Shown here: in pieces, positions 1 to 64,000 of the stretch | How positions within the stretch are numbered: position 1 is the first letter of the stretch | Layout: each line of letters begins with the position of its first letter | Assembly: GCA_041750915.1 (NCBI GenBank) | Contig: JBGSYJ010000069.1 | Location: forward strand, 4,946-68,945 | Length of the DNA stretch: 64,000 nt | Direction: 5' to 3' | Source of the DNA: Thermoanaerobaculia bacterium | Lineage (GTDB): Bacteria > Acidobacteriota > Thermoanaerobaculia > Gp7-AA8 | Position numbers and translations under genes: made by a program | Notes under the pieces: model-generated | What the model saw: the letters and a program-made list of their open reading frames with translations, nothing else | Told to the model about the DNA's origin: nothing | The model's database searches: none

Positions 1-676
1 AGTTCGTTTCACCGGCTTCGAGTGGAAGTGGCCCGGCGATGAGCGCTTCGACGACGAGGCGCGCGAGCGAGATGCTCGATGGCGCGCGGCGCTTGACAGG
101 GAACACCTGCGAGCAGTCGTTCGGGGCGCGCTTCGGGTCGTGGAAGTAGAGATCGAGCTCGCGCGGCTCGATCGCCAGCGGAGCCGAGACTTTCACGAGC
201 GACTGCTCGCTCCCATCCTTCGCTGAAACGTCGAACGCTTCAACGATCACTTGTTTTCCTGGCCATGAAGTCATGAAGACTTCGACTTCCCACGGATTGA
301 ACGAACCGAGCTCACCGCGAGCCGTCGTGAACGTGCGGGCGATGACCTGGCCCTCCTCGTCTCGGAGGCGCACCGAGACATGATTCTCGAATGTCCGTGC
401 CGTGCCCGCCACCCGGATGGGATTCGACGCGATCCGTTCACCTTCCCGCGGCGCACTGATCGTAACGTTCCGGAAGGTCGCCGGCGGTGGAGTGGCGGAA
501 GGCGACGGAGCGGGTGAGGGCGTTGTACCCGGCGCCGGAGTCGATTTCGCTTCGGTGGAAACGGCTCCGGGAGCTGTTGTCGTATCGGTGGGCTCGCCGG
601 CTGCACATCCGAGGGTGAGGATCAACGCCGATAGAGATGCGAATCGCAGCAGGAAGGGTCGCAATGTCGAGCTCAT
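1..676 (-). CDS. Lipoprotein with Gmad2 Ig-like and GerMN domains; the C-terminus lies beyond the window start
   Basis: The minus-strand frame is open from an ATG at 676..674 to the window edge. Its N-terminus [24 protein letters not shown] has a lipobox. It is followed by a Pro/Thr-rich linker, a Gmad2-like motif ([26 protein letters not shown]...FDVSAKDGS) and a GerMN-like motif ([24 protein letters not shown]...ALIAGP). The supplied ORF table missed it because no stop codon falls inside the window. Confidence 0.6.
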
Positions 677-709
677 GCGGCGGATCTTTTCCATTTCCGG
701 GCCAATTCC

Positions 710-738
710 TTGACCCGCCGCGGCACGGTGCATAAACT
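710..738 (+). promoter_or_regulatory. Putative sigma70-type promoter of acnA (TTGACC-N17-TAAACT)
   Basis: TTGACC at 710-715, a 17-nt spacer, and TAAACT at 733-738, about 77 nt upstream of the acnA ATG. Confidence 0.3.
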
Positions 739-814
739 CAACACGGCCGGCAGTCACTCGCGGCTTTCACTGCCCAACCGGGTTCCCCTCTGTTGCCAGC
801 ACATCACAGTCAGG

Positions 815-3679
815 ATGGATATGCCACACAACCTGTTCGAAACCTTTCGCACCTTTCCGACGGCCGGCGGCGGCAAGGGAAGCTACTACTCCCTTCCGCA
901 ACTCGAAGCAGAAGGACTGGGCACGATCTCCCGAATGCCCATCTCCATGCGGATCGTCCTCGAATCCGTCCTCCGGAACTTTGACGGCGACAAAATCACC
1001 GAGGCGGACGTCCGGCAGGTTGCAGGATGGGCTGCGAAGGGTGAGCGGACCGAAGAGGTTCCTTTCAAAGTCGCCCGTGTGCTGCTGCAGGATTTCACCG
1101 GAGTTCCGCTGCTGGTAGACCTCGCGGCGATGCGGTCTGCGGCGGAGCGCTTCGGGGCGAACCCCGGCATGATCGAGCCTCTCGTACCGGTCGACCTCGT
1201 GATCGACCACTCCGTACAGGTTGATTTCAGTGGCACCGACGACTCGCTCAGCCGGAACATGGAGATGGAGTTCCGTCGAAACAGCTCCCGCTACGAGTTC
1301 CTCAAATGGGGGACGCAGGGATTCAACGGTTTCCGGGTGGTTCCACCTGGAATCGGAATCGTCCATCAGGTGAACCTCGAATATCTCGCTCTGGGTGTGG
1401 TCGAGAAAGACGGCGTTTTCTACCCTGACACACTCGTCGGCACAGACTCGCACACGACGATGATCAATGGACTGGGCATTGTCGCGTGGGGCGTCGGTGG
1501 AATCGAAGCTGAAGCCGGCATGCTCGGCCAGCCGGTGTACTTCCTGACGCCGGACGTGATCGGCGTAAACCTCACGGGCCGGCTGCGTGAGGGCACAACG
1601 GCGACCGACCTCGTGCTGCACGTGACTGAGATGCTCAGAAACTACAGAGTTGTCGGCAAGTTCGTCGAGTTTCATGGGGAGGGAGCGGCGTGTCTTCCTG
1701 TCGCCGACCGCGCGACGATCTCAAACATGGCGCCCGAATACGGCGCCACGATGGGCTTCTTCGGGATCGATGAAGAGACATGCAACTACCTGCTAGCGAC
1801 TGGACGCACAGATGAGCATGTCGAGACCTTTCGTAACTACTATGTGGCGCAGGGGATGTTCGGCATTCCACGCGCCGGAGATGTCGACTACACGGCAGTG
1901 CTCGATCTCGATCTGGGTGACATCGGGCCAAGCGTCAGCGGGCCGAAGCGCCCGCAGGATCGCATCGATCTCGGGGGCCTCAAGAAACAGTTCATCTCTC
2001 TCTTCCACAAGCCTGCAGCAGAGAGCGGCTACGGCAAGGCGATTGAGGACCTGCACCAGAGCTATCCCCTTCACGAAACCGAGCAGGAGGTCATCGAGGG
2101 TGGGGGCGACCAGGACCCTGCATCTCATCCCGACGAGAAGGAAAGGAACACCAGCGCCCTCACCGAGAGCGAGATGATGAACAACCGGCCGACGCCGGAT
2201 CGCGTCGTGGCCGATGACGCGATACCTTCTGCGCGAGAAGCGAAGCACCTTCATCACGGCGATGTTGTCATCGCCGCCATCACGTCATGTACGAACACGT
2301 CGAATCCGTCTGTGATGCTCGCCGCCGGGCTCGTTGCAAAGAAGGCCGTCGAGCGGGGCATGGCTCCTCGGCCGACGGTGAAGACCTCGCTCGCTCCCGG
2401 CTCGCGCGTCGTGACCGATTACCTCGAGAAGAGCGGGCTGCTGAAGTACCTCAATCAGATACGATTCAACCTCGTCGGATACGGCTGCACGACATGCATC
2501 GGAAATTCCGGACCGCTGGACGCGAAGATCGAGAACGCAATTGTGACGAATGATCTCGTCGTCGCGAGCGTGCTGAGCGGGAACCGCAATTTCGAGGCCC
2601 GCGTGCACCAGAACGTCAAGGCGAACTTCCTCATGAGTCCGCCGCTCGTGGTCGCGTTCGCCCTCGCTGGAAGGGTCGATATCGACCTCACGTCCGAGGC
2701 GATCGGTCAGGGTTCAGACGGCGAGGACGTCTACCTTCGCGACCTCTGGCCGACGCTCAGTGAAGTCCGAGAGGCGATGCAGGCCTCGCTCAGCGCTGAA
2801 AGCTTCCGCCGGCTCTACCGCGATTTCGCCGAGCAGAATCCCCTGTGGGAAGCGATCCCGAGCAAGCCCGGGCTGCTGTACGAGTGGAACGAAAAGTCCA
2901 CGTACATTCAGGAGCCTCCATTCTTCAAGGATTTCAGCATGCAGCCCGGCAGGCAGTCGGACGTCCGGCGCGCCCGTGCGCTCGCGATCTTTGGCGACTC
3001 CGTCACCACGGATCACATCAGCCCTGCAGGCGCGATCAAGCCGTCCTCCCCGGCTGGAAAGTATCTTCAGGAGATGGGAGTCAGCGTCGAGGACTTCAAC
3101 AGCTACGGCTCGCGGCGGGGCAACGATCGCGTCATGGTGCGTGGGACGTTTGCGAATGTCCGCATCAGGAACCTCATGGTGCCGGGCGTCGAGGGCGGCG
3201 TGACGGTGCACCAGCCGACCGCTGAGCAGATGAGCATTTACGAGGCGGCCGAACGGTACCAGAGCGCGAACGTGCCCCTGATAGTGATTGCCGGCGAAGA
3301 ATATGGAACAGGAAGCTCGCGCGATTGGGCGGCCAAAGGAACCATGCTCCTCGGCGTCAAGGCCGTAATCACGAAGAGCTTCGAGAGAATTCACCGCAGC
3401 AATCTGGTCGGCATGGGGGTGCTTCCCTGTCAGTTCCTGAATGGCACGAGCGCGCAGTCGCTGGGACTCGACGGCACGGAGATCTTCGATCTGCTGGGTC
3501 TCGAGGGAGAGATCACTCCCCGCATGCAGGCGCGGCTTGTCATCGAGCGGAAGTCAGGCGAGGTCGAGGAGGTGCCGGTGATGGTGCGAATCGATACTCC
3601 GATCGAAGTGGACTACTACCGACATGGCGGAATCCTTCCATTCGTGCTGCGGCAGCTGATCAGCGGGGCGGAGGGGTAG
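815..3679 (+). CDS. acnA: Aconitate hydratase A
   Basis: [111 protein letters not shown] and SPAGAI are all canonical AcnA/IRP motifs. I chose the start at MDMPHN (815) inside the longer ORF that begins at 710. Confidence 0.93.
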
Positions 3680-3714
3680 GGGTTCGTCGTCTATACGGAG
3701 ATCTGGCGAGGTTG

Positions 3715-3900
3715 GCATCCCGAGCCTGGTTGTGCGGGTGGGAGGGGCGAGGGATCTCCGGCGGTAGTACGTAGTCAATTCGTCACGGAAACAGTCGAGG
3801 TGCGGACTTCCTCGAGGCAACTATGTACCATCGCGAGAGATCCCTCGCCCCTCCCGCACACCCACGCTTGCTCGGGATGACACTTGGTTCATTTCTTCCG
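3715..3900. repeat. MITE-like palindromic element, type II, copy A (about 185 bp)
   Basis: The left arm GGCATCCCGAGCCTGGTTGTGCGGGTGGGAGGGGCGAGGGATCTCCGGCGGTAGTACGTAGT is the near-perfect reverse complement of the right arm ACTATGTACCATCGCGAGAGATCCCTCGCCCCTCCCGCACACCCACGCTTGCTCGGGATGACA. A second copy lies at 38290-38470. Confidence 0.6.
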
Positions 3901-4189
3901 ACAAAGACCTGTCGCACCGTTCTGAAGCGTCAGGATGACAAGTCCTTCAGTTCCTTGCGTCTGGCGGGCGGCCAGGTTTACGAAAAAGTAAGACTTCCGC
4001 CCGGAACAAACGCCTCAACCTCGCTGTTGCCAACAGTTCCAGCAGTCCGCTCCACGTTCAACTCAGTGGGGGTGCGGAAACCCGCATCCCCGTTCGCGTT
4101 CAACTTTGGCGCGATTTCGAGTAAGATACGCAACCCAACCAGATCTCGCCGAAGGCGGGACTGTCCATCCTGAAAGGTTTTTCATTCGC

Positions 4190-5620
4190 ATGACGGATTC
4201 CAGAGAAAACGCAGACACTTCGTTTGCGGAAGCGTTCGAAGCAAGTTTGAACTTTAAGACCCCTGTACAGGGAGACATGCTTCGCGGCACGATCGTCTCC
4301 ATTTCGGGAGACGACGCCTACGTATCGTACGGCGGACCCTCGGAGGCCGTGATGTCGGTCGCCGAACTGGCCGAAGGGGAAAACCAGGAGGGTGACACCG
4401 TCGAAGCGATGGTCGTGGCCACCGCTCCGGTCATCCGCCTCTCGCGCAAGATGATGGCCGGCCGCGCTTCGCTGCAGGCGCTTCGTCAGGCGTACGAGAA
4501 CGGTCTTCCAGCAGAAGGAAAGATCACGGGGCGCAACAAGGGCGGCTTTGACGTCAGCGTCGGCGGCGTCCGCGCCTTCTGCCCGCTCTCGCAGATCGAC
4601 CTCGGCAAGATCAATGATCCAGATGCCTATGTGAACAAAAGCTTCGACTTCCGGGTCACGGAGCTTTCGGATGACGGTCGCAAGATCGTGGTCTCGCGCG
4701 CTGCGCTGCTTCGTGAGGAAGCTGCGGTTCGCGCCGACGAAGTCCGCAAGACTATTGTCCCGGGAGCGATGCTCGAGGGAACGGTCCGCACGATCATGCC
4801 GTTCGGCGCTTTCGTCGACCTCGGCGGCGTCGATGGACTGCTCCATGTCTCTGAGATGAGCCGTCGTCGCGTCAATGACCCGAAGGAATTCGTCAGCGTC
4901 GGTCAGCAGGTGACTGTCAAGGTTCTGAAGATCGAGAACGACGGCAAACGGGTGTCGTTGTCGATGAAAGATCAGGAGCGCGACCCCTGGAACGACGCGA
5001 TCGAGCGCTTCCAGCCGGGTGATGCGTTCACTGGAACGATTGCACGCGCCACCGATTTCGGCTTTTTCGTCGAGCTCGAGCCGGGTCTCGATGGCTTGCT
5101 TCACGTCTCGCAGCTCCCGATCGGACTCAAGCAGAGCGACGAATCGCTTGCGATCGGTAACTCTATCTCAGGCTGGGTCCGCGAAGTCGATGCGGAACGG
5201 CGCCGTATCTCGCTTGCGATGCGCGAAGTCGCTTCGGGCGATCCCTGGGAAGACATCGAACAGAAGTTCCCCGTCGGTCGGGTCGTCGAAGGAACCGTTG
5301 AGCGCGCCGGGCAACCGGGCGTTTTCGTCGCCCTCGAGCCGGGCTTGACCGGACTCATTCCGGTGTCCGAGATGAGCCTTCCTCCGGGAGGCGATCCGGG
5401 CAAGGCGCACCAGCCGGGTGAGAAACTCGCCGTGAAGATCCTCTCCGTCGACCGTTCGCGCCGCCGTATCTCTCTGAGTCACGAGGGTGCGAAGGCTGCT
5501 GCGGAGCGTGGCGAGTTCCTCGAGTACGTCGAGGATTCGAAGGCCGGAGCAGCAGAGAGCAAGAGCGCCATGGCGCTCGCCCTCGAGCGGGCGATGTCCG
5601 GCAAGGGCGAAGACGAGTAA
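4190..5620 (+). CDS. rpsA: 30S ribosomal protein S1 (multiple S1 RNA-binding domains)
   Basis: At least five S1-domain signatures: GDMLRGTIVSI, GKITGRNKGGFDVSVGGVRAFCPLSQI, GAMLEGTVRTIMPFGAFVDLGGVDGLLHVSEM, GDAFTGTIARATDFGFFVEL and GRVVEGTVERAGQPGVFVAL. The start at ATG 4190 is in frame within the longer ORF 4106. Confidence 0.85.
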   Translation: MTDSRENADTSFAEAFEASLNFKTPVQGDMLRGTIVSISGDDAYVSYGGPSEAVMSVAELAEGENQEGDTVEAMVVATAPVIRLSRKMMAGRASLQALRQAYENGLPAEGKITGRNKGGFDVSVGGVRAFCPLSQIDLGKINDPDAYVNKSFDFRVTELSDDGRKIVVSRAALLREEAAVRADEVRKTIVPGAMLEGTVRTIMPFGAFVDLGGVDGLLHVSEMSRRRVNDPKEFVSVGQQVTVKVLKIENDGKRVSLSMKDQERDPWNDAIERFQPGDAFTGTIARATDFGFFVELEPGLDGLLHVSQLPIGLKQSDESLAIGNSISGWVREVDAERRRISLAMREVASGDPWEDIEQKFPVGRVVEGTVERAGQPGVFVALEPGLTGLIPVSEMSLPPGGDPGKAHQPGEKLAVKILSVDRSRRRISLSHEGAKAAAERGEFLEYVEDSKAGAAESKSAMALALERAMSGKGEDE

Positions 5621-5645
5621 TTCGACTGCATCGGCATTGAATGTG

Positions 5646-5676
5646 AAAATCCTCCCACCGGGAGGATTTTTCATTT
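5646..5676 (+). terminator. Rho-independent terminator after rpsA; its stem also supplies the GGAGGA ribosome-binding site for rof
   Basis: AAAATCCTCCC-ACCG-GGAGGATTTTTCATTT is a perfect 9-bp stem plus a T-tract, and it ends one nucleotide before the rof ATG. Confidence 0.6.
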
Positions 5677-5913
5677 ATGTCTGAAGAACGATACGAGCCG
5701 GTTTCCTGCGATTATCACGATCAGCTCGAAGCTGCTGCGGTCACGAAAAAGGAAGTGGAGCTCGAGTTCGATGCGCAGGGCGTGAGGCAACGCGAGCGCG
5801 GAAAGATTGCTGACGTGTACAGCGACAATGGTGCGGAATTCGTGAGACTCGAAGCCGGCGAAGGCTCGGTTCGAGTTCGTCTGGATGAGATTGTTTCGTT
5901 TCGAGAGCTCTGA
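5677..5913 (+). CDS. rof: Rho-binding antiterminator Rof/YaeO family
   Basis: 78 aa. YEPVSCDYHDQLEAAAV...VELEF...GEGSVRVRLDEIVSF matches the E. coli Rof pattern (YQPINCDDYDNLELAC...LKDGE...ETRELRLDKITSF). Confidence 0.7.
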   Translation: MSEERYEPVSCDYHDQLEAAAVTKKEVELEFDAQGVRQRERGKIADVYSDNGAEFVRLEAGEGSVRVRLDEIVSFREL

Positions 5914-5925
5914 GGGGCGAACGGA

Positions 5926-6204
5926 GTGTCCGTATTGAAGGATCTTTCACCGGATGATCCGGTATTTCTGCTCGAGACCGATCGGCAGACGTGGATCGCA
6001 ATACGCGGCGTCGACGAGACCGGAAACGCCACGCAGTTCCGCCTGGCCTTCAGTACTCTGGACCTTGCCGCGCGTTTCGCCAGCCGGTTTCCTGCGTTCG
6101 GTGCGAAGAGGGTCCGCGAAATCCGGCTGGGCGACATCACGACTGCCGAGGATCCGCCCGTAGCCATCGACGTCGATCCCGATTCGCTGGAGCATGAAAA
6201 GTAG
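5926..6204 (+). CDS. Hypothetical protein (GTG start)
   Basis: A 92-aa ORF follows rof with a GAGGGG ribosome-binding site. I recognised no family. Confidence 0.35.
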   Translation: MSVLKDLSPDDPVFLLETDRQTWIAIRGVDETGNATQFRLAFSTLDLAARFASRFPAFGAKRVREIRLGDITTAEDPPVAIDVDPDSLEHEK

Positions 6205-6380
6205 CGGGACATTCCGATGCCGATGTCCCGCGTTACCGGCAGTGAAGCGGTAGGACATATGGGGCATTCATCCCGCGTCGTCATGTGGCAGGGCCCGCCG
6301 CCCTGCCTGAATGTACGACACCTGGAGCATTCATCCGGGTCGTCGCCCCAGAACGTCGCAAGTTCCTCACATTCCGAAAG

Positions 6381-6402
6381 GCGGCGGATCGGAATCCGCC
6401 GC
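6381..6402 (+). terminator. Conserved hairpin GCGGCGGATCGGAATCCGCCGC, a terminator-like motif
   Basis: An 8-9-bp GC stem lies upstream of the 6454 gene. The reverse complement shares an identical 23-nt core with the hairpin at 27303-27323. Confidence 0.35.
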
Positions 6403-6453
6403 TACTAGCAAACCATTTTCTCGTTCCGGGCGTACAATCATCAGGGAGCCGTC

Positions 6454-7194
6454 ATGCCAAAGAGCCTTTTCTATGCCGGAGTGATCTTTTGCGCGCTGTT
6501 TGCGCTGCTCGTTGCCAGCGGTGTGATCCAGAGCGGAACGACGCCCGGTCTCGATGGACTCCTGTACGACCCCGCTGCGTCCGAGCTGGCCCCGGTTTCT
6601 CCATCAGTCATGATCGCCGTTCTCCTGATGATGATTCCCGTGGCGTCCATTCTTCTCCGGATGGCCTCGCTCGTGGCAGCGCGGAACCTCTTCGCCGCGT
6701 TCTTCGGGATCTTCTCAGTATCCTGCGCCGCACTGGCGTTGGGATACTTTGCCGCCCTTCAGTTCCGCATTGGCACGTTGATTCGCACCTCCTCTGAGGC
6801 GATCACCCGGATCCAGCCTCTGCTCGAGTCCCAGGTTGCGGTAACGTGGTCATTCGGCTGGTTCCTTTCGCTTGCGCTCCTCTCGCTTCGGCCGTACTTC
6901 AGGATTCAGGCGAGCCGCACACTCAGTGCCCTGGTGTTCCTGCCGGCTCCCGTGTTCCTCTGGGCGCTGATGGGGACCGCGGGGCAGGTTGCCGGCACGA
7001 CATCATCGACGATGATGCTCTACTGGAGCCTTCTTGCCGCAATCTTTCTTGCGATCTCAGTTCACTGCGTGCGCCATCGCCACCTCTTCATTGAGGTCAC
7101 GAATCTGCGCGAGCTTCTCGACACGCGGGTGGTGCCCCCGCTGGGCGACCGAAGAAGGCTTTCGTTCGACGGCGGCGTGGCTTTCGACAGTTGA
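6454..7194 (+). CDS. Multi-pass integral membrane protein, unknown function
   Basis: The AGGGAG ribosome-binding site precedes a 246-aa ORF with about six hydrophobic helices (GVIFCALFALLVASGVI, IAVLLMMIPVASILL and others). Confidence 0.6.
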   Translation: MPKSLFYAGVIFCALFALLVASGVIQSGTTPGLDGLLYDPAASELAPVSPSVMIAVLLMMIPVASILLRMASLVAARNLFAAFFGIFSVSCAALALGYFAALQFRIGTLIRTSSEAITRIQPLLESQVAVTWSFGWFLSLALLSLRPYFRIQASRTLSALVFLPAPVFLWALMGTAGQVAGTTSSTMMLYWSLLAAIFLAISVHCVRHRHLFIEVTNLRELLDTRVVPPLGDRRRLSFDGGVAFDS

Positions 7195-7252
7195 GCGTTG
7201 TTGCAACCACGCTCGAAAGCAATGGCCTCAAGTCAAGCGGCGAACGTGCTTT

Positions 7253-7338
7253 TGTCATCCTGAGCGAAGCGAAGGATCCCCTCAGGACTCGCCTTTCGGC
7301 ATGCAATCAGGGGATCCTTCGCTTTGCTCAGGATGACA
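7253..7338. repeat. Type I palindromic element (GTCATCCTGAGCGAAGCGAAGGATCCCC hairpin), copy a
   Basis: Arms TGTCATCCTGAGCGAAGCGAAGGATCCCCT and AGGGGATCCTTCGCTTTGCTCAGGATGACA flank a 26-nt loop. Confidence 0.7.
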
Positions 7339-7424
7339 CCTTTCGTACCGTCTTCTATCCTGCGCTTCTGTCTTCCGGGTGGTAAAATAGCCTCGCCAGA
7401 CTTCATCCGGAGAGCCCCCCATCG

Positions 7425-10400
7425 ATGTCCTTCGTTCACCTCCACATGCATACGCAGTATTCGCTGCTCGACGGCGCGAATCGTCCTGAAGATCTCGCCG
7501 CAAGAGTCGCGGAGATGAAGATGCCGGCGTGCGCGATCACTGACCACGGCAATATGTTCGGGGCGATCGACTTCTACAACGCGATGATGGAGAAGAAGGT
7601 CAAGCCAATCATCGGCTGTGAGATGTACATGGCGCTCGGCTCACGGTTCGACAAGGCCGGCGTGGAAAATCAGGATGCCGACGCCGGATCGAACAATCAC
7701 CTGATCGTTCTTGCAACGAATGACGCTGGCTACAGGAACCTCGTCAAGCTGGTTAGCGCTGGATATACCGAGGGGTTCTATTACAAGCCGCGCATCGACA
7801 GGGAACTGCTCAAAGAGCATTCCGAGGGGCTGATCTGCCTGTCATCCTGCCTGAAGGGCGAGGTCTCTCAGGCTCTCGCTGGAGGGAACTTCACGAAGGC
7901 GCTCGATGCTGCCCGCGCGTACAAGGAGATCCTCGGCCCCGACAACTTCTTTCTCGAGATCCAGGACCACGGAATTCCGGATCAGGTGAAGATCATCCCG
8001 CTGATGGCTCAGATTGCCGAGCAGGCAGGTTTGCGGATGGTTGCGACGAACGACTCGCACTATCTCGACAAGACGGACTCCTTTGCCCACGAAGTCCTGC
8101 TGGCAATCGGCACGGGCAAGACGCTCGACGACGATCGCCGGATGAAGTTTTACTCGGATGACTTCTACGTGAAGTCGCCTCAGGAGATGTCGAAGATTTT
8201 CGCGGCGTATCCTGAGGCGGTGGCGAACACGCTCCGGATTGCGGAGCGGGTGGATCTGAAGATTGAGCCGCAGAGTTACCACCTGCCGAACTTCCCCGTG
8301 CCGAAGGGGAGCGATCCGACGACGTACTTCGAAAAGGTAGCCCGCGAAGGCCTCGAGATGCGTCTCGCGGCGATGGCGCATCTGTTCGAGGCGAAACGAA
8401 AAAAACACGAGCGTCAGGAGTACATCGATCGCCTCGAAAGGGAGATCGGCATCATCCGGAGCATGGGCTTTCCTGGCTACTTCCTCGTGGTATGGGATTT
8501 CATCAAATTCGCCAGGGATCACGGGATTCCCGTAGGTCCGGGCCGAGGGTCTGCGGCTGGTTCACTCGTAGCGTACGCGATGAGGATCACGGACGTCGAT
8601 CCGCTGGACTACGACCTCCTGTTCGAGAGGTTTCTCAATCCCGACCGTATCTCGATGCCCGACATCGACATCGACTTCTGCATGAACAATCGCGGGAGGG
8701 TGATCGAGTACGTCCGCGACAAGTACGGAGCGGAGAACGTGGCGCAGATCATCACGTTCGGAACGATGGCCGCCCGTTCCGTGGTTCGGGACGTCGGACG
8801 CGTGCTCGGGATGCCGTTCGGTTTCGTTGACAAGGTGGCCAAGGCCATTCCCTCGGGTCCGGGCGTCATGCTGGCCGATGCAAAAAAAGACTCTCCACTC
8901 CTGGTCGAGGCGATCCGCAGCGACAAGGAAGTCGAAAAGATGATCGATATCGCGCTCCGCCTCGAAGGGCTGACCCGCCACGCGGGGGTTCACGCCGCGG
9001 GCGTCGTCATCACACCTGAGCCCGTTGACCAGTACGTTCCGCTCTACCGCACGAACAAGGACGAAATCGTCACCCAGTACGACATGCGCATCGTCGAGAA
9101 GATGGGGCTTCTCAAGATGGATTTTCTCGGGCTGCGCACGCTCACCGTGATCGACGATGCAATCAAGTCGATCCTCGCACAGGAAGGCGTGAAGCTCGAG
9201 ATCGAGAAGCTGGAGCTCGACGACCCTGAGGTCTACCGTCTATTTCAGGAGGGCCGCACAAAAGGCGTGTTCCAGTTCGAATCGGGAGGCATGGTCGATC
9301 TGCTTCGCAAGGCCCGTCCTACGAAGTTCGAAGATCTGGCGGCGCTTAATGCTCTCTATCGTCCGGGCGCGCTCGATGCGGGCATGGTCGACGAGTATGT
9401 CCGCCGGAAGAACGGACAGTCGAAAGCCAGATATCTCGTTCCTGTCATGCAACCGATTCTGGAGGAGACGTACGGGATCGTCGTCTACCAGGAGCAGGTC
9501 ATGCAGATCGCGCAGGGAGTTGCGAACTATTCGCTTGCACAGGCAGACCTTCTTCGCAAAGCGATGGGAAAGAAGGACAAAGCGATCATGGAGAAGGAGC
9601 GCGTCAGCTTCGTCTCCGGCGCGCTGGACAACGGGTACACACGCGAGAAGGCTGATGCGATCTTCGACTACATCGAGCCCTTCGCCCGCTACGGCTTCAA
9701 CAAGTCGCACTCTGTCGCGTACGCGCTGCTTGCCTACCAGACGGCGTGGCTGAAGGTTCATTATCCGCGTCACTTCATGGCCGCCGTGCTGACGTCCGAG
9801 ATGGACAAGACCGAGAATGTCGTCAAGTTCATCAACGAGACCTCGCAGATGGGGATCCGACTGCTCCCTCCGGACATCAACGAGTCGAATTTCTCGTTCA
9901 CAGTCGTCGGGTCGAATCTCCGGTTCGGACTTGGCGCAGTGAAGGGAGTCGGAGGAAGTGCGATCGAGTCCATCCTCTTTGCGAGGCGAACGGTCGGCCG
10001 CTTCACCGGCTTGTTCGAATTCTGTGAACAGGTCGATCTCCGCGCCTGCAACAAAAAGGTAATCGAGGCGCTGATCAAGTCGGGCTCTTTCGACTCCTTC
10101 CGCCTCACGCGCAAGGCGCTCTTCGAACAGCTGGAGCGGACTGCGGAAAGCGCGATGAAGGCGAAAGAGGAAAAGGAAAGAGGTCAGAGCACACTGTTCG
10201 GAGGCGCGGGCGCAGGCATCATCACGGCACCACGTTCCCTTGCCGCCGCGACAGATTCCGACGAATGGCTCGAGGATGAAAAGCTCGCCTTCGAAAAGGA
10301 AACGCTGGGCTTCTACATCACCGGACATCCTCTCAACAAGTTCGAAGGGGACCTCGAGATTTTCGCGACCGCAAATACGGACACTCTCAAGCGTTTCGTC

Positions 10401-11384
10401 GACCAGACGGTGACGATCGGAGGCATCGTTGGCCAGCTCAAGAAGTCGAAGATCAAGAAGGGGCCAAACGAAGGCAAGCTGATGGCAAAGTTCATCCTCG
10501 ACGACCAATTCGGAAGCGTTGAGGTCGTCGTGTTCAGCGATCTCTTTCAGAAGCATGCGAAATGGCTCGACAACGGTGTGCCGATACTTCTGACTGCCAG
10601 CGTCAAAGACACAGGCGGTGTTCCGGGCGGCCGCAGCGCCGCGCTCGCGCAGGCCGAACAGCAGGCCCGGCAGATCGACGACGAGTACGGCGGACATCCG
10701 GAGGACGATTTCGTCGTTGCCGATCGTCCCTCTCGTTCGGCCACTGACGCGCCGCAGATTTCCTATTACGAAGTCGGCGACGACGAGAATGAAAAGACGG
10801 AAGCTGAGCTCGAGCGGGAGCGGATCGGAACGGAGGTCGACCGATTCAACCTCAGCCTCTTTGGAGGCGCGCCCGCGCAGGAACCCGATGATGATCGGGA
10901 TGACAATGGTGGTGCCGGCGTGCGGACGGATGTCAGTTTGCACAGTCGCGAGGAGGCCGAGGAAGCGCGTGCTGCGATTGCAGAGGAGACCGAGTCTCTG
11001 ATAGCGCCCTCCGAGGCTGACAGCGCCGTCTACGAGCCCGCGCAGATTCTCCACGAAGCGCCGATCACCCCGGAGTTGAATGCCCTTGATCTGGTGCCGC
11101 TCGACGGCATCCGGGAGAAAAAGGTGAAGACGATTGCTCTCGAGATGTCATACACGACGGTGAGCGATTCTTCTCTCGCGAAGCTGCGCGAGATCTTCGA
11201 GAGCCATGCCGGCGAGGTTCCCGTGCTCGTGCGGCTCACGAATGTTCCACCGGAGCTGGCGAAGGAAGCAGGTTCCGATGGCCACGTGCAGCTCAAGCTG
11301 AACCATCACTTCCGAATTCAGCCCGGACAGCCCTTCACCGCCGCGGTGAACGAGCTCGACGCGCGGCTGCAGTATTTGTTCTAG
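7425..11384 (+). CDS. dnaE: DNA polymerase III alpha subunit, with a long acidic C-terminal extension
   Basis: PHP domain ([18 protein letters not shown]), polymerase core ([24 protein letters not shown], NRPG) and OB fold. The 1319 aa are about 150 aa longer than E. coli DnaE. Confidence 0.95.
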   Translation: [1319 protein letters not shown]

Positions 11385-11397
11385 GTGTAGCTCCGCC

Positions 11398-12080
11398 GAC
11401 CCTCTCCCCGCCAGCATGTTGGCCCGAGCGCGAATCGACGTTCGGGGAGAGGGTGGTCCGGCACCCTGCGCCGCGGGACTTGCGCATCGCGCATCTGTGA
11501 ATTGCAGGGTGACGGACCGGGTGAGGGGCAGCCTGGATCCAGCTACCCCTTCATGTATCCGAACTCCCGAGCTCGCGCCTCACATATCCGGAGAATTTCC
11601 GCCGCGCAGATTCCAGGATTTGCGACCAGCTCTTGGTTTTCGAATCGCAGCACTTTTATTCCGAGCTCCCCGAGACGTTTGTCACGCACCGCGTCATCGT
11701 GTCTGCCCTCCGCCGTGAAATGTGGATCGCCGTCGAGCTCGACGTTCACGCGCAATCGGGAGCAGTAGAAGTCGAGGATCATGTTGTCGATCCGATGCTG
11801 CGTTCTGAACTTCCAGCGATGGAGGTCCGGTTTCACAGCATGCCCCATGCAAGCTTCTCGGCATCGGTCAGGCTACGCCTGAGCTCGCGTTCGTTCGTCC
11901 GGTTGATCCCGCGTGTTTGATGCTTCATGGCGAGATCGTACCTCGGCTACCCCTCACCCGGCCCGTCACCCTGCAATCCACAACTGCCTGGGTGCGCGGG
12001 TCTCGCTTCGCAGGGTGCCGGACCACCCTCTCCCCGAATGATGATTCCTGCTTTAGACGACATCCTGGCGGGGAGAGGGT
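11398..12080. mobile_element. DUF559 cassette 1: a 5'-truncated DUF559 gene flanked by imperfect terminal inverted repeats of about 140 bp
   Basis: The left arm 11398-11535 is the reverse complement of the right arm 11945-12080. Both contain CCCTCTCCCCGCCAG...CGGGGAGAGGGTGGTCCGGCACCCTGCG...TTGCAGGGTGACGG.CCGGGTGAGGGG.AGCC. The cassette lies between the convergent 3' ends of dnaE and the amidohydrolase operon. Confidence 0.55.
11543..11848 (-). CDS. DUF559 endonuclease-domain protein (Vsr-like fold), N-terminally short
   Basis: FRTQHRIDNMILDFYCSRLRVNVELDGDPH...GIKVLRFENQELVANPGICAAEI is the DUF559 core (compare xxFRRQxxIGxYIVDFxC...ELDG), but the usual N-terminal region ahead of the DUF559 core (the stretch that reads ARELRRRQTPAERAMWSALRGRR in the full-length copy at 54567..54941) is missing. 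Confidence 0.7.
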   Translation of the reverse strand: MGHAVKPDLHRWKFRTQHRIDNMILDFYCSRLRVNVELDGDPHFTAEGRHDDAVRDKRLGELGIKVLRFENQELVANPGICAAEILRICEARAREFGYMKG

Positions 12081-12093
12081 AAGTCGCGCGACC

Positions 12094-13410
12094 TTAGGGC
12101 CTTCGGCTGAATTTGTCGTACTGCAGCGTGTGATACGAATCGAGCGGTATGTCTTCTCCGCCGATGAAGAGCCTGACGAGGTTCGTCCGGATCTCGAGTG
12201 GATCACCATCGGTGACGATCACATTCGCGATCTTTCCAGCCTCGAGGGAACCGATCCTGTCAGCGACACCAAAAATCTCGGCCGGACTGATCGTCACGGC
12301 GCGGAGGGCCTCTTCCTTCGGCAGTCCAAACGCCGCACAGGCTGCAGCCTGATAGGGGAGGTGTCTCGCATTGTGGGCGCCGCCGGTCCGGATAGCGAAC
12401 CTGATGCCGGCCTGATGGAGAGCAGCGGCATTCGAGAACAGCAGATCATACGGATCGTCCTCTTTGCCGGGAAGCGTCCAGATCGGTCCGAGGAGTACAG
12501 GGACGTTTTTCGATCGAAGCTCCGGAAGCACGCGCTGCACTTCCTGCCCGCCCGAAAGAATCATCCGGATCCCAACCTCGTCGGAAAACTTCATCGCTTC
12601 ACGAATGTCAGCTTCGAGGTTCGCGAAAATGACGAGCGGGACGTCGCCGCGGACGACAGGTACGAGCGCGTGAAGGATGAGGTCCTTCTCGGGCCGATGT
12701 TGTGCATTAATTTTCTCCGAAGCCGAGAGCGCCTTTTCGTACGCTTTCGCGTCCCTGAAGGTATCTCGAAGCTTCTCGAGCTGCGAGGTGTACTGCTTTT
12801 TCGCGCGCTTCTCCCCTTCCTCGTCCTGAGGCTGGCCGGACAACGGTGTCGTTCGCACTCGGGGGAAGTTGATGTGCATGCCGGCGGGACTCTTGAGCAC
12901 CATTTCGGGTGGAGTCCAGCCGGAGAGCTGAATCAGGGCGCTCTGTCCCGAGATGATTCCGCCGCCCGGTTCGGTAAGCACGGTCGTGATGCCGTTGATA
13001 CGCGTGACGGGAATCACGTTGCTGTGCGGATTGAGTGCAACTGCCGCCACTGCATTCGGGTTCAGGTCGCCGAGCTCCTGAATGTCTCGCGTGCCCGCGA
13101 CCGAGCCGACCTCCGTCAGGCCGATCGAGGTTCCGGAGTCGATCATTCCCGGATAAACTGACAGGCCCGTGCCATCGATGACAGTCGCCCCTTCAGGCGT
13201 GTCAACTGTACGGCCTACGGCGACAATCTTTCCGCCGGCGATCACGATGGATCCGCTCTCGATCGGCGCAGATGTCACGGGATAGATCGTTGCGTTGCGG
13301 ATCACGTACGCACCGCCCGGTCCGGGATTGTTCAGGATGACCGACTGTCCCGCTATCGGAAGCGAGGCAGTCATCAGAGCTGCGCAGAGAAGCATTGTTC
13401 GAAGCTTCAT
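12094..13410 (-). CDS. Secreted amidohydrolase-fold protein lacking the HxH metal motif
   Basis: Signal peptide, then PGMIDSGTSIGL where catalytic paralogues read PGxIDxHxH. Four nucleotides overlap the next gene. Confidence 0.8.
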   Translation of the reverse strand: MKLRTMLLCAALMTASLPIAGQSVILNNPGPGGAYVIRNATIYPVTSAPIESGSIVIAGGKIVAVGRTVDTPEGATVIDGTGLSVYPGMIDSGTSIGLTEVGSVAGTRDIQELGDLNPNAVAAVALNPHSNVIPVTRINGITTVLTEPGGGIISGQSALIQLSGWTPPEMVLKSPAGMHINFPRVRTTPLSGQPQDEEGEKRAKKQYTSQLEKLRDTFRDAKAYEKALSASEKINAQHRPEKDLILHALVPVVRGDVPLVIFANLEADIREAMKFSDEVGIRMILSGGQEVQRVLPELRSKNVPVLLGPIWTLPGKEDDPYDLLFSNAAALHQAGIRFAIRTGGAHNARHLPYQAAACAAFGLPKEEALRAVTISPAEIFGVADRIGSLEAGKIANVIVTDGDPLEIRTNLVRLFIGGEDIPLDSYHTLQYDKFSRRP

Positions 13411-14834
13411 CGTTCGTTCCCCATTCCGCGCTTTGAGCCGCCAGCAGTGGACTTCGCGCGCGCCTTCTCGCGCTCCTCCGCCTCCCGCTCCTGCGTGAGC
13501 AGCGCTTCCTTCTCCCGCTTCCGATCTTCCCGCTGCTGGAGGTCACGATTCCGGTCGAAGTAAACTTCGCCTTCGATCATGGTGGTCTCGACGCGGGAGT
13601 AGGTCGAGAAGGGATGTCCGGACCAGAGAACGAGGTCCGCATCCTTGCCGGGCTCGATCGAGCCGATTCGATGGCCGACGCCGAGCTGGCGGGCAGCGTT
13701 GATCGTGGCCGTCTTCAGCGCTTCTTCCTCGGAGAGACCTCCGTACTTCATCGCCTTGGCCGCGTCCAGGTTGAGATGCCTTGCCAGCTCATCGGAGTCG
13801 GAGTTCACTGAAACGAGAACTCCGTTCCGTGTCATCAGCGCGACATTGTGCGGGATGCCGTCGTACGATTCGGCCTTGAACCCCCACCAATCGATGAAGG
13901 TGCCGGCTCCGAGACCTCCGTGGGCCGCGATCTCCTTCGCTACTTTGTAGCCTTCCAGGACGTGCTGGAACGTCGCGATCTTGAATCCGAATTCGTCAGC
14001 GAGGTTGATCAACATGACGATCTCGTCGGAGCGGTAGCAATGTGCATGGACCTGCACGTTGCCGCGAAGAATCTCCGCCATCTCCTCCATGAGCAGATCG
14101 CGGCGCGGCGGGATCAGATTCGCCTTGTTTCTGCTGGCGTTCCAGGTGTCCCACTCCGCCATGTAGGCGCGCGCCTTCGTGAACGAATCGCGCACGACTT
14201 CTGCGACGCCCATTCGGGTTGCCGGATACTGTTTGGCGACTCCAGCGGGCGGACTGAAGTTCGCGCTCTTCGGATTCTCACCGAGGGCGAATTTAATGCC
14301 GGGAGGAGCATCGGCGATCGGCCACTCGGAAATCGGTCGTCCCCACTTCCATTTCACGACGGCGTTCTGGCCTCCGATCGCGTTGGCCGATCCGTGCAGG
14401 ATGTTTGCCGTTGTCGTCCCGCCGGCGAGCTGTCTGTAGGCGCTGATATCTTCGTTTGTGAGTGCATCGTGCACGCGCACCATTCCGGTGTTCGGTAGCG
14501 AGATCTCGTTGACGCTGCCTTCGACGGCCGTATGGCTGTGTGTATCGATGATGCCCGGCATGAGGTAGCGGCCCGTGGCGTCGATGACCTCGGCGCCCGC
14601 GCCCGCCCGGACCTGATCATCCGGTCCGACGGCGACGATTTTCGAGCCGCGGATCAGCACGGACCCTCCGGGTATCGTCCCGTTCGTGATCGTCATGACG
14701 GTCGCGTTACGGATGAGAATCTCCCGGTTCGCCGCGGTCTGGGCATAGAGTTGAAATGTGGAAATCAGTGTGACGATCGCAACGGATGTGCGTCGGACGA
14801 TAAAACCGCAATTCGAAATCCGCAATTGGCTCAT
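13407..14834 (-). CDS. Amidohydrolase family metallo-hydrolase (catalytic motifs intact)
   Basis: PGIIDTHSHTAVEG (HxH), VHAH, FQHV and NSDSDE; signal peptide present. Confidence 0.85.
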   Translation of the reverse strand: MSQLRISNCGFIVRRTSVAIVTLISTFQLYAQTAANREILIRNATVMTITNGTIPGGSVLIRGSKIVAVGPDDQVRAGAGAEVIDATGRYLMPGIIDTHSHTAVEGSVNEISLPNTGMVRVHDALTNEDISAYRQLAGGTTTANILHGSANAIGGQNAVVKWKWGRPISEWPIADAPPGIKFALGENPKSANFSPPAGVAKQYPATRMGVAEVVRDSFTKARAYMAEWDTWNASRNKANLIPPRRDLLMEEMAEILRGNVQVHAHCYRSDEIVMLINLADEFGFKIATFQHVLEGYKVAKEIAAHGGLGAGTFIDWWGFKAESYDGIPHNVALMTRNGVLVSVNSDSDELARHLNLDAAKAMKYGGLSEEEALKTATINAARQLGVGHRIGSIEPGKDADLVLWSGHPFSTYSRVETTMIEGEVYFDRNRDLQQREDRKREKEALLTQEREAEEREKARAKSTAGGSKRGMGNER

Positions 14835-16438
14835 GGCGTCCTGCTCCCGGTGAACTCGAATTGTCCGAGGTTCGTTCTGACCGTTCCTCTGATCGTCGCA
14901 TTTTCAACCGTTCCGCTGAACGACCAGTCGGACGGTTCGGCCTGTGTTTGGATCGTGATGTCGAACTCGAGCCTGTTTTCGTTGAAGGAGCCGCTGCGGA
15001 TGTCGCCGGAGCCGGCGCTGCCGGAATAGGTGCCCGTAAGCTCTGTACCCTGAAGTCGCAGGGTCGCCTGGATCGAAACGTCTCCGTCCGGAGCCCGCAC
15101 TGTCAGATTCCATGCGCCGTCGATTGGCGACGCGGATGCAGGCGTGGCCGGTGACGCTGTCGTTTCAGCCGGAAGTCGGATTTCACGCCCGTCGATATAG
15201 AGGTGTTTGATTTTCGAATCACGATCGAAGATCGGGCCGTCGGTTACGACGAGGTTCGCGATCTTGCCGCGCGCGATCGATCCGATTTGCCGGTCGACAC
15301 CGAGAATCTCGGCGGGGGTGAGAGTGACTGCGCGGAGCGCCGCAGTTTCGGAGAGCCCCGCGTCGATCGCCTTGCGGATCCCGCTGATGAAATCGGCCGG
15401 GGCGGCTTTGCCGGAGACGAGCGCGAACGGAACGTTGCGGCGGGCGAGCTCCGCTGGCGCTGTAACGCTCAGAACGCGCTCGCGGATAACGCGAAGCGGT
15501 TCTTCCGTTCTCTCGTCTGCGTTGGCCGGAGGCTTCGGAAAGTTCACTGAGAGAAGGACAGGTACGCCCCAGCTCCTGATCTCGTCGGCCATCCTGTACG
15601 TATTGCGTCCGCCGGAAAGGATCCAGCGGAGTTTCGATTCTTCTGCGAGTGTGCGAGAGCGCCGGATCATCGTCTCGCTGTCCGCGATGAAGACCACGGG
15701 AAGTTCTCCGCGAAGGACGGGCGCTAGAGCTTCGAGATTCACGTCGGGGGTCGGGCGCCGTTTTCCGGCGGGATCGCGGCTGTAGATCCGGCTTGCCGCA
15801 TCGTACTGCGCTGCATCAAGCATCGTCTGCCGGATGTGTGCAATAACGCCCATGAGGGAATCAGGATAGGTCCATGACGAGCGGGGATTGAACGAGATCT
15901 GCTGTGTGGCGGGCGACTTCAGGACCATCGCCGGAATGTCGTCACCGTAGAGGTTCAGAATGGCGCTCTGTCCATTGAAGATCCCTGCGTTGGATGCGAC
16001 AAGGATCGTCGTTACGCCTGTCTTTCGCCGGCTGTCGAGCATCTCGCCGGTGAGCTTGGTCGTCTCCGCGGCCCGGAAGGTCGCTGTTGGTTCCGGCGCT
16101 GGAGTCGCTCTGGGCGCTGTGCCGGCCTCGTCGCCGAACGACGCCCGCCGTGCCGGTTCTGGCAGGCCGCTCGCCGTCTGTGCATCGAACAGTCCCGGAT
16201 AGACGTGCATCCCGCTAACGTCCACCTCGACAGCATCCGGCGGCAGAGGGATGTTGCGCCCGACCGCCTCGATCAGACCGCCACGCACGATTACGGTGCC
16301 ACCCTCGATATCAGCCCCTCCGACCGGATGGACTGTCCCGCCTGTGATCGCGTAAACGCCCGGAGGTTGCGCAACCAGTGGGACCGCCAGCAGGAAGGCC
16401 GCGATGATCAACAGAAGTTGACGACAACGACTCAACAT
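14831..16438 (-). CDS. Secreted amidohydrolase-fold protein lacking the HxH motif, with a C-terminal beta-rich extension
   Basis: VYPGLFDAQTASGL replaces the HxH motif. I chose the start at MLSRCRQ (ATG 16438, GAGGTG ribosome-binding site) rather than the TTG at 16483. Confidence 0.8.
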   Translation of the reverse strand: MLSRCRQLLLIIAAFLLAVPLVAQPPGVYAITGGTVHPVGGADIEGGTVIVRGGLIEAVGRNIPLPPDAVEVDVSGMHVYPGLFDAQTASGLPEPARRASFGDEAGTAPRATPAPEPTATFRAAETTKLTGEMLDSRRKTGVTTILVASNAGIFNGQSAILNLYGDDIPAMVLKSPATQQISFNPRSSWTYPDSLMGVIAHIRQTMLDAAQYDAASRIYSRDPAGKRRPTPDVNLEALAPVLRGELPVVFIADSETMIRRSRTLAEESKLRWILSGGRNTYRMADEIRSWGVPVLLSVNFPKPPANADERTEEPLRVIRERVLSVTAPAELARRNVPFALVSGKAAPADFISGIRKAIDAGLSETAALRAVTLTPAEILGVDRQIGSIARGKIANLVVTDGPIFDRDSKIKHLYIDGREIRLPAETTASPATPASASPIDGAWNLTVRAPDGDVSIQATLRLQGTELTGTYSGSAGSGDIRSGSFNENRLEFDITIQTQAEPSDWSFSGTVENATIRGTVRTNLGQFEFTGSRTP

Positions 16439-16483
16439 GGACACCTCGCAGAAACGAAACGGTAACGTCCGGGGAGGATACAA

Positions 16484-16545
16484 GATGAAGGATGAAAGAT
16501 GAAGGATGAAGGATGAAGAGCTTCATCCTTCATCCTTCATCCATT
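16484..16545. repeat. Tandem GATGAAG heptads forming a perfect 21-bp inverted repeat (H1)
   Basis: GATGAAGGATGAAAGATGAAGGATGAAGGATGAAG-AGC-TTCATCCTTCATCCTTCATC sits in the 118-bp gap between the oxidoreductase stop and the start of the amidohydrolase operon. Confidence 0.5.
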
Positions 16546-16556
16546 CATTTCACTCT

Positions 16557-17732
16557 TCAGAGCAGGCCGCTCACCTCATTCGGCCTTCCTTCGGCGAAGC
16601 GTTCCGGGCGGAGCGCTTGGACATTGATCGAAGTGTTTCCGTCGAGGATCATCTCGCTGAGAATCTGTCCGAGGGCCGGGGCGTGCATGACGCCGTGTCC
16701 TGAGGATCCGTTGGCGAGGTAGAGGTTCGTAGTGCCTGGTACAGGACCTACGATCGCGTGGTGATCTGGCGACATCTCGTAGAGCCCGCTCCAGCAACGT
16801 TCTCGATCGACCGGCGTGCTGGAAAGGGACGGGATCCGCTCGTGTGCGATCTTCTCCACTCGCCCGATCCATTTCTCATCGAGTGAATCGTCGAAAGGAT
16901 CGTCGCGCGGCACCTCCGGCAACAACAGGAGCACCCGGCCGTCCCGCGGTCGGAGGTGAAAGCCGTCCGCGGTGAAGATTGTCATCGGCATGTCGGGAGG
17001 AAGGAGTTCCGTGGGAACGGTGACCGCCACCGACCGTCGCACTGGCGTCACCGGCACGCTGAATCCTGCCAATTCAGCGATCGAGCCGGCCCATGCACCC
17101 GCCGCATTGACGACGATCCCCGGGTCGATCGTACCGCGTGATGTGATGATGGTTCGGACATTGTCGCCGTCGCGCTCGAGGCCGATGACTCGTTCGTCAA
17201 AGCGGACCTCGACGCCCCTGCGACGCCCATCCTCGAGGTAGCCTTCGAGCATCTGCATGGGACGGACGTAGCCGTCCGTGGGACAGAACGCGCCTCCCTC
17301 GACTCCGTGCAGGCCGATGGCGGGATTGACGTCGAGAACCTCCGCAGCACTGAGCATGCGCGCCTCTGTCAGGCCGAACCGGTGCTGGAGTCGTTGCGCT
17401 TCCCCGAGAGCCGACAGCGACTCTTCGTCGTCGGCGACCCACAGGTACCCGCGTTGCTCGAACCCAGGATCCGTTCCGGTGTCTTCTTTGAATTGAAGAA
17501 GCTTCTGACGGGAAAGGAGAGAAAGCCGGATGTTCACTTCGGAGTCGAACTGGGCGCGGAAGCCGCCCGTGGCTTTCGATGTGCTGCCTGACCCGGCAGC
17601 TGTGCTGCCATCGACGACGACAACGTTCCTGCATCCCCGTGAGGCGAGATGCCAGGCGATGCTCGCGCCGATGATTCCGGCGCCGATTACCGCGACATCC
17701 GCAGTACGACGACGGGCGTTTCCGTTCTGCAC
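16557..17732 (-). CDS. FAD-dependent oxidoreductase (DAO/glycine-oxidase-like)
   Basis: N-terminal DVAVIGAGIIGASIAWHLASRG Rossmann motif; the rest reads as a DAO-family body. Confidence 0.85.
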   Translation of the reverse strand: MQNGNARRRTADVAVIGAGIIGASIAWHLASRGCRNVVVVDGSTAAGSGSTSKATGGFRAQFDSEVNIRLSLLSRQKLLQFKEDTGTDPGFEQRGYLWVADDEESLSALGEAQRLQHRFGLTEARMLSAAEVLDVNPAIGLHGVEGGAFCPTDGYVRPMQMLEGYLEDGRRRGVEVRFDERVIGLERDGDNVRTIITSRGTIDPGIVVNAAGAWAGSIAELAGFSVPVTPVRRSVAVTVPTELLPPDMPMTIFTADGFHLRPRDGRVLLLLPEVPRDDPFDDSLDEKWIGRVEKIAHERIPSLSSTPVDRERCWSGLYEMSPDHHAIVGPVPGTTNLYLANGSSGHGVMHAPALGQILSEMILDGNTSINVQALRPERFAEGRPNEVSGLL

Positions 17733-17769
17733 TCGGGGATTGTATCCGGCGGTGACACCGATGCGGCCT

Positions 17770-18996
17770 TCAGGCGGCGAGCTCGACCCTGTTCCGTCCC
17801 ATGCGCTTTGCGCGGTAGAGGGCGTCGTCGGCCTTTCGCAGCAACATCTCGTAATCGGATCCGTCTTCCGGACACGTCGAAAGACCGGCGCTCACGGTCA
17901 AAGATCCTGCTTCCGGCTCTTTTCCCTCGCTGGAGAAACTGTGCGATTCGATCAGACTGCGAAGGCGGTCGACTACGCGAAACGCGTCCGCCGCGCTGGT
18001 ATCCGGCATGATCAGGCTGAACTCCTCACCGCCGAACCGGATCGCGAGATCCGAGCCCCTCAGGTGCTTGCGGAGCAGATCAGCAAGCTGGCGAAGCGCG
18101 GAGTCTCCGGCCTGGTGCCCGAACCGGTCGTTGTAGGCTTTGAAGTGATCGACGTCGAGCATGACGATCGTGCAATGTCCCCCGTGACGGCGGATTCGTT
18201 CGAGCTCGCCGGGGAGCGTCTCGCGAATTCGTCTGCGGTTTGGAAGCCCGGTAAGGGGATCGGTGCCGGCGAGCTCGGCCAGCTCTTTGCGCAAGGTCTG
18301 CATTTCCCGCCGATTGCGTCGGACCTTTTCGAATACCAAACCGCAGTAGATGCTCGTGGCAAGAAAAAGCAAAGCGACTGTGATCTCGAAAGCAGTCGAC
18401 ATCGAGTCCGATACGAGCGAATGGGGAACGAGCGCCGCGAGGTAAGCGACGCACATCATGCTGCTCAGCATGGTCACCCGCCAGAAGCCGGCAATTCCGA
18501 TGAGGAATAGCAGCGCGGCGAACCATGCAATCAAAGCAAGTGCACGAGCCTCGGGCGCAATATGAACGTAGTACGCGATCAGTCCCGCAGCCACGATCAT
18601 CGGAAGCAGCACGAAATCGGGATCCGAGGGAAGCCGGCGATCGAGCCCGGTATGTACGATGATCCAGAGGGCACCCTCCGCTGCAAGAGTAAGCGTCAGG
18701 GCAGCGATCCACTCACCCATGGTCATCGAGGTGAAGCCGGTGAGCCTGAGAATCAGCAATTCGACGACGGCGAGAAGCAACCCGGTCGTCGCCAGCTGGA
18801 GTCCACGCTTCTTGCGCTGGGTCTTTATCTGATCGTACTCGGCCAGGTTCGCGATCGTTTCGGTTTGGGGTGCTCGCCCGGAGACGCGCCTTTCCGGCAG
18901 TGTCACCCGGAGAACTGACCACGGCCGGCGAGAAGCATCTCTTCTGTCTTGGAACTCGTGCACGGTGTGAGCGCACTCTAGAGCAAGTGGCGTCAA
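17770..18996 (-). CDS. Membrane-anchored diguanylate cyclase (GGDEF domain)
   Basis: TDPLTGLPNRR...MLDVDHFKAYNDRFGHQAGD...RFGGEEF (GGEEF active site), preceded by about five transmembrane helices. The exact start is uncertain. Confidence 0.8.
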   Translation of the reverse strand: MTPLALECAHTVHEFQDRRDASRRPWSVLRVTLPERRVSGRAPQTETIANLAEYDQIKTQRKKRGLQLATTGLLLAVVELLILRLTGFTSMTMGEWIAALTLTLAAEGALWIIVHTGLDRRLPSDPDFVLLPMIVAAGLIAYYVHIAPEARALALIAWFAALLFLIGIAGFWRVTMLSSMMCVAYLAALVPHSLVSDSMSTAFEITVALLFLATSIYCGLVFEKVRRNRREMQTLRKELAELAGTDPLTGLPNRRRIRETLPGELERIRRHGGHCTIVMLDVDHFKAYNDRFGHQAGDSALRQLADLLRKHLRGSDLAIRFGGEEFSLIMPDTSAADAFRVVDRLRSLIESHSFSSEGKEPEAGSLTVSAGLSTCPEDGSDYEMLLRKADDALYRAKRMGRNRVELAA

Positions 18997-19211
18997 CCGA
19001 GCGTCAATGACGAAACAGGATCAGGGTCGACGCAAATTGAGGAGTCATCCTGAGAGGTTGTGAATGAAACGCGGAGTGTCATCCCGACGCTGCTAATGAA
19101 CCTCTCGAATGTGAGCGGCCTGCGGGCCGCCCCTACGAGAGAACACACATCGAGCTTGTTCATCTGCTTCATTGGCGCGCCGCCATTCACGCGCTCGGGC
19201 TGACACAATGA

Positions 19212-22200
19212 TTACGACTCCACGAGCGCTCGCAGCTGGCGGGTGACGACGGCGATCATCGGAAGGTCGATCACTGTCGCAGAGCGGATCTCGGTGAGCA
19301 GCTGTTCGATTCTCGCCACCAGGGGGCCTCGCGTCGCGAGCCAGACCTCGACAGTCTCAGGCGAAGCGTCATCAGTTGTCTCGAGAACCCGGGCCGTGAG
19401 CCTGCTCTGGTAGGAGAACAGGTCGTCGATGGCTCCGGCGACGGCCTGCTTCTGCCAGGAGGAGTCGGTTTTCATGGACTGAGCCGCCTCGCGCATTCTG
19501 TCGAGGTCGAACCGTGAACCGATATGGAAGTAGACGCGCCCCGCGTCGACGACGTTCAGATTTCCCACATGCGCGAGCCGGACGATGTCGAGTGCCGACG
19601 TGAGAATCTCGCTCGTAGCCCTCCTGCGCGCGAGATCCGGAGGCAATCCGAGCTGCAGATTCTCGTTCTCGCGCTGGAGCATTGCGGTCAGCGCCGCCGG
19701 AGGGAGGATCTTCTCGAGATTCCGGGCCAGATCACCGATACGCGGACCAAATCTCTCGATGCATGCAGCAATATCCAGATCATCGTAGCCACTGCGCAGC
19801 AGCCAGACAGTGGTGCGTTCGAGAAGCTGTCCGACTTCGATCAGCATCTGAGTCTGCAGAGCGGCCGGGATCTTGTTGTCGAGATGCTCAATGGCCTTCC
19901 ATGTGGTGCGGAGGTCGAACGAATCGCGGATGATCGCGTAGGCGCGGGCGATGTCGGGAGCAGTTTTCCCCGTCTCTTCCATCATTCGCGCGACAAAGGT
20001 CGGCCTCACGCGGTTCACCATCGTGTTTGTGACGAACGTCGCGATGATCTCGCGACGGAGGCGGTGGCGCTCGATTGCTGTGCGATAGTTCTCGCGAAGC
20101 TGTTTCGGGAAGTAGAGAATCAAATCCTCGACGAGGAGAGGATCGTCAGGGAGATCGGATTCAAGCAGCTCCTGATAGAGCCAGATCTTGCTGTAGGCGA
20201 GCAGGACAGCCAGCTCGGGACGCGTCAGTCCGAGATGGGCGAGCTGGCGCTCCTGAAGGGCCTCGTCATCCGGAAGTCCTTCGAGCGAGCGATCGAGCTT
20301 CCCGGTGCGCTCGAGGTATCGGATGAAGCGCATCTGCGTGTCGAGTATGGATTCGCCCTGAGCGAAGGCGACACTGATGACCTGTGTCTGCTGATAGTTG
20401 TCGCGCAGTACGAGCCTCGCGACTTCGTCCGTCATTTCCGCGAGTAATCCGAGCCTTTTCTCGGGAGGGATCTCTCCCCGGGCGATCGCAGCGTCGATCA
20501 GGATCTTGATGTTCACTTCGTGGTCGGAGCAGTCGACGCCGGCAGAGTTGTCGATGGCGTCGGTGTTGATCTTCCCGGTGCTGCTGGTGAGGGCAAACTC
20601 AACTCGGGCGTGCTGGGTGAATCCGAGGTTTGCGCCCTCGCCGATCACGCGCACCCGGAGCTCGTCAGCGTTGACCCTCAGCGGGTCGTTGGCGCGGTCG
20701 CGCACGTCCGCATTCGTCTCGCGACTCGCTTTCACGTACGTGCCGATTCCACCCATCCACATGAGGTCGGCCCGCGCACGAAGGATCGCCTGAATCAGAT
20801 CGTTGGGTGTGACGGTGTTTTGAGGAAGGTCGAAGACCTCCCTGACCCGATCAGAAACAGTGATGGACTTCGAGCGCCGTTCGAACACGGCTCCGCCGGG
20901 CGAGAGCAGGGACGGATCGTAGTCGGACCAGGCCGACCGCGGCAGGTTGAACAGCCTCTCCCGTTCGATGAAACTGCGCTCCGGATCCGGATCCGGATCG
21001 ACGAAAATGTGCAGATGGTTGAACGCGCCGATCAGTCTGATGTGCCGGGACAGGAGCATCGCGTTTCCGAAGACGTCTCCGGACATATCGCCGACGCCAA
21101 CGGCCGTGAAGTCTTCGCGCTGGCAGTCGACTCCCAGCTCGCTGAAGTGGCGCTTGACAGCCTCCCAGCCGCCGCGCGCGGTGATACCCATCTTCTTGTG
21201 GTCGTATCCCGCGCTGCCACCGGACGCGAACGCATCTCCCAGCCAGAAGCCGTACTCCAGGGAGATGCTGTTTGCAATGTCAGAAAACGTTGCGGTGCCC
21301 TTGTCGGCAGCGACCACGAGGTAGGGATCGTCGCCGTCGCGCCGCACGATTCCCTGCGGCGGGATGATGTCGTCCTCAGATCGGTTGTCGGTGAGGTCGA
21401 GAAGCGCGCGGATCAGCATTTTGTAGCAGGCGACGCCCTCGGTCATGATCTCGTCCCGAGTCGTTCCGGGGTTCTTGACAATGAACCCGCCCTTCGCACC
21501 GACGGGGACGATGACCGCGTTCTTGACCGTCTGGGCTTTGAGCAGCCCGAGGATCTCTGTGCGGAAATCCTCCCTGCGGTCCGACCAGCGGAGCCCGCCG
21601 CGTGCGACCCTGCCCCCGCGGAGGTGGATTCCTTCCATCCGCGGTGAATACACGAAGACTTCGACCTGCGGACGGGGGAGGGGAAGTCCTTCGACGGCTG
21701 CGGAGTCGAACTTGAAAGAGATCCACGGCTTCCGCTCGCCGTTCGTGTCACGCTGAAAGTAATTCGTCCGGAGAGTCGAGTCGATCAGGTTGCGGTAGCG
21801 CCTCAGGATTCTGTCCTCGTCCGGGTTCGACACCGACTCGAGCGCTTCGTTGATCTGTTCGTGCAGCTCCGCTGCCCTCGCCGCGTCAGCATTCTTTGTG
21901 TCAAAGAGCGCGTAGTAGAGGTCGAGCAGCATCCGAGCGATCTCCGGATTGTTCGAGAGCGTCTGCTGCATGTAGGTCTCGCTGAGCGTGATTCCAGCCT
22001 GCCGGAGGTACTTGCAGTACGCGCGGAGCACGGCAACCTCGTGCCATTCCATGCCGGCCGCGAGGACGAGCCGGTTGAAGCCGTCGTTTTCCGCCTCGCC
22101 CTTCCAGACGCGGAGAAACGTCTCCTCGAACTTTGGTTTCGTCTCGAGGAAGTTGATCCCTTCATCCTGCACGAAGAGCCGGAGGTCACGAATGCGCACG

Positions 22201-24041
22201 CCGGTAGGTGTCCCGACGGGATAGACGTCGAACGGAGTTTCCGACTGGACTTTGAGTCCCATGCTCTCGAGCCGCGGCATGAGGTCCGACAACGCGACGA
22301 TGCCCGCGTGGAAGATCTTGCAGCGGAGCTCGTGAGGACGCGCGCCTTCGCGCTGGTAGAGCTCGAGGGCCAGAACGCCCGTCTGCGCCACGGTCTCGAT
22401 CCGCTCGATGTCGGAAACGGCAATCCGCGGCTCGAAGCGTTCCGAATATGCCGCGGGAAACGCGCGACGGTAGCGGTGATAAACCTCGAGCGATGCTTCT
22501 TCGCCCATCGCGTTGTCGAGCGCATCGAGCAGGCGGTCCGACCAGTTGCGCGAAGCCTCTGCGAGCATTGCCTCGATACGCCGGGTGTCTACCTGGGGAA
22601 TCTGTCCCGGAGTCGTCCTGATGATGAACTGCGCTCTTGCGAGCGGCGAGTCGGTCAGGTGCGCATGAACATTGATCACCGTGCCGTCGAATGCATTCTC
22701 GAGGATACGGCTTGCCTTGTCGCGGAACTCGACGTCGTATCGGTCGCGCGGAACGAAGACCAGGCAGGAGACAAAGCGTTCGAAAACGTCTTTCCTGCAG
22801 AACATCCCGACCCTCTGGCGATCCTGCAGCTGGAGAATTCCGATCGCCATGTTGAACAGTTCGTTCTCGGTGACCTGAAACATCTCGTCGCGTGGAAACG
22901 TCTCGAGAATCTCGATCAGCGCCTTGCCGTTGTGACTGCTGGGAGCGAGCCCGGAGCGCTCTATCACGCGCTGGGCCTTCTGACGAACCAGCGGAATGTC
23001 GCGGACGCTGCGGCTGTATGCCACCGAGGTGAAGAGCCCGAGGAAGCGGTGCTCGGTGAGGAATCGTCCCTTGTCGTCGAAAGTCTTGACGCTCACCCGA
23101 TCCATCGTGGCCGGCTTGTGCACCTGGCTGCGGCTGTTCGCTTTCGTGATGATGATCGGCTCGTGCCGCTGTGCGAAATCGCTGAACTCGCCGGTGAACG
23201 GTGTGCGGCTCCGGTCGACGGACTCCTGACGCACGGCGCGGAGTATCCCGAGCCCCGACTCCTGATCGATCTCGAGAAAGTCTCCTTCATCCGTCGTTGC
23301 GAAGTTGTACTCGCGGTAGCCGAGAAAGAGAAAATGATGGTCGGAAAGCCAGAACAGAAATTCTCTCGCTTCCTGAATCGCAGTGGGTGAGAGAAACTGC
23401 ATCTCTGGAGCGTCCAGCCCCTCGAGACATTCTTCGAGCTTCCGCTTCATCGGGTGCCAGTCATCGACGACGACACGAACCTGTTCGAGGACAGCCTCCA
23501 CGTTGCGCCGGATCGCTTCAATTTCTTCAGGCTCACTCTCCTGATCAAACTCGATGTGCATGTAGGACTCGGTCAGCAGAACCGAGTCGCCGTCGGAGGG
23601 ACTCTCGCCTTCTTCCGGAAGCGGCATCAGTTTGCCGTCGAGCGAACGCCGGACCCCGATTACCGGATGAACGAGCAGATGGATACTGCGCTCATTGCGC
23701 ATGATCGCTGCCGCGACCGAATCGACCAGGAACGGCATGTCATCGTTGACGATCTCGATCACGGTGTGCTCGGAGCTCCACCCATCTTCGGCCGAGGGAT
23801 TGAACACTCTGACCTTTGCTTCTCCGATCTTCCGTTCCGCGCCGAATCTCCATAACGACAGCGCGCCTCCGAGAAGCGTGTCGGGAGATGTGTACAGAAC
23901 ATCGTCAGGTGCGACGAACTCGAAATAGTGCTTGACGAAGTCGGATGCCGCTTCGCGCATCTCGGGAGGAACCCGTCCGGTCGCATCGTGCGACAGACGT
24001 TCGATCAGATCCGATTTGCGCACTTCCTCATTGACGGCCAT
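19212..24041 (-). CDS. NAD-specific glutamate dehydrogenase, large (~1600 aa) class
   Basis: Length and motifs (GGLRWSDRREDFRTEILGLLKAQTVKNAVIVPVGAKGGF) fit the bacterial NAD-GDH (PF05088) family. I chose the start at MAVNEEVRK (ATG 24041, GAGGA ribosome-binding site). Confidence 0.85.
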   Translation of the reverse strand: MAVNEEVRKSDLIERLSHDATGRVPPEMREAASDFVKHYFEFVAPDDVLYTSPDTLLGGALSLWRFGAERKIGEAKVRVFNPSAEDGWSSEHTVIEIVNDDMPFLVDSVAAAIMRNERSIHLLVHPVIGVRRSLDGKLMPLPEEGESPSDGDSVLLTESYMHIEFDQESEPEEIEAIRRNVEAVLEQVRVVVDDWHPMKRKLEECLEGLDAPEMQFLSPTAIQEAREFLFWLSDHHFLFLGYREYNFATTDEGDFLEIDQESGLGILRAVRQESVDRSRTPFTGEFSDFAQRHEPIIITKANSRSQVHKPATMDRVSVKTFDDKGRFLTEHRFLGLFTSVAYSRSVRDIPLVRQKAQRVIERSGLAPSSHNGKALIEILETFPRDEMFQVTENELFNMAIGILQLQDRQRVGMFCRKDVFERFVSCLVFVPRDRYDVEFRDKASRILENAFDGTVINVHAHLTDSPLARAQFIIRTTPGQIPQVDTRRIEAMLAEASRNWSDRLLDALDNAMGEEASLEVYHRYRRAFPAAYSERFEPRIAVSDIERIETVAQTGVLALELYQREGARPHELRCKIFHAGIVALSDLMPRLESMGLKVQSETPFDVYPVGTPTGVRIRDLRLFVQDEGINFLETKPKFEETFLRVWKGEAENDGFNRLVLAAGMEWHEVAVLRAYCKYLRQAGITLSETYMQQTLSNNPEIARMLLDLYYALFDTKNADAARAAELHEQINEALESVSNPDEDRILRRYRNLIDSTLRTNYFQRDTNGERKPWISFKFDSAAVEGLPLPRPQVEVFVYSPRMEGIHLRGGRVARGGLRWSDRREDFRTEILGLLKAQTVKNAVIVPVGAKGGFIVKNPGTTRDEIMTEGVACYKMLIRALLDLTDNRSEDDIIPPQGIVRRDGDDPYLVVAADKGTATFSDIANSISLEYGFWLGDAFASGGSAGYDHKKMGITARGGWEAVKRHFSELGVDCQREDFTAVGVGDMSGDVFGNAMLLSRHIRLIGAFNHLHIFVDPDPDPERSFIERERLFNLPRSAWSDYDPSLLSPGGAVFERRSKSITVSDRVREVFDLPQNTVTPNDLIQAILRARADLMWMGGIGTYVKASRETNADVRDRANDPLRVNADELRVRVIGEGANLGFTQHARVEFALTSSTGKINTDAIDNSAGVDCSDHEVNIKILIDAAIARGEIPPEKRLGLLAEMTDEVARLVLRDNYQQTQVISVAFAQGESILDTQMRFIRYLERTGKLDRSLEGLPDDEALQERQLAHLGLTRPELAVLLAYSKIWLYQELLESDLPDDPLLVEDLILYFPKQLRENYRTAIERHRLRREIIATFVTNTMVNRVRPTFVARMMEETGKTAPDIARAYAIIRDSFDLRTTWKAIEHLDNKIPAALQTQMLIEVGQLLERTTVWLLRSGYDDLDIAACIERFGPRIGDLARNLEKILPPAALTAMLQRENENLQLGLPPDLARRRATSEILTSALDIVRLAHVGNLNVVDAGRVYFHIGSRFDLDRMREAAQSMKTDSSWQKQAVAGAIDDLFSYQSRLTARVLETTDDASPETVEVWLATRGPLVARIEQLLTEIRSATVIDLPMIAVVTRQLRALVES

Positions 24042-24170
24042 TGATATCCTCGGGCGGTGTGGGGATTTGCAGACGTTGCATGGAATGCAGAAGCGATGTG
24101 CTGGCTCGGCCCCGGATTCATCGTGCAGCCGGTCGATCGCCTCAACTGGAAGGATAAATGACTTGGCGGC

Positions 24171-24268
24171 GAAGTAGAAGCGTGAAGCGTGAAAGAAGAG
24201 TGAAGAGTGAACGGTGAAGATTGAAAGGGGAGCAATTTCACTCTTCACCCTTCACTCTTCACCCTTCC
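24171..24268. repeat. Purine-rich heptad tandem repeat forming a hairpin (H2) in the divergent gdh intergenic region
   Basis: GAAGCGTGAAGCGTGAAAGAAGAGTGAAGAGTGAA ... TTCACTCTTCACCCTTCACTCTTCACCC. Confidence 0.5.
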
Positions 24269-24339
24269 TTTTCCGGCAGGATCCTTGCAAATGTAGCATA
24301 ATAACTTTCCGCCTCGGGGTGGTTCGAGGATCTCAATCC

Positions 24340-25056
24340 ATGACCTCCAGACTCAAAGCAGCTTCCCTTCTGATCGCAGCCGCCATTGGCCTCTTCGCTG
24401 CCGTTTCGCCCGTCCACGCCACGGTTGCCCGGTACGTTCCGTTCGATCAGAAGGTCGACGAGGCCGAGGCCATCGTCCTGGGACGCGTCACGGGCACCCG
24501 ATCGGCCTTCGACCCGACCGGCAAGTGGATTCTGACGACTGCCACCATCACGATCGACAAGTCGCTGAAGGGGTCCGCAGCGGGAACGATCGAGGTGACC
24601 GTTCCGGGGGGAGCCGTTGACGGAATCCACCAGGAAACTGTCGGGGTGCCTTCCTTCAGCAAGGGAGATGAGCGCGTTCTGTTCGTCAGGCGGGACCGGG
24701 TCGGTCCGACCGTGCTCTATCTCGACCAGGGGAACTACGAGGTCGTTAGGGATTCGTCCGGCCGACCGACCGTCTCGCCGGCGTCTTCCGATCTCGTCCT
24801 TCTGGATAGTCAAACGGGAAAAATCTCTGCTTCCGAGGAAGTCCGTTCGCTCGATTCGTTCGAGCGTGAAGTGTCGCTCGCAGTCCAGAGAGTGCAGCGG
24901 CAGCGGCTCAACACAGCGGCGGTTTCATCCGCAGTGACGCCGGAGCGGAACTGGCGGACGTCGACCGTCGAGTTTCTCGATGAGAACAAGCTGCTCATGA
25001 TTCTGCTCGGGATCGGAGTGCTGATCTCGCTGATTCCCATCCTGAGGCGGAGATAG
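24340..25056 (+). CDS. Secreted hypothetical protein with a C-terminal transmembrane anchor
   Basis: Signal peptide MTSRLKAASLLIAAAIGLFAAVSPVHA after a GAGGA ribosome-binding site; C-terminal LLMILLGIGVLISLIPILRRR. Confidence 0.55.
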   Translation: MTSRLKAASLLIAAAIGLFAAVSPVHATVARYVPFDQKVDEAEAIVLGRVTGTRSAFDPTGKWILTTATITIDKSLKGSAAGTIEVTVPGGAVDGIHQETVGVPSFSKGDERVLFVRRDRVGPTVLYLDQGNYEVVRDSSGRPTVSPASSDLVLLDSQTGKISASEEVRSLDSFEREVSLAVQRVQRQRLNTAAVSSAVTPERNWRTSTVEFLDENKLLMILLGIGVLISLIPILRRR

Positions 25057-25062
25057 AGATCG

Positions 25063-26106
25063 ATGCGCTGTCCCGAATGTCACGCCGTCCGCGAGCCCGA
25101 GGCAAAGGCATGCACGGGGTGTGGCCTGCTGTTCGTGACGCTGCCAGAGCCGAATCGCAGATCCGATGATCTCGTCCGCCAGAAGCGGCGTGCGTCCGAT
25201 GCAGAGCTCGTCGAGTGCCGGGCGTGCGGAGGTGCCGTCCCGAAGAGCGCTATCCGTTGCCGGCACTGCTCGGAGATTCTCGATCCCGGATATCTCGCGA
25301 GGAAGGCCCGCAAGCGGAGAAAGCAGGTCAACGCGGCGAGCTGGACGGCTTACCTTCTGGGACTCGTCACGCTTTTCATCTTCCGGCCGGTCGGGATCAT
25401 CGCAATCGGCGCCGGTCTGATGCTTTCGATTCTCTATTACCTGATCCCCGTCGAAGAGGAACTGCCTTTCGAGGATGACGACGAAGGAGGTTCGGACCGT
25501 TCGAAGCGCGAGCGTGTGCGAGGCTCCTTTCGATCCCTCGGCGAACACTTCAAACGACAGTTCGCCTTCGAACGGTTCACTCTGAATGTTCCCCACCTCG
25601 GCAAGCTGAAGATTGCGCTCGTCGGCACGCCGCTCCTCGCTGCCGGACTTGGCCTCGTGACCCAGCATTTTCTTCTTCAGGTCCCATTGAACAGGGCGAT
25701 CGAGGCGAGCGGAGCCTTCGACGGCGTCGATGTTTCCGCGCGCTACCGCTACTGGATCGTGCCCGGCGTCGTCGTCTATGACGTCGATGTCGAAAAAGGA
25801 ACGGACGCAAGCGATGCGATTCTCGCCCTTTCTCGCTCATCGGGTGAGCACGAGATTGCCGAGGTGAACGTCACGGTCGCAGGCGAGAACCGAGGAACCA
25901 TTGAGGGCGAAACGTTCCGGCGGATCGGACGGATGAATGAGCGAGAGAAGAGCGTCGTAACACAGTTGCGGGAGATTTTCCGGCCCGGTTCCGGCCCCGC
26001 CGCCGCCGACGGCGCGCTTCGAACGTTGCGGAGGCTTACAGGAGCCGAAGGTGAACGGCCCGCCCCTGTTCCGTCGAACAGGGTGACGGTAACGATTCCC
26101 GGGTAA
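25063..26106 (+). CDS. Double zinc-ribbon membrane protein, unknown function
   Basis: Two CxxC...CxxC ribbons (CPECH...CTGC; CRACGG...CRHC), then two transmembrane helices and a soluble C-terminal domain. Confidence 0.55.
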   Translation: MRCPECHAVREPEAKACTGCGLLFVTLPEPNRRSDDLVRQKRRASDAELVECRACGGAVPKSAIRCRHCSEILDPGYLARKARKRRKQVNAASWTAYLLGLVTLFIFRPVGIIAIGAGLMLSILYYLIPVEEELPFEDDDEGGSDRSKRERVRGSFRSLGEHFKRQFAFERFTLNVPHLGKLKIALVGTPLLAAGLGLVTQHFLLQVPLNRAIEASGAFDGVDVSARYRYWIVPGVVVYDVDVEKGTDASDAILALSRSSGEHEIAEVNVTVAGENRGTIEGETFRRIGRMNEREKSVVTQLREIFRPGSGPAAADGALRTLRRLTGAEGERPAPVPSNRVTVTIPG

Positions 26107-26238
26107 GGAGTTTAGCCGTAGCCGTAGCCGTCCCCGTTGCTGTCTTTCCTACCTTCGCGAGTTCTGTCGGCGTCGCGAGCGCGCGCTGCGTTGCCCCGCT
26201 CTACTGTCACCCTTTTCTGAATTCTGAATTATGAATTC

Positions 26239-27285
26239 TCAATTCTCCTTCTTCATCATTTCTTCACGAAGTTTCGTCACGAGCCGATCATCGACGAGGC
26301 CTTTCGGCGTTCCGGGATAGTCGAGACCGTGCGCGGCACGGAAGGCGTCGACCGCCGCGATCGCTTCCGCGTCGTAGTCGGCGAACCGCTCGTTGTACGC
26401 GGCGTCCTCTTTCTGATACGGCGCGATGAGCCGGTCGAACGCTGCGGGATCGCTGCGCATGAGGCTGCGGTCTCCCGTGAACTTCGGTGCAGCGGGAAAC
26501 TCCGCGAGCTCTTTGCCCCAGTATCCGAGGGCGTGAAGCATTCTCTTCAACTCGATGACGTCGGGCCCGCGCACGGCGGAAAACTCACGATGTCCAAGCT
26601 TCCGGGTCGTCCGGTAGTAGATCCGCTTCAGCTCGCCGACGGGATCCTCATGCTCGCCGACATCGATCGAAAACGAGAGGTGATCGCCGCCGCGCCCTGG
26701 GTCGTTTGGATCTGCAACGCGGAGCGCGGCGCTCTGAAGGTTGCCCCAGCGCCGGTCGCCGCCCAGCTTCTGTCCCGCCTCGAGAGCGAGGATCAGCCGC
26801 TCTGCAAACGGCGTCGTCGTCCCTTCGGTCGATTCGAAATGATCGGCGACGGCGTCGACGACTTCGGGTCCCACAAGGATGTTCCCCTGAACCGTGTAGT
26901 TGGGTCCGTTACGACTTCCCGCCCAGACTCCGCTCTCTTTTCCGGTGAATGAGGCAGAGCGTCCCTTCATGTCGATGATTCCGAGCTGCCGCCGTTCGCG
27001 GCCGGCATCGCCTGTGAGCAGTTGCTCTAGGACTGCCTCAGGCGCAACGCCGGTTTCCAGCAGGTCGAGACCCTGACGTCCGTACTCGACGATCGTCCAC
27101 GACTGTGTAGCCACGGCGCCGACTCCGGCTCTTGCCCATGGCACCGCACGGCCGACGAACGGAACGCGTGTCGTCACTATGACGCCGGATTCGCCCGTCG
27201 AAGGATCGATTGCGACGAGCGAAAACGTCGCATGGACCGGCACGCTCAGTACAAAGGCGAACAGAAAAACAACTGCAGATCTCAT
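26239..27285 (-). CDS. DUF1028 protein with a C-terminal peptidoglycan-binding domain
   Basis: TFSLVAIDPSTGESGVIVTTR matches the DUF1028 N-terminus; the C-terminal LKRMLHALGYWGKE is PG_binding_1-like. Confidence 0.7.
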   Translation of the reverse strand: MRSAVVFLFAFVLSVPVHATFSLVAIDPSTGESGVIVTTRVPFVGRAVPWARAGVGAVATQSWTIVEYGRQGLDLLETGVAPEAVLEQLLTGDAGRERRQLGIIDMKGRSASFTGKESGVWAGSRNGPNYTVQGNILVGPEVVDAVADHFESTEGTTTPFAERLILALEAGQKLGGDRRWGNLQSAALRVADPNDPGRGGDHLSFSIDVGEHEDPVGELKRIYYRTTRKLGHREFSAVRGPDVIELKRMLHALGYWGKELAEFPAAPKFTGDRSLMRSDPAAFDRLIAPYQKEDAAYNERFADYDAEAIAAVDAFRAAHGLDYPGTPKGLVDDRLVTKLREEMMKKEN

Positions 27286-27302
27286 GATTCCTCCAGAAAG
27301 TA

Positions 27303-27323
27303 GCGGCGGATTCCGATCCGCCG
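27303..27323 (-). terminator. Hairpin GCGGCGGATTCCGATCCGCCG between an OMP gene and the DUF1028 gene; core identical to the hairpin at 6381
   Basis: On the minus strand the hairpin is followed by TACTTTCTGGAGGAATCATG, the ribosome-binding site and start of the DUF1028 gene. Confidence 0.4.
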
Positions 27324-27324
27324 T

Positions 27325-27990
27325 TCAGAAGCGAATCGCGAGCGACAGCGACACGACGGGATAAATATCGTAGTCGCCGATTTCATCCTGCAGCGAACGT
27401 TCTTCCGCTGCGAGATCTTCTTCGAATCCTGGAGGAATCGGGATCCCCGGGTTCGGTTCAGCGATCAGATCGACGACAGGCTCTCCGTGTGAGTAAGCGC
27501 CAATGTCGAACAGAAGTTTGAAGCGCGAGTTCCCCCGCAAAGCGTTTCCGAATCCGATTCCGAGGTACGGCCCCACTTCATCCGTTGTCGCAACCGCGCG
27601 TAGCCGTCCGACGAGGGCTACGGGGTAGGGCACTCCGTTGATCTCCACGATCGTGTCCTCGGTAGACCGCGCTTCGTAGACATTGTCGTTGCGGATGGCG
27701 CCGAGGGTGATGCGGAAGCTGCGGCCACCGGGATAGATGTCGAGGAAGAGGTTCTCACTGGAGAGCTCGACGTCACCCTCATAGTCGATATCGTTGTGCG
27801 TGAGGTCGCGCGTGATGTCGCCACGGTGGATTCCACCGCGGAGATGCACATACGAGCCGAGCCCGACGATAAGGTCGGCGCCGTACCCGAGAGTCGAGAC
27901 CTTCGGCGCTACGGCGACCTGCTGGCCAGCGGCCGGGAGAGCGAGTGAAAACCCGACGATACAAATGACGACGATCAGACTTCTGCGCAT
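27325..27990 (-). CDS. Outer-membrane beta-barrel protein (OmpA-like beta-barrel/porin family)
   Basis: Signal peptide, alternating amphipathic beta-strands and a C-terminal ...LSLAIRF ending in Phe. The start at MRRSLIVV follows a GGAGGAGAGGG ribosome-binding site. Confidence 0.6.
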   Translation of the reverse strand: MRRSLIVVICIVGFSLALPAAGQQVAVAPKVSTLGYGADLIVGLGSYVHLRGGIHRGDITRDLTHNDIDYEGDVELSSENLFLDIYPGGRSFRITLGAIRNDNVYEARSTEDTIVEINGVPYPVALVGRLRAVATTDEVGPYLGIGFGNALRGNSRFKLLFDIGAYSHGEPVVDLIAEPNPGIPIPPGFEEDLAAEERSLQDEIGDYDIYPVVSLSLAIRF

Positions 27991-28122
27991 TGCCCTCTCC
28001 TCCCGACACGCTTCGCAGGCTGCGTGAACTGTGGGAAAGTGTACTCTCAGCCGGCGCCGATTCGAAATCGCCCGCCATCGCCGCGCCGGAATGGCACATG
28101 GCATGACCGTAAGGCACGAGGT

Positions 28123-28209
28123 GTCATCCTGAGCGAAGCGAAGGATCCCCCGAGCCTTGCACCATACAGCCAGTAGTAAGGGGATCCTTCGCTGCGCTCA
28201 GGATGACAC
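28123..28209. repeat. Type I palindromic element, copy b
   Basis: GTGTCATCCTGAGCGAAGCGAAGGATCCCCC...GGGGATCCTTCGCTGCGCTCAGGATGACAC. Confidence 0.7.
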
Positions 28210-28297
28210 GTGCTCCTGCTCAGAGCTGAAGTTGAAGCCAGGGAAGTGGCAGGGCATTTGCTCTCGAACGAGGCGACGTTCGACGTCGGGGGATCGC

Positions 28298-28780
28298 ATG
28301 CGCAGACTATTGGTGCTCGCCGGGATGGCGCTGGTAATTGCAGCGACAGGCTGCCGCCGCGACGCCGACCTCACTCAGTCGGTCACCGACACTTCGATTA
28401 CGGATGCGACGAGTACGGCGCCGCCTGACGCTGAGGCAGCCGACGCCTGGCTGGGAGACTTCACGCTCGGGTCGGCCCTCGACGCCCAGGGTCGTGTCCC
28501 TCTCAGTAAGTCTGCACAGGGCTTCAACGCGGGAGCGACGATCTACTTCGCAATGGGCATCACCGAAGCCCCGGCCGGTGCGGTCGTGCGAACGGTCTGG
28601 TACGGCCGCGACAATCTGAAAGTACACGAGGAGACCCGGCAGGTCGTCGCCGGCGAGAACTATCTCCACTTTCAGAGCCCGCCGACAGAGAGCTGGCCGC
28701 CGGGACGCTACAAAGTCGAAGCCTGGGCGGGCGATCAGCTCGTACGGTCTGAAGAATTCGACATCCTCGCCCCTAAATAG
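28298..28780 (+). CDS. Lipoprotein, unknown function
   Basis: MRRLLVLAGMALVIAATGC lipobox; about 160 aa. Confidence 0.55.
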   Translation: MRRLLVLAGMALVIAATGCRRDADLTQSVTDTSITDATSTAPPDAEAADAWLGDFTLGSALDAQGRVPLSKSAQGFNAGATIYFAMGITEAPAGAVVRTVWYGRDNLKVHEETRQVVAGENYLHFQSPPTESWPPGRYKVEAWAGDQLVRSEEFDILAPK

Positions 28781-28804
28781 CCGGCGCCCGGCCGTGGGCG
28801 CCGG
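28781..28804. terminator. Putative bidirectional terminator hairpin between the convergent lipoprotein and OsmC genes
   Basis: CCGGCGCCC-GGCCGT-GGGCGCCGG lies immediately after both stop codons. Confidence 0.4.
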
Positions 28805-28816
28805 CCGTATCCTGGT

Positions 28817-29245
28817 TCAGCTCCCGAGGGTCGCTTTCAACGTGATCTCCGCCGTCCGGAGAAGTTTCGATACGGGACAGTTCTCTTTGGCGCTCGCCGC
28901 TTCCTTCTGGAAGTCCTCTTCCGAGATCCCGGGTACGTTCGCATTGCACACCAGCTCGATCCGCGTGATCTCGAAACCCTGGCCCACCTTTTCGAGATGG
29001 ATCGTCGCTTCCGTGTGTACGCTCGTCGGCTCGTGGCCCGCTTTGCTGAGACCATTCGACAACGCCATCGAGAAGCATCCGGCATGGGCCGCCGCGATCA
29101 ACTCCTCGGGATTCGTTCCGTTCCCCGTTTCAAAGCGCGATACGAATGAATACGCGCCATCGAGCGCACCACTCTCGGTTTTCACTGTTCCGTTTCCGTC
29201 CTTGAGATTTCCCTTCCACTCTGCTTCAGCTTTGCGACTCGGCAT
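28817..29245 (-). CDS. osmC: OsmC family peroxiredoxin
   Basis: AEAEWKGNLKDGNGTV...AAAHAGCFSMAL...KENCPVSK carries the OsmC Cys pair. Confidence 0.9.
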   Translation of the reverse strand: MPSRKAEAEWKGNLKDGNGTVKTESGALDGAYSFVSRFETGNGTNPEELIAAAHAGCFSMALSNGLSKAGHEPTSVHTEATIHLEKVGQGFEITRIELVCNANVPGISEEDFQKEAASAKENCPVSKLLRTAEITLKATLGS

Positions 29246-29334
29246 CTTGTGATTCCTCCTGAGGGGGACATCATATTGGGTTTCGTGAAGTTTCGTGTTT
29301 CCCGCTGCAAGTTTCGCGCTATGCCCTCTCCGCA

Positions 29335-29540
29335 GCTCTCATTCCCCTCTCCCCGTGTGAACGGGGAGAGGGGCAAGGGGAGAGGGGCCGCGCAAGCAAT
29401 TCGAATGTAGCCGACCGCAATGAGTGCCGCAAGCTCGCAACGCCCCTCTCCCGGCGCGCGACACTCCGCAAAGCCTTGAAGTCTGCGCGAACGACGCGCG
29501 CCACCCTCTCCCCGACTTCGCGGGGAGAGGGGAGCACGTC
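29335..29540. repeat. 210-bp multi-hairpin repeat (CCCTCTCCCC...GGGGAGAGGG units), copy 1
   Basis: Four GC hairpins. It matches 49590-49810 in inverted orientation over about 200 bp. Confidence 0.65.
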
Positions 29541-29603
29541 GCCAATGGCGGCAGCTCTTCCACTTGCCGCCCACGATCAAGACTGCGAGAATCAGCCCTT
29601 CCC

Positions 29604-30977
29604 ATGCGAGCACCGATTCTCTTCATCCCTGGTTTCTCCGCAACCGAGTTGCGGGAGCCGGGAGGCAGACTCGTCTATCCGCCATCGATGCAGACGCTCG
29701 CCGATCCGAAGCGGAAGGCGCGGTTCATCCGGAACGTTCTCGACTCAGACGCCCTCGTTGCCGGCGAGCCGATCCGCGACGTCTTCTTCGGGCTCGCGAA
29801 ACAGGCGCAGTCGCTTTATGACGTGCTCAGACTTTACGGCTACTCGACCGCGAATCGCGACGAGTTCATCGCCGTCGGCTGGGACTGGCGCAGGGCGATC
29901 GATGACGACGCTGTAACCCGCGATCTCGACGCTGCGCTGGCGTCGCTGGCGCAGGCAGGAAAAGTCATCGTGATCGCGCACTCGGCCGGGGGACTGTTGC
30001 TCCGGCGTTATCTCGAGCTCCATCCTCATCGCGCCGATTCCATCTCCCACATCGTCGGGTTCGGCGTTCCGTGGGGCGGAACGTTGAAAGCGTTCCGTTA
30101 CATCGCGAAGGGGGAGAAGTTCGGTTTCCTCTCGGCGAGCCTGAACGCGACGGAGACGCGCACGGTGATGCAGCATGCGCAGGCGGGCTACGACCTTCTC
30201 CCGCCGCCCGGCCTGGCGAACGCCGCCGCTGCTGACCTTCCCCCTCCGCTCGTCTTCGAAAATGGCGAGCCCGTCTCGCCGGCAGTCGCCGTGTCGTGGA
30301 TCCGCGCCGCCGACGCGGCGATCGTGCAGCCGATGGCCGGGCATGCAACCCGGCTCGTCCGGCTCCCGGAGATCACGCTTCCCGGCACCGCAACGCCTCC
30401 GATCACGAACGTCGTCGGCTTCGGAGCGACGACGGACGTCCGGGCGACGATCCGCGGTCCCGGCAAAGTCGATTTCGAAAAATCGGATGAAGGCGACGGC
30501 ACTGTACCTCTTGCTTCGGCACAATGGATTCGTGGGGCGGATGTGCGAACGTTTCACGTCCCGATCGGCGGCTATCCGACGGCCGGGATTCCGACGTATC
30601 ACGCCCAGCTGTGGGATGCGCCGCCGCTGCTCGAGATCTTCGACCAGTTGTTGCTCGGGATCGCTCCGGGTGCGTACGTTGCCGCCGCGCTCGACACCGA
30701 CGATGCTTCGGCCGGCGGCACGAATGGCCTTCGCGTCCGCATCGCCGCTGCCGCTCACAATGGCGCGCCTTTGCCGTTGCTGAAGGTCACGTTTCACGGT
30801 CTCCGGCAGAAGGTGACGAGATCGCTCACGAATCGCGTGCGAGCGACCGTTGAACTGCCGAAGTCCGTTCTGCCTCCTTATGCAGGGAGTCCCTTCGTCC
30901 GTTTCGAGGCAGTGCTTCAGTGGAGCAGCGGCAGCACGAAGGAAACCCGCGAGCTCCCCCTGATCTACCGCAGGTGA
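29604..30977 (+). CDS. Alpha/beta-hydrolase, lipase-like (PGAP1/LCAT-like)
   Basis: PILFIPGFSATEL; VIVIAHSAGGLL nucleophile elbow. I chose the start at MRAPILF. Confidence 0.7.
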   Translation: MRAPILFIPGFSATELREPGGRLVYPPSMQTLADPKRKARFIRNVLDSDALVAGEPIRDVFFGLAKQAQSLYDVLRLYGYSTANRDEFIAVGWDWRRAIDDDAVTRDLDAALASLAQAGKVIVIAHSAGGLLLRRYLELHPHRADSISHIVGFGVPWGGTLKAFRYIAKGEKFGFLSASLNATETRTVMQHAQAGYDLLPPPGLANAAAADLPPPLVFENGEPVSPAVAVSWIRAADAAIVQPMAGHATRLVRLPEITLPGTATPPITNVVGFGATTDVRATIRGPGKVDFEKSDEGDGTVPLASAQWIRGADVRTFHVPIGGYPTAGIPTYHAQLWDAPPLLEIFDQLLLGIAPGAYVAAALDTDDASAGGTNGLRVRIAAAAHNGAPLPLLKVTFHGLRQKVTRSLTNRVRATVELPKSVLPPYAGSPFVRFEAVLQWSSGSTKETRELPLIYRR

Positions 30978-31046
30978 ATGACCGGTGGATCGAGACTCAG
31001 AAGCAATGGCCTCGAGCTAAGGCGCGAAGGTTCATACGCGGGGCCC

Positions 31047-33668
31047 TCAGAAATTCACTGAGATTCGCGAGTAGAGGAACCGGCCATTCATCCCGAACGG
31101 GGAATTCCTCGGGTAGGTGAAGATCCCGAGGTTGGCGTCCGGCCCGATATTCTCATCGGGAAATGTGTCGAAGATGTTCTGGCCGCCGACCGCCACGGTG
31201 TATCGATCCAGTTTGTAAGAGAGCTCCAGATCCGTCACCCATTCCTGCCCGAATGTCTGATCGGACGCAGGGGGATTGGTGAAACTGCAGTACTCTCCAT
31301 AGCGGCTCGTGCGAATGTTTCCGCCCAGCCTGCTTCGGTTCCAGTCTGCCGACAGCCGTACGTTGTCTTCCGGTTGGGCACATTCAGTAAGCCGTCGGAC
31401 CACGCGATCGAACAGGACCGCTTCGAATCCAGCCAGCTGAGGAGGCGTGTCGGCGATCCTGACCACGTCAGTCTCGTTGCGGTTGTAGCCCCCGGAAAGC
31501 GTGAAGTTCCCCAGGGCGGCGGTATTCAGCTGCCACGTGGAAACCAGATCGAAGCCCGTCGTTTCGGTGTCGATGGCATTGGTGAAAAAGCGCCCGCCAT
31601 TGGCTCCCAGGGGGCGAAGGAGATCTGCGATGCGGTCTCCGGTGAAGTTTCCGGACAGGACGATCCGATCGTCTATGTCGATTCGATAGACATCCACCGC
31701 GACCTCGAACGTGGGGGTCGGATCCCACACGACGCCCGCGCTGAGCTGAGTCGATTCTTCGGGACGAAGGGGTTGCGCTCCGAGAGCCTGCGCCTGTGGG
31801 CTTCCGACCGTGAAGGTCGCGACTTCGAATGGTGTGAGCACTCCTGCCAGGTTCAGAAACGTTGTGCTGGTACTCGAGAAGAATGACTGGCCCAGGGACG
31901 GAGCGCGGAAGCCGGTGCTCGCCGAGCCGCGAAACACCACTCTGTCGACCGGTTCGACACGGACCGTTAGCTTTCCGTCGCTGGTGCTGCCGAAGTCATC
32001 GAAATCTTCGTATCGCGCCGCCACACCCAGGCGAAGGCGCGCCAGCACATCCCCCTCGACGTCGACATAGATCGCCTTGCTGTTTCGCGACGTGTTGACG
32101 GCGTTCGACGGCCTGTACCCTGGAAACACCTGTGCGCCGATCTCGGAACGGCCTCCTGCCTGGTTGGGGATCCCGCCGTCGCGATAGGAGTCCGGCTCGC
32201 CTGCAATCTGCTCGAAGCCCTCGCGACGGAACTCGATTCCCGCGGCGACGTTGAGGGGACCCGCCAGTCCAACCTCGTAAGGGCGAGTGATGTCGAAGTT
32301 CCCGATCAAGTGATCGAACTCGAGCGAGCCGGCGTAGAACTCCGTCTTGTTCGGTGGGATGGTCGGACCAAGCGAGGTGTTGAGCGTGTTCGACAGATTG
32401 AAATCGAAAGTGTTCCTTCCGTACTGGCCGCTCAGGTCGTAGAACCACCCCATCATCGTTCCCCGATTCCCGGCCGTGAAGGACGTGTCATTGACCTCGG
32501 GCTCGATGAGGGGCAGGAATCCGAGCGGGTAGATTTCGGGCCGGTTCCTCGCGTCGAGGGCGCGGCGGTAGAACCCACCGTGAGAACCTTCACGCCGGCT
32601 GTATCCGCCAAAAGCGTAGAGGACGTTCGAGCCCTCGACGTTGAGCGGAAGCAGGCCGTGCAGAAACAGCATGGCGTCCTGCGCTTCGGAGTCGCCCCAG
32701 TGATGGTTGGGCTGCGGTACGGCATTGCTGCCGCCATCTCCCGGTGTGACCTGGTCCCTGGGGTCATTCCCCGCCCGGTTCGTCTCACCGCGATCTCGAT
32801 ACTCGACCGTCATGAAGAGCGAGCCGTTGTTGGCGAAGCCGAAGCCTTTGCTCAGACCGATGTCGATCAGCTCACCGTCGCCGTGAGTCGTTGCCCCGCC
32901 TTTTAGGTTCAGGGTCCAGGGAGAGGAACCCGATTTTAGCACCAGGTTGATGACGCCGGCGATGGCATCCGAGCCATACTGGGCGGAAGCTCCATCCCGG
33001 AGGACCTCCACGGTTTCGAGAGCCGAGGACGGAATCGCATTCAGGTCCACGCCGGTCGAGCCGCGGCCGACCGAGTTGTTCACGTTGACCAGAGCGCTGT
33101 TGTGCCGGCGCTTGCCATTGATCAGAACGAGCAGTTGGTCGGGCCCCAGTCCCCGAAGGGTGGCAGGGCGGACCGAGTCGGTGCCGTCGGTGATCGTCGG
33201 ACGCGGGAAATTGAACGACGGTGCGAGCGCCTGAATGATCTGGCTGGTCTCACTCGCCCCGGTCGTTTCCAGTTGCTCCTCAGTGAGCACGTCGACAGGA
33301 ACGGCCTTCTCGTTCGCGGTGCCGATTGCTCTCGAGCCGACAGTGATCTCTTGCCCGAACGCGACCACCAGGGAGAAGTCGCGCTGCACCGTTCCGCTCG
33401 CTACCCTCACCTGCGAAGTCTGGGTTTGAAGGCTCTGGAACGTTACGGACACCGCAACGGTCTGGCCGACGGCTGAAGAGGGCAGCGAGATCCTGTAACG
33501 CCCCGAGCTGTCTGTGGTGGCGATCAGGCCTAGAGAATCGACCGAGACCGTCGCTCCCGGTAGCGACGCACCGTCCGCTCGCGTGGTGACCACACCCTCG
33601 ATCTGCTGTGCGGCGAGAGGAGACCCGAGACAAAGCCCGAAAATAAAGAATCGCGCGAGACGCCTCAT
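31047..33668 (-). CDS. TonB-dependent receptor with an N-terminal carboxypeptidase-regulatory-like domain
   Basis: Signal peptide, CarbopepD_reg (IEGVVTTRADGASLPGATVSV...GRYRI), plug, 22-strand barrel, C-terminal YSRISVNF. Confidence 0.9.
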   Translation of the reverse strand: MRRLARFFIFGLCLGSPLAAQQIEGVVTTRADGASLPGATVSVDSLGLIATTDSSGRYRISLPSSAVGQTVAVSVTFQSLQTQTSQVRVASGTVQRDFSLVVAFGQEITVGSRAIGTANEKAVPVDVLTEEQLETTGASETSQIIQALAPSFNFPRPTITDGTDSVRPATLRGLGPDQLLVLINGKRRHNSALVNVNNSVGRGSTGVDLNAIPSSALETVEVLRDGASAQYGSDAIAGVINLVLKSGSSPWTLNLKGGATTHGDGELIDIGLSKGFGFANNGSLFMTVEYRDRGETNRAGNDPRDQVTPGDGGSNAVPQPNHHWGDSEAQDAMLFLHGLLPLNVEGSNVLYAFGGYSRREGSHGGFYRRALDARNRPEIYPLGFLPLIEPEVNDTSFTAGNRGTMMGWFYDLSGQYGRNTFDFNLSNTLNTSLGPTIPPNKTEFYAGSLEFDHLIGNFDITRPYEVGLAGPLNVAAGIEFRREGFEQIAGEPDSYRDGGIPNQAGGRSEIGAQVFPGYRPSNAVNTSRNSKAIYVDVEGDVLARLRLGVAARYEDFDDFGSTSDGKLTVRVEPVDRVVFRGSASTGFRAPSLGQSFFSSTSTTFLNLAGVLTPFEVATFTVGSPQAQALGAQPLRPEESTQLSAGVVWDPTPTFEVAVDVYRIDIDDRIVLSGNFTGDRIADLLRPLGANGGRFFTNAIDTETTGFDLVSTWQLNTAALGNFTLSGGYNRNETDVVRIADTPPQLAGFEAVLFDRVVRRLTECAQPEDNVRLSADWNRSRLGGNIRTSRYGEYCSFTNPPASDQTFGQEWVTDLELSYKLDRYTVAVGGQNIFDTFPDENIGPDANLGIFTYPRNSPFGMNGRFLYSRISVNF

Positions 33669-33717
33669 CAGTTAGCTCCTTTTTTGAATGCTCGAGTATG
33701 AGCCTCCGTCGTAGGGA

Positions 33718-34155
33718 GTGTCAACGTCATGGCCGTCGCGCTCATCGTCGTCGGCGAAGTCGGGTTTGGTCGCGCAGAGGGTTCACATCCGCGGCGCAGT
33801 CGGCGCGGTCGTCAGCTCGCTCGCCAACGACATCCTGATGCCGATCATCAGCCTCGTTCTACCGGCGGGGGACTGGCGTGAGGCGAAGTACGTGCTTTCC
33901 AGCACGACGGACGCCGCGGGAGTAGTCTCCGAGAGCGCGATTCTCTACGGCCAGTTCGCGGCCGCCGTGCTCGACTTCATCATCATCTCGTTCGTTGTAT
34001 TCATCATCGTGAAGCGCCTCGTCAAGCCGGTGCCCGAGCCGGCGACTCCGCAGATGCGGAAGTGTCCCGAGTGTTTCGAGATGATCCCCGAGGATGCCCG
34101 CCGGTGTCGCGCGTGCACTTCGACCATCGGGGCGGGATCGCAGCTCGCGACCTGA
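33718..34155 (+). pseudogene. 5'-truncated duplicate of mscL (matches 47195..47629 from VGAVVSSLANDIL onward)
   Basis: Nucleotide identity with the intact mscL begins about 90 nt into that gene. The N-terminal amphipathic helix and TM1 are replaced by unrelated sequence. Confidence 0.6.
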
Positions 34156-34421
34156 CGAGCCCCTGCCGCTATTCGAATGTCGACGCGTTCGCGATGCGCT
34201 TCATACTCGAGGTATTCGGCGCCGTCGAAGTAGCGCTCGAAGAATTTGCGAACATCATCACTTCCGGATCGATGGACTTTTCCCCCGCTTGCAGAGACGA
34301 AGGTTTCGCCCGTAGTCTCGCCGATCCAGGCGGAGTCGCGTTCGAAGTGCGCGCGGATTTCCTCTGCGTGCATCTTCAGAAGCGATCGGACTGCGTCATT
34401 GTCCGCGACCTGATCGTTCAA
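33945..34421 (-). pseudogene. Fragment duplicating the C-terminal NTF2-like domain of the 47803..49515 gene
   Basis: AMRSLLKMHAEEIR.HFERD.AWIG.TTGETFVSASGGK..RSGSDDVR.FFERYFDGAEYLEYE is shared with the 570-aa protein; a deletion lies in between. Confidence 0.5.
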
Positions 34422-34666
34422 AGTAAAGAATTTGGGTCGCAGCTTCAGTCGCGCATGCGACCGCCGGTTCTTGGGGCCGCCGGAGCCAATGGGTCAGACG
34501 TCGTCTGACCCTTCGAACTTCACGAAGCAATCAGGCACAGACATCAGCACAGCTTCGAGGGTCGGCCTGACGGGCTGGCGTTGCCTCTCTGGAAGCTCCC
34601 GCCTGCGAACGCGCAACGTCACCAGCCGCTGCATCCTCTCTCTGAACTCCACGCTCCCGAGATTGA

Positions 34667-35185
34667 TTTGCCCGACGACCGATTCCCACTGTTGTACGCG
34701 GCGCCTCGGCCATAAGCGACGACCTGCTCAATATCTACAGAGCTCTGGACGCGCTATCTCCCGGCTTTGGAAAAGTCGAGCGAAGAAGTGACGTTTCCAG
34801 AGACGAATTCCTGCGCGACTACTACTCGCGAAATCGTCCCGTGATTCTGACGCGCCTGATGCAGAACTGGAAGGCAATGTCCCTCTGGACACCTGAATAC
34901 CTCAAAGCACGTTATGGAAGCGAAACCGTTGAAGTCACAGCGAATCGTGATTCAGATCCGGACTACGAGCTGAATCTGGCCCGGCACCGTCGCGAAATTC
35001 TCTTCGGAGATTATGTCGACATGGTGACGACAGGGGGCGAAACGAATGACTACTATCTGGTCGCGAGAAATGAAGTTCTCGAACATGAGCTGCCGCTCCA
35101 CAACGCTGTAGTTCTCACCATTCCGAGCCGCGGCCGGATCGGAACCCGCCGGGCCGCCGTTCGTAGACTTGATATGATCCGATGA
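34667..35185 (+). pseudogene. Truncated cupin-like (JmjC-type) gene remnant
   Basis: The open frame ...DEFLRDYYSRNRPVILTRLMQNWKAMSLWTPEYLKARYG... reads like a cupin-4 N-terminus. It has no canonical start before the GTG at 34841 and ends after about 170 aa. Confidence 0.4.
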
Positions 35186-36135
35186 TGATGGTACCAGGTC
35201 GCGTCGAGATTCCACGGCCCGAGGGATGGTGGGAGGAAGTTCGCGAGGTTCTCGAGTATCCGTTTCTCAGGATCGGCGAGACCGACCTGACACTCGCCCG
35301 GGTCGGCTATTTCATTCTGCTGATCGTAGCGCTTTTCTGGGTGGTGCGGCTGCTCAAGCGCTGGCTCATCAATCGATTTCTTGCGCGCAGCCGCATGGAC
35401 CTGCACGCCCGGCAAGCGGCGGGAACGCTCTTCGGCTACGTGGTGCTCCTCCTCGGCTTCATGGTCATCCTGCAGACGGTGGGGATCGACCTGACTACGC
35501 TGCACGTCGTCGCGGGAGCGGTCGGCGTGGGCATCGGACTCGGCCTTCAGGATGTCGCGAACAATTTCATCAGCGGTCTGATCATTCTGTTCGAGCGGCC
35601 GATCAAGGTCGGCGACAGGATCCTCGTGGGCGATGTCGAAGGCCAGGTCCAGAACATCCGCGCGCGAAGCACGACTGTCATTACGAACGACAACGTCGCG
35701 GTGATCGTGCCGAATTCGAAGTTGATCACCGACAACGTCGTGAACTGGAGCTACAACGACCCTCGAATCCGATTCCGCATTCCGGTCGGTGTCGCCTACG
35801 GATCCGATCCGGAGCTCGTGCTGCGCGCGCTACTCGAAGCTGCCGCGGAGATCGACGATGTGCTGGCTGATCCTGAACCGACCGCGGTCTTCGTGGAGTT
35901 CGGGGACAGCTCGCTGAACTTCGAGCTTCGCGCGTGGACCACGACCCTCCTTCATCTGAAAGCCCGATTCGTGAGCCAGCTGAACCTTTCCATTCACCGC
36001 AAGCTGGCCCATTACGAACTCAGCGTGCCATTCCCGCAGCGCGATCTTCACTTCCGCGGCGGGGAGGTGAACGTCGTTCTGAAGCGTGACGACGCCAACG
36101 CTTCTCCCGCGATGCCCGGACCTGAGAAGGCATGA
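35182..36135 (+). CDS. mscS: Small-conductance mechanosensitive channel (MscS family)
   Basis: GLQDVANNFISGLIILFERPIKVGDRILVGDVEGQVQNI is the MscS signature. Confidence 0.85.
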   Translation: MMMVPGRVEIPRPEGWWEEVREVLEYPFLRIGETDLTLARVGYFILLIVALFWVVRLLKRWLINRFLARSRMDLHARQAAGTLFGYVVLLLGFMVILQTVGIDLTTLHVVAGAVGVGIGLGLQDVANNFISGLIILFERPIKVGDRILVGDVEGQVQNIRARSTTVITNDNVAVIVPNSKLITDNVVNWSYNDPRIRFRIPVGVAYGSDPELVLRALLEAAAEIDDVLADPEPTAVFVEFGDSSLNFELRAWTTTLLHLKARFVSQLNLSIHRKLAHYELSVPFPQRDLHFRGGEVNVVLKRDDANASPAMPGPEKA

Positions 36136-38108
36136 CTTTTCGCCCCTGGCACCGGTTCAAATTCGAGATTGAACGGCTGATCCTGCGCAGTCCGTTTCAC
36201 CGTCTCGCGGTCATCGCGATGGCCGTTGGCGCAGTCTCGTGCGCGGGCGGGTATCTCGCCTATTTCTATGCCGGCGGATTCGCCGACGTTCCCGATGCGG
36301 TCTGGTGGGCGTTTCTGCGTCTCACTGACCCTGGCTACCTCGGCGACGATGTCGGCAACGTCGCACGCGTCATTTCGACGACCCTCACGATTCTCGGATA
36401 CGTTCTGTTTCTGGGCGCGCTCATCGCGATCATGACCCAGAGTCTCAATCAGTCCATCCAGCGGCTGCAGCAGGGACTGACTCCGATCGTCGAGAACAAC
36501 CACTTCCTGATTCTAGGCTGGACCAGCACGACGCCGACTCTCGTGGAGGAGCTGATCCTCTCCGAGGGCCGCGTGAAGCGGTTTCTGAAGCTGCGAGGTA
36601 CGGGGCGTCTTCGGATCGTGATTCTGATCGAGGACCTCGGGCCGGAAATCGTCCAGGACCTCCAGGACCGGCTTGGAAGCCACTGGAACTCGCGTGAGAT
36701 CATCGTGCGCTCGGGCACTCCGCTGCGCCTCGAGCATCTCGAGCGCGTCGATTTCCTGCACGCCGCCGCAATCATGTTGCCGCTCCCCGATGTCAGGACC
36801 GAGAACACGTTCGCTCGCGACGAGCGGACGATCAAGGTGCTGCTTTCGATCTCGAGCTCGGCGCGCCAGAAGAAGGCTGATGAGGTTCCGATGATGGTCG
36901 CAGAATTGATGGACGGGCGGAACGTCTCTCTGGCTCAGCGCGCCTACGGTGGCCCGATCGAGATCCTGGCGGGCGACCTGCTGGTCAGCCGGCTGATTGC
37001 GCAGAACGTCCGGCACGCGGGACTCTCGCCGGTCTACGCGGAGCTGCTCTCGCACTCGGAAGGGAATGAGATTTACCTGCGGGAGTGGCCGGAGCTCGCA
37101 GGCCGGCGCTTCGATGAAGTAGGCGATGCTTTTTCTCACGCGATCGTGCTGGGTGTGCTTCGAATGTCAGGCAGGGGCTTCGATCCGTTGATGCTGCCGG
37201 AGGGCGACCTGGTCATCGAAGCGGGCGACCGCCTCGTGATGGTCGCACAGAGTTATGAAGAGAGTGCGCCGGAGCGCCACTGGAGCGTCAGACCTCGGGC
37301 CGCGGCACCGCATTCGTATCCGCTGTCACAGAAGCGAAGCCGGCGTGTTCTTCTGCTGGGATGGAACCACAAGGTGCCAGCGCTCGTGGCGGAGCTCGCG
37401 CGGTACGGATCCGAGTCGTTCGAAGTCGACGTGGTGTCGCTCGTGAAGCCGGAGGATCGCGCGACTCATCTTCGCCGGCACGGGATCGGCGATGACGCGC
37501 TCGAGCTCCGTAATCTGGAAGCCGACTTCACATCGAGCGTCGAGCTGCGAGGCCTGAAGCCCGAGGCGTACGACAATGTGGTGATCCTCGCGAGCGACCG
37601 GATGGATTCCGAGGTGGAGAGCGATGCCCGCACGATTCTGGGGTTTCTGCTGCTCGACGAGATCCTCACGGGACGCGCTGTTCGTCCGGAAGTTCTGGTG
37701 GAACTGATGGACGCGGACAACGTTCCACTTCTCCAGGGGCGCGCGGACGTGCTGATCAGTCCATTGATTCTCGCGCATATGCTCTCGCAGGTCGCGCTGC
37801 GCCGGGAGCTGCGTGTCGTCTTTGACGAGATGTTCGGCTCCACGGGCGTCGAGATCTCGCTCCGTCCGGCGAGCGATGTGATTTCTCCCGGCGAGACGGT
37901 CGAGTGGGGCGATCTGTCGCGCAGAGTCGAATGCGGCCGCGAGATCGCACTGGGAATGCGCAGAGGCGGCGAGCTGCCGAAGATCAATCCTCCGCGCAAC
38001 AGCCGCTGGAGCTTTTCGGAGGGTGATGAATTGCTGGTGCTCACCCGCAACCTGTCTGCGGGCGCGGAGGTTCCTTCGGCGACGAGTCGCCGGTCTTCCA
38101 GAAAATGA
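36132..38108 (+). CDS. CASTOR/POLLUX-like ion channel with two RCK/TrkA-N-like domains
   Basis: N-terminal transmembrane helices with a pore-like segment, then NHFLILGWTSTTPTLVEEL and RVLLLGWNHKVPALVAEL RCK starts. Four nucleotides overlap mscS. Confidence 0.7.
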   Translation: MTFRPWHRFKFEIERLILRSPFHRLAVIAMAVGAVSCAGGYLAYFYAGGFADVPDAVWWAFLRLTDPGYLGDDVGNVARVISTTLTILGYVLFLGALIAIMTQSLNQSIQRLQQGLTPIVENNHFLILGWTSTTPTLVEELILSEGRVKRFLKLRGTGRLRIVILIEDLGPEIVQDLQDRLGSHWNSREIIVRSGTPLRLEHLERVDFLHAAAIMLPLPDVRTENTFARDERTIKVLLSISSSARQKKADEVPMMVAELMDGRNVSLAQRAYGGPIEILAGDLLVSRLIAQNVRHAGLSPVYAELLSHSEGNEIYLREWPELAGRRFDEVGDAFSHAIVLGVLRMSGRGFDPLMLPEGDLVIEAGDRLVMVAQSYEESAPERHWSVRPRAAAPHSYPLSQKRSRRVLLLGWNHKVPALVAELARYGSESFEVDVVSLVKPEDRATHLRRHGIGDDALELRNLEADFTSSVELRGLKPEAYDNVVILASDRMDSEVESDARTILGFLLLDEILTGRAVRPEVLVELMDADNVPLLQGRADVLISPLILAHMLSQVALRRELRVVFDEMFGSTGVEISLRPASDVISPGETVEWGDLSRRVECGREIALGMRRGGELPKINPPRNSRWSFSEGDELLVLTRNLSAGAEVPSATSRRSSRK

Positions 38109-38186
38109 ACAACGTGTGTTTCGTAGGGGCGGCCCGCACCTACAAGACACGTAAAGAGGCGAGCACGTCGAAGGGATGGAGAAGCA

Positions 38187-38216
38187 CGTCATCCTTCGCT
38201 TCGCTCAGGATGACAC
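38187..38216. repeat. Half copy of the type I element (right arm only)
   Basis: GTCATCC-TTCGCTTCGCTCAGGATGACAC. Confidence 0.4.
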
Positions 38217-38289
38217 ATCGGTTCATTCCTCTCGAAAATGAAGGCGTTCATCGTCAGGCTCTAATGAACGCCGCAAAACGCAAGTTGTG

Positions 38290-38470
38290 GCCAATCGGGC
38301 AAATGTCATCCCGAGCGGGTGGGTGTGTGGGCAAGCGAGGGATCTCCGGCGATGGTACATAGTTGCCTACTGCCGCCGTCACTCTTTCCCTTAATGAATC
38401 TCGTATGTACCATCGCCGGAGATCCCTCGCCCCTCGCACCCACCCGACCAGGCTCGGGATGACACTTGGT
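38290..38470. repeat. MITE-like palindromic element, type II, copy B
   Basis: GTCATCCCGAGCGGGTGGGTGTGTGGGCAAGCGAGGGATCTCCGGCGATGGTACATAG ... TATGTACCATCGCCGGAGATCCCTCGCCCCTCGCACCCACCCGACCAGGCTCGGGATGAC. Confidence 0.6.
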
Positions 38471-38535
38471 TCAATTTATCGCCACAATGGAGTTCGCCAT
38501 TCATCCGCTCGGGATGACAGCGCCCTGTCACATCT

Positions 38536-39246
38536 CTACGCCAGCCGCGCGCGGAGTGACGAAACGCGGCTGCGGCCGACGGGCAGGACGGTGCCGTCGT
38601 CGAGCTCGACCGAGTAGCGCGAGCCTTCGTGGGCCACGAGCCGACGGATACGGGCGACGTCGGCGATAAAGGATTTGTGAATTCGCTCGAAGCGCTGCGG
38701 CAGCATCCCTTCCAGCCGGTCGAGCATCTTGTCGTGAGGAACGACCTCGCCGCCGGTCAGCACGAGCTCGGAGCGCGTGCCGGCGCCGCGGATCCAGGCG
38801 ATCCTTCCGATCTCGATGAACTCGAGCCAGCCGTCTCGCCGTACACCGATGTGCTCGACCGGCCTCTCGGTGCGTGATGCAGGTGCGAGAACGCGCTGGA
38901 ATGCCTGCGCCAGCCGCTCGCGGCTGAACGGTTTCGGGATGTAATCACGAATGCCGAGACTGAACGCTTCGAGGGCGCGGTCGCGGTCGGCGGAGATCAC
39001 GATCGTGTCGAACGATCGCGTCGAAAGATCGCGAAGAAGATCGAACCCGTCCTCACCTTCGAGATTGAGATCGAGGATCAGAACATCGGGTGCGCGGAGC
39101 CGGATCGCTTCGCGTGCATCGTCGATGCGCGACGCGACGGAGGTCTCGCCCGCGAGCGGCCCAAGGATCTCGGTCGCGAGGCGGGCTATTCTGCGCGCGA
39201 TCACCGCCTCGTCCTCCGCGATCAGAATGCGGAGTGGTTCGCTCAT
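38536..39246 (-). CDS. LytR/AlgR-family response regulator (REC + LytTR)
   Basis: ILIAEDEAVIARRI...DVLILDLNLEGEDGFDLL is the REC domain; the C-terminal half is a LytTR DNA-binding domain. The start at MSEPLRIL overlaps the kinase stop codon (ATGA). Confidence 0.85.
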   Translation of the reverse strand: MSEPLRILIAEDEAVIARRIARLATEILGPLAGETSVASRIDDAREAIRLRAPDVLILDLNLEGEDGFDLLRDLSTRSFDTIVISADRDRALEAFSLGIRDYIPKPFSRERLAQAFQRVLAPASRTERPVEHIGVRRDGWLEFIEIGRIAWIRGAGTRSELVLTGGEVVPHDKMLDRLEGMLPQRFERIHKSFIADVARIRRLVAHEGSRYSVELDDGTVLPVGRSRVSSLRARLA

Positions 39247-40997
39247 CCCGACGGCACCTCGATCACCGTGCGCCAGATCGAACCGACCGGCGCTGCCTCG
39301 AGGCTCCATCTTCCGGGAAAGCTCTCCTCGAGACGCGTGCGGATGTAGCGGTGCCCCAGTCCCTCGCCCCGCCTGCCGGCCTCGGTGCGGAGCGGCGTCT
39401 CCAGGGTGTATCGGTCGACGCCGCCCGAGCAGGCCCGGCGAAGCGTGAACGTCACGAGCTCTCCCTCGTAGCGGTTGTGCGTGATCGCATTCTCGAGGAG
39501 CGTGTGAAATGTTGCGGGCGGGACGCTCGCGTCGAGGTCGATGCCTTCCGTCGCCAGCTCGAACTTCGTTCCTTTCCGGCACGCCATCACTTCGAGATGC
39601 GAGCGGCACAGCTCGAGCTCGCGCCGGACGGAGATCAGCTTCTCGTTCGCGAATTCGCCGAGGATCCTCAGCTCGTCGGCGAGCGCCTGAAGGAACCGCA
39701 GGCCGGCGGGCGGATCTTCCTCGAGCCACTCCATCACGGCGGTGAGGGTGTTCATGAGAAAGTGCGGCTGAATCGACTTCCGCAGCAGCTCGATCTCCAG
39801 TCGCGCCGCGCGCAGAAGAGCGCTCTCGTGCTCACGTTTCTGCCGTTTCATTCCGATCGCCATCGAGACGAGGAGCGATGCGACCAGGACGGCGAAGGCG
39901 ATGAAGAAGGTGGAGTCACTGAATCCGTATCCTCCCCTCGCGAGAGAGACGGTGAGTGCGCCGAGCCCGATCGCGGGCGGAAAGACTTCGGAGCGCCGCG
40001 CGAGGACTGCTTCGACGATCGCCGCTGATGAGATCACGATCGAGGCAGTGAACATCAGCAGGCACCGCACGTCGAATCCGCCGCCGAGGAGGAGACACGC
40101 GACGAGAATCGCCGCGGATGCCGCGCCCCAGAGTTTCCGATGCGGGATCCGAAGATCCGTCACGAAGAAAAACGGCAGGAGCCATGCGACGGCGAACGTG
40201 AGCGTCGCGATGACGTTCAGCCGGATGAACTGCAGGTCCCATGTGATGCCGAAGACCCACCGCCACATCTCGGCGAGCACGAGGAGAGCGGACGCGAAGC
40301 AAAGGACTGCGAACAGTGCGTCGCGCTCGCGGCGCGTGGCAAGCCAGATCGAGAAAAAGTACGCGCCGACGACGAAGAAGACGCCGAGGCCGGCGGTGGG
40401 GACGAGCTGCGACCGGATCCTCGAGCGGATCATCGGCACCGTCTCTCCGATTGCGATTGCGTGAAAGAAGCCGTCGAGCTGAGGGACGCCGGGAGAAGCG
40501 CGGATCACAAGTGTGTGTGGCCCGGGCATAGCCATGCCAGGGTCGATCGCGTAGAAGTTGTCGAGAGGTCCGGCGGCCATCGCTCTGCCATCCGGGCCGA
40601 TCGTTCCATTCCTTCCGATGAGCGCTCCGTCCCAGTACACCTCGTGAGCGGCGAGCAGGGAGACATAGATCGCGAGCGATGCGTTCTCCGCCGGGACCAC
40701 AATCTCAACGGTCTTCCTGATCCAGATCGTCGGAACTGAGGGAAGGTCGTACAGGAGCCTCTCGGTCCATCCCGCGCTGTCGTCTTCGATCACCCAGGAA
40801 GGGTCGTCTCCAATCTTCACCTCGCCGAAGTCGTACGCGGTTGCCGTTCCCTCGAAGCGATCGGAGATCGCTCTGTACGGAAAATCCTGCGCGGCCCAGA
40901 TAGCGACAGCAAGGATGACGAGGTAGAGCGGAAGGCGCCAGCGCACCACCCGATTGTGCGCCCGGCTCGCTCTTCGCGCAACGGCTGAGACGTTCAC
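39243..40997 (-). CDS. LytS-type sensor histidine kinase with a 7TMR-DISM N-terminal sensor
   Basis: Periplasmic 7TMR-DISM-like region plus seven transmembrane helices, then His_kinase (IQPHFLMNTL) and the HATPase. Confidence 0.8.
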   Translation of the reverse strand: MNVSAVARRASRAHNRVVRWRLPLYLVILAVAIWAAQDFPYRAISDRFEGTATAYDFGEVKIGDDPSWVIEDDSAGWTERLLYDLPSVPTIWIRKTVEIVVPAENASLAIYVSLLAAHEVYWDGALIGRNGTIGPDGRAMAAGPLDNFYAIDPGMAMPGPHTLVIRASPGVPQLDGFFHAIAIGETVPMIRSRIRSQLVPTAGLGVFFVVGAYFFSIWLATRRERDALFAVLCFASALLVLAEMWRWVFGITWDLQFIRLNVIATLTFAVAWLLPFFFVTDLRIPHRKLWGAASAAILVACLLLGGGFDVRCLLMFTASIVISSAAIVEAVLARRSEVFPPAIGLGALTVSLARGGYGFSDSTFFIAFAVLVASLLVSMAIGMKRQKREHESALLRAARLEIELLRKSIQPHFLMNTLTAVMEWLEEDPPAGLRFLQALADELRILGEFANEKLISVRRELELCRSHLEVMACRKGTKFELATEGIDLDASVPPATFHTLLENAITHNRYEGELVTFTLRRACSGGVDRYTLETPLRTEAGRRGEGLGHRYIRTRLEESFPGRWSLEAAPVGSIWRTVIEVPSG

Positions 40998-41063
40998 TGC
41001 TTTTGCGAGATGTTCACTCGTTGGGAGTGGCGCGATCCTCGTCCGTTTTGGAGAATGACATTC

Positions 41064-42365
41064 ATGAAGAGACTCGCCATTCTCCTGTCCGCCTCACTTC
41101 TCGCCACCTCCGCCGTTCACCCGGCCGACCCGCCGCTCGCGCCGCGGATCGACGCATATCTGCGGCCCTACATCGACCAGAACGCATTCAGCGGAGTCGT
41201 TTTCGTCGCGAAGGGCGATGAGGTATTGTTCGAGAAGGCCTACGGGATGGCGAACTACGAGTTCGGCGTGCCGAACCGGCCCGACACGAGATTCGCGATC
41301 GCCTCGATCACCAAGCGTTTCACCGGCATCATCCTGCTGAAGCTCATCGCGGCTGAGAAGCTGGCACTTGACGACAAACTGTCGAAGTGGGCTCCAGATT
41401 TTCCATCAGCCGAGAAGATCACGGTGGAGCACCTCGCGAGACACCGCTCGGGTGTGCGTGACCCGGATGATCTCCGCCGGCTCATCCGGATGAATCACTC
41501 CGCCGCAGCCGTCGTCGATCACCTGAAGGAGAAGCCCCTCGGCAGCGAGCCGGGCGAGACGTATTCGTATACGACGGCCAACTACGCAATCCTCGGGCAC
41601 ATCATCGAGAGGGTGACGGGAAAGAGCTTCGACCAGGTCGTGCATCAGTACGTGTACGAGCCGGCAGGAATGAAGGACTCTGGGGAGCTCACGACGACGA
41701 CTGTCGTGCCGCGGCTCGCGACCGGCTATATGCCCGACCCATATGGCCGCGGCATTTCGGTTTGCGGGCCGGAGGATACTTCATGGAAGATCGCAGGCGG
41801 CTCGTCGTACTCGACCGCTCGCGACCTTCACCGGTTTGCGCGCGCCTTCTACCGCGCCAAGCTCGGCGTCGACCCCGCGGAGCTCGGGGGAACCTCGGAG
41901 GTCCACGGCCGACAGGCGTACTCATCGAACGGGAGCTTTCCGGGCGCCGGTGCGAACCTCCTCTACTTCCCCGAGGAAGAAGTCACACTGGTCGTTCTGA
42001 CGAACAACTACGCGACGATCGCACAGACAGCCACGCGCGACATCGCCGGAACGTACTTCGGCGAGAAAGTAGCCGATCCGACCGTGAAGCTCGCGAGCAA
42101 GCCGGCGCCGATGGACCCGAGAGTCTTCGGCGCGTACGAAGTCGAAGGGCGGACGTGGACGTTTACGATCGCGCTGGAGCAGGGCGCTCCCGTGCTCTCG
42201 TACAACGCGATGCGCAAGAGCGCTCTCCGGCGGATCGACGGCGACACCTGGTTCTCGCCGCTGGACTGGGCGAAATTCCGCCTGCGCTTCGACGAAGCGG
42301 GTCAATTCGAAGGGGCGATGATTCTGCCCGGAGACGATGAGGGTCTGAAGCTGATACGCAGGTAG
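41064..42365 (+). CDS. Beta-lactamase/penicillin-binding-protein family serine hydrolase (class C-like)
   Basis: Signal peptide and the ASITK (SxxK) motif. Confidence 0.8.
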   Translation: MKRLAILLSASLLATSAVHPADPPLAPRIDAYLRPYIDQNAFSGVVFVAKGDEVLFEKAYGMANYEFGVPNRPDTRFAIASITKRFTGIILLKLIAAEKLALDDKLSKWAPDFPSAEKITVEHLARHRSGVRDPDDLRRLIRMNHSAAAVVDHLKEKPLGSEPGETYSYTTANYAILGHIIERVTGKSFDQVVHQYVYEPAGMKDSGELTTTTVVPRLATGYMPDPYGRGISVCGPEDTSWKIAGGSSYSTARDLHRFARAFYRAKLGVDPAELGGTSEVHGRQAYSSNGSFPGAGANLLYFPEEEVTLVVLTNNYATIAQTATRDIAGTYFGEKVADPTVKLASKPAPMDPRVFGAYEVEGRTWTFTIALEQGAPVLSYNAMRKSALRRIDGDTWFSPLDWAKFRLRFDEAGQFEGAMILPGDDEGLKLIRR

Positions 42366-42559
42366 AGTCGAAAAAGTACGACTCCTGAAGTCCGCACCGA
42401 CGTCCAAGGCGCCCGTCGATCTCGATCCTTCTCCCCGTTCGCACGGGGAGGGAATGCGCGCAGCGCATGTTCGTCCTGTGAACTCCTACTGGAGTAGTTG
42501 ACAATCCTTCCCTGAAACCCTATCTTGTGAATCGTCGTACTACACGAGTAGGAGCTGCG

Positions 42560-42949
42560 ATGGCCATACAGCCGAGGCTTGGAGAGCGGGAGCTCGATAT
42601 CATGCAGGTGCTCTGGGATACGGGAGGCGGAACCGTTTCGGATGTGCACGATCTGCTTCTGACCCGTCGAGGGAGTGTCGCTTATACGACAGTGCAGACG
42701 ATGCTCAACCGGCTCGAGGAGAAAGGGCACGTGCGGCGGGAGAAGGTCGGGCGTGCTTACTCGTACAAGCCGGTGATGAAGGAGCCGGCGGCGGCGAAAG
42801 TCGCCGTGAGGCGTGTGATCGATCGCTTTTTCGGGGGAGATCCGGCCGCGCTCGCGACTCACCTGGTTCAGGGTTCCGTTTCGGAGCGCGATCTCGTCCG
42901 CATCGAGGAGCTCATTGCATCGAGACGGGAAGCGGAGAAGAAGCGATGA
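42560..42949 (+). CDS. BlaI/MecI/CopY-family transcriptional repressor
   Basis: ELDIMQVLWDTGGGTVSDVHDLLL...YTTVQTMLNRLEEKGHV is a Penicillinase_R winged helix. Confidence 0.85.
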   Translation: MAIQPRLGERELDIMQVLWDTGGGTVSDVHDLLLTRRGSVAYTTVQTMLNRLEEKGHVRREKVGRAYSYKPVMKEPAAAKVAVRRVIDRFFGGDPAALATHLVQGSVSERDLVRIEELIASRREAEKKR

Positions 42950-44307
42950 GTGCTCTTCCTGCTCTCGCCGCCAATCTCTGGCTCGCAGGCGTTCCGGTGC
43001 TGCTCATCACAGCTGCCTCACTTGCGCTACTTCACAGAGCTCCGGCGCGGCTGCGTTATCTCGCGGCGCTCGCCGGATTCGTCGCCGCGATCGTCGTGCC
43101 GGTTCTGCTGACACGGGAGGCCGCTCCCATTGTCGTGAACGCCGCGGTGCCGGCGACCGCGACCGAATCGTTCGACTCTGCGCTCCTCGTCATTGGGCTC
43201 TGGTTTGCCGGCGCGCTTTTTCTGATTGGACGCGACGTGAGCGCGTATCGGCATCTGCGTCGCGAGGAGCAGGAGTGGATTCCGGCGGGTGAGCTAGGTG
43301 TGGACCCGTCGAAGTTCAGTGTCGTTCTGTCCGTCGGGGGAGCGCCGCGTACGCACGGCCTCCTGCGGCCCGTGATCGTGCTGCCGGAGGAATTGGTGCA
43401 TGCGGAAGCGGAGCTCGTGAGGCTAGTCCTCGCGCATGAGGAGTCGCATGCGCGCTGGCGCGATCCGATGATTCATTCCGCCATCCGCCTCGTGCGGTCG
43501 TTGCTGTGGTTCGCGCTGCCGCTGTGGCTCGCCGAGCGCCTCGTGATCCGGGAACGGGAGGCGGCGGCGGATGAAGCAGCGGTGGCAGCTGAAACGGGTG
43601 AGACGCGATCGCGGTACGCCGAGGCGCTGATCCGGTTCTGCCGCCTCGCTCCACGTCGATCCGCGCTCGCCGTGCAGCTCGGCGCGGCCGCAGATCTCGA
43701 GTACCGCGTGCGGCGGATTCTGCGCGCGTCGACGCGCGCAGGTTCTCTCGCAAGCGCTGTTGGTCTCCTCGGCGCAGGATTCTTTCTCTTCGCGTTCACG
43801 CCGCTGGCGGAGGTTCCTGCGGAAGTCGTCGTCGAGGTTGCAGACGTGCGGGCCGTTCAGAAGCTGGATAACGTGAAGGGTACGAGTGAAGTGCATGCGG
43901 TGATCCGTACAGAGTTCGAGAGTGCCATTGAGAAGAAGATTCGAGCCACGACGTCACGCGCGACTGGTTCGGCGAAGATCGACGACCCGGATGTTGTGGC
44001 GGTTGCGACGGTTGAGGCCATCGCATCCGATAACCCTGTTGCCGAAGGGGCTCCCTCACCCCTGACCCCTCTCCCGCCGGGAGAGGGGAAAGAGATTGCG
44101 CCTATCGTCGCTCCTGAGATCGACGATGAAGTGATCGTGATTCGTGACGTTCACAGGCATCGGCATGTGGATCGCCGCGACGGGAAACGGGGCGAAGAAG
44201 AAATCGCGAACGATACGGGGCGGAGCAGGCATCCGGTCGCACTCTTTCACCGCGGGGTGACCTCGCCCATCAAGCGATTCGTACGGCGGGTGAGGGGATC
44301 GTCGTGA
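42946..44307 (+). CDS. BlaR1-like M56 peptidase signal transducer without a recognisable C-terminal sensor domain
   Basis: Four-TM M56 domain with VLAHEESHARWRDP (HExxH). The C-terminal ~150 aa are low-complexity and include a translated copy of the 36-bp repeat (44056-44091, PSPLTPLPPGEG). Confidence 0.8.
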   Translation: MSALPALAANLWLAGVPVLLITAASLALLHRAPARLRYLAALAGFVAAIVVPVLLTREAAPIVVNAAVPATATESFDSALLVIGLWFAGALFLIGRDVSAYRHLRREEQEWIPAGELGVDPSKFSVVLSVGGAPRTHGLLRPVIVLPEELVHAEAELVRLVLAHEESHARWRDPMIHSAIRLVRSLLWFALPLWLAERLVIREREAAADEAAVAAETGETRSRYAEALIRFCRLAPRRSALAVQLGAAADLEYRVRRILRASTRAGSLASAVGLLGAGFFLFAFTPLAEVPAEVVVEVADVRAVQKLDNVKGTSEVHAVIRTEFESAIEKKIRATTSRATGSAKIDDPDVVAVATVEAIASDNPVAEGAPSPLTPLPPGEGKEIAPIVAPEIDDEVIVIRDVHRHRHVDRRDGKRGEEEIANDTGRSRHPVALFHRGVTSPIKRFVRRVRGSS

Positions 44308-44326
44308 TGTGATCGAATCGAGGGAG

Positions 44327-44355
44327 GGGATCCTTCGCTTCGCTCAGGATGACAC
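44327..44355. repeat. Half copy of the type I element
   Basis: GGGGATCCTTCGCTTCGCTCAGGATGACAC. Confidence 0.4.
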
Positions 44356-44461
44356 GAAGGTTTACCGCGCTGTGCGCGACGTCTTCTGATTCCAGTTTCA
44401 CAATCATTCATCAATCCATCAATCGACGAAATCCGGCCACCGCCGGGTAAAGGGGAGAACT

Positions 44462-45925
44462 ATGCGTTCGATACTCATTGCACTGTCACTCTTGATCGCC
44501 TCTGTCGCGGAAGCGCAGACGATGCCGGCATTTCGCATCGAGCCGTACAAGGTCACGCTGGGCGGGAGTGAGGTCGACGCCGAGAGAGGAACGCTCATCG
44601 TGCCTCAGAATCGTGAGAAGAAGGATTCCGGCACGCTCGAGCTTCACTTCGTTCGCATACGGGGAACGAATCCGAAGGGGACGCCCGTAATGTATCTGCC
44701 CGGCGGTCCGGGCGGCTCCGCGACAGGGTTGCTGCGTTTTCCCGGAGCTGCGGACATTGTTTCCGCGTTCCGCAGCACGGGCGACTTCATCCTGCTCGAT
44801 CAGCGCGGGACGGGACAGTCGAAACCAATCCCGTCATGTCCTCCGGCAGGAGAGCCGCCGCTCACTGCATTCTCAGACACCGACGCGCTGCTGAAGGGGA
44901 TGATCGATGCGACGTCGCGGTGTGCGGACGAATGGCGCGCGAAGGGAGTCGACATCAGCGGCTTCAACAGCCGCGAGGCCGCCGATGACATCGATGCGCT
45001 CCGTCGCTCCCTCGGCGAGGAGAAGCTCAGCATCGTCGGCTTCAGCTACGGAACGCACCTCGCGCTCGCGACACTTCGGCGACATCGTGAACATCTCGAG
45101 CGCGTCGTTCTGATCGGGACGGAGGGTCCCGACCACACGCAGAAGCTGCCATCGACGCTCGACATGCAGCTTCGCAAGATCTCGGCACTCGCTTCGCAGG
45201 ATCCGGCGATCAATCGCGACGTTCCTGACATGCTCGCACTCCTGCAGCGGGTGCTGAAGAAGCTCGAGGCGAATCCGGTGGAAGTCACGGTTCGGCATCC
45301 GAAAACGGGGGAGGAGCACAAGATTGCTGTCAGCGCCGATGGTCTGCGGAAGATCCTTCGATACGATGTGGGAGACGGAAACGACTTCCCGGTTTTCCCG
45401 GCAATGTTGCTCGAGCTCGAGCGTGGAGGATCTTCGATTCTCGCCGGCTATGTGCTCAAGCGCATGGGTGGTGTGGCGGGTGGCATCGGGCTGATGCCGA
45501 TTGTCACCGACTGTGCCTCAGGCGTATCCGCGCGGAGACTGGCGCAGATCCGTTCCGAGGAGAGCAGCTCGATCCTCGGACGATTCACGAATGATCCATT
45601 TCCCGATATCTGCCGGGCGGTCGGGAGCCCTGACCTCGGGGACGATTACCGCAGTCCGATCGTCAGCGACGTGCCGGTGCTGTTCATCAGCGGAACACTC
45701 GACAGCAACACGCCGCCGTTTCAGGCGGAGGAAGTGCGGTGGGGCCTCACGCGCGCGACGCATATCATCGTCGACAACGCCGGACACGAGGATACGTTCA
45801 TGAACCGCGATGTCGGACGGGCCATCATGGAGTTTCTGCGTGGAGGCGACGTCTCCGGGCGCGCGATCGCGTTGCCGAGGCCGAAGTTCCTGTCGATCGA
45901 GGCGGCGAAGACGTTCCGGCCGTGA
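44462..45925 (+). CDS. Secreted alpha/beta-hydrolase (S33/TAP-like peptidase family)
   Basis: Signal peptide; YLPGGPGGSA; GFSYGTHLA nucleophile elbow. Confidence 0.75.
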   Translation: MRSILIALSLLIASVAEAQTMPAFRIEPYKVTLGGSEVDAERGTLIVPQNREKKDSGTLELHFVRIRGTNPKGTPVMYLPGGPGGSATGLLRFPGAADIVSAFRSTGDFILLDQRGTGQSKPIPSCPPAGEPPLTAFSDTDALLKGMIDATSRCADEWRAKGVDISGFNSREAADDIDALRRSLGEEKLSIVGFSYGTHLALATLRRHREHLERVVLIGTEGPDHTQKLPSTLDMQLRKISALASQDPAINRDVPDMLALLQRVLKKLEANPVEVTVRHPKTGEEHKIAVSADGLRKILRYDVGDGNDFPVFPAMLLELERGGSSILAGYVLKRMGGVAGGIGLMPIVTDCASGVSARRLAQIRSEESSSILGRFTNDPFPDICRAVGSPDLGDDYRSPIVSDVPVLFISGTLDSNTPPFQAEEVRWGLTRATHIIVDNAGHEDTFMNRDVGRAIMEFLRGGDVSGRAIALPRPKFLSIEAAKTFRP

Positions 45926-46009
45926 GCGCTTGGTTCATTTCCCGCGATACGGGTGGTTCGCCATTCTCAAGCTCGGGATGACACTGGTCGCATCAATGAC
46001 ATGGTGCGC

Positions 46010-46297
46010 CTAGCCCTCCGGCGTTTGCATCGAGCGGGTGACGACGAGGTCGCCGATCTCTACGCGGTCGAGTTTCAGAGTGCCAATTTTGAGCGAGTCG
46101 ATCTGTTGTTCGACGATCTTCAGTTTGCGAATCGCGATGACGCCAACGGCGAGGGCGCCGAGGGCGAGGATGCCGAGTGCGGTGGCACCGGCTGCGAGCG
46201 CGCCGGAACTGCTGGCACCGAGGGCCTGGGCGCCGACTGCGACGGAACGGACTTTTACGTGACCGGGGACTACAGAAGGTTCTCGATGCAAGTTCAT
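46010..46297 (-). CDS. Small membrane protein, unknown function
   Basis: GGAGG ribosome-binding site; one transmembrane helix (ALGILALGALAVGVIAI); 95 aa. Confidence 0.45.
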   Translation of the reverse strand: MNLHREPSVVPGHVKVRSVAVGAQALGASSSGALAAGATALGILALGALAVGVIAIRKLKIVEQQIDSLKIGTLKLDRVEIGDLVVTRSMQTPEG

Positions 46298-46440
46298 ACT
46301 CACTCCTCGGGTGTGGATTGTTTCGCAGTGAGGGAAGAATCACAAGACGTGGGGACATTGACAGGTAGCCCGTCCGGTACGCGTTCAGTGTGACGGTGAA
46401 TCTGGGTCACAGAGGATTCCATTGGTTTAAGCTGCGACGG

Positions 46441-46528
46441 TGTCATCCTGAGCGAAGCGAAGGATCCCCTGATTTCTTGCGACAGGCGAGTACTGAGGGG
46501 ATCCTTCGCTTCGCTCAGGATGACACTC
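46441..46528. repeat. Type I palindromic element, copy e
   Basis: Full inverted arms. A direct repeat TAAGCTGC occurs on both flanks (46428-46435 and 46541-46548), which may be a target-site duplication. Confidence 0.7.
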
Positions 46529-46563
46529 GCTCGAGGTGAGCGGGCTAAGCTGCAGGAGGTCGA

Positions 46564-47079
46564 ATGCCCGGTAGGTCCAGAGAATCTGAAATACCGAATG
46601 ATGCAACTCTTGTACGGTCGCTTGGCAGCGTGTTGCTTCTGCTGGCGCTCGGATGTGCGCATGGCGACGGCATAGCCAGGGACACGAGCGAGGATGCCCG
46701 CGCCGCGATCGCCGCGGCGAGCAGGGCATTCTCGGATGCCTACGTGCGGAACGATATGAATACGCTCGGCAACCTTTACACCGCCGACGCCGTTCTGTTG
46801 CCACCGGACCGCGAAATCCGAGGACGGGAAGCGATCATGAAGTATTTCGAGTGGGGTCCGAGGTTCAGGCAGATCGCGCACAGGATGGAGGCCTCCGAGA
46901 TCGTGGTCGAGGGACATATAGCGGTTGACACAGGGCTCTGGCACAGCATGAACGTGCGAGGCGACAATCCGAAAACGACGGCGAGCGGCCGCTACCTGAT
47001 CGTCTGGATTCGCGAGTCCGACGGCGAATGGAGAATGCGCTACGACATGTGGCACCGGGCCTCTGCACCGCAGATGTGA
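46564..47079 (+). CDS. NTF2-like (DUF4440/SnoaL-like) lipoprotein
   Basis: AGGAGG ribosome-binding site; LALGC lipobox; NTF2-like fold motifs. Confidence 0.65.
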   Translation: MPGRSRESEIPNDATLVRSLGSVLLLLALGCAHGDGIARDTSEDARAAIAAASRAFSDAYVRNDMNTLGNLYTADAVLLPPDREIRGREAIMKYFEWGPRFRQIAHRMEASEIVVEGHIAVDTGLWHSMNVRGDNPKTTASGRYLIVWIRESDGEWRMRYDMWHRASAPQM

Positions 47080-47194
47080 CTGGTCCGGTTGCCGGGGGTT
47101 CGTGCGAGTAACGAATCCCACTGCTCGCGCAGCCCCGTCTTTCCGCACAAGTTCTCAATCTGCTGTAGAGTTCGTCGAAACAGGGAGGCCGAAG

Positions 47195-47629
47195 ATGATT
47201 GACGAGTTCCGCGGATTCCTCACCAAGACCAACGCGCTCGCCCTGGCAATCGGCGTCATCATCGGTGGCGCCGTCGGTGCCGTCGTCAGCTCGCTCGCCA
47301 ACGACATCCTGATGCCGATCATCAGCCTCGTTCTACCGGCGGGGGACTGGCGTGAGGCGAAGTACGTGCTTTCCAGCACGACGGACGCCGCGGGAGTAGT
47401 CTCAGAGAGCGCGATTCTCTACGGCCAGTTCGCGGCCGCCGTGCTCGACTTCATCATCATCTCGTTCGTTGTCTTCATCATCGTGAAGCGCCTCGTCAAG
47501 CCGGCGCCTGAACCGGCGACTCCGCAGATGCGAAAGTGTCCCGAGTGTCTCGAGATGATCCCGGAGGAGGCCCGCCGCTGCCGCGCGTGCACGTCAACCA
47601 TCGCACCGGGATCGCAGCCAGCGGTCTGA
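47195..47629 (+). CDS. mscL: Large-conductance mechanosensitive channel with a C-terminal zinc-ribbon tail
   Basis: MIDEFRGFLTKTNALALAIGVIIGGAVGAVVSSLANDILMPIISL is canonical MscL. The C-terminal CPEC...CRAC ribbon is additional. Confidence 0.85.
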   Translation: MIDEFRGFLTKTNALALAIGVIIGGAVGAVVSSLANDILMPIISLVLPAGDWREAKYVLSSTTDAAGVVSESAILYGQFAAAVLDFIIISFVVFIIVKRLVKPAPEPATPQMRKCPECLEMIPEEARRCRACTSTIAPGSQPAV

Positions 47630-47666
47630 CGCCACCAGCGCGTCAACTCAAGACCTGCGCAGGAGC

Positions 47667-47757
47667 AAGTGTCATCCTGAGCGTAGCGAAGGATCCCCAT
47701 ACTATTGGCTGGATCGCAGGGCTTCAGGGGATCCTTCGCTGCGCTCAGGATGACACC
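47667..47757. repeat. Type I palindromic element, copy f
   Basis: Arm, loop and the left flank GCGCAGGAGCAAGTGTCATCC are shared with copy h. Confidence 0.7.
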
Positions 47758-47802
47758 TTGTGGCTCGAGGTGACGCCATTGCGTCCTGAAGCCCTCTCTG
47801 TA

Positions 47803-49515
47803 TCACTCGAACGTCGACGCGTTCGCGACGCGCTTCCATGCGCCGTTGTGCCGCTGATAGATCATGATTCCGGCGTAGACGAAGTTCCGCTCGGTGTCAG
47901 GGCCTTCCGCTGACCGGACTACCCGTCTGACCTTCGTGCGCGACAGTACCCAACCCATCGATCCATCGTCCGAGAGGCGAACGACCGGTTCTTCGAGATT
48001 CTCGTACTCGAGGTACTCGGCGCCGTCGAAGTAGCGCTCGAAGAACCTGCGGACGTCATCACTGCCCGAGCGCTGGATCTTTCCTCCGCTCGCCGATACA
48101 AAGGTTTCGCCCGTCGTGTCGCCGATCCAGGCGGCGTCGCGTTCGAAGTGTGAGCGGATTTCCTCTGCGTGCATCTTCAGCAGCGAGCGCATCGCGTCGT
48201 CGCCCGCGACCTGGTCGTTCGGCGGCAGATCGATCGGCAAACGAAGGATGACTGTGTCTTTCAGTTTCCCGATCGGCCAGATCTTCCCATCAGCGAACGA
48301 TCGCAGCTGGCTCCCGGCGACGTAAACCAGGTCGTTTCCGACGATAGTTCCTGTGAGTGGAAAGTCATAAAGAGGATGGTCCTGCTCGAGGACGGCGAAC
48401 CGGGTCACCCGCGACATGTCGTCACTGAGCCAGGCGCGCACGACGCGGCGCGGATCTGAGCCCTGAACGCCGATGAGGCTCCCTTCGTGAAAATAAAGCC
48501 CGTCGATGGCGCCGAGCGTCGCTCCATGAGGAACGTCGATCAGCGTTCGTTTTTTTGTCGCGATGTCGAAGCCGACGACGCCATCGAAATGCGAGGCGGC
48601 GAAGAGCGTCCTGCCGTCGGGTGTCATCGTGATGCCGTTGAACCAGGAGCCGTCCGGCGGGACAAACTGCTCGACCGACTGCGAGCCTGCACGCAGACGG
48701 AAGAGCCCATCCCCTCCGGCGGTGGCGTAAACATCGCCATTCGGCACGAGAACCAGGTCGTTGAAGCAGAACGGCCGTTCGGCGGAGCCGTGGGGGCCGG
48801 GATATTTCGCGATCAACTTCCCGCTGTCGAGCTCGAATCGGAAGATCGCGGCCTGTCCTTTCGTCGGAATGTGCGGAACTTCCATGGGCGGGCTATCGAT
48901 GTTGCAGGAGTTCGCCCAGAGCTCGCGCCGGGAAGGGTCGATCTTCATCCCCAGCACTCCCCAGAGTCCGTCGCGGCGTGAGGGGATGAAGTCGGACACT
49001 TCGCCGCTGGCTGACACGCGAACGATCTTGCTTTTGTACATGCTGCCGACATAGAAGTTGCCGCCCTTCGCGTCAAGGGCGATGTTTTCGGGGATCAGAT
49101 CCTTCTCGAGGAGAAACTCCGTCTCGCTGCGGATGATGGGCGCGGTCCGCGCGCGCATGAGACCTGCCAGCTTCTGGAACCGCGGATCGCTCCTCACCGT
49201 GTCCCACGCAGCGTCGTGCTCGTCGAATCTCATTCCGAAGTCGGTTGCGGTGGCCAGCTCGCGCAACGCATCGTCGACTCTTCCGGCCCGGACGAGGGCG
49301 CGGGAGAGTGCCAGTCGCGTCGATACGGTGCGGGGGAGAACGTTAAGGACCCGCCGGTAGAGATCCGCAGCTTCGATGAAGCGGCCTTGTTCGTACTCTT
49401 TGCCCGCGCGCTGTGACAGCTCGATGGGGTTCTCGGTCGCTGGTTTCTCCTCGCCCGTTGCGGCGGGGGTAAAGGCCGTGACGAGTACGAGTGAAACGAG
49501 CAGAGTGCGCAGCAT
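47803..49515 (-). CDS. Secreted protein with TPR repeats, a beta-propeller (SMP-30/gluconolactonase- or NHL-like) and a C-terminal NTF2-like domain
   Basis: Signal peptide; TPR in the first ~100 aa; a repetitive propeller-like middle; the C-terminal 130 aa are homologous to the 46564 gene product. Confidence 0.7.
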   Translation of the reverse strand: MLRTLLVSLVLVTAFTPAATGEEKPATENPIELSQRAGKEYEQGRFIEAADLYRRVLNVLPRTVSTRLALSRALVRAGRVDDALRELATATDFGMRFDEHDAAWDTVRSDPRFQKLAGLMRARTAPIIRSETEFLLEKDLIPENIALDAKGGNFYVGSMYKSKIVRVSASGEVSDFIPSRRDGLWGVLGMKIDPSRRELWANSCNIDSPPMEVPHIPTKGQAAIFRFELDSGKLIAKYPGPHGSAERPFCFNDLVLVPNGDVYATAGGDGLFRLRAGSQSVEQFVPPDGSWFNGITMTPDGRTLFAASHFDGVVGFDIATKKRTLIDVPHGATLGAIDGLYFHEGSLIGVQGSDPRRVVRAWLSDDMSRVTRFAVLEQDHPLYDFPLTGTIVGNDLVYVAGSQLRSFADGKIWPIGKLKDTVILRLPIDLPPNDQVAGDDAMRSLLKMHAEEIRSHFERDAAWIGDTTGETFVSASGGKIQRSGSDDVRRFFERYFDGAEYLEYENLEEPVVRLSDDGSMGWVLSRTKVRRVVRSAEGPDTERNFVYAGIMIYQRHNGAWKRVANASTFE

Positions 49516-49589
49516 GATCCCTCCGTTGATTCAGGTGTGGCGTTTGTTGTAACGCACGTCCGCCGGTCGCGGGAAGGGGGTTCACCGTT

Positions 49590-49810
49590 TTGTGATTGCA
49601 GTGAGTAGCGACTTCCCTCTCCCCGCGAAGTCGGGGAGAGGGTGGCGCGCGGGAGTCGAGACGACTTTTCGGTTCCGACAGTTCCGCGCGCCGGGAGAGG
49701 GGCGTCCAGGGCTTGCAGCGACTTACTCCAGTTGGCAACATTGGAATGGCCTGCTCGGCCCCTCACCCCTTGCCCCTCTCCCCGTTCACACGGGGAGAGG
49801 GGAATCGCGC
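49590..49810. repeat. 210-bp multi-hairpin repeat, copy 2 (inverted relative to 29335-29540)
   Basis: The reverse complement aligns with copy 1 over about 200 bp, including both terminal hairpins. Confidence 0.65.
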
Positions 49811-49820
49811 GACGTCGACG

Positions 49821-49872
49821 TGGGCGGTTCCACTCAGAACTCACAACTCAGAACTCACAACTCGGCTTACAG
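49821..49872. repeat. Heptad repeat TCCACTCAGAACTCACAACTCAGAACTCACAACTC (H4), one arm of the H5 family
   Basis: A 34-nt block identical to the reverse complement of the 5' arm of the 60715-60786 hairpin. Confidence 0.55.
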
Positions 49873-51579
49873 GTCGCGCTGAACCGTGAAGAGGGGCCAG
49901 GAACCGAGGTCGCCGAGGGAGGCGAGATCGCGGGGCGTGAACTCGAGACCGGAGCCGGCGACGAGGTCGCGAACGGTGTTCGAAACGAGAATCTCGCCCG
50001 GCTTCGCGAGCTGCGTAATCTTTTCAGCCGCTGCGACGGCAACTCCGCCGATTCCGCCTTCGAGAATTTCGCACTCCCCGGTGTGCAACGCGCCGGCGAG
50101 CGAGATGCCGGCCTTGTCGGCGGCATCGAGTATTCCCCGCGCACATCGGATTGCGCGTGCAGGACCGTCGAAGTATGCGAGCAGCCCCTCGCCGATCCGG
50201 CTGACCTTCTTTCCCTGGAACCACGACACTTCGATGGATGTCTGATAGTCGAAGCGTTCGATGCCGGGAATGACTCGATCGCCCTCGATGCGGAAGAACA
50301 GAAGCGTGGCGAGCATCCGCGAGGCATCGGGCGCCGTGCCGAGCCCGGTAACGAATCGCTCGATCTCGTCCAGGATCGAATCCTGATCACCGACGAATGG
50401 CAGATGATCGTTTCCAGGCAACTCGATGAACTGAGCGCCTGGAATCCGCTCGGCGATGTAACGTCCTTCTTCAATTCGGAGGCACTGATCGTCGGTGCGA
50501 TGGATCACGAGTGTCGGCACCCGGATGCTCGGAAGAACCTGACGGATGTCGATGTCGGCATTCATTCTCGTCAGTGCGGCGGCGGCGCCGGGGCTTGCTC
50601 CCATCCTCAGATAGGTTGACCACCACCGCCGGAACTCGGGGTCGTTCGCGAGGCTCGGCGCCCGCTCGTTGATCCCGACCGGTCCGCCCCATTCGCGCTC
50701 GAGTGTTGCGATGAACGATTCACGCTGCTCCGCGGTCGGGCCCCACGGATAATCCTCGGCCCAGAGTCTTCGCGCATATCCGCCAATGATCACGACGCCT
50801 GCTGTATGTTCCGGGTAGGTTCCCGCGAAGAGACAACTCATCGTGCCGCCCTCGGAAACGCCGATTAGGATCGCCCTTCGGGAACCTGCGGCCTGCATCA
50901 CAGCCCGCAGATCGTCCATTCTCTGTTCCAGGGTGGGGAGCTGGGACAGAGGCACGCTGTCCGAAAGCCCGGTGCCTCGCTTGTCTAGAAGGATCAGTCT
51001 GGAGAAGCTCGCGAGGCGTCGGAGAAAACTCGCGAAGGATGGTTCCGCCCAGAACATCTCCAGATGCGAGACCCACCCCATGACGAAAACGATGTCCACA
51101 GGACCGTCTCCGACGATCTGATAGGCGATGTTCACATCCCCGCTTCTTGCGTAGCGGGTGAGGGGCATGCCCTGACGGTCTGGTGAATGGTCAAGGGAGA
51201 CATCGGGAACGGCGTGCGAATGGGTGGAAAGCAGGGGCGCCTGAGGCTCGCTCGTCAGACGGATAACGGGCGCGACGAAGCGGTAGCCGCGCCGGGAGAC
51301 GGTCTGTACGTAGTTGTTTTCCGGGTCGACGGCGGCGATCGCTTTCCTGACGAGCGAGATGTTCTGAGCGAGATTGTTTTCGTCGACGAAGCTGTCGGGC
51401 CAGAGTCTGCTGATCAGCTCCTCCTTGGCGATGATCGTCCCGGCCCGCTCGACCAGAAGCAGCAGCGTTTCGAATGCTTTCGGAGTCAGCGAGATCTCGC
51501 TGGTTCCGGAGGCGAGGATGCCCTGGTCGCGGTCCATTCTGAACGGGCCGAATGAATAGATGATGGGCTGCTGCTCCAT
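49867..51579 (-). CDS. Fusion of an OmpR/CadC-type winged-helix DNA-binding domain, an alpha/beta-hydrolase and a class III nucleotidyl-cyclase-like domain
   Basis: N-terminal trans_reg_C domain (LTPKAFETLLLLVERAGTIIAKEEL...RRGYRF); middle hydrolase (LDKRGTGLSD, GVSEGG); C-terminal cyclase-homology motifs (GEGLLAYFDG, HTGECE..GGIGGVAV..A.PGEILVS). Confidence 0.75.
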   Translation of the reverse strand: MEQQPIIYSFGPFRMDRDQGILASGTSEISLTPKAFETLLLLVERAGTIIAKEELISRLWPDSFVDENNLAQNISLVRKAIAAVDPENNYVQTVSRRGYRFVAPVIRLTSEPQAPLLSTHSHAVPDVSLDHSPDRQGMPLTRYARSGDVNIAYQIVGDGPVDIVFVMGWVSHLEMFWAEPSFASFLRRLASFSRLILLDKRGTGLSDSVPLSQLPTLEQRMDDLRAVMQAAGSRRAILIGVSEGGTMSCLFAGTYPEHTAGVVIIGGYARRLWAEDYPWGPTAEQRESFIATLEREWGGPVGINERAPSLANDPEFRRWWSTYLRMGASPGAAAALTRMNADIDIRQVLPSIRVPTLVIHRTDDQCLRIEEGRYIAERIPGAQFIELPGNDHLPFVGDQDSILDEIERFVTGLGTAPDASRMLATLLFFRIEGDRVIPGIERFDYQTSIEVSWFQGKKVSRIGEGLLAYFDGPARAIRCARGILDAADKAGISLAGALHTGECEILEGGIGGVAVAAAEKITQLAKPGEILVSNTVRDLVAGSGLEFTPRDLASLGDLGSWPLFTVQRDL

Positions 51580-51710
51580 GAGCCTGTCCTCAGAAATTTC
51601 TCAACGGCATTTCATAGAGCCCTCAGGACTCCGGGCCGGAGACGAACTACCTTGTTTGTCGAGCGGTAGGTGGATTGTACCGCACGATGAGCGAGGAAAA
51701 GGAGCGACCC

Positions 51711-52784
51711 ATGTCGGTTCAAACCATAGTGAAAAGAAGCGCCGAGGATACATTCGCTGAGAGGATGCGGCTTCATCTGACGGGCGCTGCGGTATCGATG
51801 ATGACGAGCGTCGGATATCAGACGGGCCTCTTTGAAAAGATGGCGGAGCTGCCGCCTTCGACCAGCCTCGAGATTGCGGCTGCTGCCGGGCTTCAGGAGC
51901 GGTACGTTCGGGAGTGGCTCTCGGCGATGGCGTCAGCCGGCGTTCTTACCTACGACCCCGCGGATGGAACCTTCGCGCTTCCAGCTTCCCATGTCCGCAC
52001 TCTGACTCAAATGGGCGGGGCTGAGAACGCCGGCCCGACGGCCCGGCTGCTCGCGTCCATCGGAGCGACGGAGCATCGTCTGATCAGTGCTTTCCGCGAT
52101 GGTGGCGGGGTGAGCTACGGGCAGTTCCGAAACCTCGAAGCGATTATCGCGGAGACGGGAGATCCGGTTCTCTGTTCACGGCTGGATGCGATCGTGGAAG
52201 TCTCCCCATCGCTCCGTGAGCGGTTGCGGGCTGGGATCGAAGTGCTGGACCTCGGTTGCGGGAGAGGGCGGGCGATGATGCTTCTCGCGCGGCGGTTTCC
52301 GCGCAGCCGCTTCGTCGGCATCGACTTGTCGCTATCGTCCATTCAGGCCGCCCGTCAGGAAGCCGAGGAGCATGGACTTCAGAACGTCTCCTTCCAGGTC
52401 GGCGATGCAGCGGTGCTTTCGGATGAAGGCCGATTCGGTCTGGTTCTGACATTCAATTCCATGCATGAGCAGGCTCGACCCGAGGCGGTGCTGCGGGCGA
52501 TCTATCGGTCGATGAAAAAGGGAGCGATGTATCTGATGATCGAGCCCGATGGCTCGTCGCATCTCGAGGAGAATCTCGACATGCCGTTGTCCACAGTGCT
52601 CTACACGATCTCGTGCTTCCTCTCGCTTCCGGTCTCCCATGCAGCGGGAGGCGAAGGGCTCGGGATGCTGTGGGGCCGGGAGAATGCAGTCGCGATGCTT
52701 CGGGCGACAGGCTTTTCCGAGATCCGGGTCGAGCCGCTGGCGGACGACCCGATCAATGCGTGCTTCGTCTCGACGAAGCTTTAG
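51711..52784 (+). CDS. Class I SAM-dependent methyltransferase with an N-terminal wHTH/dimerisation domain
   Basis: VLDLGCGRGRAMMLL (motif I); O-methyltransferase-like N-terminal domain. Confidence 0.8.
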   Translation: MSVQTIVKRSAEDTFAERMRLHLTGAAVSMMTSVGYQTGLFEKMAELPPSTSLEIAAAAGLQERYVREWLSAMASAGVLTYDPADGTFALPASHVRTLTQMGGAENAGPTARLLASIGATEHRLISAFRDGGGVSYGQFRNLEAIIAETGDPVLCSRLDAIVEVSPSLRERLRAGIEVLDLGCGRGRAMMLLARRFPRSRFVGIDLSLSSIQAARQEAEEHGLQNVSFQVGDAAVLSDEGRFGLVLTFNSMHEQARPEAVLRAIYRSMKKGAMYLMIEPDGSSHLEENLDMPLSTVLYTISCFLSLPVSHAAGGEGLGMLWGRENAVAMLRATGFSEIRVEPLADDPINACFVSTKL

Positions 52785-52880
52785 GGGGGAAGTACCTGAA
52801 CGGAGATCTGTCGGATTCGTCATCCCGAGCAAGCTCCCACCCGCACGACCAGGCTGCTAATGAACCCTACCGGCGAATGA

Positions 52881-52968
52881 GTGTCATCCTGTGCGCAGCG
52901 AAGGATCCCACTCCGCGAGGCGGTAAGGCAGGTCTTCAGGGGATCCTTCGCTGCGCTCAGGATGACAC
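52881..52968. repeat. Type I palindromic element, copy g
   Basis: GTGTCATCCTGTGCGCAGCGAAGGATCCC...GGGGATCCTTCGCTGCGCTCAGGATGACAC. Further GTCATCCCGAGC-type relics follow, up to about 53040. Confidence 0.7.
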
Positions 52969-53124
52969 CCGCTGTTCATCGCTCGCTTCAATGGCCCTGC
53001 CATCCACCTACTCGGGATGACCCCTCGTTCATCGCCAATGTGACCTGCTCGGGTGGCGGCTCCTGTCTACTGTCTTCTGTGTGCTGTCTACTCTCCCGCC
53101 GTCTGTGTAATCATTCCAGAAAGC

Positions 53125-54513
53125 ATGCCGGTTACCCCCTTCACGATCGAAGAGCTCGCCCGACTCAGCGATGAGGAAGCGCTCCGTAGCTCCTCCAATG
53201 CGGCCATTCTCAAAGCGCTCCGGTGGGTGCTCCGTTTCTTCTTCGTCGTTTCTCTCGTGGAGTGGCTGACCGCTTCGCAGGGCACCGGTCCAGCCGGAGT
53301 CGCAATCGTCAACCTGCTGGTCGTCGTCGGCCTTCTTTTGGGATTCAGACGACTGACGAGTCCGAAGAAAGGCCTGGGCAGAAGGCTGTCCTGGTTCGAG
53401 CCGCTGGCGCGTCTGCTGCGGGTTCAGTCGCGGGGAGTCGCCTCGACCTATCTCGTGCTTCAGTTGTGGATGGTGATGCTGTTTACTTCGGGAGGAAGCG
53501 GCATCATCCCCTGGCTGGTTCTGTTCCCGCAGATCGTTCTGTTGTTCCGCTTCGGACCGGCGGAACGCTTCGCGCTCCATGCGATCTTCATTCTTTCGGC
53601 GGTCGTCGGATGGTTGGCTCCGCTGATTCTCGATCTGTCGAACGCAAGGTTCGAACACGTCGTTTCCGCAACGGTTGCGAACGCCGTTGCGCTCGGCGTC
53701 GGCCTGTACATCGCCCGCCGCATCAGCCGCAGATTTCTCGCCGAGTGGAGAGAAGCGAGGGGCGGCGCGCGGGAGCAAATCCGGATGCGGCAGGAACTCG
53801 AGTCGGCCCGTGAGATCCAGCTGAGCATGCTCCCGCGGGAGACGCCGGAGCTCGAATGGGTCGATCTCGCGAGCGTCTCGATTCCCGCGACGGAAGTTGG
53901 CGGCGATTACTACGACTTCTTTTTCCCGTCTGCGAACCGGCTGGTTCTGGTCTCCGCGGACGTTGCCGGTCACGGTCTGGGAAGTGGTCTCGTGCTGTCG
54001 GGAGTTCGAAGCGGACTCGCGCTTCTCGCTGACGAGCTGGATCATCCGGAGCTCGTCATGGGCAGGCTCCACCGCATGCTCCGCAAGACGACGGGAACGC
54101 GGATGCTCGTCACGATGGCGCTCCTGTCGCTCGACCCGGAAACGATGGGGGCTCGATACGCGACGGCTGGGCATCCACCCCTGCTGATCCGGAGGGCAGG
54201 AACGGGGAAGGTGGACGAAGTCCTGCGAAGCTCCCTTCCACTCGGGGCTGCGATGTCGGCGGATTATGTCGTCGACGAGATTCCTTTCGGATCGGGCGAC
54301 GTATTCATCCTGCACACGGACGGAGTTTATGAGATGCGCAACAACGCGGGAGATGCGTACGGGCTCGACCGGCTCGCGGCGGTTCTCGGGGAGCAGGACG
54401 ACTCGACGACCGCACGGGAAGTGCGGGACGCGATCCTCCGTGACGTGTTCGCGTTCCGTGACCATGCGCCGCAGGAGGATGACCTGACGCTGGTCGTGGC
54501 GAAGGTGCGATAA
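53125..54513 (+). CDS. Membrane-anchored PP2C-type Ser/Thr phosphatase (SpoIIE/RsbU family)
   Basis: About six transmembrane helices, then EIQLSMLP...GGDYYDF...VADVAGHGLGSG...HTDGVYE SpoIIE motifs. Confidence 0.8.
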   Translation: MPVTPFTIEELARLSDEEALRSSSNAAILKALRWVLRFFFVVSLVEWLTASQGTGPAGVAIVNLLVVVGLLLGFRRLTSPKKGLGRRLSWFEPLARLLRVQSRGVASTYLVLQLWMVMLFTSGGSGIIPWLVLFPQIVLLFRFGPAERFALHAIFILSAVVGWLAPLILDLSNARFEHVVSATVANAVALGVGLYIARRISRRFLAEWREARGGAREQIRMRQELESAREIQLSMLPRETPELEWVDLASVSIPATEVGGDYYDFFFPSANRLVLVSADVAGHGLGSGLVLSGVRSGLALLADELDHPELVMGRLHRMLRKTTGTRMLVTMALLSLDPETMGARYATAGHPPLLIRRAGTGKVDEVLRSSLPLGAAMSADYVVDEIPFGSGDVFILHTDGVYEMRNNAGDAYGLDRLAAVLGEQDDSTTAREVRDAILRDVFAFRDHAPQEDDLTLVVAKVR

Positions 54514-54543
54514 GCAGTTCTGAGTACTGCCAGGGCGGCGGTG

Positions 54544-54999
54544 CCCCTCTCCCGGCGGGAGAGGGGTCAGGGGTGAGGGAGCTTCTTCAGCGCCTCAACC
54601 AAACGCTTGATCCGATCGAGCACGATTTCCGGATTTACGAGCAGCTCTTCATTCTCGATTCGAGTCAGGGTGTAACCGCGATCCTGAAGGTACTGCGTGC
54701 GATGCGCGTCGGACGATTGAACGGACAGATCAAAGTGACCGTCGCCGTCGAGCTCGATGATGAGCCTAACTTCTTCGCAGCAGAAATCAACGATGTAATG
54801 TCCGATCTCGAATTGTCTCTGAAACTTCAGATTCATAAAGCGGCGTCCGCGGAGTGCGGACCACATCGCGCGTTCTGCCGGGGTCTGTCGCCTTCGAAGT
54901 TCGCGGGCTCTTTGGACGAGCTTGTGAGATTCGTGATGCATGAGCGTGATCGTACCTCGGGTTCCCTCACCCCTGACCCCTCTCCCGCCGGGAGAGGGG
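54544..54999. mobile_element. DUF559 cassette 2: full-length DUF559 gene bounded by perfect 36-bp terminal inverted repeats
   Basis: The left end CCCCTCTCCCGGCGGGAGAGGGGTCAGGGGTGAGGG (54544-54579) is the exact reverse complement of the right end CCCTCACCCCTGACCCCTCTCCCGCCGGGAGAGGGG (54964-54999). The gene's stop codon and last three codons lie inside the left repeat. Confidence 0.6.
54567..54941 (-). CDS. DUF559 endonuclease-domain protein (Vsr-like/PD-(D/E)xK)
   Basis: ARELRRRQTPAERAMWSALRGRRFMNLKFQRQFEIGHYIVDFCCEEVRLIIELDGDGH is a full-length DUF559. Confidence 0.8.
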   Translation of the reverse strand: MHHESHKLVQRARELRRRQTPAERAMWSALRGRRFMNLKFQRQFEIGHYIVDFCCEEVRLIIELDGDGHFDLSVQSSDAHRTQYLQDRGYTLTRIENEELLVNPEIVLDRIKRLVEALKKLPHP

Positions 55000-55073
55000 A
55001 ACCGCCACCCTGCTGTGCACCGTGATAGGATTCAAACCTTCAATCTCCAAATGCTGAGAGGCCATCACGCGAC

Positions 55074-58000
55074 ATGATCGGCACGATTCTCAATAACCGC
55101 TACGAGATCATCGGTGAGCTCGGTCGCGGTGGGATGGGTGTGGTTTACCGCGCCAGGGACCCTCTGCTCAACCGCGAGGTTGCGATCAAGCTCGTTCCCC
55201 CGATGCTGCTCAATCCGCAGTCAGAGGAGCGATTCAACCGCGAGGCGCAGCTCGTCGCACAGATGGACCATCCGTCCATCGTTCCGATCTTCGACATCGG
55301 ACAGCACGATGGCTCGATGTTCTTCCTGATGCCTGTGGTGAAGGGCGACAACCTGCGGGCGTTTCTCCGCGAAAAGCCTCGGACTCTCGGATCCATCATC
55401 GACATTGCCATCCAGGCGGCAGAGGGTCTCGAATACAGCCACGCGAGAGGAGTGATTCACCGCGACATCAAGCCGGAGAACATCATGGTCTCCGAGGAAG
55501 AGGGCGCGCTGCGGGTTCGCATTATGGATTTCGGCCTCGCGAAAGCGGCGTCGGACCAGAGGCTGACGCGAACGGGCACGCTCGTTGGAACCGTCTCGTA
55601 TTTCAGCCCCGAGCAGGTCAAGGCCGAGGAGGTCGACAACCGCTCCGATATCTACTCTCTCGGGACGGTGATCTATGAAGCGATCGCAGGAGAGCCTCCG
55701 TTCACGGGCGAGATGCAGTCGGTGCTTTACCGCGCCGTCCACGAGAACCCGCGTTCGCTGATCGATCGCGGCGCGGAGATCTCGCAATCGCTCGAAGACG
55801 TGATCATGCGTACGCTCGCTAAAGAGCCGTCCAGACGGTATGCAACGGCGGGCGATCTCGTCGAGGCGCTCAGACGGTACAGGTTGACCCTCCGCGACGA
55901 TGACATGGTCAAGGCCGTAGGAATGTCCTCGGTCATGACGGCACAGATGGTCCGTCCGTCGTCGGCTCCGTTCATCGGAAGAGAGAAAGAGATTGCCGAG
56001 CTGCAGCGCCGCCTGAACGCAGCCGTCGACGGAGAATGCCAGTTCGCAGTGATCGCAGGAGAGCCGGGCATCGGCAAGACACGGCTCGTCGAAGAGATCG
56101 AGAGTCTCGCCCGCGCGCGGAAGATCACAGTTCTTCACGGGCGTTTCATGGAGCAGGATCGCACCTTCGCGTATCAGGGCTTCGGCGAGGCCATTCAGGA
56201 GTTCTTCCGTTCGCCGGACACCGGTGGATCGGGAGCGCGGCCGGACGTATCGGATCTCGCACCCGATCTGATCGCACTGTTTCCGGTTCTCAGTGAGATC
56301 AGCGAACTGCGCAAAACATCGAGCGGCGATCAGCGGCAGGAACCGGCCGAATCGCGAAAAGCCGAAGACCGCACGTGGGTGTTCGAGCTGCTCGCGCGGA
56401 CGATGGTGCGCATCGGAGGCGGGAAAGCGCTCGTTCTCGTGTTTGAGAATCTCCACTCGGCCGAGCTCTCGCTCGATGCGCTTCAGTACATCGTGCGCCG
56501 CCTCGCTCCGACGCCGACGCTCATCATCGGAACGTTTCGTCAGACAGAGATCGACAAGCGCCACCCGCTGGTCAAGATGCTCGACACATTCGCTGACGAT
56601 CCGAGATTCTCGTCGACTTACCTCGGTCCTCTGACTCCGTCGGAACACCGCAGCTTCATTCAGACGATGGTCGGTGGCGCTTCTCTCGGAGCAGGGCTGG
56701 CCGAGCGACTCTATGAAGCGACCGAAGCGAATCCCTTCTTCACGCGCGAGCTCGTCCGCTCTCTGATCGACTCCGGCGGAATTGCGAGGGCGGAGACGGG
56801 AGAGTGGACGCTGTCGGGGGAAATGGCGATTTCGTCCGACGCGCTGCCTGCAACGATTCAGCAGACGGTCGAGAAGCGGATCGAGAGGCTGCCGGAAGAG
56901 ATGCGGGACGTGCTCTCCACGGCTTCTGTCATGGGCCGCAGCTTCGACTTTCGCGACCTCGAGTCACTCGCAGACTCGAAGGGAGGCCTCGACGACATCG
57001 TGGATCGCCTCGTCTACGAGGGATTGATCGAAGAGGAGCGCGAGTCGCGGGGAGACAGGCTCGCGTTCACGAGCGGCATCGTCCGGGATGTTCTCTACAG
57101 CGCGCTGTCACGCCGGAAGAGAAAGTCTCTGCATCGCAGGTATGCCGAGCTGCTCGAAAAGCGGAACAGCGGAAGACTGGATCGAGTCTATCCGCAGCTC
57201 GTTCACCACTACTCCGAGGGGGATGTTCCGGACAAGACGGTCGAGTACGGAATGATTCTCGCGCGCAAGTCTCTTGACGCATTCAGTTCCGAGGAGGCGG
57301 TGCAGACGCTTCGTACGGTCGTCGACTTCCTTGATGATGACGAGTGGTCGCCTCCGCCGGGCACCGTAGGCGAGGCGCGCATGCTGCTCGCTTCGGCGCT
57401 TCGGCAGCAGGGACAAATCGACGCAGCGTTGCGGGAAGCTGAGGCAGCTGTCCAGAGCTTCGAAAAGGACAAAGATGCGGATCGCGCGTCGGCTGCGATG
57501 CTGCTCGCTGCGGAAGCCGCATGGCAGGGCCGCCGTGTCGAAGAAACAAGGAACTGGCTCGATCGCGGAGTTGCGGCAGCGAGAGGTGCGACAGCAGGAA
57601 ATGTTCTCGCCGACCTGCTGTCCCTTGCAGCCACGGTCGCAAACCTGCGGGGCGAGTACAGCAGGGCGAAGGAGCTTCTCGATGAGCTCGAACGAATCCG
57701 TCCGGCAATCTCCCTGGAGCAGCAGATCGACATCCCGGTCGGTGGGCGGTTGATGGTGAGTCTCGGAAATCCCGCGCCCGCGAAAGAGCCGGCAGCGATC
57801 GAGCTTCTGGAAGAGTCCGAAATTCTCGGCCTCGCTTTCGAAAGGCTCGTGACGACTGATGATCGGGGCCACCTGGTCGCCTCTCTCGGCGAAAGCTGGG
57901 ATGTGATCGACGATGGCCGGGCGATGAAACTGCGGTTGCGCGAGGGAGTGCGCTTTCACGACGGTTCCCCGCTTACCGCCGAGGCGGTGAGGGATTCAAT

Positions 58001-60713
58001 CGAAGGGGCTGTGAAGTCTCAGTTGCGCGAGACCGCAGCCTGGTCGGTGATTGAAGGATTCGAGGAGTTCCGGGAGGGAGCTTCGAGCCACATCTCCGGA
58101 ATTCTCATTCAGGGAGAGGGTGACCTCGAGATCCGGCTGAGAGAACCCCTGCCGATTTATCCCGCGCTCCTGACGGATACGAAGACCGGAATCTCACACG
58201 TAACAGTCGACGAAAAGGGAGTCCGTTCGGTGGCCGGTACGGGTGCGTTCCGCATCGTCCAGCACGATCAGGACCGCATCGTGATAGAGAAGAACGCGGA
58301 CTACTGGATGCCCGGGAGGCCGCGCCTCGACGCGATCGAGTTTCGCGTGGAGAGAAACGCCTCGTCGCGCGCCGCGCAGATGCGCTCCGGCGAGATCGAT
58401 GTCGGGCGCGAGCTCCTGACCAACGACCTCGACGAGCTTCTTCGCGACCCCCGTTTCCGCAACGGTCTCCAGGAGGTTCCGAACAAGATCACCTATTTCG
58501 CGGTGTTCAATCACTCGACGCCTGCGGGAGGAAATGAAAGGCTTCGCCGCGCGCTGTGCGGAGTTCTTCCCGTGCACGATCTCGTCTGGGGCTCACTGGG
58601 ACGCCTCGCCCAGCCGACGACGACACTGATTCCACCGGGGATCCTGGGCCACGATCCGGGCCGCCGCCGGCATCCGATGTCGCGGGACCAGGCGGCCGAA
58701 CTGCTCACCGCCAGTGGACTCGAACTGCCCCTCACGCTGCGGGCGGCAGTCCAGCCCCTCTACCAGGACCGGTATCGCGCTTTGCTCGACGCCATTGTCG
58801 AGATCTGGTCGAGCCTTGGAGTGACGATCGAGATCGTGACGCCTGATCTCGAGTCCTTCATGGCCTCATACCGCGATGACGAAGACATCGACATCCGGAT
58901 CATGCGTTGGGCTGCCGACTATGACGATCCGGACGATTTCTCGTACGGTTTGTTCCATTCCGGAACCGGGCTCGTATCGCGTTACTTCTCGACGCCGGCG
59001 ATCGACCAATTGACCGAAGAGGGGAGGACGGAACGACGGCCTGCAGCCCGAGAGGCGATCTATCGACGGTTCGAGCAGGCGATCTCCGAGTCCGGATCGG
59101 TTCTCCCGTTTTTCCACGAAATCGATTACCGACTGGCCAACCCCTACGTGCGGGGGCTGCAGATCGTCAGCACGTCTCCATTCGTGAATTACGCCGAGCT
59201 CGGAAAATCGTCGCACGCGCCCGTCGTGGCAACGAGTCGCGCGGGCGGAATGATCGTTGTACCGATCGCCGGGGCGATGCACGAGATCGAGCCAACTCGC
59301 GTGACGACTGTCGAAATGAGCGAGACGGTGCCCTGCTTTTACGAGACTTTGACGAAGGTGGGCGAGGGCGCCCGCGTCATCCCGTGGCTTGCCAGCTCGG
59401 TAACACCCGAGGACGGAGGAATGCGTTACCGGATACGACTCCGTGAGGACGTTCGTTTCCATGACGGCCGGCGTATGAGTGCGCGCGATGTCCGTTACAC
59501 GTTCGAGCGTCTGTTCACTCTTTCAGGGAGCGTTGCCGGATGGTTCTTCACGGCGATTAAGGGCGCGAAGGAACTGATGGCAGGACGGACCCGAGAGCTC
59601 GAGGGTCTGCAAATCGTTTCCTCACACGAGCTCGTCATGGAGCTGGAGCACCCGCTCTCGTTTTTTCCCACGCTGCTCTCGCACCTGAACTCGTCGATCG
59701 TTCCAGAAGGGACTGGGGAAATCGGTACGTCGTGGAAGACTGGCGTAGCGGGCACAGGACCATTTCGGCTGGTGGCTCTCGATCCGTCCGGGAGACTGGA
59801 GCTGGAGAAGAATCCGTTTTACTGGCGTGATGGATACCCTAAGAGCGATGCTCTCGTTTTCCAGTACGGGTTGGGAAGCGACGAGATCAGACATCGATTT
59901 CAGGCAGGGGAGCTATCCATCGCCAGCGACCTCAGGCCGGCGGACGTCGAACTGTTCCGGCACGACCCGGAGTTCGCTCCGGGGTACCGGGAGACCCCTC
60001 GTCTTTCAATTTACTTCGCCGCATTCAACCGGAACCGAGGCCCACTCGCTGACCCTGAACTGCGCCGCAGTCTGGTGAGTATGATCGATGTCCCCGGAAT
60101 CGTGGGGCGCCAGCTGGGTCGCCTGGCGATTCCTGCGCATGGAATCATTCCGCCCGGGCTGCTCGGATTCAATACAGCGCAGCCCGGTCGCGCTGCTATG
60201 TCTCGTTCACGCGGAGGAGAGAATCGCGACATCGAGTTGAAAACCGTCGTGCATCCGATCTTCTTCGAACAGTACGCAGGAGTCGGGAAAGAACTGCTCG
60301 CAGCGTTCGCGGAGAAGGGGATTCGAATACAGATTACGGCGAAAACGATGAGCGAATATACAGACGCCCGTATCGTCGCTGAAGCGGATCTCAAGATAGG
60401 ACGCTGGTTCGCGGACTATCCCGACGCTGATACGTTTACACACGGTCTGCTTCATCGAAAAGCCGGTTACATCGGCGATTCCTGCGGATCTGTGGAACTC
60501 GATCGCCTCACAGAGCGGGGCAGAGAGGAATCCGATCCCGGACGACGTCATGCAATCTATCAGGAAATCGAGCAGATGGTTGTGCGCGATGCGCTCATGC
60601 TGCCGCTGTTTCACGAGCAGATCTACCGGCTGGCGCGCCCCGAAGTCGAAGGGCTCGCTTTGAATCTCTCCACGCCCGAGGTGCAGTACGATGAGTTGCG
60701 AGTACGACGTTGA
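55074..60713 (+). CDS. Giant signalling protein: Ser/Thr protein kinase + STAND/AAA_16 ATPase + TPR + two SBP_bac_5 (peptide-binding-protein-like) domains
   Basis: Kinase: GRGGMGVVYRA, VAIK, HRDIKPEN, DFGLA. NTPase: GEPGIGKTRL (Walker A). SBP5 number 1: WDVIDDGRAMKLRLREGVRFHDGSPLTAEAV...GTGAFRIV...NADYW. SBP5 number 2: MRYRIRLREDVRFHDGRRMSARDV...GTGPFRLV...NPFYW. No transmembrane segment seen. Confidence 0.85.
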   Translation: MIGTILNNRYEIIGELGRGGMGVVYRARDPLLNREVAIKLVPPMLLNPQSEERFNREAQLVAQMDHPSIVPIFDIGQHDGSMFFLMPVVKGDNLRAFLREKPRTLGSIIDIAIQAAEGLEYSHARGVIHRDIKPENIMVSEEEGALRVRIMDFGLAKAASDQRLTRTGTLVGTVSYFSPEQVKAEEVDNRSDIYSLGTVIYEAIAGEPPFTGEMQSVLYRAVHENPRSLIDRGAEISQSLEDVIMRTLAKEPSRRYATAGDLVEALRRYRLTLRDDDMVKAVGMSSVMTAQMVRPSSAPFIGREKEIAELQRRLNAAVDGECQFAVIAGEPGIGKTRLVEEIESLARARKITVLHGRFMEQDRTFAYQGFGEAIQEFFRSPDTGGSGARPDVSDLAPDLIALFPVLSEISELRKTSSGDQRQEPAESRKAEDRTWVFELLARTMVRIGGGKALVLVFENLHSAELSLDALQYIVRRLAPTPTLIIGTFRQTEIDKRHPLVKMLDTFADDPRFSSTYLGPLTPSEHRSFIQTMVGGASLGAGLAERLYEATEANPFFTRELVRSLIDSGGIARAETGEWTLSGEMAISSDALPATIQQTVEKRIERLPEEMRDVLSTASVMGRSFDFRDLESLADSKGGLDDIVDRLVYEGLIEEERESRGDRLAFTSGIVRDVLYSALSRRKRKSLHRRYAELLEKRNSGRLDRVYPQLVHHYSEGDVPDKTVEYGMILARKSLDAFSSEEAVQTLRTVVDFLDDDEWSPPPGTVGEARMLLASALRQQGQIDAALREAEAAVQSFEKDKDADRASAAMLLAAEAAWQGRRVEETRNWLDRGVAAARGATAGNVLADLLSLAATVANLRGEYSRAKELLDELERIRPAISLEQQIDIPVGGRLMVSLGNPAPAKEPAAIELLEESEILGLAFERLVTTDDRGHLVASLGESWDVIDDGRAMKLRLREGVRFHDGSPLTAEAVRDSIEGAVKSQLRETAAWSVIEGFEEFREGASSHISGILIQGEGDLEIRLREPLPIYPALLTDTKTGISHVTVDEKGVRSVAGTGAFRIVQHDQDRIVIEKNADYWMPGRPRLDAIEFRVERNASSRAAQMRSGEIDVGRELLTNDLDELLRDPRFRNGLQEVPNKITYFAVFNHSTPAGGNERLRRALCGVLPVHDLVWGSLGRLAQPTTTLIPPGILGHDPGRRRHPMSRDQAAELLTASGLELPLTLRAAVQPLYQDRYRALLDAIVEIWSSLGVTIEIVTPDLESFMASYRDDEDIDIRIMRWAADYDDPDDFSYGLFHSGTGLVSRYFSTPAIDQLTEEGRTERRPAAREAIYRRFEQAISESGSVLPFFHEIDYRLANPYVRGLQIVSTSPFVNYAELGKSSHAPVVATSRAGGMIVVPIAGAMHEIEPTRVTTVEMSETVPCFYETLTKVGEGARVIPWLASSVTPEDGGMRYRIRLREDVRFHDGRRMSARDVRYTFERLFTLSGSVAGWFFTAIKGAKELMAGRTRELEGLQIVSSHELVMELEHPLSFFPTLLSHLNSSIVPEGTGEIGTSWKTGVAGTGPFRLVALDPSGRLELEKNPFYWRDGYPKSDALVFQYGLGSDEIRHRFQAGELSIASDLRPADVELFRHDPEFAPGYRETPRLSIYFAAFNRNRGPLADPELRRSLVSMIDVPGIVGRQLGRLAIPAHGIIPPGLLGFNTAQPGRAAMSRSRGGENRDIELKTVVHPIFFEQYAGVGKELLAAFAEKGIRIQITAKTMSEYTDARIVAEADLKIGRWFADYPDADTFTHGLLHRKAGYIGDSCGSVELDRLTERGREESDPGRRHAIYQEIEQMVVRDALMLPLFHEQIYRLARPEVEGLALNLSTPEVQYDELRVRR

Positions 60714-60714
60714 G

Positions 60715-60786
60715 GGGAGTTGTGAGTTCTGAGTTGTGAGTTCTGAGTGGAACGCGGCGCTCCACTCAGAACTCAGAACTCGTAGG
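60715..60786. repeat. Heptad-repeat hairpin (H5): (GAGTTGT/GAGTTCT)x4 ... (CAGAACT)x2 with a 14-bp stem
   Basis: GAGTTCTGAGTGGA-ACGCGGCGC-TCCACTCAGAACTC begins two nucleotides after the kinase stop. Confidence 0.6.
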
Positions 60787-60788
60787 TC

Positions 60789-61424
60789 ATGGCTGAAAAG
60801 CACAAAATCCTGATTGGTGGGCCGAGGAAGGCTTCGTTGACGGTGGTGCTCGCGCACGGAGCGGGAGCGCCGATGGACTCGCCATTCATGAACGAAGTGG
60901 CTGAAGGCCTTGGCGCGAACGGACTGCGAGTCGCGCGCTTCGAGTTTCCTTACATGGCGTCTCGGCGCAATGGTGGGAAGAAGCCTCCGGATCGCGAGAC
61001 GCGTCTGCGGGAAGTCTGGCTCGAAGTCATTGAGGAGTTGGGCGACAAGGACCGGCTGTTTATCGGCGGCAAGTCGATGGGGGGCCGGATGGCGAGCCTC
61101 GTGGCGGACGAGGCGGGAGTTCGAGGGCTCGTCTGCTTCGGGTATCCGTTCCATGCGCCGGGCAAACCGCCGGGGGATCGCATCAGTCATCTGAAGTCTC
61201 TTCGCACTCCCGCGCTGATCATTCAGGGAACTCGCGATTCGTTCGGCAAGCCGGACGACGTGCTCACGTACGAGCTCGCACCGTCGATACGCGTCGCGTG
61301 GATCGAGGATGGTGATCACTCGCTGAAGCCGCGGGCAAAGTCGGGTCGGACCGAGGGGCAGAATATCGACGAGGCGGTGGTGATGGCGGCGGAATTCGTG
61401 AAGAAGATCGTCGGGGGTCGGTAA
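60789..61424 (+). CDS. Alpha/beta-hydrolase-fold protein (COG3571-type predicted hydrolase)
   Basis: VVLAHGAGAPMDSPFM...GGKSMGGRMAS...CFGYPFH...DHSLKP. Confidence 0.75.
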   Translation: MAEKHKILIGGPRKASLTVVLAHGAGAPMDSPFMNEVAEGLGANGLRVARFEFPYMASRRNGGKKPPDRETRLREVWLEVIEELGDKDRLFIGGKSMGGRMASLVADEAGVRGLVCFGYPFHAPGKPPGDRISHLKSLRTPALIIQGTRDSFGKPDDVLTYELAPSIRVAWIEDGDHSLKPRAKSGRTEGQNIDEAVVMAAEFVKKIVGGR

Positions 61425-61564
61425 TCATTCTGGAGCTTCCATGAAGGCCGCAAAGAAGCTTCAGGCAAGTCTGCAGGATTTGTCAACCCGCGCTTGCTCG
61501 GGATGACAGATCCTTGAGACCTGCTTAAGACTTCGTCGCACATGCATTCACTTGTGAGCTCTTC

Positions 61565-61984
61565 ATGATAGAGATCAACGAAACGCTCTCCATTCCTGAC
61601 GATGAGATCGTGCTCACGGCGTCGCGCAGCAGCGGTCCGGGCGGTCAGAACGTCAACAAGGTGAACAGCCGGATCACCCTCTGGTTCGATATCGGGAGGT
61701 CGACGGTCCTGGAGGAAGGCCAGAAGCAGAAACTGCTCGCAGCGCTTCGCACACGCGTGACGGGCGAGGGTGTCCTGCACGTGTCGAGTCAGAAGCACCG
61801 CGCGCAGGGAGCCAACCGTGAGGCGGCGATTGCGCGATTTGCGGAGCTGCTCAGAGAAGCGCTTTCCGAGCAGAAGCCTCGGAAGGCTACCCGCGCATCG
61901 CGAGCCGCGAAGGCGCGAAGGATCGACGAAAAGAAGCAGCGCGGCGTTATCAAGAAGCTACGGGGCTCTCCTCCGCGGGAGTGA
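61565..61984 (+). CDS. arfB: Alternative ribosome-rescue factor B (peptidyl-tRNA hydrolase ArfB/YaeJ)
   Basis: SSGPGGQNVNKVNSRI carries the GGQ motif; basic C-terminal tail; 139 aa. Confidence 0.88.
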   Translation: MIEINETLSIPDDEIVLTASRSSGPGGQNVNKVNSRITLWFDIGRSTVLEEGQKQKLLAALRTRVTGEGVLHVSSQKHRAQGANREAAIARFAELLREALSEQKPRKATRASRAAKARRIDEKKQRGVIKKLRGSPPRE

Positions 61985-62037
61985 ACCTTCTCTCGCAAAT
62001 CTTGCGACGGGGTCCTACAATATGCCGCATCAGCGGC

Positions 62038-62928
62038 ATGATAGAGAGTATTTCGAGGGGCTGGGTGACGGCGTTCTGGTTCGCAGTCGGAATCGGCTGC
62101 GCGGTCGCGCTCACCCCACCGATATTCGACCTGACGATCCTCCTGGGGTTCGAGCTCGATTTCCTTCGCACTTTCCGTCGGATCCTGCTGCTTGCGGCCG
62201 TAATGGTCCTCGCGTTCCGGCTACTGCCATGGAAAGACGGGAATCTGCAGAGCTACGGACTCGGCTTCTCTCGGGAGAATGTATCGCCCACGATGGGTGC
62301 CTATGTCATCACCGTGGCGCTCGTCGCCACACTGATCCAGATCGAACTGGCGGCCGGCTGGGTGAAGTGGCAACTTCGTCCCGATTACATCCTCCGAGCC
62401 GTGCGATATGGTCTTACCGGTCTTTTGATCGCATACATCGAGGAGCTTTTCTTTCGCGGATGGATGCTCCGGCGCATCGGCAAAGCGAAGGGGTTCTTTG
62501 TGGCACTCGTATTCACGAACCTCGTGTACGCCCTCGCTCACGGATTCAAACCGCGTCATGTGACCGTCGATGTCGCTGATACGTGGCAGGGTGCGTTGAT
62601 GGCTTTAGGCCTTTGGACGCGACACCTCCTCAGCCCGACCTTCTGGCCCTCGATCGTCGGACTGTTTCTCTTCGGGCTTCTGCTCTCAGCGCTGTACCTG
62701 CGCACGGGCTCTCTCTGGTCGTCGGTAGGAGTGCATGCCGCGGCAGTGCTGATGCTTCATGGTGTCGTTCCCTCGCTACGAGGGACTTCACCTCCGGAGT
62801 GGGCGGGAACCAAGGTGATGTACGACGGTGTGCCGGGCTGGATCCTTCTTGGAACGGCGACGCTGCTGATCTGGGGGTTGCAGAAGCAGCAGCGGGAAGA
62901 ATCGGGAAGCGCGATTCCCGTCGATTGA
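62038..62928 (+). CDS. CPBP-family intramembrane metalloprotease (CAAX protease/Abi)
   Basis: EELFFRGWMLRRI (EExxxR), FTNLVYALAHG (FxxxH) and a later H in the VHAAAV helix. I chose the start at MIESISRG; the upstream GTG would overlap arfB. Confidence 0.75.
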   Translation: MIESISRGWVTAFWFAVGIGCAVALTPPIFDLTILLGFELDFLRTFRRILLLAAVMVLAFRLLPWKDGNLQSYGLGFSRENVSPTMGAYVITVALVATLIQIELAAGWVKWQLRPDYILRAVRYGLTGLLIAYIEELFFRGWMLRRIGKAKGFFVALVFTNLVYALAHGFKPRHVTVDVADTWQGALMALGLWTRHLLSPTFWPSIVGLFLFGLLLSALYLRTGSLWSSVGVHAAAVLMLHGVVPSLRGTSPPEWAGTKVMYDGVPGWILLGTATLLIWGLQKQQREESGSAIPVD

Positions 62929-63096
62929 CTCCGCGATCAGAGATAGGCGATCAGCCGACCGCAGGTGATCACGCCGGTCCAGAGCAGGAGAGACGATCAG
63001 GATGACAAGTCCTTCAGATCTTCTGGTCTGGGCAGGGTTTCAAAGCATGCGTAGTGCCGCGTAACAGGGCGCGCGCAGGCGCGCCATACAGTTTAG

Positions 63097-63274
63097 CCCC
63101 GGGCTCTGCCCCAATGGCGTCAACTTAAGGTCCGCGCAGGAGCAAGTGTCATCCTGAGCGTAGCGAAGGATCTCCTTACTATTGGCTGTATCGCAAGGAT
63201 TGAGGGGATCCTTCGCTTCGCTCAGGATGACACGTTGTGCCTTAAGTTAACGCCATTGGGGCTCTGCCCGGGGG
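63097..63274. repeat. Composite palindrome: type I element (copy h, 63148-63236) nested between outer inverted arms of about 34 bp
   Basis: Outer arms CCCCGGGCTCTGCCCCAATGGCGTCAACTTAAGG and CCTTAAGTTAACGCCATTGGGGCTCTGCCCGGGGG; the inner arms are GTCATCCTGAGCGTAGCGAAGGATC...GGGGATCCTTCGCTTCGCTCAGGATGAC. Confidence 0.6.
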
Positions 63275-63473
63275 ATTGGTAGCGCACGATGTTTTGTGCG
63301 GCCGCGAAGGCGGGCGCTACAGGGCGATCATTTCCTGTTCAGCCTGTAGCGACCGCTTTCGCGGCCGCCTATGCGCGAGGACTCTGCGCTTCCCCGGGCG
63401 AAGCCCGGGGCTATCCTGTACGGAGCGCCTCGCGCGCCGCCGGACTTGCGATCCGCTCATTCGGCTAACCGCC

Positions 63474-64000
63474 TCAACTCTTTTCGGACTGGCGGAACGC
63501 GCGGACTTTCTGTTCGAACGATTCCGCGACGATCAGAGGACGGGCGCTGCAATTCGCACAGTTCGGACGCAGATTTCCGGTGATCAACTCGGCGCGAAGC
63601 CTCTTGAACTCATCTCCTTCGAATATATCGCGTAGGGACTCGGTGGCGAGTCCCCCGAGCGTCTCTTCGAAGAAGCAGCATGGCCGGACTTCGCCGGTAG
63701 ATTGTACGAATGCGATCTTCCACGGATCGAGGCAATCGCGTGTCTGTCCCGACGAGACATGATCGTGATGGACGGTCTTCTCACGGATACGCAACGGCTC
63801 CCGAGTGGCGCTTTCGACCCGTTCACCATGCTGATCGAGAAGGATTGCGGCGATCGGAGGATCGATGAAATGGCTTCCTCCATCACGCTCGAGCTGCGAG
63901 ATGGCATTGCGAAATGCAGCTGACGACGCCGAGAGCGCCTCAGGAGCAAGATGCGACAAGTGCCGGGCGGTCAGCGTCCCTTCGATCGGGGGATACTCTG
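63474..64000 (-). CDS. C-terminal SPASM-domain region of a probable radical SAM maturase; the N-terminus lies beyond the window end
   Basis: DCLDPWKIAFVQSTGEVRPCCFFEETLG...LRPNCANC is a SPASM/twitch cysteine pattern. The frame stays open to position 64000. Confidence 0.5.
   Translation of the reverse strand, partial: EYPPIEGTLTARHLSHLAPEALSASSAAFRNAISQLERDGGSHFIDPPIAAILLDQHGERVESATREPLRIREKTVHHDHVSSGQTRDCLDPWKIAFVQSTGEVRPCCFFEETLGGLATESLRDIFEGDEFKRLRAELITGNLRPNCANCSARPLIVAESFEQKVRAFRQSEKS

Follow-up and report, generated by a model that had tools for sequence, protein, structure and literature searches.

Deletional bias erodes duplicated or acquired bacterial DNA to pseudogene remnants. The interval described here, which lies in a 64,000-nt stretch of a Thermoanaerobaculia contig (hereafter the window), resembles such remnants in that its pieces are truncated and startless, one of them carrying a frameshifting deletion, and in that they are clustered in an intergenic, lineage-variable region, with one piece of foreign-looking GC content. 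It differs from them in that its divergence is mostly synonymous, the erosion appearing recent relative to the divergence. Ectopic gene conversion between paralogues, or between a pseudogene and a gene, is the second kind of described event that comes close; the likeness lies in direct repeats that share a sharply bounded tract of near-identity of ~220 nt within flanks that are ~14% divergent, although only one tract in one pair was observed here.

The silent pilS cassettes of Neisseria, which recombine with pilE, offer a likeness in layout only, namely a 5′-truncated, apparently promoterless copy that would exchange sequence with an expressed copy. The differences are that a single cassette is present here, that the tract is homogenising and that the product is an inner-membrane channel rather than a surface antigen. 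Instead of several variable cassettes diversifying a surface protein, the window contains only one extra copy of the gene, and no recombination-guiding element was seen at it. That gene is mscL, and its truncated copy (mscL′) shares with the canonical MscL of E. coli and M. tuberculosis (PF01741) the periplasmic loop, TM2 and the family C-terminal tail, but is devoid of the S1 helix and the first half of TM1. The tail is helical in E. coli, whereas both the copy and its parent carry a Cys4 ribbon.

The ~1.5 kb between the TonB-dependent receptor gene and the MscS gene was found to be a patchwork of three truncated gene pieces (Table 1). We consider it probable that the 33.7-35.2 kb interval is non-functional debris in a variable intergenic region, composed of an eroded second copy of the convergent mscL and TPR/SnoaL genes and an unrelated, low-GC Cupin_8 fragment; the copy would have been under selection, truncated late and then partly converted. 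Read this way, the interval is ordinary genome debris, an instance of well-known phenomena that presents no new system and opens no new question. Its main value lies in the correction of annotation: those NCBI and Logan contigs in which the 145-aa ORF is present list it as a gene, but it is a 5′-truncated remnant.

Table 1. Features of the interval between the receptor and MscS genes, and of the resident mscL locus (positions in the window).
Feature	Position	Strand	Remarks
TonB-dependent receptor gene	31047-33668		left neighbour; transcribed divergently from mscL′
Promoter-like site TTGACA-18-CATACT for the receptor gene	33695-33724	-	just left of the duplicated segment
145-aa ORF	33718-34155	+	codons 1-22 unrelated, hydrophilic; remainder corresponds to mscL codons 23-144
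mscL′ segment	33786-34157	+	5′-truncated copy of resident mscL 47260-47631; 25 mismatches, 0 indels
Putative gene-conversion tract within mscL′	33808-34030		2 mismatches in 223 nt vs ~14% divergence on either side
Spacer, 15 nt	34158-34172		corresponds to the MITE-free intergenic state
3′ end (last ~30 nt) of the 570-aa TPR/SnoaL gene	34173-34202	-	
Internal SnoaL-domain fragment, 72 codons of the 570-aa gene	34203-34419	-	out of frame with the preceding piece
301 nt without a detected relative	34420-34720		possibly the original intergenic sequence
Internal Cupin_8/JmjC fragment, 123 codons	34721-35089	+	
92 nt upstream of the MscS gene	35090-35181		contains a 43-nt hairpin motif, recurring at 6361-6401
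MscS gene	35182-36135		overlaps the start of a CASTOR/POLLUX-like channel gene
Resident intact mscL, 144 aa	47195-47629	+	orthologue by synteny (DUF4440-mscL) of the gene in relative L016
MITE/REP element, 151 nt	47631-47781		inserted behind the resident mscL stop
Resident 570-aa TPR/SnoaL-like gene	47803-49515	-	source of the two minus-strand fragments

A BLASTN comparison of positions 33000-36000 with the whole window returned three non-self matches. The mscL′ segment was matched over 372 nt at 93.3% identity, ungapped (E 1e-160); 34173-34202 corresponded to 47807-47836 (30 nt, 93%), and 34201-34419 to 48002-48220 (219 nt, 85.8%, E 2e-69). The identical pairs were recovered by a repeat finder as families D1, D5 and D17. 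From the list of ORFs and Pfam, the source genes were identified as the resident mscL and the convergent 570-aa gene, which encodes TPR repeats and a C-terminal SnoaL-like domain. The first-pass annotation had described a partial copy of the region of mscL and its downstream gene, accompanied by an unrelated cupin fragment, and both BLASTN and Pfam bear this out; the similarity is real and not a matter of low-complexity sequence. With significant nucleotide homology to an intact gene and truncation relative to that gene, the segment has the attributes of a segmental duplicate.

The extent of the copied region was delimited by base-by-base alignment, which placed the left boundary of mscL′ at 33783-33786. 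This is codon 23 of the resident gene, and not codon ~30 from which the homology had at first been said to begin; in agreement, the 145-aa ORF matches positions 22-118 of the 123 positions of the MscL profile, and the resident protein matches positions 1-119 (Pfam). To the left of 33786 the local alignment score was 21, against a mean of 17 and a maximum of 27 for shuffled sequences, and is not significant; a MAFFT alignment of this part was discarded as not trustworthy. The right boundary of the copied region is at 34419. Between the two minus-strand fragments, 47837-48001 of the SnoaL domain is absent from the copy and the frame shifts at the junction, which confirms an internal deletion that had been proposed. 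The minus-strand ORF at 33945-34421, previously read as a copy of part of the NTF2-like domain, derives from SnoaL only across 34173-34419 (about its first 83 codons); the remainder runs antisense to mscL′ and matched nothing in Pfam. The 158-aa and 114-aa ORFs that adjoin the 145-aa ORF are fragments or artefacts. No relative of 34420-34720 was detected in the window or in any fetched locus, and none of 35090-35181 in the window or the fetched loci, except for the 43-nt motif. A search of the whole window with Rfam returned no family at gathering score.

The window is a metagenome-derived contig, and a chimera in which the metagenome assembler had stitched fragments together at shared repeats would fit the behaviour of Logan contig L002 (run SRR28170462), which covers 29509-33837 at 100% and breaks off after 30 nt of the identical stretch, as assemblies do at repeats. 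This reading is contradicted by the position of the junctions, which coincide with the edges of homology and never fall inside shared sequence; diagnostic mismatches of the copy's own stand right beside both. It is also contradicted by contig L020 from a different run (SRR28170461), which spans 33313-34250 at 99.9% and bridges the left junction, the entire mscL′, the spacer and the internal deletion junction, and by contig L001 (run SRR28170462), which covers 34221-37246 and with it the right junction, the cupin piece and the MscS gene. The junctions are reproduced in two sequencing runs and an assembly artefact is ruled against; to a chimera we give almost no credence.

The substitution pattern between the copy and the resident locus was analysed with Nei-Gojobori counts outside the central tract. 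The mscL′ flanks and the SnoaL piece combined showed 35.5 synonymous differences in 84.5 sites and 17.5 nonsynonymous differences in 275.5 sites, which corresponds to a dS of 0.62 and a dN/dS of 0.108 (95% bootstrap 0.053-0.194). The SnoaL piece alone gave a dS of 0.70 and a dN/dS of 0.084. Despite a divergence of ~14%, there were no indels in the 372 and 219 aligned nucleotides, and the copy lacks the signs of relaxed constraint, namely a dN/dS approaching 1, indels and stops. The SnoaL piece is frameshifted and retains 72 of 570 codons; its low dN/dS can therefore not reflect current function and must be inherited. This pattern suggests that copy and resident locus acquired most of their differences inside intact, selected genes, and that the truncation came late. 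Given a dead SnoaL piece with low dN/dS, neither the open frame of mscL′ nor its low dN/dS is evidence of function, and the locus illustrates why these two properties do not prove function in a young pseudogene.

The same counts bear on a simpler account, in which a fragment of ~0.8 kb was duplicated from the 47.2-48.2 kb region to 33.8 kb and has decayed neutrally since. Copy and parent do share their orientation and a contig, on which 13.5 kb separates them, the resident gene is nearer to the copy than any outgroup is, and the truncated ends and the frameshifting internal deletion fit such a history. However, neutral drift would lead to a pairwise dN/dS of ~0.5 and, by our estimate from these counts, roughly 70 nonsynonymous differences, against the 0.11 observed at a dS of 0.62 and the 0.08 in the SnoaL piece. 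Neutral decay further predicts scattered indels or stop codons, as opposed to the zero indels in the aligned blocks. We therefore regard simple in-place duplication as unlikely. The earlier description of a decayed copy is retained in so far as a truncated remnant is present; neutral drift in place is at odds with the dN/dS and with the mosaic identity described below. Duplication of a 13.5-kb unit in tandem, with reciprocal loss afterwards, was rejected for lack of parsimony: no other sequence between the two copies or outside them is paralogous.

The mismatches in mscL′ were unevenly distributed along the segment. Five fall in 33790-33807 and eighteen in 34031-34151, with only two (33930 and 33999) between them, so that the tract is 99% identical to the resident gene and the other 149 nt contain 23 mismatches, the flanks being ~86% identical. 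A permutation in which the codon position classes were preserved produced such a stretch in 0 of 100,000 trials (P<1e-5). When compared with the orthologues in two relatives (L016 and L017), the tract was 83-84% identical, like the rest of the gene. As it is no more conserved than its flanks against these outgroups, local constraint does not explain the tract, and the simplest reading of the alignment would be a recent ectopic gene conversion between two direct repeats 13.5 kb apart. Copy and resident gene share the same derived states relative to the outgroups, which is compatible with conversion in either direction. At position 33930, contig L020 carries the base of the resident gene; the difference may be a segregating variant or an effect of the path taken through the assembly graph. 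The locus would thus represent a small, clean example of ectopic gene conversion in an uncultured bacterium, the closest named homologues being from Thermoanaerobaculia.

The origin of the copy was approached through the resident locus and its relatives. The element behind the resident mscL is non-coding, with terminal inverted repeats and the ends GGCGTCAAC...GTGACGCC; three full copies occur in the window (the one at the resident locus and those at 52843 and 63108), along with shorter palindromic cores, and these are the properties of a MITE/REP element. It is absent from the copy and from relative L016 (GCA_041748075.1). The distance that follows mscL is 15-17 nt in the copy and 16 nt in L016, compared with 175 nt at the resident locus. 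L016 is syntenic around the resident gene (LCAT ... BlaI/BlaR ... hydrolase ... DUF4440-mscL ... large kinase), and the mscL at 47.2 kb is therefore the orthologue. In L016, mscL is followed directly, with no MITE, by 80 nt left over from the 3′ end of the 570-aa gene; mscL and the 570-aa gene were therefore neighbours ancestrally, and the insertion of the MITE in the window is a derived state, which allows the insertion to be dated in relative terms.

In the unconverted 3′ flank, copy and resident gene are 86% identical, whereas either is only 64-77% identical to L016 and L017, and the copy and resident proteins share derived residues. With the resident gene as the closest match and derived residues in common, the donor must have belonged to the organism's own lineage or to a close relative. 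The copy may accordingly derive either from a once-intact paralogous locus in the same genome or from DNA of a close relative. The region 30971-42431 of the window, which comprises the receptor, the fragments, MscS, the CASTOR-like channel, a LytTR two-component pair and a beta-lactamase-like gene, is missing entirely from L016, and the fragments hence sit in a lineage-variable block. No integrase or transposase genes are present in this block. A scan of genome contigs with MscS, in which the relatives reached at most 53%, revealed no genome sharing the receptor-MscS neighbourhood, and neither did a metagenome scan with the receptor (best match 43%); the closest MscS homologues (84% and 70%) are located in other neighbourhoods.

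In the order of events that we infer, a second locus would have diverged from the resident one, for the most part under purifying selection. Late deletions would then have taken away the 22 codons at the 5′ end of mscL, 165-167 nt of the SnoaL domain and all that lay past it; the deletional mechanism is itself a proposal drawn from the form of the remnants. Once the two lineages had separated, the MITE would have entered downstream of the resident mscL. More recently, ~220 nt in the middle of mscL′ would have been homogenised with the resident gene by gene conversion.

The truncated MscL product was compared with its resident counterpart to see which parts of the channel subunit are kept. The frame of mscL′ is open to the stop of the resident gene, and its protein is identical or nearly identical to the resident one from codon 23 onward, with the periplasmic loop, TM2, the C-terminal domain, all four Cys and all conserved residues of that part retained. 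Alignment to E. coli MscL showed that the absent resident residues 1-22 comprise the S1 helix and the first half of TM1, and we take this half, from established knowledge of MscL structure and function, to hold the hydrophobic gate (L19/V23 in E. coli). Resident Gly24 (E. coli G26) is replaced by Arg in the copy. Hydropathy analysis showed that the 22 replacement residues are Ser/Arg-rich and hydrophilic and that the main TM1 peak (KD 2.34) is gone, while a weaker peak of 1.88 from the retained half of TM1 stays. The new N-terminus starts with MSTSWPSR, a peptide found only in the copy. The reported loss of the original N-terminus was confirmed. Measured against PF01741, mscL′ therefore contains the periplasmic loop, TM2 and the C-terminal domain, but not the complete S1 and TM1 with gate that characterise a functional subunit. 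Among the full-length homologues inspected, none had a comparable N-terminus.

With regard to expression signals, a simple consensus scan of the plus strand of 33300-35400 gave no promoter-like site, with the reservation that the consensus may not fit the host phylum. The sole Shine-Dalgarno-like sequence in a consensus scan subject to the same reservation, AGGGAG, abuts the GTG start of mscL′ with zero spacing, while the resident mscL has GGGAGG 6 nt upstream of its ATG. The receptor gene upstream is divergently transcribed, and read-through into mscL′ is consequently not to be expected.

As an alternative, the 145-aa ORF could give rise to a modified MscL subunit with a dominant-negative or regulatory role, which would join the resident pentamer by means of its remaining half of TM1, the loop, TM2 and the zinc ribbon. 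Its best arguments are the frame that runs open to the native stop with all invariant family residues from codon 23 kept, a positive-inside N-terminus followed by a hydrophobic segment (KD 1.88) that could still insert in the membrane, a core that gene conversion would hold identical to the resident gene, and the gene calls on the public contigs carrying mscL′. These are outweighed by the loss of residues 1-22 with the S1 helix and the gate half of TM1, by the change of Gly24 to Arg, by the lack of a plus-strand promoter-like site and of spacing between AGGGAG and GTG in the scanned region, and by an N-terminus that no inspected full-length homologue shares. The adjacent SnoaL fragment, which is certainly dead, shows an equally low dN/dS, and the signal is thus inherited rather than current. 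An expressed subunit of this kind is very unlikely in our judgement. The dominant-negative role put forward in the first-pass annotation was accordingly unsupported, and the features of the sequence make both expression of mscL′ and such a role unlikely. There is only a very slim chance that mscL′ is retained as a silent-cassette recombination partner, or translated into a gate-less modulating subunit. Our preferred reading of the interval as non-functional debris has against it that an intact mscL′ frame with conserved residues from codon 23 is also expected of a functional gene.

The third piece of the interval is the cupin fragment. The frame at 34667-35185 matches positions 3-111 of the 252 positions of Cupin_8 (Pfam), and a database search identified a 97%-identical protein on an ENA contig (L019). 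At the DNA level, the alignment to the fuller L019 gene is limited to the fragment given in Table 1, at 94.9%, and both ends are cut. The truncated cupin/JmjC-like frame that had been described is thus truncated at both ends as stated, but its true homology is shorter than the frame. Compared with the longer homologues P0125 and P0126, the fragment is without the N-terminal ~55 residues and the whole catalytic beta-barrel half. JmjC/Cupin_8 oxygenases are built on a double-stranded beta-helix with an Fe(II)-binding His-x-Asp/Glu...His motif; the fragment stops before the barrel half and does not qualify as one. Its GC content is 52% against 61% for the window, and its dN/dS relative to L019 is 0.09. 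A homologue of 80% identity was found within a lanthipeptide gene cluster of another metagenome (L018). No parent copy was detected within the window by tblastx. Contig L001 is without 9 nt of the fragment (34878-34886), an indel that differs between the two assemblies.

The Cys4 ribbon at the C-terminus of MscL, which had been called unusual, proved to be an ordinary feature of these proteins. The four Cys are invariant in all 26 of the 26 sequences of alignment A5 and in the other homologues inspected. The family to which these sequences belong exceeds 2000 proteins at E<=1e-10; source names are given for few of them and are Thermoanaerobaculia. A full-text literature search found no publication that connects MscL with a zinc ribbon or zinc finger. 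The alignment to solved MscL structures ends near residue 122, and these structures contain no Cys4 motif. An AlphaFold model of the resident MscL, of low overall confidence (pLDDT 61), has two short strands in the tail, which would be compatible with a ribbon.

The protein encoded by the resident mscL gene (47195-47629) is one of a large family; at a cutoff of E ≤ 1e-10 its homologues number over 2000, the few named sources being Thermoanaerobaculia. The C-terminal tail of this family carries a Cys4 motif, CPEC-x10-CRxC, which was invariant in all of the sequences inspected and occupies the position where E. coli MscL instead has a helical tail. The motif was absent from every solved MscL, and a full-text literature search found no paper describing a Cys4-tailed MscL. 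A zinc ribbon is the candidate fold of the tail, but the AlphaFold model (pLDDT 61) was too weak to bear this out.

A 50-aa ORF (MAVALIVVGEVGF...) overlaps the 5' part of mscL', the 5'-truncated second copy of mscL. As it begins 10 nt past an AGGGAG hexamer, its distance from a potential RBS is more favourable than that of the annotated start of mscL'. The ORF is probably spurious, and none of the Logan contigs spanning it carried an indel fusing it to the mscL frame.

The window contains a MITE/REP family with a unit of ~151 nt, in which a GTGTCATCCTGAGCG...CGCTCAGGATGACAC palindrome lies between terminal inverted repeats, GGCGTCAAC...GTGACGCC. One copy (47631-47781) was located immediately 3' of the resident mscL stop. 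This insertion postdates the divergence of the resident gene from the mscL' copy and from the related genome GCA_041748075.1, whose contig JBGTDX010000073.1 shares synteny with the window apart from two missing blocks. Of the 4.6-kb block, an 80-nt relic of the 570-aa TPR/SnoaL-like gene and the 3' end of a 369-aa gene remain in the relative.

Repeats, mscL' features and blocks missing from GCA_041748075.1 (window positions)
Feature	Position	Size	Remarks
Cys4 tail in mscL'	34060-34130
50-aa ORF	33729-33881	50 aa	out of frame with mscL'
MITE/REP copies	47631-47781, 52843-52993, 63108-63258	~151 nt
MITE/REP shorter cores	7251, 28120, 38176, 44315, 46439
Further palindromic families	29.3, 44.0, 49.6-49.8, 54.5-55.0 kb		CCCCTCTCCCCG...CGGGGAGAGGGG
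Missing block 1	30971-42431	11.4 kb	receptor, fragments, MscS, CASTOR-like channel, LytTR regulator and kinase, beta-lactamase-like gene
Missing block 2	47883-52466	4.6 kb

The cupin fragment of the window and that of Logan contig L001 (run SRR28170462) differ by a 9-nt in-frame indel at 34878-34886. The more complete cupin gene, carried by ENA contig L019, is itself broken by a 1-nt indel into ORFs of 159 and 138 aa. An 80%-identical Cupin_8 homologue was located within a lanthipeptide-type cluster (ENA ERZ25039469 contig_160651, 5400-15000). Alongside LanC-like, Lant_dehydr_N/C and carbamoyltransferase genes, this cluster has several short ORFs that resemble leaders; such surroundings suggest that, in its native context, the Cupin_8 protein may be a hydroxylase that modifies peptides.

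At 35182-38108, the MscS-family gene is followed by the gene for a 658-aa CASTOR/POLLUX-like RCK-domain channel. The end of the former extends 4 nt into the latter, and this overlap suggests that the two may form a two-channel operon. Elsewhere, the nearest homologues of the MscS protein (84% and 70%) lack the CASTOR/POLLUX-like partner. A 43-nt motif with a GC-rich hairpin was identified upstream of the MscS gene (35110-35151) and of ORF 6454-7194 (6361-6401); the two sites are 84% identical, have no further copies in the window, and the hairpin at 6.4 kb reads CGGCGGAT-CGGA-ATCCGCCG.

What the first reader, a model, noticed from the sequence alone, without database searches (positions are those of the whole stretch)
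54544..54999. Second DUF559 cassette: full-length gene bounded by perfect 36-bp terminal inverted repeats that encode its stop codon
The left end CCCCTCTCCCGGCGGGAGAGGGGTCAGGGGTGAGGG and the right end CCCTCACCCCTGACCCCTCTCCCGCCGGGAGAGGGG are exact reverse complements, and each is itself hairpin-forming. The 124-aa DUF559 ORF ends (...KKLPHP-stop) inside the left repeat. A solo copy of the same 36-mer lies at 44056-44091, embedded in frame in the 3' part of the blaR1-like gene. The TIR family shares CCCCTCACCC and CCCTCTCCC motifs with cassette 1. Two independent TIR-bounded DUF559 units within 43 kb strongly suggest that DUF559 genes in this genome travel as MITE-like cassettes.
Basis: seen in the sequence. 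Interest (0 to 1): 0.7.

Follow-up and report, generated by a model that had tools for sequence, protein, structure and literature searches.

The report
Nuclease gene nested in triplex-motif repeats
A small gene for a DNA-cutting enzyme (DUF559) sits exactly between two mirror-image copies of a short repeat already known from E. coli (BoxC / "triplex motif"), and the same package recurs across many bacteria, which gives this long-orphaned repeat family its first candidate protein partner.

Summary
Exact 36-mers at 54544-54579 and 54964-54999 bracket a 124-aa DUF559 ORF whose stop codon lies in the left copy. A third copy sits in frame in an M56 gene at 44053-44088, not 44056-44091.

The "TIRs" are not private transposon ends. 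They belong to the known intrastrand-triplex-motif / BoxC / TMECO repeat family. Their 23-nt core occurs exactly in more than 114 genome stretches from over 10 phyla, almost always without DUF559.

The link to DUF559 is nevertheless strong and general:
- In 80 unrelated metagenomic DUF559 loci, such hairpins are 19-fold enriched at the gene ends (49/66 upstream, 43/66 downstream; 1/61 and 0/78 for neighbouring genes).
- Homologous cassettes in unrelated contexts share homology that stops at the outer arm edges, with no target-site duplication.
- Arms are 100% identical where the genes are about 70% identical.
- At the yqeY-dnaG junction of related Sphingomonadales, DUF559 and GIY-YIG cassettes alternate.

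Best reading: a selfish nuclease cassette resembling a homing endonuclease (DUF559 is a Vsr/EDxHD-type nuclease), riding in triplex-motif palindromes. It is not a MITE-like transposon. The mechanism is inferred, because no empty site was found and no activity is known. I found no report of this link in the searchable literature.

The parts
54531..54580 (+). Left arm of the palindrome, at the 3' side of the gene. It holds the 36-nt triplex-motif unit 54544-54579: Y block CCCCTCTCCC, loop GGC, R block GGGAGAGGGG, spacer TCA, mirror R block GGGGTGAGGG. It also has 13 further nt of inverted repeat on the outside.
   Evidence: Matches the relaxed triplex-motif pattern.
54567..54941 (-). DUF559 (Vsr/EDxHD-type PD-(D/E)XK nuclease) ORF, 124 aa. 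The family-invariant residues E63, D65, H69 and D78 are present. The stop codon lies in the TCA spacer of the left arm.
54948..54960 (-). Conserved 13-nt leader CCGAGGTACGATC, 6-7 nt upstream of the ATG. It is shared only with cassette 1 and with the L115-L117 cassette. Possible ribosome-binding site or -10-like element; its function is untested.
   Evidence: No sigma-70 consensus was found.
54963..55012 (-). Right arm of the palindrome, at the 5' side of the gene. It holds the inverted 36-nt unit 54964-54999.
44053..44088 (-). Solo copy of the same 36-nt unit, in frame inside the C-terminal region of a Peptidase_M56 (BlaR1-like) ORF (42946..44307).
11399..11533 (.). Cassette 1, left composite arm. 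It runs: Y/R hairpin with a 34-nt loop, then a second stem-loop, then the R tail GGGTGAGGGG.
11543..11928 (-). Cassette 1 DUF559 gene, split by a frameshift. The N-terminal 31 aa are in one frame and the remaining 101 aa in another (Pfam DUF559 E=5.5e-19, profile positions 30-108). It has the same CCGAGGTACGATC leader, at 11934-11946.
11945..12080 (.). Cassette 1, right composite arm, inverted relative to the left one.
29343..29532 (+). ORF-less composite element of about 190 nt, built from the same modules: hairpin plus mirror tail at one end, a second Y/R hairpin at the other.
49613..49803 (-). Second copy of that 190-nt ORF-less element, in the opposite orientation. It is 88% identical overall; the hairpin modules are identical and the spacers have diverged.

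Best explanation
SHOWN
- The feature is a discrete unit of about 460-480 bp.
- It is a full-length DUF559 gene sitting at the centre of a palindrome made of two inverted copies of a triplex-motif (TM / BoxC / TMECO-type) repeat. DUF559 is a PD-(D/E)XK nuclease of the Vsr / EDxHD type.
- Each repeat consists of a pyrimidine-block/purine-block hairpin followed by a mirror-repeat purine tail.
- The same architecture, with co-varying arm sequences, surrounds about half to three quarters of related DUF559 genes in many phyla.
- The unit occurs in unrelated genomic contexts with boundaries at the outer arm edges.

INFERRED (most likely mechanism)
- The cassette is a selfish nuclease gene of the free-standing homing-endonuclease kind.
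- The nuclease makes a break at or near TM-type sequences or cassette-free alleles.
- Recombinational repair from a cassette-bearing copy then installs gene plus arms, a gene-conversion event rather than transposition.
- The arms are an independently abundant repeat family. The cassette uses them as recognition or homology sequence, and probably also for expression: a purine tail lies directly upstream of the ATG, and the stop codon lies in the arm.
- Copies then decay, as in frameshifted cassette 1, or are replaced.
For: Family
- Pfam DUF559 E=4.6e-35.
- A profile of the family hits PDB 3HRL at E=1e-37, and the catalytic domain of the proven homing endonuclease I-Bth0305I (3R3P) at E=3.6e-5.
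- Invariant E/D/H/D residues are present.
- Steczkiewicz 2012 places Vsr, DUF559 and I-Bth0305I in one clade.
- A DUF559 protein damages DNA in vivo in Caulobacter.

General association
- 32/66 metagenomic DUF559 genes have flanking inverted repeats, against 0/66 shuffled controls.
- Y/R hairpins occur at 4.43 per kb near the gene ends and 0.23 per kb elsewhere.
- 49/66 upstream and 43/66 downstream zones carry one, against 1/61 and 0/78 for other genes on the same contigs.

Discrete unit in different contexts, without target-site duplication
- Window versus L115: coding DNA 70% identical, arms 72/72 identical.
- L135 versus L161: coding DNA 81% identical, with a different TM variant as arms.

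Turnover at one site
- At yqeY-dnaG in Sphingomonadales with 85-100% identical YqeY, two loci carry DUF559 in TM arms. Three carry a GIY-YIG gene in a different inverted repeat.

Decay
- Cassette 1 is frameshifted.

Arms independent of the gene
- The 23-mer occurs in more than 114 stretches from over 10 phyla, and about 117 of 120 occurrences lack DUF559.
- The tail is a mirror repeat of the R block in 234 cases against 28.

E. coli
- The stop codon of ycjD lies in a degenerate TM-like hairpin, and TMECO #9 lies 165 nt away.
- ycjD is present in only 3378 of 5426 genomes.
Against: - No filled/empty allele pair was found. SpoIIE orthologue contigs lose synteny or end. All five yqeY-dnaG loci are occupied.
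- No nuclease activity or target is known for any short DUF559 protein.
- The protein is only 124 aa, with no separate DNA-binding domain such as the NUMODs of I-Bth0305I.
- The arms offer only 36-135 bp of homology.
- Some DUF559 genes sit at the same position in several samples, which looks like vertical inheritance.
- TM copies persist in E. coli lineages that lack ycjD (1-18 places).
- Holder et al. found no stable triplex in vivo.
Confidence: 0.45

Rival explanations
1. MITE-like / TIR transposon. The 36-50-nt arms are terminal inverted repeats recognised by a transposase, either DUF559 itself or one acting in trans. The ORF-less 190-nt elements would be its non-autonomous derivatives.
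For: - Perfect inverted arms, and a discrete unit in unrelated contexts.
- ORF-less elements built from the same modules lie at 29343-29532 and 49613-49803.
- Two cassettes occur within 43 kb.
Against: - No target-site duplications at any of four cassette junction pairs.
- DUF559 is a Vsr-type hydrolytic nuclease with no known strand-transfer chemistry.
- No transposase is adjacent.
- The arms are mostly solo single units across phyla, which a TIR transposon does not produce.
- The arms stay identical while the gene diverges to 70% DNA identity.
Confidence: 0.12
2. RAYT-like partnership. DUF559 is the nuclease that generates, disperses or maintains the TM repeat population, as REP-associated tyrosine transposases do for REP/REPIN elements. 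Its gene is flanked by the repeats that it services.
For: - The architecture matches REPtrons: a gene between inverted copies of the genome's own repeat family.
- E. coli TMECO counts from Holder Table S7, combined with ycjD distribution (PMC12817139; phylogroup assignment from my own knowledge): ycjD-bearing phylogroups A/B1/C have 13-30, while B2 has 1-2, F 6-7, E 10-11 and D 13.
- Direct sample of 60 genomes: ycjD+ median 18 TM places, ycjD- median 5.
- TMECO #9 abuts ycjD.
Against: - The correlation is confounded by phylogeny (one or two events), and ycjD- genomes still hold up to 18 TM places.
- A hydrolytic nuclease cannot by itself copy and paste repeats.
- There are two DUF559 copies in 64 kb, one of them decayed, unlike single-copy RAYTs.
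- 8-kb blocks around 117 of 120 TM copies lack DUF559, although genome-wide co-occurrence could not be tested.
Confidence: 0.18
3. An ordinary host gene with structured flanks. DUF559 would be a repair or restriction-related nuclease (Vsr-like). The arms would be expression or insulation elements (ribosome-binding purine tail, terminator or stabiliser hairpins, RNase III stem) and would have nothing to do with mobility.
For: - A purine-rich tail lies 0-25 nt upstream of most start codons, and the stop codon often lies inside the downstream arm.
- If both arms are transcribed, they form a 49-bp stem.
- Some DUF559 genes lie next to methyltransferase or type I restriction-modification genes.
- Positions are stable across samples.
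Against: - TMECO/PIT motifs showed no promoter or terminator activity in E. coli (Holder, citing its ref. 41).
- No terminator or promoter consensus is present here.
- The same units occur solo and inside coding regions.
- This view does not explain identical arms on 70%-identical genes, unit boundaries in unrelated contexts, alternation with GIY-YIG cassettes, or the frameshifted copy.
- There is no Vsr Pfam hit and no dcm-type neighbour.
Confidence: 0.15
4. Chance pairing of abundant terminator-like hairpins around a gene.
For: The repeat family is widespread, and several related units lie in the window.
Against: - No match to the 36-mer in 100 shuffles.
- Only about 6 TM-type loci occur in 64 kb, yet both DUF559 genes are bracketed on both sides.
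- Other gene ends carry such hairpins in 1 of 139 zones, against 92 of 132 for DUF559.
Confidence: 0.01

Closest known systems
Intrastrand triplex motif repeats, also called TMECO, BoxC or PIT (Holder et al. 2015, NAR, PMC4666352; Hoyne et al. 2000 and Bachellier et al. 1999 as cited there)
   Same: - Same architecture and nearly the same sequence: C-rich block, 3-6-nt loop, GGGAGAGGG-type block, 3-nt spacer, GGGTGAGGG-type mirror block.
- Multi-copy, about 36 nt, and often found as inverted pairs.
- Loops are variable and stems conserved.
- The mirror-tail rule holds across sequence variants.
   Different: - The blocks here are 10 nt, not 9, so the strict TMECO regular expression is missed by register.
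- One copy lies inside a coding region, whereas TMECO in E. coli K-12 is always intergenic.
- The paper reported proteobacterial genomes only, no protein partner and no link to mobile elements. Here the core is found in over 10 phyla and in viral contigs, and it is tied to DUF559.
DUF559 / YcjD family (PF04480; PDB 3HRL; E. coli ycjD b1289)
   Same: - Above-threshold Pfam match and conserved catalytic residues.
- The E. coli ycjD stop codon also lies in a TM-like hairpin, and a full TMECO lies 165 nt away.
   Different: - The score is below the NCBIfam equivalog cut-off for YcjD (91.6 against 218 bits), so this is a family member and not an orthologue.
- ycjD is not bracketed by a complete inverted TM pair.
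EDxHD homing endonucleases (I-Bth0305I, PMC3239194) and free-standing homing endonuclease genes of phages
   Same: - Vsr-like catalytic fold.
- A small selfish nuclease gene in intergenic DNA, with no target-site duplication.
- Alternation with a GIY-YIG gene at one site. Site-sharing by unrelated free-standing endonuclease genes in T4-type phages is cited here from my own knowledge.
   Different: - No NUMOD or other DNA-binding module, and not located in an intron or intein.
- Chromosomal, and nested in a palindrome made of a genomic repeat family.
- Homing is not demonstrated.
REP/REPIN-RAYT systems (Bertels & Rainey 2011, PMC3116915; PMC3337134)
   Same: - A gene flanked by inverted copies of a short hairpin repeat that is dispersed through the genome.
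- ORF-less doublets also occur.
   Different: - The enzyme is a PD-(D/E)XK nuclease, not an HUH Y1 transposase.
- The repeat core is shared across phyla instead of being lineage-specific.
- The gene is not single-copy here.
MITEs and in-frame palindromic elements (Correia/NEMIS, Rickettsia RPE). Cited from my own knowledge.
   Same: - Short elements with inverted ends.
- The solo copy is inserted in frame in a protein-coding gene, as RPEs are.
   Different: - No target-site duplication and no parent IS or transposase.
- The arms themselves carry triplex-type mirror symmetry.

Membership tests
Triplex motif repeats (TMECO/BoxC, Holder 2015) | Pattern CCCTCNCCC N3-6 GGGNGAGGG N3 GGGNGAGGG | tested here: inconclusive
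   The strict regular expression gives no hit in the window. With loop 2 relaxed to 1-6 nt (the ITxF search range), it hits exactly the three 36-mers. Read as 10-nt blocks, the spacer is 3 nt (TCA).
Triplex motif repeats (TMECO/BoxC, Holder 2015) | The third block is a mirror repeat of the purine block (purine-motif triads G.G:C, A.A:T, T.A:T) | tested here: met
   GGGAGAGGGG and GGGGTGAGGG mirror each other with an A-to-T change. Across all loci with asymmetric blocks, the tail is a mirror repeat in 234 cases and a direct repeat in 28.
Triplex motif repeats (TMECO/BoxC, Holder 2015) | Multi-copy, dispersed, loops variable and stems conserved | tested here: met
   Three exact copies plus related units in 64 kb. 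More than 114 stretches in other genomes, with variable loops.
Triplex motif repeats (TMECO/BoxC, Holder 2015) | Forms an intrastrand triplex in vitro | not testable with these tools
   Only the Watson-Crick hairpin could be folded.
DUF559 (PF04480) | Profile match above the gathering score | tested here: met
   120.2 bits against a cut-off of 20.6, covering profile positions 2-108 of 109.
DUF559 (PF04480) | Conserved catalytic-type residues (E-x-D ... H ... D) | tested here: met
   E63, D65, H69 and D78 are invariant in a 30-sequence alignment that includes the window protein.
YcjD equivalog (NCBIfam NF007294) | Score above the equivalog cut-off | tested here: not met
   91.6 bits against a cut-off of 218.
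EDxHD homing endonucleases (I-Bth0305I) | Vsr-like catalytic domain | tested here: met
   The family profile hits 3R3P at E=3.6e-5.
EDxHD homing endonucleases (I-Bth0305I) | N-terminal NUMOD/HTH DNA-binding region; residence in an intron or intein | tested here: not met
   The protein is 124 aa with only the DUF559 domain. The gene is free-standing and intergenic.
EDxHD homing endonucleases (I-Bth0305I) | Cleaves the cassette-free allele and is copied in by repair | not testable with these tools
   No empty allele was found.
MITE / TIR transposon | Terminal inverted repeats | tested here: met
   50-nt arms, 96% complementary.
MITE / TIR transposon | Target-site duplication | tested here: not met
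   There are no direct repeats at the junctions in the window, L115, L135 or L161.
MITE / TIR transposon | A cognate transposase family | tested here: not met
   The only ORF is a Vsr-type nuclease. The neighbours are a SpoIIE phosphatase and a Ser/Thr kinase.
REP-RAYT (REPtron) | A gene flanked by inverted copies of the dispersed repeat | tested here: met
REP-RAYT (REPtron) | The gene encodes an HUH Y1 (IS200/IS605-like) transposase, single copy | tested here: not met
   The gene is DUF559, and there are two copies in 64 kb.
Vsr very-short-patch repair endonuclease | Vsr Pfam family (PF03852) and linkage to a dcm-type methyltransferase | tested here: not met
   There is no Vsr hit at E<=0.01, and no methyltransferase among the adjacent ORFs.
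Intrinsic terminator | GC-rich hairpin followed by a T run | tested here: not met
   No terminator-like sites in 54400-55150.

The most novel reading that the evidence does not exclude
DUF559 proteins are the missing enzymatic partner of the triplex-motif / BoxC repeat family. They would be TM-specific nucleases, recognising either structure or sequence, whose breaks drive the spread, homogenisation and cross-phylum conservation of these repeats, and also the genome instability seen around them. That would make DUF559-TM a second, mechanistically different repeat-plus-enzyme symbiosis alongside REPIN-RAYT. Small GIY-YIG genes, with their own inverted repeats, would be a parallel third case.
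Probability: 0.2. Interest if true: 0.85.

Novelty: new variant of a known kind. Interest (0 to 1): 0.62.

Why it matters
BoxC / PIT / TMECO repeats have been known in E. coli and many other bacteria for decades. They still have no known origin, function or protein partner; the only documented effect is local genome instability. DUF559 is one of the large "unknown function" nuclease families.

A tight and statistically overwhelming physical association between the two would link both orphans. It holds from Acidobacteriota to E. coli ycjD. It makes the questions directly testable in E. coli K-12 by purifying YcjD and offering it TM DNA.

It also suggests that bacterial chromosomes, not only phages, carry free-standing nuclease cassettes of the homing-endonuclease kind. 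DUF559 and GIY-YIG cassettes appear to compete for the same intergenic sites.

On the practical side, the arms explain the odd proline/glycine-rich C-terminal tails on many annotated DUF559 proteins. They may also contribute to the many metagenome contig breaks at such loci.

Tried and rejected
- Empty site for the window locus. I fetched contigs of the four closest SpoIIE orthologues (54-69% identity). Three end within 45-140 nt of the gene, in another repeat and without a TM unit. The others have lost synteny, so there was no clean filled/empty pair.
- Source contig. The 100%-identical protein P0001 is not on record for contig look-up, and its cluster carries no name.
- Identical DUF559 protein in several contexts. 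P0045 and P0081 gave only orthologous contexts.
- Flanking genes of the L115/L116 cassette have no homologue in the window.
- All five yqeY-dnaG loci are occupied, so no empty site was found there either.
- Rfam gave only sub-threshold chance matches.
- Promoter and terminator consensus scans found nothing. The idea that TACGAT is a -10 box for a leaderless mRNA remains speculation.
- PADLOC gave no defence-system match.
- Literature searches for DUF559, ycjD, COG2852/PF04480 and TMECO/BoxC found no paper linking the gene to the repeats.
- The E. coli correlation between ycjD and TM number is real but confounded by phylogeny, so I do not treat it as proof.
Full report
**1. The observation**

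The 36-mer CCCCTCTCCCGGCGGGAGAGGGGTCAGGGGTGAGGG occurs exactly three times in the window: at 54544-54579 (+), 54964-54999 (-) and 44053-44088 (-). No match appeared in 100 dinucleotide-preserving shuffles, even with three mismatches allowed.

The palindrome is larger than reported. Arms 54531-54580 and 54963-55012 are 50 nt and 96% complementary. Each 36-mer holds a 10-bp hairpin with a 3-nt loop.

The ORF 54567..54941 (-) encodes 124 aa and matches Pfam DUF559 at E=4.6e-35. Its TGA stop is the complement of the TCA spacer inside the left 36-mer. Only 22 nt separate its ATG from the right arm.

The solo copy is in frame in a Peptidase_M56 (BlaR1-like) ORF.

Cassette 1 (11399-12080) is real. 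Its arms are long and composite: 88 nt at 82% plus 43 nt at 88%. Its DUF559 gene is split by a frameshift.

**2. What the arms are**

A literature search on the sequence blocks led to Holder et al. 2015 (PMC4666352). The unit is an "intrastrand triplex motif" (TMECO, formerly BoxC or PIT). It consists of a C-rich block, a 3-6-nt loop, a GGGAGAGGG-type block, a 3-nt spacer and a GGGTGAGGG-type block.

That paper reports the following:
- 23 copies in E. coli K-12, and 3610 copies in 262 proteobacterial genomes;
- frequent inverted pairs;
- triplex formation in vitro but not detectably in vivo;
- no promoter or terminator activity;
- no link to mobile elements;
- raised local genome variability;
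- no protein partner.

The window's unit has 10-nt rather than 9-nt blocks. It therefore misses the strict regular expression by register, but it fits the relaxed one.

The purine tail is a mirror repeat of the hairpin's purine block. Across all fetched loci this mirror rule holds for many different sequence variants: 234 mirror cases against 28 direct, among asymmetric blocks. That is covariation in favour of the triplex-type architecture.

By record titles, these come from at least ten phyla. The phyla are:
- Chloroflexota
- Acidobacteriota
- Planctomycetota
- Verrucomicrobiota
- Pseudomonadota (Alpha-, Beta- and Gammaproteobacteria)
- Armatimonadota
- Bipolaricaulota
- Patescibacteria
- Bacillota
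- Actinomycetota
- others

The flanks are unrelated and the loops vary. The core also occurs in 15 IMG/VR viral contigs. Only about 3 of 120 occurrences have DUF559 next to them. So the arms are not private ends of a DUF559 transposon.

**3. What the gene is**

The family profile matches PDB 3HRL (a Neisseria DUF559 protein) at E=1e-37. It also matches the catalytic domain of the homing endonuclease I-Bth0305I (3R3P) at E=3.6e-5.

The invariant E63, D65, H69 and D78 are present.

Published classifications put Vsr, DUF559 and I-Bth0305I in one PD-(D/E)XK clade. A DUF559-containing protein causes SOS induction in Caulobacter.

There is no Vsr Pfam hit and no methyltransferase neighbour. The score lies below the YcjD equivalog cut-off.

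**4. The association is general and specific**

Eighty DUF559 loci were retrieved from metagenomes by a protein pattern alone. The results:
- 32 of 66 evaluable genes have a flanking inverted repeat scoring at least 14, against none of 66 shuffled controls.
- Pyrimidine-run/purine-run hairpins occur at 4.43 per kb within 150 nt of the gene ends, and at 0.23 per kb elsewhere on the same contigs. That is a 19-fold enrichment, P about 5e-108.
- 49/66 genes have such a hairpin upstream, 43/66 downstream and 32/66 on both sides.
- Other genes on the same contigs have one in 1/61 upstream and 0/78 downstream zones.

Typically the purine tail lies 0-25 nt upstream of the start codon. The ORF runs into the downstream arm, which explains the PSP/PLSP...GERG tails on many homologues. 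The arrangement with tails facing the gene is commoner than the one with tails facing outward, but both occur.

**5. A discrete unit, and evidence of movement**

The closest relative is P0002 (65% aa identity), found in three soil metagenome contigs in a different gene context. It carries the identical 36-mers on both sides and the same leader CCGAGGTACGATC. Coding DNA is 70% identical, while the arms are identical at 72 of 72 positions.

Homology between the two loci begins and ends at the outer edges of the arms. The same holds for L135 versus L161. There the genes are 81% identical and the arms are a different TM variant (CCTCCCCC/GGGGGAGG/GGTGGGGG). No direct repeats flank any of these units.

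The 13-nt leader occurs nowhere else in about 1.2 Mb of fetched DNA, apart from cassettes 1 and 2 and L115-L117.

The strongest sign of turnover comes from the yqeY-dnaG junction of related Sphingomonadales, whose YqeY proteins are 85-100% identical:
- Two loci carry DUF559 in TM-type arms.
- Three carry a GIY-YIG gene in a different 31-33-nt inverted repeat.
- Both cassette types fill the space from just after the yqeY stop codon to the dnaG start codon.

I found no truly empty site, either there or downstream of the SpoIIE orthologues.

**6. The E. coli anchor**

In K-12, the ycjD (DUF559) stop codon lies in the loop of a degenerate TM-like hairpin. TMECO #9 lies 165 nt further on, and a 23-nt duplicate of the ycjD 3' end lies between them.

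ycjD is present in only 3378 of 5426 complete genomes. In the others, the eefRABCD island occupies the site.

Holder's Table S7 gives these TMECO counts. Phylogroup assignment is from my own knowledge plus PMC12817139.

| Phylogroup | ycjD | TMECO copies |
|---|---|---|
| A / B1 / C | present | 13-30 |
| B2 | absent | 1-2 |
| F | absent | 6-7 |
| E | absent | 10-11 |
| D | absent | 13 |

A direct sample of 60 genomes gave a median of 18 TM places in ycjD+ genomes and 5 in ycjD- genomes. The ranges were 11-27 and 1-18.

The trend is clear (Mann-Whitney p about 1e-10). It rests on very few evolutionary events, however, and TM copies clearly persist without ycjD.

**7. Mechanism**

Shown:
- the anatomy;
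- the family assignment;
- the generality and specificity of the association;
- the unit boundaries;
- the absence of target-site duplications;
- the independence of the arms;
- the decayed copy;
- the alternation with GIY-YIG cassettes.

Inferred: the cassette behaves like a free-standing homing-endonuclease gene. It would be installed by break-induced recombination and not by transposition. The TM arms would serve as recognition or homology sequence, and would supply translation signals.

I put this at about 0.45. The rivals are:
- a RAYT-like role in maintaining TM repeats (0.18);
- an ordinary host gene with structured flanks (0.15);
- a TIR transposon (0.12);
- chance (0.01).

The first two readings are not mutually exclusive.

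**8. Novelty and caveats**

The repeat family and the protein family are both known. I did not find their association, or the cassette architecture, in the searchable library. Subscription-only literature was not covered.

The survey loci were chosen by similarity to the window protein, so they represent one DUF559 clade. Start codons in the survey are predicted. No activity data exist for any short DUF559 protein.

Noticed in passing
window, pairs at 28128/28185, 46447/46502, 47676/47732, 52888/52944 and 63153/63209; solo copies at 7259, 38192 and 44331: A second, more abundant repeat family, GTGTCATCCTGAGCG(A/C/T)AGCGAAGGATCCCC, has about 13 copies. Most are inverted doublets about 56 nt apart (REPIN-like). 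The same motif ends the SpoIIE orthologue contigs L201-L203. It resembles the inverted repeats that flank GIY-YIG genes in Sphingomonadales (GTCCCGAGCGAAGTCGAGGG). No GIY-YIG gene was found in the window.
   Followed up: partly
L231, L232, L233 versus L211, L234 (yqeY-dnaG junction): Small GIY-YIG genes (about 100-129 aa) nested in their own 31-33-nt inverted repeats occupy exactly the site that DUF559 cassettes occupy in sister lineages. The dnaG start ATGACCCTCTCCCCC is itself a TM-like pyrimidine block.
   Followed up: partly
window 29343-29532 and 49613-49803: Two copies of a 190-nt ORF-less composite element in opposite orientation, built from TM modules. The hairpins are identical and the spacers about 70% identical. 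They could be empty targets or deletion derivatives of cassettes.
   Followed up: partly
window 3732-3860: A separate inverted repeat of about 31 bp, GTGCGGGTGGGAGGGGCGAGGGATCTC ... GAGATCCCTCGCCCCTCCCGCACACCCAC, with a spacer of about 65 nt. The purine-rich arm comes first.
   Followed up: no
L071 2230-2760; L090 4520-6790: TM units are inserted in frame inside other protein-coding genes: an HsdR-like nuclease domain and a DnaE-like polymerase. This resembles the solo copy in the window's M56 gene and is reminiscent of Rickettsia palindromic elements.
   Followed up: no
L118 (E. coli K-12 1351200-1351420), L199, L200: TMECO #9 sits at the breakpoint where the eefRABCD efflux island replaces ycjD in B2 and O157 strains. 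A 23-nt duplicate of the ycjD 3' end lies between TMECO #9 and ycjD, which suggests a remnant of a former second copy.
   Followed up: partly
L216-L230 (IMG/VR contigs): The exact 23-nt TM core occurs in 15 viral contigs, none with DUF559. Many carry the same G.A-mismatched hairpin variant (CCCCTCGCCC / GGGAGAGGGG) that dominates in E. coli.
   Followed up: no
window 55074-60713: A 1879-aa ORF combines a Ser/Thr kinase domain, an AAA_16 ATPase, TPR repeats and two SBP_bac_5 solute-binding domains. This is an unusual architecture, and it lies immediately downstream of the cassette.
   Followed up: no
L132 243-534 and 853-1114: Two DUF559 paralogues lie side by side on one 1.1-kb metagenome contig.
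   Followed up: no

Follow-up and report, generated by a model that had tools for sequence, protein, structure and literature searches.

Family-5 solute-binding proteins (SBP5) are described as extracytoplasmic parts of transporters, and the sensors described for STAND ATPases are repeat arrays (LRR, TPR, WD40, ankyrin). In the genome of a Thermoanaerobaculia bacterium (Acidobacteriota), one gene appears to unite both inside the cell, as a Ser/Thr kinase that ends in two SBP5 domains. This raises the questions of whether the union is real, how widely it occurs, and what two solute-binding lobes might do in a kinase. We addressed them for the gene within a 64,000-nt stretch of DNA (hereafter the window) and for its homologues elsewhere. 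The gene product is a large intracellular signalling protein composed of a kinase, a MalT-like switch and two SBP5 domains. Coordinates of all features are summarized in Table 1.

Table 1. Features of the kinase-STAND-SBP5 gene and its upstream neighbours, with nucleotide positions counted from the first letter of the window.
Feature	Residues	Position (nt)	Strand	Remarks
Whole gene		55074..60713	+	1879 aa plus stop; ORF list and translation
Hanks-type Ser/Thr kinase domain	10-257	55101..55844	+	Pfam Pkinase, E 3e-51, above cut-off
STAND nucleotide-binding oligomerisation domain, including helical, winged-helix and arm regions	~299-679	55968..57110	+	
TPR-like helical repeat	~680-875	57111..57698	+	Position of sensor/arm in MalT-type STAND proteins
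SBP_bac_5 lobe 1	~890-1378	57741..59207	+	Complete cluster-C solute-binding fold
Inter-lobe linker	~1379-1394	59208..59255	+	Predicted disordered; pLDDT <50 at model residues 503-510
SBP_bac_5 lobe 2	~1395-1879	59256..60710	+	Complete fold
SpoIIE/PP2C phosphatase gene		53053..54513	+	Multi-pass membrane, SpoIIE-family
DUF559 gene		54567..54941	-	Opposite strand to kinase gene

Domain architecture and topology

A sequence-only reading of this DNA had proposed a kinase, a STAND ATPase, TPR repeats and two SBP_bac_5 domains, and this architecture is borne out; the Pfam scan finds the kinase, the ATPase and both SBP_bac_5 domains, the latter in the C-terminal half. The order along the 1879-aa open reading frame (ORF) is kinase, STAND nucleotide-binding oligomerisation domain (NOD), TPR-like repeat, lobe 1 and lobe 2. 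The start codon is an ATG at 55074, with no alternative start between it and the closest upstream in-frame stop at 55026. Long in-frame upstream extensions at two related loci (L072 and L058) were dismissed as off-gene open frames in GC-rich DNA that add no domains.

The N-terminal domain has the fold and motifs of a Hanks-type kinase, namely the G-loop GRGGMG, the VAIK lysine (Lys39), H129-R-D131 (HRD Asp131), D152-F-G (DFG Asp152) and S178-P-E, and across 71 members of the family these catalytic motifs vary little or not at all. The activation-loop threonines Thr165/167/169/173 are conserved across the same set, Thr165 and Thr173 without exception. Together with the RD-kinase motif, these residues suggest phosphotransfer and activation-loop autophosphorylation. 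In the middle of the protein, AAA_16 matches residues 299-485 (E 6e-19; 69.6 bits vs. a cut-off of 32.6). The Walker A motif GEPGIGKT (G329 to Lys335-T) is invariant in the family alignment, and in the Walker B motif LVLVFEN the Glu458 position is E or D in 71 of 71 members, followed by N, D or E. Searching the PDB with the NOD-TPR region, as a single sequence and as a 19-sequence profile, gave marginal TPR or RadA matches only, and the region was therefore assigned by structural search. It comprises nucleotide-binding, helical and winged-helix domains, followed by an arm and a repeat sensor. STAND proteins have been described in the same terms, as effector, NOD, arm and inducer-binding sensor (PMC4381067), and we identify the middle module as a MalT-like STAND switch.

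Both C-terminal lobes belong to the SBP_bac_5 (cluster C) fold by Pfam match and by Foldseek. Scanned alone, lobe 1 matches SBP_bac_5 at residues 935-1297 (E 9.6e-59); lobe 2 matches it at residues ~1435-1796 (E 2.3e-52), and each match spans profile positions 2-364 of 368. PDB sequence matches of lobe 1 include OppA (E 2e-32) and MppA (E 3e-30) and cover residues 18-498 of 517, while those of lobe 2 include 8upi (1.7e-32) and OppA (8e-26). The lobes span nearly the entire OppA/MppA fold in sequence and Foldseek searches alike, and their identity to the PDB matches listed is 16-23%; they are 32% identical to each other over 496 aa, and the linker between them is poorly conserved in the family. 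Modelled together with AlphaFold (pLDDT 86.7), both show the full three-domain flytrap fold of OppA, MppA and DppA at high model confidence (Foldseek E 1e-36 to 1e-37), in agreement with the assignment made earlier from sequence. Target-normalised TM-scores reach 0.89, the top ones mostly to open, unliganded SBPs. The pTM of the structure models is ~0.5, so the relative placement of the domains is not predicted.

The lobes share with OppA-type SBPs the motif W-x-A-D-Y-x-x-P, and the overlapping stretches R1278-W1279-x-A-D1282 (lobe 1) and R1777-W1778-x-A-D1781 (lobe 2) are invariant. Asp1282 and Asp1781 both align with OppA Asp419, which in OppA forms a salt bridge with the amino terminus of the peptide. 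Tyr1234 of lobe 1, also invariant, stands at the position of OppA His371. The peptide carboxylate binder of OppA, Arg413, is replaced by Ile in both lobes, and OppA Tyr109 and Trp397 are likewise not kept, so that the classical OppA-like mode of peptide binding is not demonstrated. Each lobe has ~90 invariant positions among relatives that are ~54% identical overall, which argues that both are under selection.

The sequence-only reading had also noted that the protein lacks a signal peptide and transmembrane helices, and this holds. The kinase domain begins at residue 10, which leaves no space for a signal peptide, and neither a signal peptide nor a lipobox was found on the protein. By hydropathy there is no transmembrane segment anywhere in the 1879 residues, the stretch from the TPR repeat to lobe 1 included; Kyte-Doolittle means over 19 residues peak at 1.56. 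Seventy of the 71 full-length family members also lack a transmembrane-like segment; the remaining one reaches 1.8, with that peak inside the SBP fold. SBP_bac_5 proteins are otherwise extracytoplasmic and the family bears a transporter name in public records, which might suggest that the C-terminal half is exported after all, or that the ORF is an assembly or fusion artefact of a kinase gene and two periplasmic SBP genes. We find this barely credible, and the sequence data already contradict it: besides the missing hydrophobic segment, a single full-length ORF is present at 72 of 84 independent related loci from many assemblies, 10 of the other 12 are interrupted by contig ends, and no ABC permease or ATPase genes adjoin. 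Candidate stand-alone tandem SBP5 ancestors of ~1000 aa (P0182, P0193, P0162) begin within the TPR region and are therefore fragments; P0224 was set aside as a shortened copy of a protein of 1870 aa.

Distribution, public annotation and related systems

This is a large, conserved, unstudied and misannotated family of Acidobacteriota. Kinase-STAND-SBP5 proteins are encoded at 314 or more loci in species-representative genomes, and nearly all of the best 80 carry an Acidobacteriota label. Relatives from several classes of the phylum share ~54% identity over the full length, some genomes carry two copies of the gene, and one-lobe SBP5 kinase variants exist alongside the two-lobe form. There is no NCBIfam family for the whole protein, every match being far below cut-off, and full-text literature searches found no paper on the fusion. 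The fusion had been called unusual from sequence, which is apt with respect to the searchable literature but not as a statement of rarity, given the number of loci. Its conservation in hundreds of species of a major, poorly studied soil phylum makes the family a tractable route to learning what Acidobacteriota Ser/Thr kinases sense and by what means a flytrap could control a STAND switch.

In public records the family goes by "ABC transporter substrate-binding protein", and this annotation is wrong. No equivalog match was obtained to the named binding proteins OppA, DppA, NikA, GsiB or SapA, with NCBIfam scores far below cut-offs (175 vs. 947 bits for OppA, 163 vs. 600 for the NikA type, 122 vs. 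1005 for DppA). Unlike OppA, MppA and DppA, the lobes have no partner ABC permease and form a tandem pair within a signalling protein. The ~7 kb flanking the gene on each side contain no ABC genes, nor do any adjoin six of the seven homologues inspected. The misannotation is systematic and means inflated transporter counts in metagenome-based metabolic reconstructions.

Related combinations occur in Chloroflexota, in STAND proteins that carry a SARP domain or a kinase and between one and four SBP5 lobes. They include a group of Pkinase-BTAD-AAA_16-SBP5 proteins (P0277-P0289), whose named members are Chloroflexota (Promineifilaceae), and a SARP/BTAD-AAA_16 protein with four lobes (P0260). Like the Acidobacteriota family, these are STAND ATPases with C-terminal SBP5, with or without a kinase; they differ in an extra SARP/BTAD domain and in having one or four lobes, and are also unstudied. 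Their identity to three listed Acidobacteriota-type Pkinase + AAA_16 + SBP_bac_5 proteins is only 23-30%, so that SBP5 was probably recruited independently. In Chloroflexota sister proteins, TPR or WD40 stands in place of SBP5. Such recurrence at STAND C-termini, with TPR and WD40 swapped in, would be expected of an interchangeable sensor module.

Several characterized systems resemble parts of this arrangement. Compared by published architecture alone, PknK of Mycobacterium tuberculosis shares the N-terminal Hanks kinase, the MalT-clade STAND ATPase and the helical repeats, and is soluble and cytoplasmic; the protein described here differs in ~1000 further residues, which make up the two SBP5 flytraps. 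To our knowledge, PknK ends with a TPR-like sensor and has no solute-binding domain. Among STAND proteins of the MalT subfamily, PknK is the example cited for a kinase (PMC4381067). In MalT of Escherichia coli the effector is a C-terminal LuxR-type DNA-binding domain, whereas here it is an N-terminal kinase; MalT is without an SBP domain, and a profile search of the PDB detects no sequence similarity between it and the family.

The sole described case we found of a family-5 SBP domain as the cytoplasmic sensor of a regulator, and hence a precedent for such a sensor, is that of the SgrR/DsvR transcription factors, in which one SBP5 is joined straight to a DNA-binding domain and both STAND ATPase and kinase are lacking. 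The present protein is not of this type, as no HTH was found and the NCBIfam SgrR model scores 26 bits vs. a cut-off of 476. Solute binding is also linked to a cytoplasmic Ser/Thr kinase with TPR in the PknG-GlnX-GlnH system of Actinobacteria, where PknG activity reports amino-acid availability sensed by an SBP (PMC8546545). That SBP, GlnH, is of family 3, separate and extracytoplasmic, and signals via the membrane protein GlnX, whereas the SBPs described here are of family 5, fused in cis and intracellular. In 12 of the 14 passages on SBP_bac_5 in a review on SBP signalling (PMC8050422), the domain appears only as separate periplasmic proteins, and the word Pkinase does not occur in the review.

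A proposed sensor mechanism and its alternatives

The best explanation as a whole, and the one towards which we lean slightly, is that STAND assembly and kinase activation are controlled by a flytrap sensor inside the cell. The MalT-like nucleotide-binding domain would be closed at rest, held so by the TPR-like repeat and the two SBP5 flytraps on their flexible tethers. A small cytoplasmic ligand with a free amino group, such as an oligopeptide, a cell-wall peptide or another amino-acid derivative, would enter the cleft of one or both lobes. Control would run in the direction of release, with ligand binding closing the flytrap and lifting the inhibition. The NOD could then swap its nucleotide and oligomerise, and the N-terminal kinase domains would meet and trans-phosphorylate the conserved activation-loop threonines; the activated kinase would in turn phosphorylate its putative targets. 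An intracellular peptide or ligand sensor feeding a kinase had been suggested from sequence. As a sensor this is the best-fitting reading, because the Asp419 equivalent is retained in both lobes and a STAND switch of the MalT type makes up the middle of the protein, but a peptide ligand we can only infer, the OppA carboxyl-end residues being lost. The ligand is possibly a peptide or an amino-acid derivative.

Other roles for the lobes can be weighed against the same evidence. In MalT the inducer is bound by the TPR-like domain (work cited in PMC4381067), so the TPR-like repeat here could be what truly senses the inducer. The SBP5 lobes might then serve otherwise, as docking modules for the free N-terminal tails of substrate proteins or for unfolded polypeptides in substrate recruitment, or as an assembly scaffold. 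An anchor for a free amino terminus, kept while the OppA carboxylate residues are lost, would suit an open-ended polypeptide, and two lobes tethered by a flexible linker could act as avidity clamps. Docking is in our view rather unlikely, since the TPR segment is short (~195 residues) and, like lobe 1, conserved less than the rest of the protein (identity 0.58), no conserved candidate partner gene adjoins, and the swap of SBP5 with WD40 or TPR sensor arrays in the Chloroflexota sister proteins implies that the lobes occupy the sensor slot. That SBP5 was repeatedly recruited to STAND proteins, in two phyla, also speaks against the lobes being non-binding relics, retained as bulky structural or oligomerisation domains, with the kinase regulated otherwise, e.g., by nucleotide state alone. 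No ligand or transporter association could be demonstrated, and the lobes score far below all NCBIfam equivalog cut-offs, as relics would. We consider relics distinctly unlikely, because the many invariant positions in each lobe include the anchor Asp and the preceding Arg-Trp pair in both, and the complete flytrap fold is retained.

STAND NTPases with C-terminal sensors are an established defence architecture, and an Avs-like antiviral protein would share this familiar layout, with the SBP5 lobes detecting a phage peptide or protein and the kinase as abortive-infection effector. The kinase domain gives strong scores to the PADLOC models PD-T4-6, MADS6 and PglW, and there is a weak Pfam match to BrxC_BrxD at residues 301-367. 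The PADLOC matches are, however, confined to the generic kinase domain (residues 1-320), with none for the NOD or SBP region, and we rejected classification as a defence system. The level of full-length identity maintained across several Acidobacteriota classes is unlike that of patchy, fast-evolving defence genes, and the neighbouring genes are housekeeping, metabolic or regulatory rather than defence islands; a role in defence is highly improbable.

The sensor reading also permits a broader proposal, tentative though quite possible, that SBP5 flytraps are an unrecognised class of intracellular sensor for STAND ATPases. The kinase family of Thermoanaerobaculia, Blastocatellia and Vicinamibacteria, in which two paralogues are often present, may then act as a conserved receptor in the cytoplasm that recognises peptides or metabolites resembling them, and so link Ser/Thr phosphorylation to the pools of peptides or cell-wall peptides within the cell. 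The same logic may operate with SARP transcription-factor outputs in Chloroflexota.

Neighbouring genes

Two genes upstream of the kinase gene had been pointed out from sequence, one of them encoding a possible cognate phosphatase, and comparison with related loci supports a link to the kinase for neither. The PP2C protein is a membrane SpoIIE-type phosphatase, and in tblastn searches of 85 loci its gene adjoins the kinase gene only in the two closest relatives (L001 and L009, 80-82% identity), with two weak matches at other loci that are not adjacent. It is absent from the called genes beside six homologues at 51-59% identity. Given this limited adjacency, we do not favour a cognate phosphatase. 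The DUF559 cassette, whose strand the sequence-only reading had left unclear, is bounded by a 50-nt inverted repeat; it is a minus-strand insertion absent from all 85 related loci and is therefore unrelated to the kinase.

We also looked to conserved neighbours for hints of the ligand or substrate, and none emerged from seven homologue contexts. Neighbours are shared only with the 80-82% relatives, downstream genes are mutually unrelated, and each 51-59% homologue has a different neighbourhood, with no metabolic or ligand/substrate clue. In one context (L003), the neighbours include a PBP_like_2/SBP_bac_1-type ABC system together with a PhoU gene; this is likely a phosphate uptake system, unrelated to family 5.

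Architecture and topology of the kinase–STAND–SBP5 protein

The kinase–STAND–SBP5 gene is a single ORF; the closest upstream in-frame stop is at 55026, with no alternative start ahead of the ATG. A Pfam scan bore out the combination of kinase, AAA_16 and two C-terminal SBP_bac_5 domains that a sequence-only reading had proposed, and when scanned alone each lobe gave a near-complete match to positions 2–364 of the 368 in the profile. Matches to TPR_MalT and TPR_16 fell below Pfam cut-offs, so the TPR assignment is based on structure prediction. The 19-residue Kyte-Doolittle mean peaks at 1.56, and a value of 1.8 is reached in one of 71 aligned full-length relatives, where it marks a core strand of lobe 1. 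Because the kinase starts at residue 10 and hydropathy is low, the protein has no signal peptide, and no membrane helix lies between its kinase and SBP parts, as the same reading had held.

Coordinates of genes, domains and repeats in the window
Feature	Position	Strand	Detail
LytS-type His_kinase gene	39243..40997		divergent from the beta-lactamase-family gene
Beta-lactamase-family gene	41010..42365	+
BlaR1-type Peptidase_M56 gene	42946..44307	+
Third copy of 37-nt repeat core	44052-44088	minus	exact
SpoIIE/PP2C gene	53053..54513	+	SpoIIE family, PF07228
Inverted repeat arms	54531-54580, 54963-55012		50 nt, 96% complementary
DUF559 gene	54567..54941	minus
Kinase–STAND–SBP5 gene	55074..60713	+	ATG start, 1879 aa
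Pkinase domain	residues 10-257		Pfam E 3e-51
AAA_16 domain	residues 299-485		Pfam E 6e-19
SBP_bac_5, lobe 1	residues 935-1297		Pfam E 9.6e-59, scanned alone
SBP_bac_5, lobe 2	residues about 1435-1796		Pfam E 2.3e-52, scanned alone
Abhydrolase_11 gene (PF20408)	60789..61424	+	starts 75 bp past kinase stop
Rce1-like protease gene			after Abhydrolase_11
Trans_reg_C + hydrolase gene		minus	near kinase gene
HTH + methyltransferase gene			near kinase gene

The features tested for the Hanks kinase superfamily and for MalT-clade STAND NTPases were all found. The kinase has the G-loop GRGGMG, VAIK Lys39, H129-R-D131, D152-F-G and S-P-E, all conserved in the family, and is classed by these motifs as an RD kinase. 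Such kinases are usually activated by phosphorylation of the activation loop, which here reads R-L-T165-R-T167-G-T169-L-V-G-T173, with Thr165 and Thr173 invariant in the family. Between the kinase and the two lobes lies a MalT-clade STAND module with a predicted short TPR-like repeat. Walker A (GEPGIGK335T) is invariant in 71 family members, and Walker B is hhhh-E458 (E in 65/71, D in 6/71), followed by N, D or E; Orc/Cdc6 AAA+ proteins were among the comparisons for this switch module. As an ABC-transporter binding protein the candidate was rejected despite its SBP_bac_5 folds, having no export signal or transporter partners and falling short of equivalog scores.

The two lobes share 32% identity over 496 aa. 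Nearest to them by sequence are OppA, MppA, a Mesorhizobium peptide-binding protein (8upi) and DppA, with E-values down to 2e-32 and OppA residues 18–498 of 517 covered. An AlphaFold model of residues 880–1879 (pLDDT 86.7; linker 1382–1389 disordered) recovered the SBP fold as predicted structure; its pTM of 0.52 means that the arrangement of the lobes relative to each other is not predicted. Foldseek returned cluster-C SBPs (E about 1e-37), with top target-normalised TM-scores of 0.82–0.89 for MppA 4toz, DppE 8azb, 5u4o and YliB 1uqw, the first two being unliganded entries.

Equivalents of OppA residues were mapped by hand from HMMER alignments and scored for invariance in 71 sequences. Asp419, which binds the peptide alpha-amino group in the OppA and DppA structures, corresponds to Asp1282 in lobe 1 and Asp1781 in lobe 2, both invariant (71/71). 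Trp416 is conserved in both lobes, Gly415 is replaced by Arg1278 and Arg1777 (both invariant), and His371 by an invariant Tyr1234 in lobe 1. The carboxylate binder Arg413 is Ile in both lobes, and Tyr109 and Trp397 are lost in lobe 1. On this mapping, both clefts look to be under selection yet depart from OppA in detail.

Family distribution and architectural variants

A search of 5.8 billion proteins yielded 120 listed clusters, nearly all with 97–100% query coverage, 50–82% identity and lengths of about 1830–1925 aa; the exceptions are 2 partial records and 7 double-kinase variants of ~2150 aa. AAA_16 and SBP_bac_5 occur in all 120, and Pkinase in all except one partial record. Organism-named records among them are Thermoanaerobaculia, Blastocatellia or Acidobacteriota MAGs. 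All three public names given to family members within P0005–P0112 (“ABC transporter substrate-binding protein,” “ABC-type transport system substrate-binding protein” and “BREX system ATP-binding domain-containing protein”) mislead as labels of a cytoplasmic STAND kinase.

Scanning a single genome for each GTDB species turned up at least 314 relatives. The best 80 of them are labelled Thermoanaerobaculia, Blastocatellia (Pyrinomonadaceae, Chloracidobacterium) or Vicinamibacteria, except for a few bins with another or no phylum label. The entire architecture is one ORF in 72 of 84 loci, and contig ends cut 10 of the remaining 12. Several genomes carry two full-length paralogues: loci L010 and L025 lie a few kb apart on the 33.6-kb contig DASXTI010000152.1 (80% identical), and L002 and L018 share the 4.46-Mb contig_25364 (71%); the pairs L007/L039 and L021/L043 are 62% and 70% identical. 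Mean pairwise identity is highest in the kinase (0.73) and the nucleotide-binding oligomerisation domain, NOD (0.72), compared to 0.58–0.61 for the TPR and two lobes, and paralogues differ likewise, which fits partial divergence of what is sensed.

An exhaustive search of representatives yielded 718 at E up to 1e-30, with 150 of them listed. Roughly 45 of these 150 are ~1800–1960 aa with a C-terminal two-lobe match, 33–46% identical to the query SBP region. In a one-lobe subfamily of ~1350–1390 aa (P0201, P0206 at L086 2860-7026, and about 15 further representatives), kinase, NOD and TPR are followed directly by a single SBP5 lobe that is 41–47% identical to lobe 2; one such gene is complete within its contig. 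The resemblance to lobe 2 suggests that lobe 1 was a later addition by duplication or insertion. The ~2150-aa variant (L006 6386-12829, which is P0056; P0034, P0047, P0058) has a second Hanks kinase domain at its N-terminus, which shares 40% identity with the resident one, and it also hits PF03109 (ABC1). Pkinase, BTAD, AAA_16 and SBP5 are combined in at least 14 clusters (1609–1998 aa), while the kinase-less P0260 (2843 aa) joins BTAD and AAA_16 to four SBP5 lobes, and its cluster holds a Promineifilaceae record. Named members of the P0260 and P0277–P0297 set are Promineifilaceae, Chloroflexota. In close sisters of these BTAD-containing proteins, SBP5 gives way to TPR, WD40, hydrolase or adenylate-cyclase modules.

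Candidate mechanism and relation to known systems

In the STAND scheme, a sensor-bound inducer turns a closed ADP form into an open, multimerising ATP form (PMC4381067). The order seen here matches this scheme: a kinase effector, then the NOD and a helical repeat, with ligand-binding modules at the end. Most economically, the SBP5 flytraps would be the inducer-binding part, or share in it: their closure, driven by the ligand, would free the NOD, and subsequent oligomerisation would bring kinase domains together for trans-autophosphorylation. We lean slightly toward such a sensor-gated STAND kinase, a reading supported by other STAND proteins, with Chloroflexota as their named relatives, in which SBP5 modules likewise sit at the C-terminal position. 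Given this model, whether the ligand is a peptide is roughly an even call. The invariant Asp, Arg and Tyr hint at a ligand that has both a free amine and an acidic group; the candidates we infer are a peptide, a murein peptide, a gamma-glutamyl compound or an amino-acid derivative.

It is unlikely that the lobes are instead docks for protein tails or substrates, with the TPR as true sensor, since SBP5 fills the slot held by TPR or WD40 sensors in sister proteins. Somewhat less probable still are structural relics blind to ligand, as cleft motifs are invariant and SBP5 has been recruited repeatedly. An Avs-like antiviral defence protein seems very improbable: PADLOC matches are confined to the kinase domain, and the gene is conserved and outside defence islands. 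We give the least credence to misread topology or an assembly artefact, given an identical ORF layout in 72 loci and no hydrophobic segment.

PknK and MalT are most similar in switch and output, and SgrR in sensor, with a looser likeness to the PknG-GlnX-GlnH system; SgrR and DsvR are precedents for a cytoplasmic SBP5 serving a regulator. An NCBIfam scan found no curated model for the protein, and no description of a kinase–STAND–SBP5 protein was found in the literature searched. The fusion had been called unusual, which holds for that literature but less so for genomes, considering the number of relatives. Its parts and logic are familiar; an SBP5 sensor on a STAND kinase, and intracellular SBP5 use there, are undescribed. 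This architecture, and how widely Acidobacteriota carry it, would strike signalling specialists as notable and testable; it overturns no principle, and the function is inferred.

Gene neighborhood and the DUF559 cassette

Genes for aconitase, DnaE and a large NAD-glutamate dehydrogenase mark the window as chromosomal. PP2C lies directly upstream of the kinase in loci L001 (82% identity) and L009 (80%), and Abhydrolase_11 keeps its position in L001 (77% identity) but is absent from the equivalent position in more distant relatives. No phosphatase neighbors six homologues (51–59% identity) or the one-lobe L086, and all their neighbors differ. What had been proposed as a possible cognate phosphatase is linked to the kinase only by local synteny. 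About 5–6 TM-like segments in residues 1–225 predict a membrane-embedded phosphatase. Its listed GTG start may be too far upstream: a Met follows at residue 25, and the L001 homologue has 473 aa.

A DUF559 cassette and PP2C do both lie upstream, as first described, but the DUF559 gene is inserted on the opposite strand and is unrelated to the kinase. Homology to L009 is lost across the repeat-bounded stretch 54531-55012, the cassette replacing ~137 bp of L009 intergenic spacer. L001 and L009 have no DUF559 gene, and no homologue was found in 85 related loci. The unit resembles a small mobile cassette that went in between PP2C and the kinase gene.

The 37-nt repeat core, CCCCTCTCCCGGCGGGAGAGGGGTCAGGGGTGAGGGA, contains a GC-rich hairpin; in this genome it may represent an element of the REP or MITE type. 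Its third copy, where chance predicts zero matches, lies inside the 3′ part of the Peptidase_M56 ORF, past the Peptidase_M56/BlaR1 match. That gene and the preceding beta-lactamase-family gene (together 41010-44307) are a possible sensor/enzyme pair.
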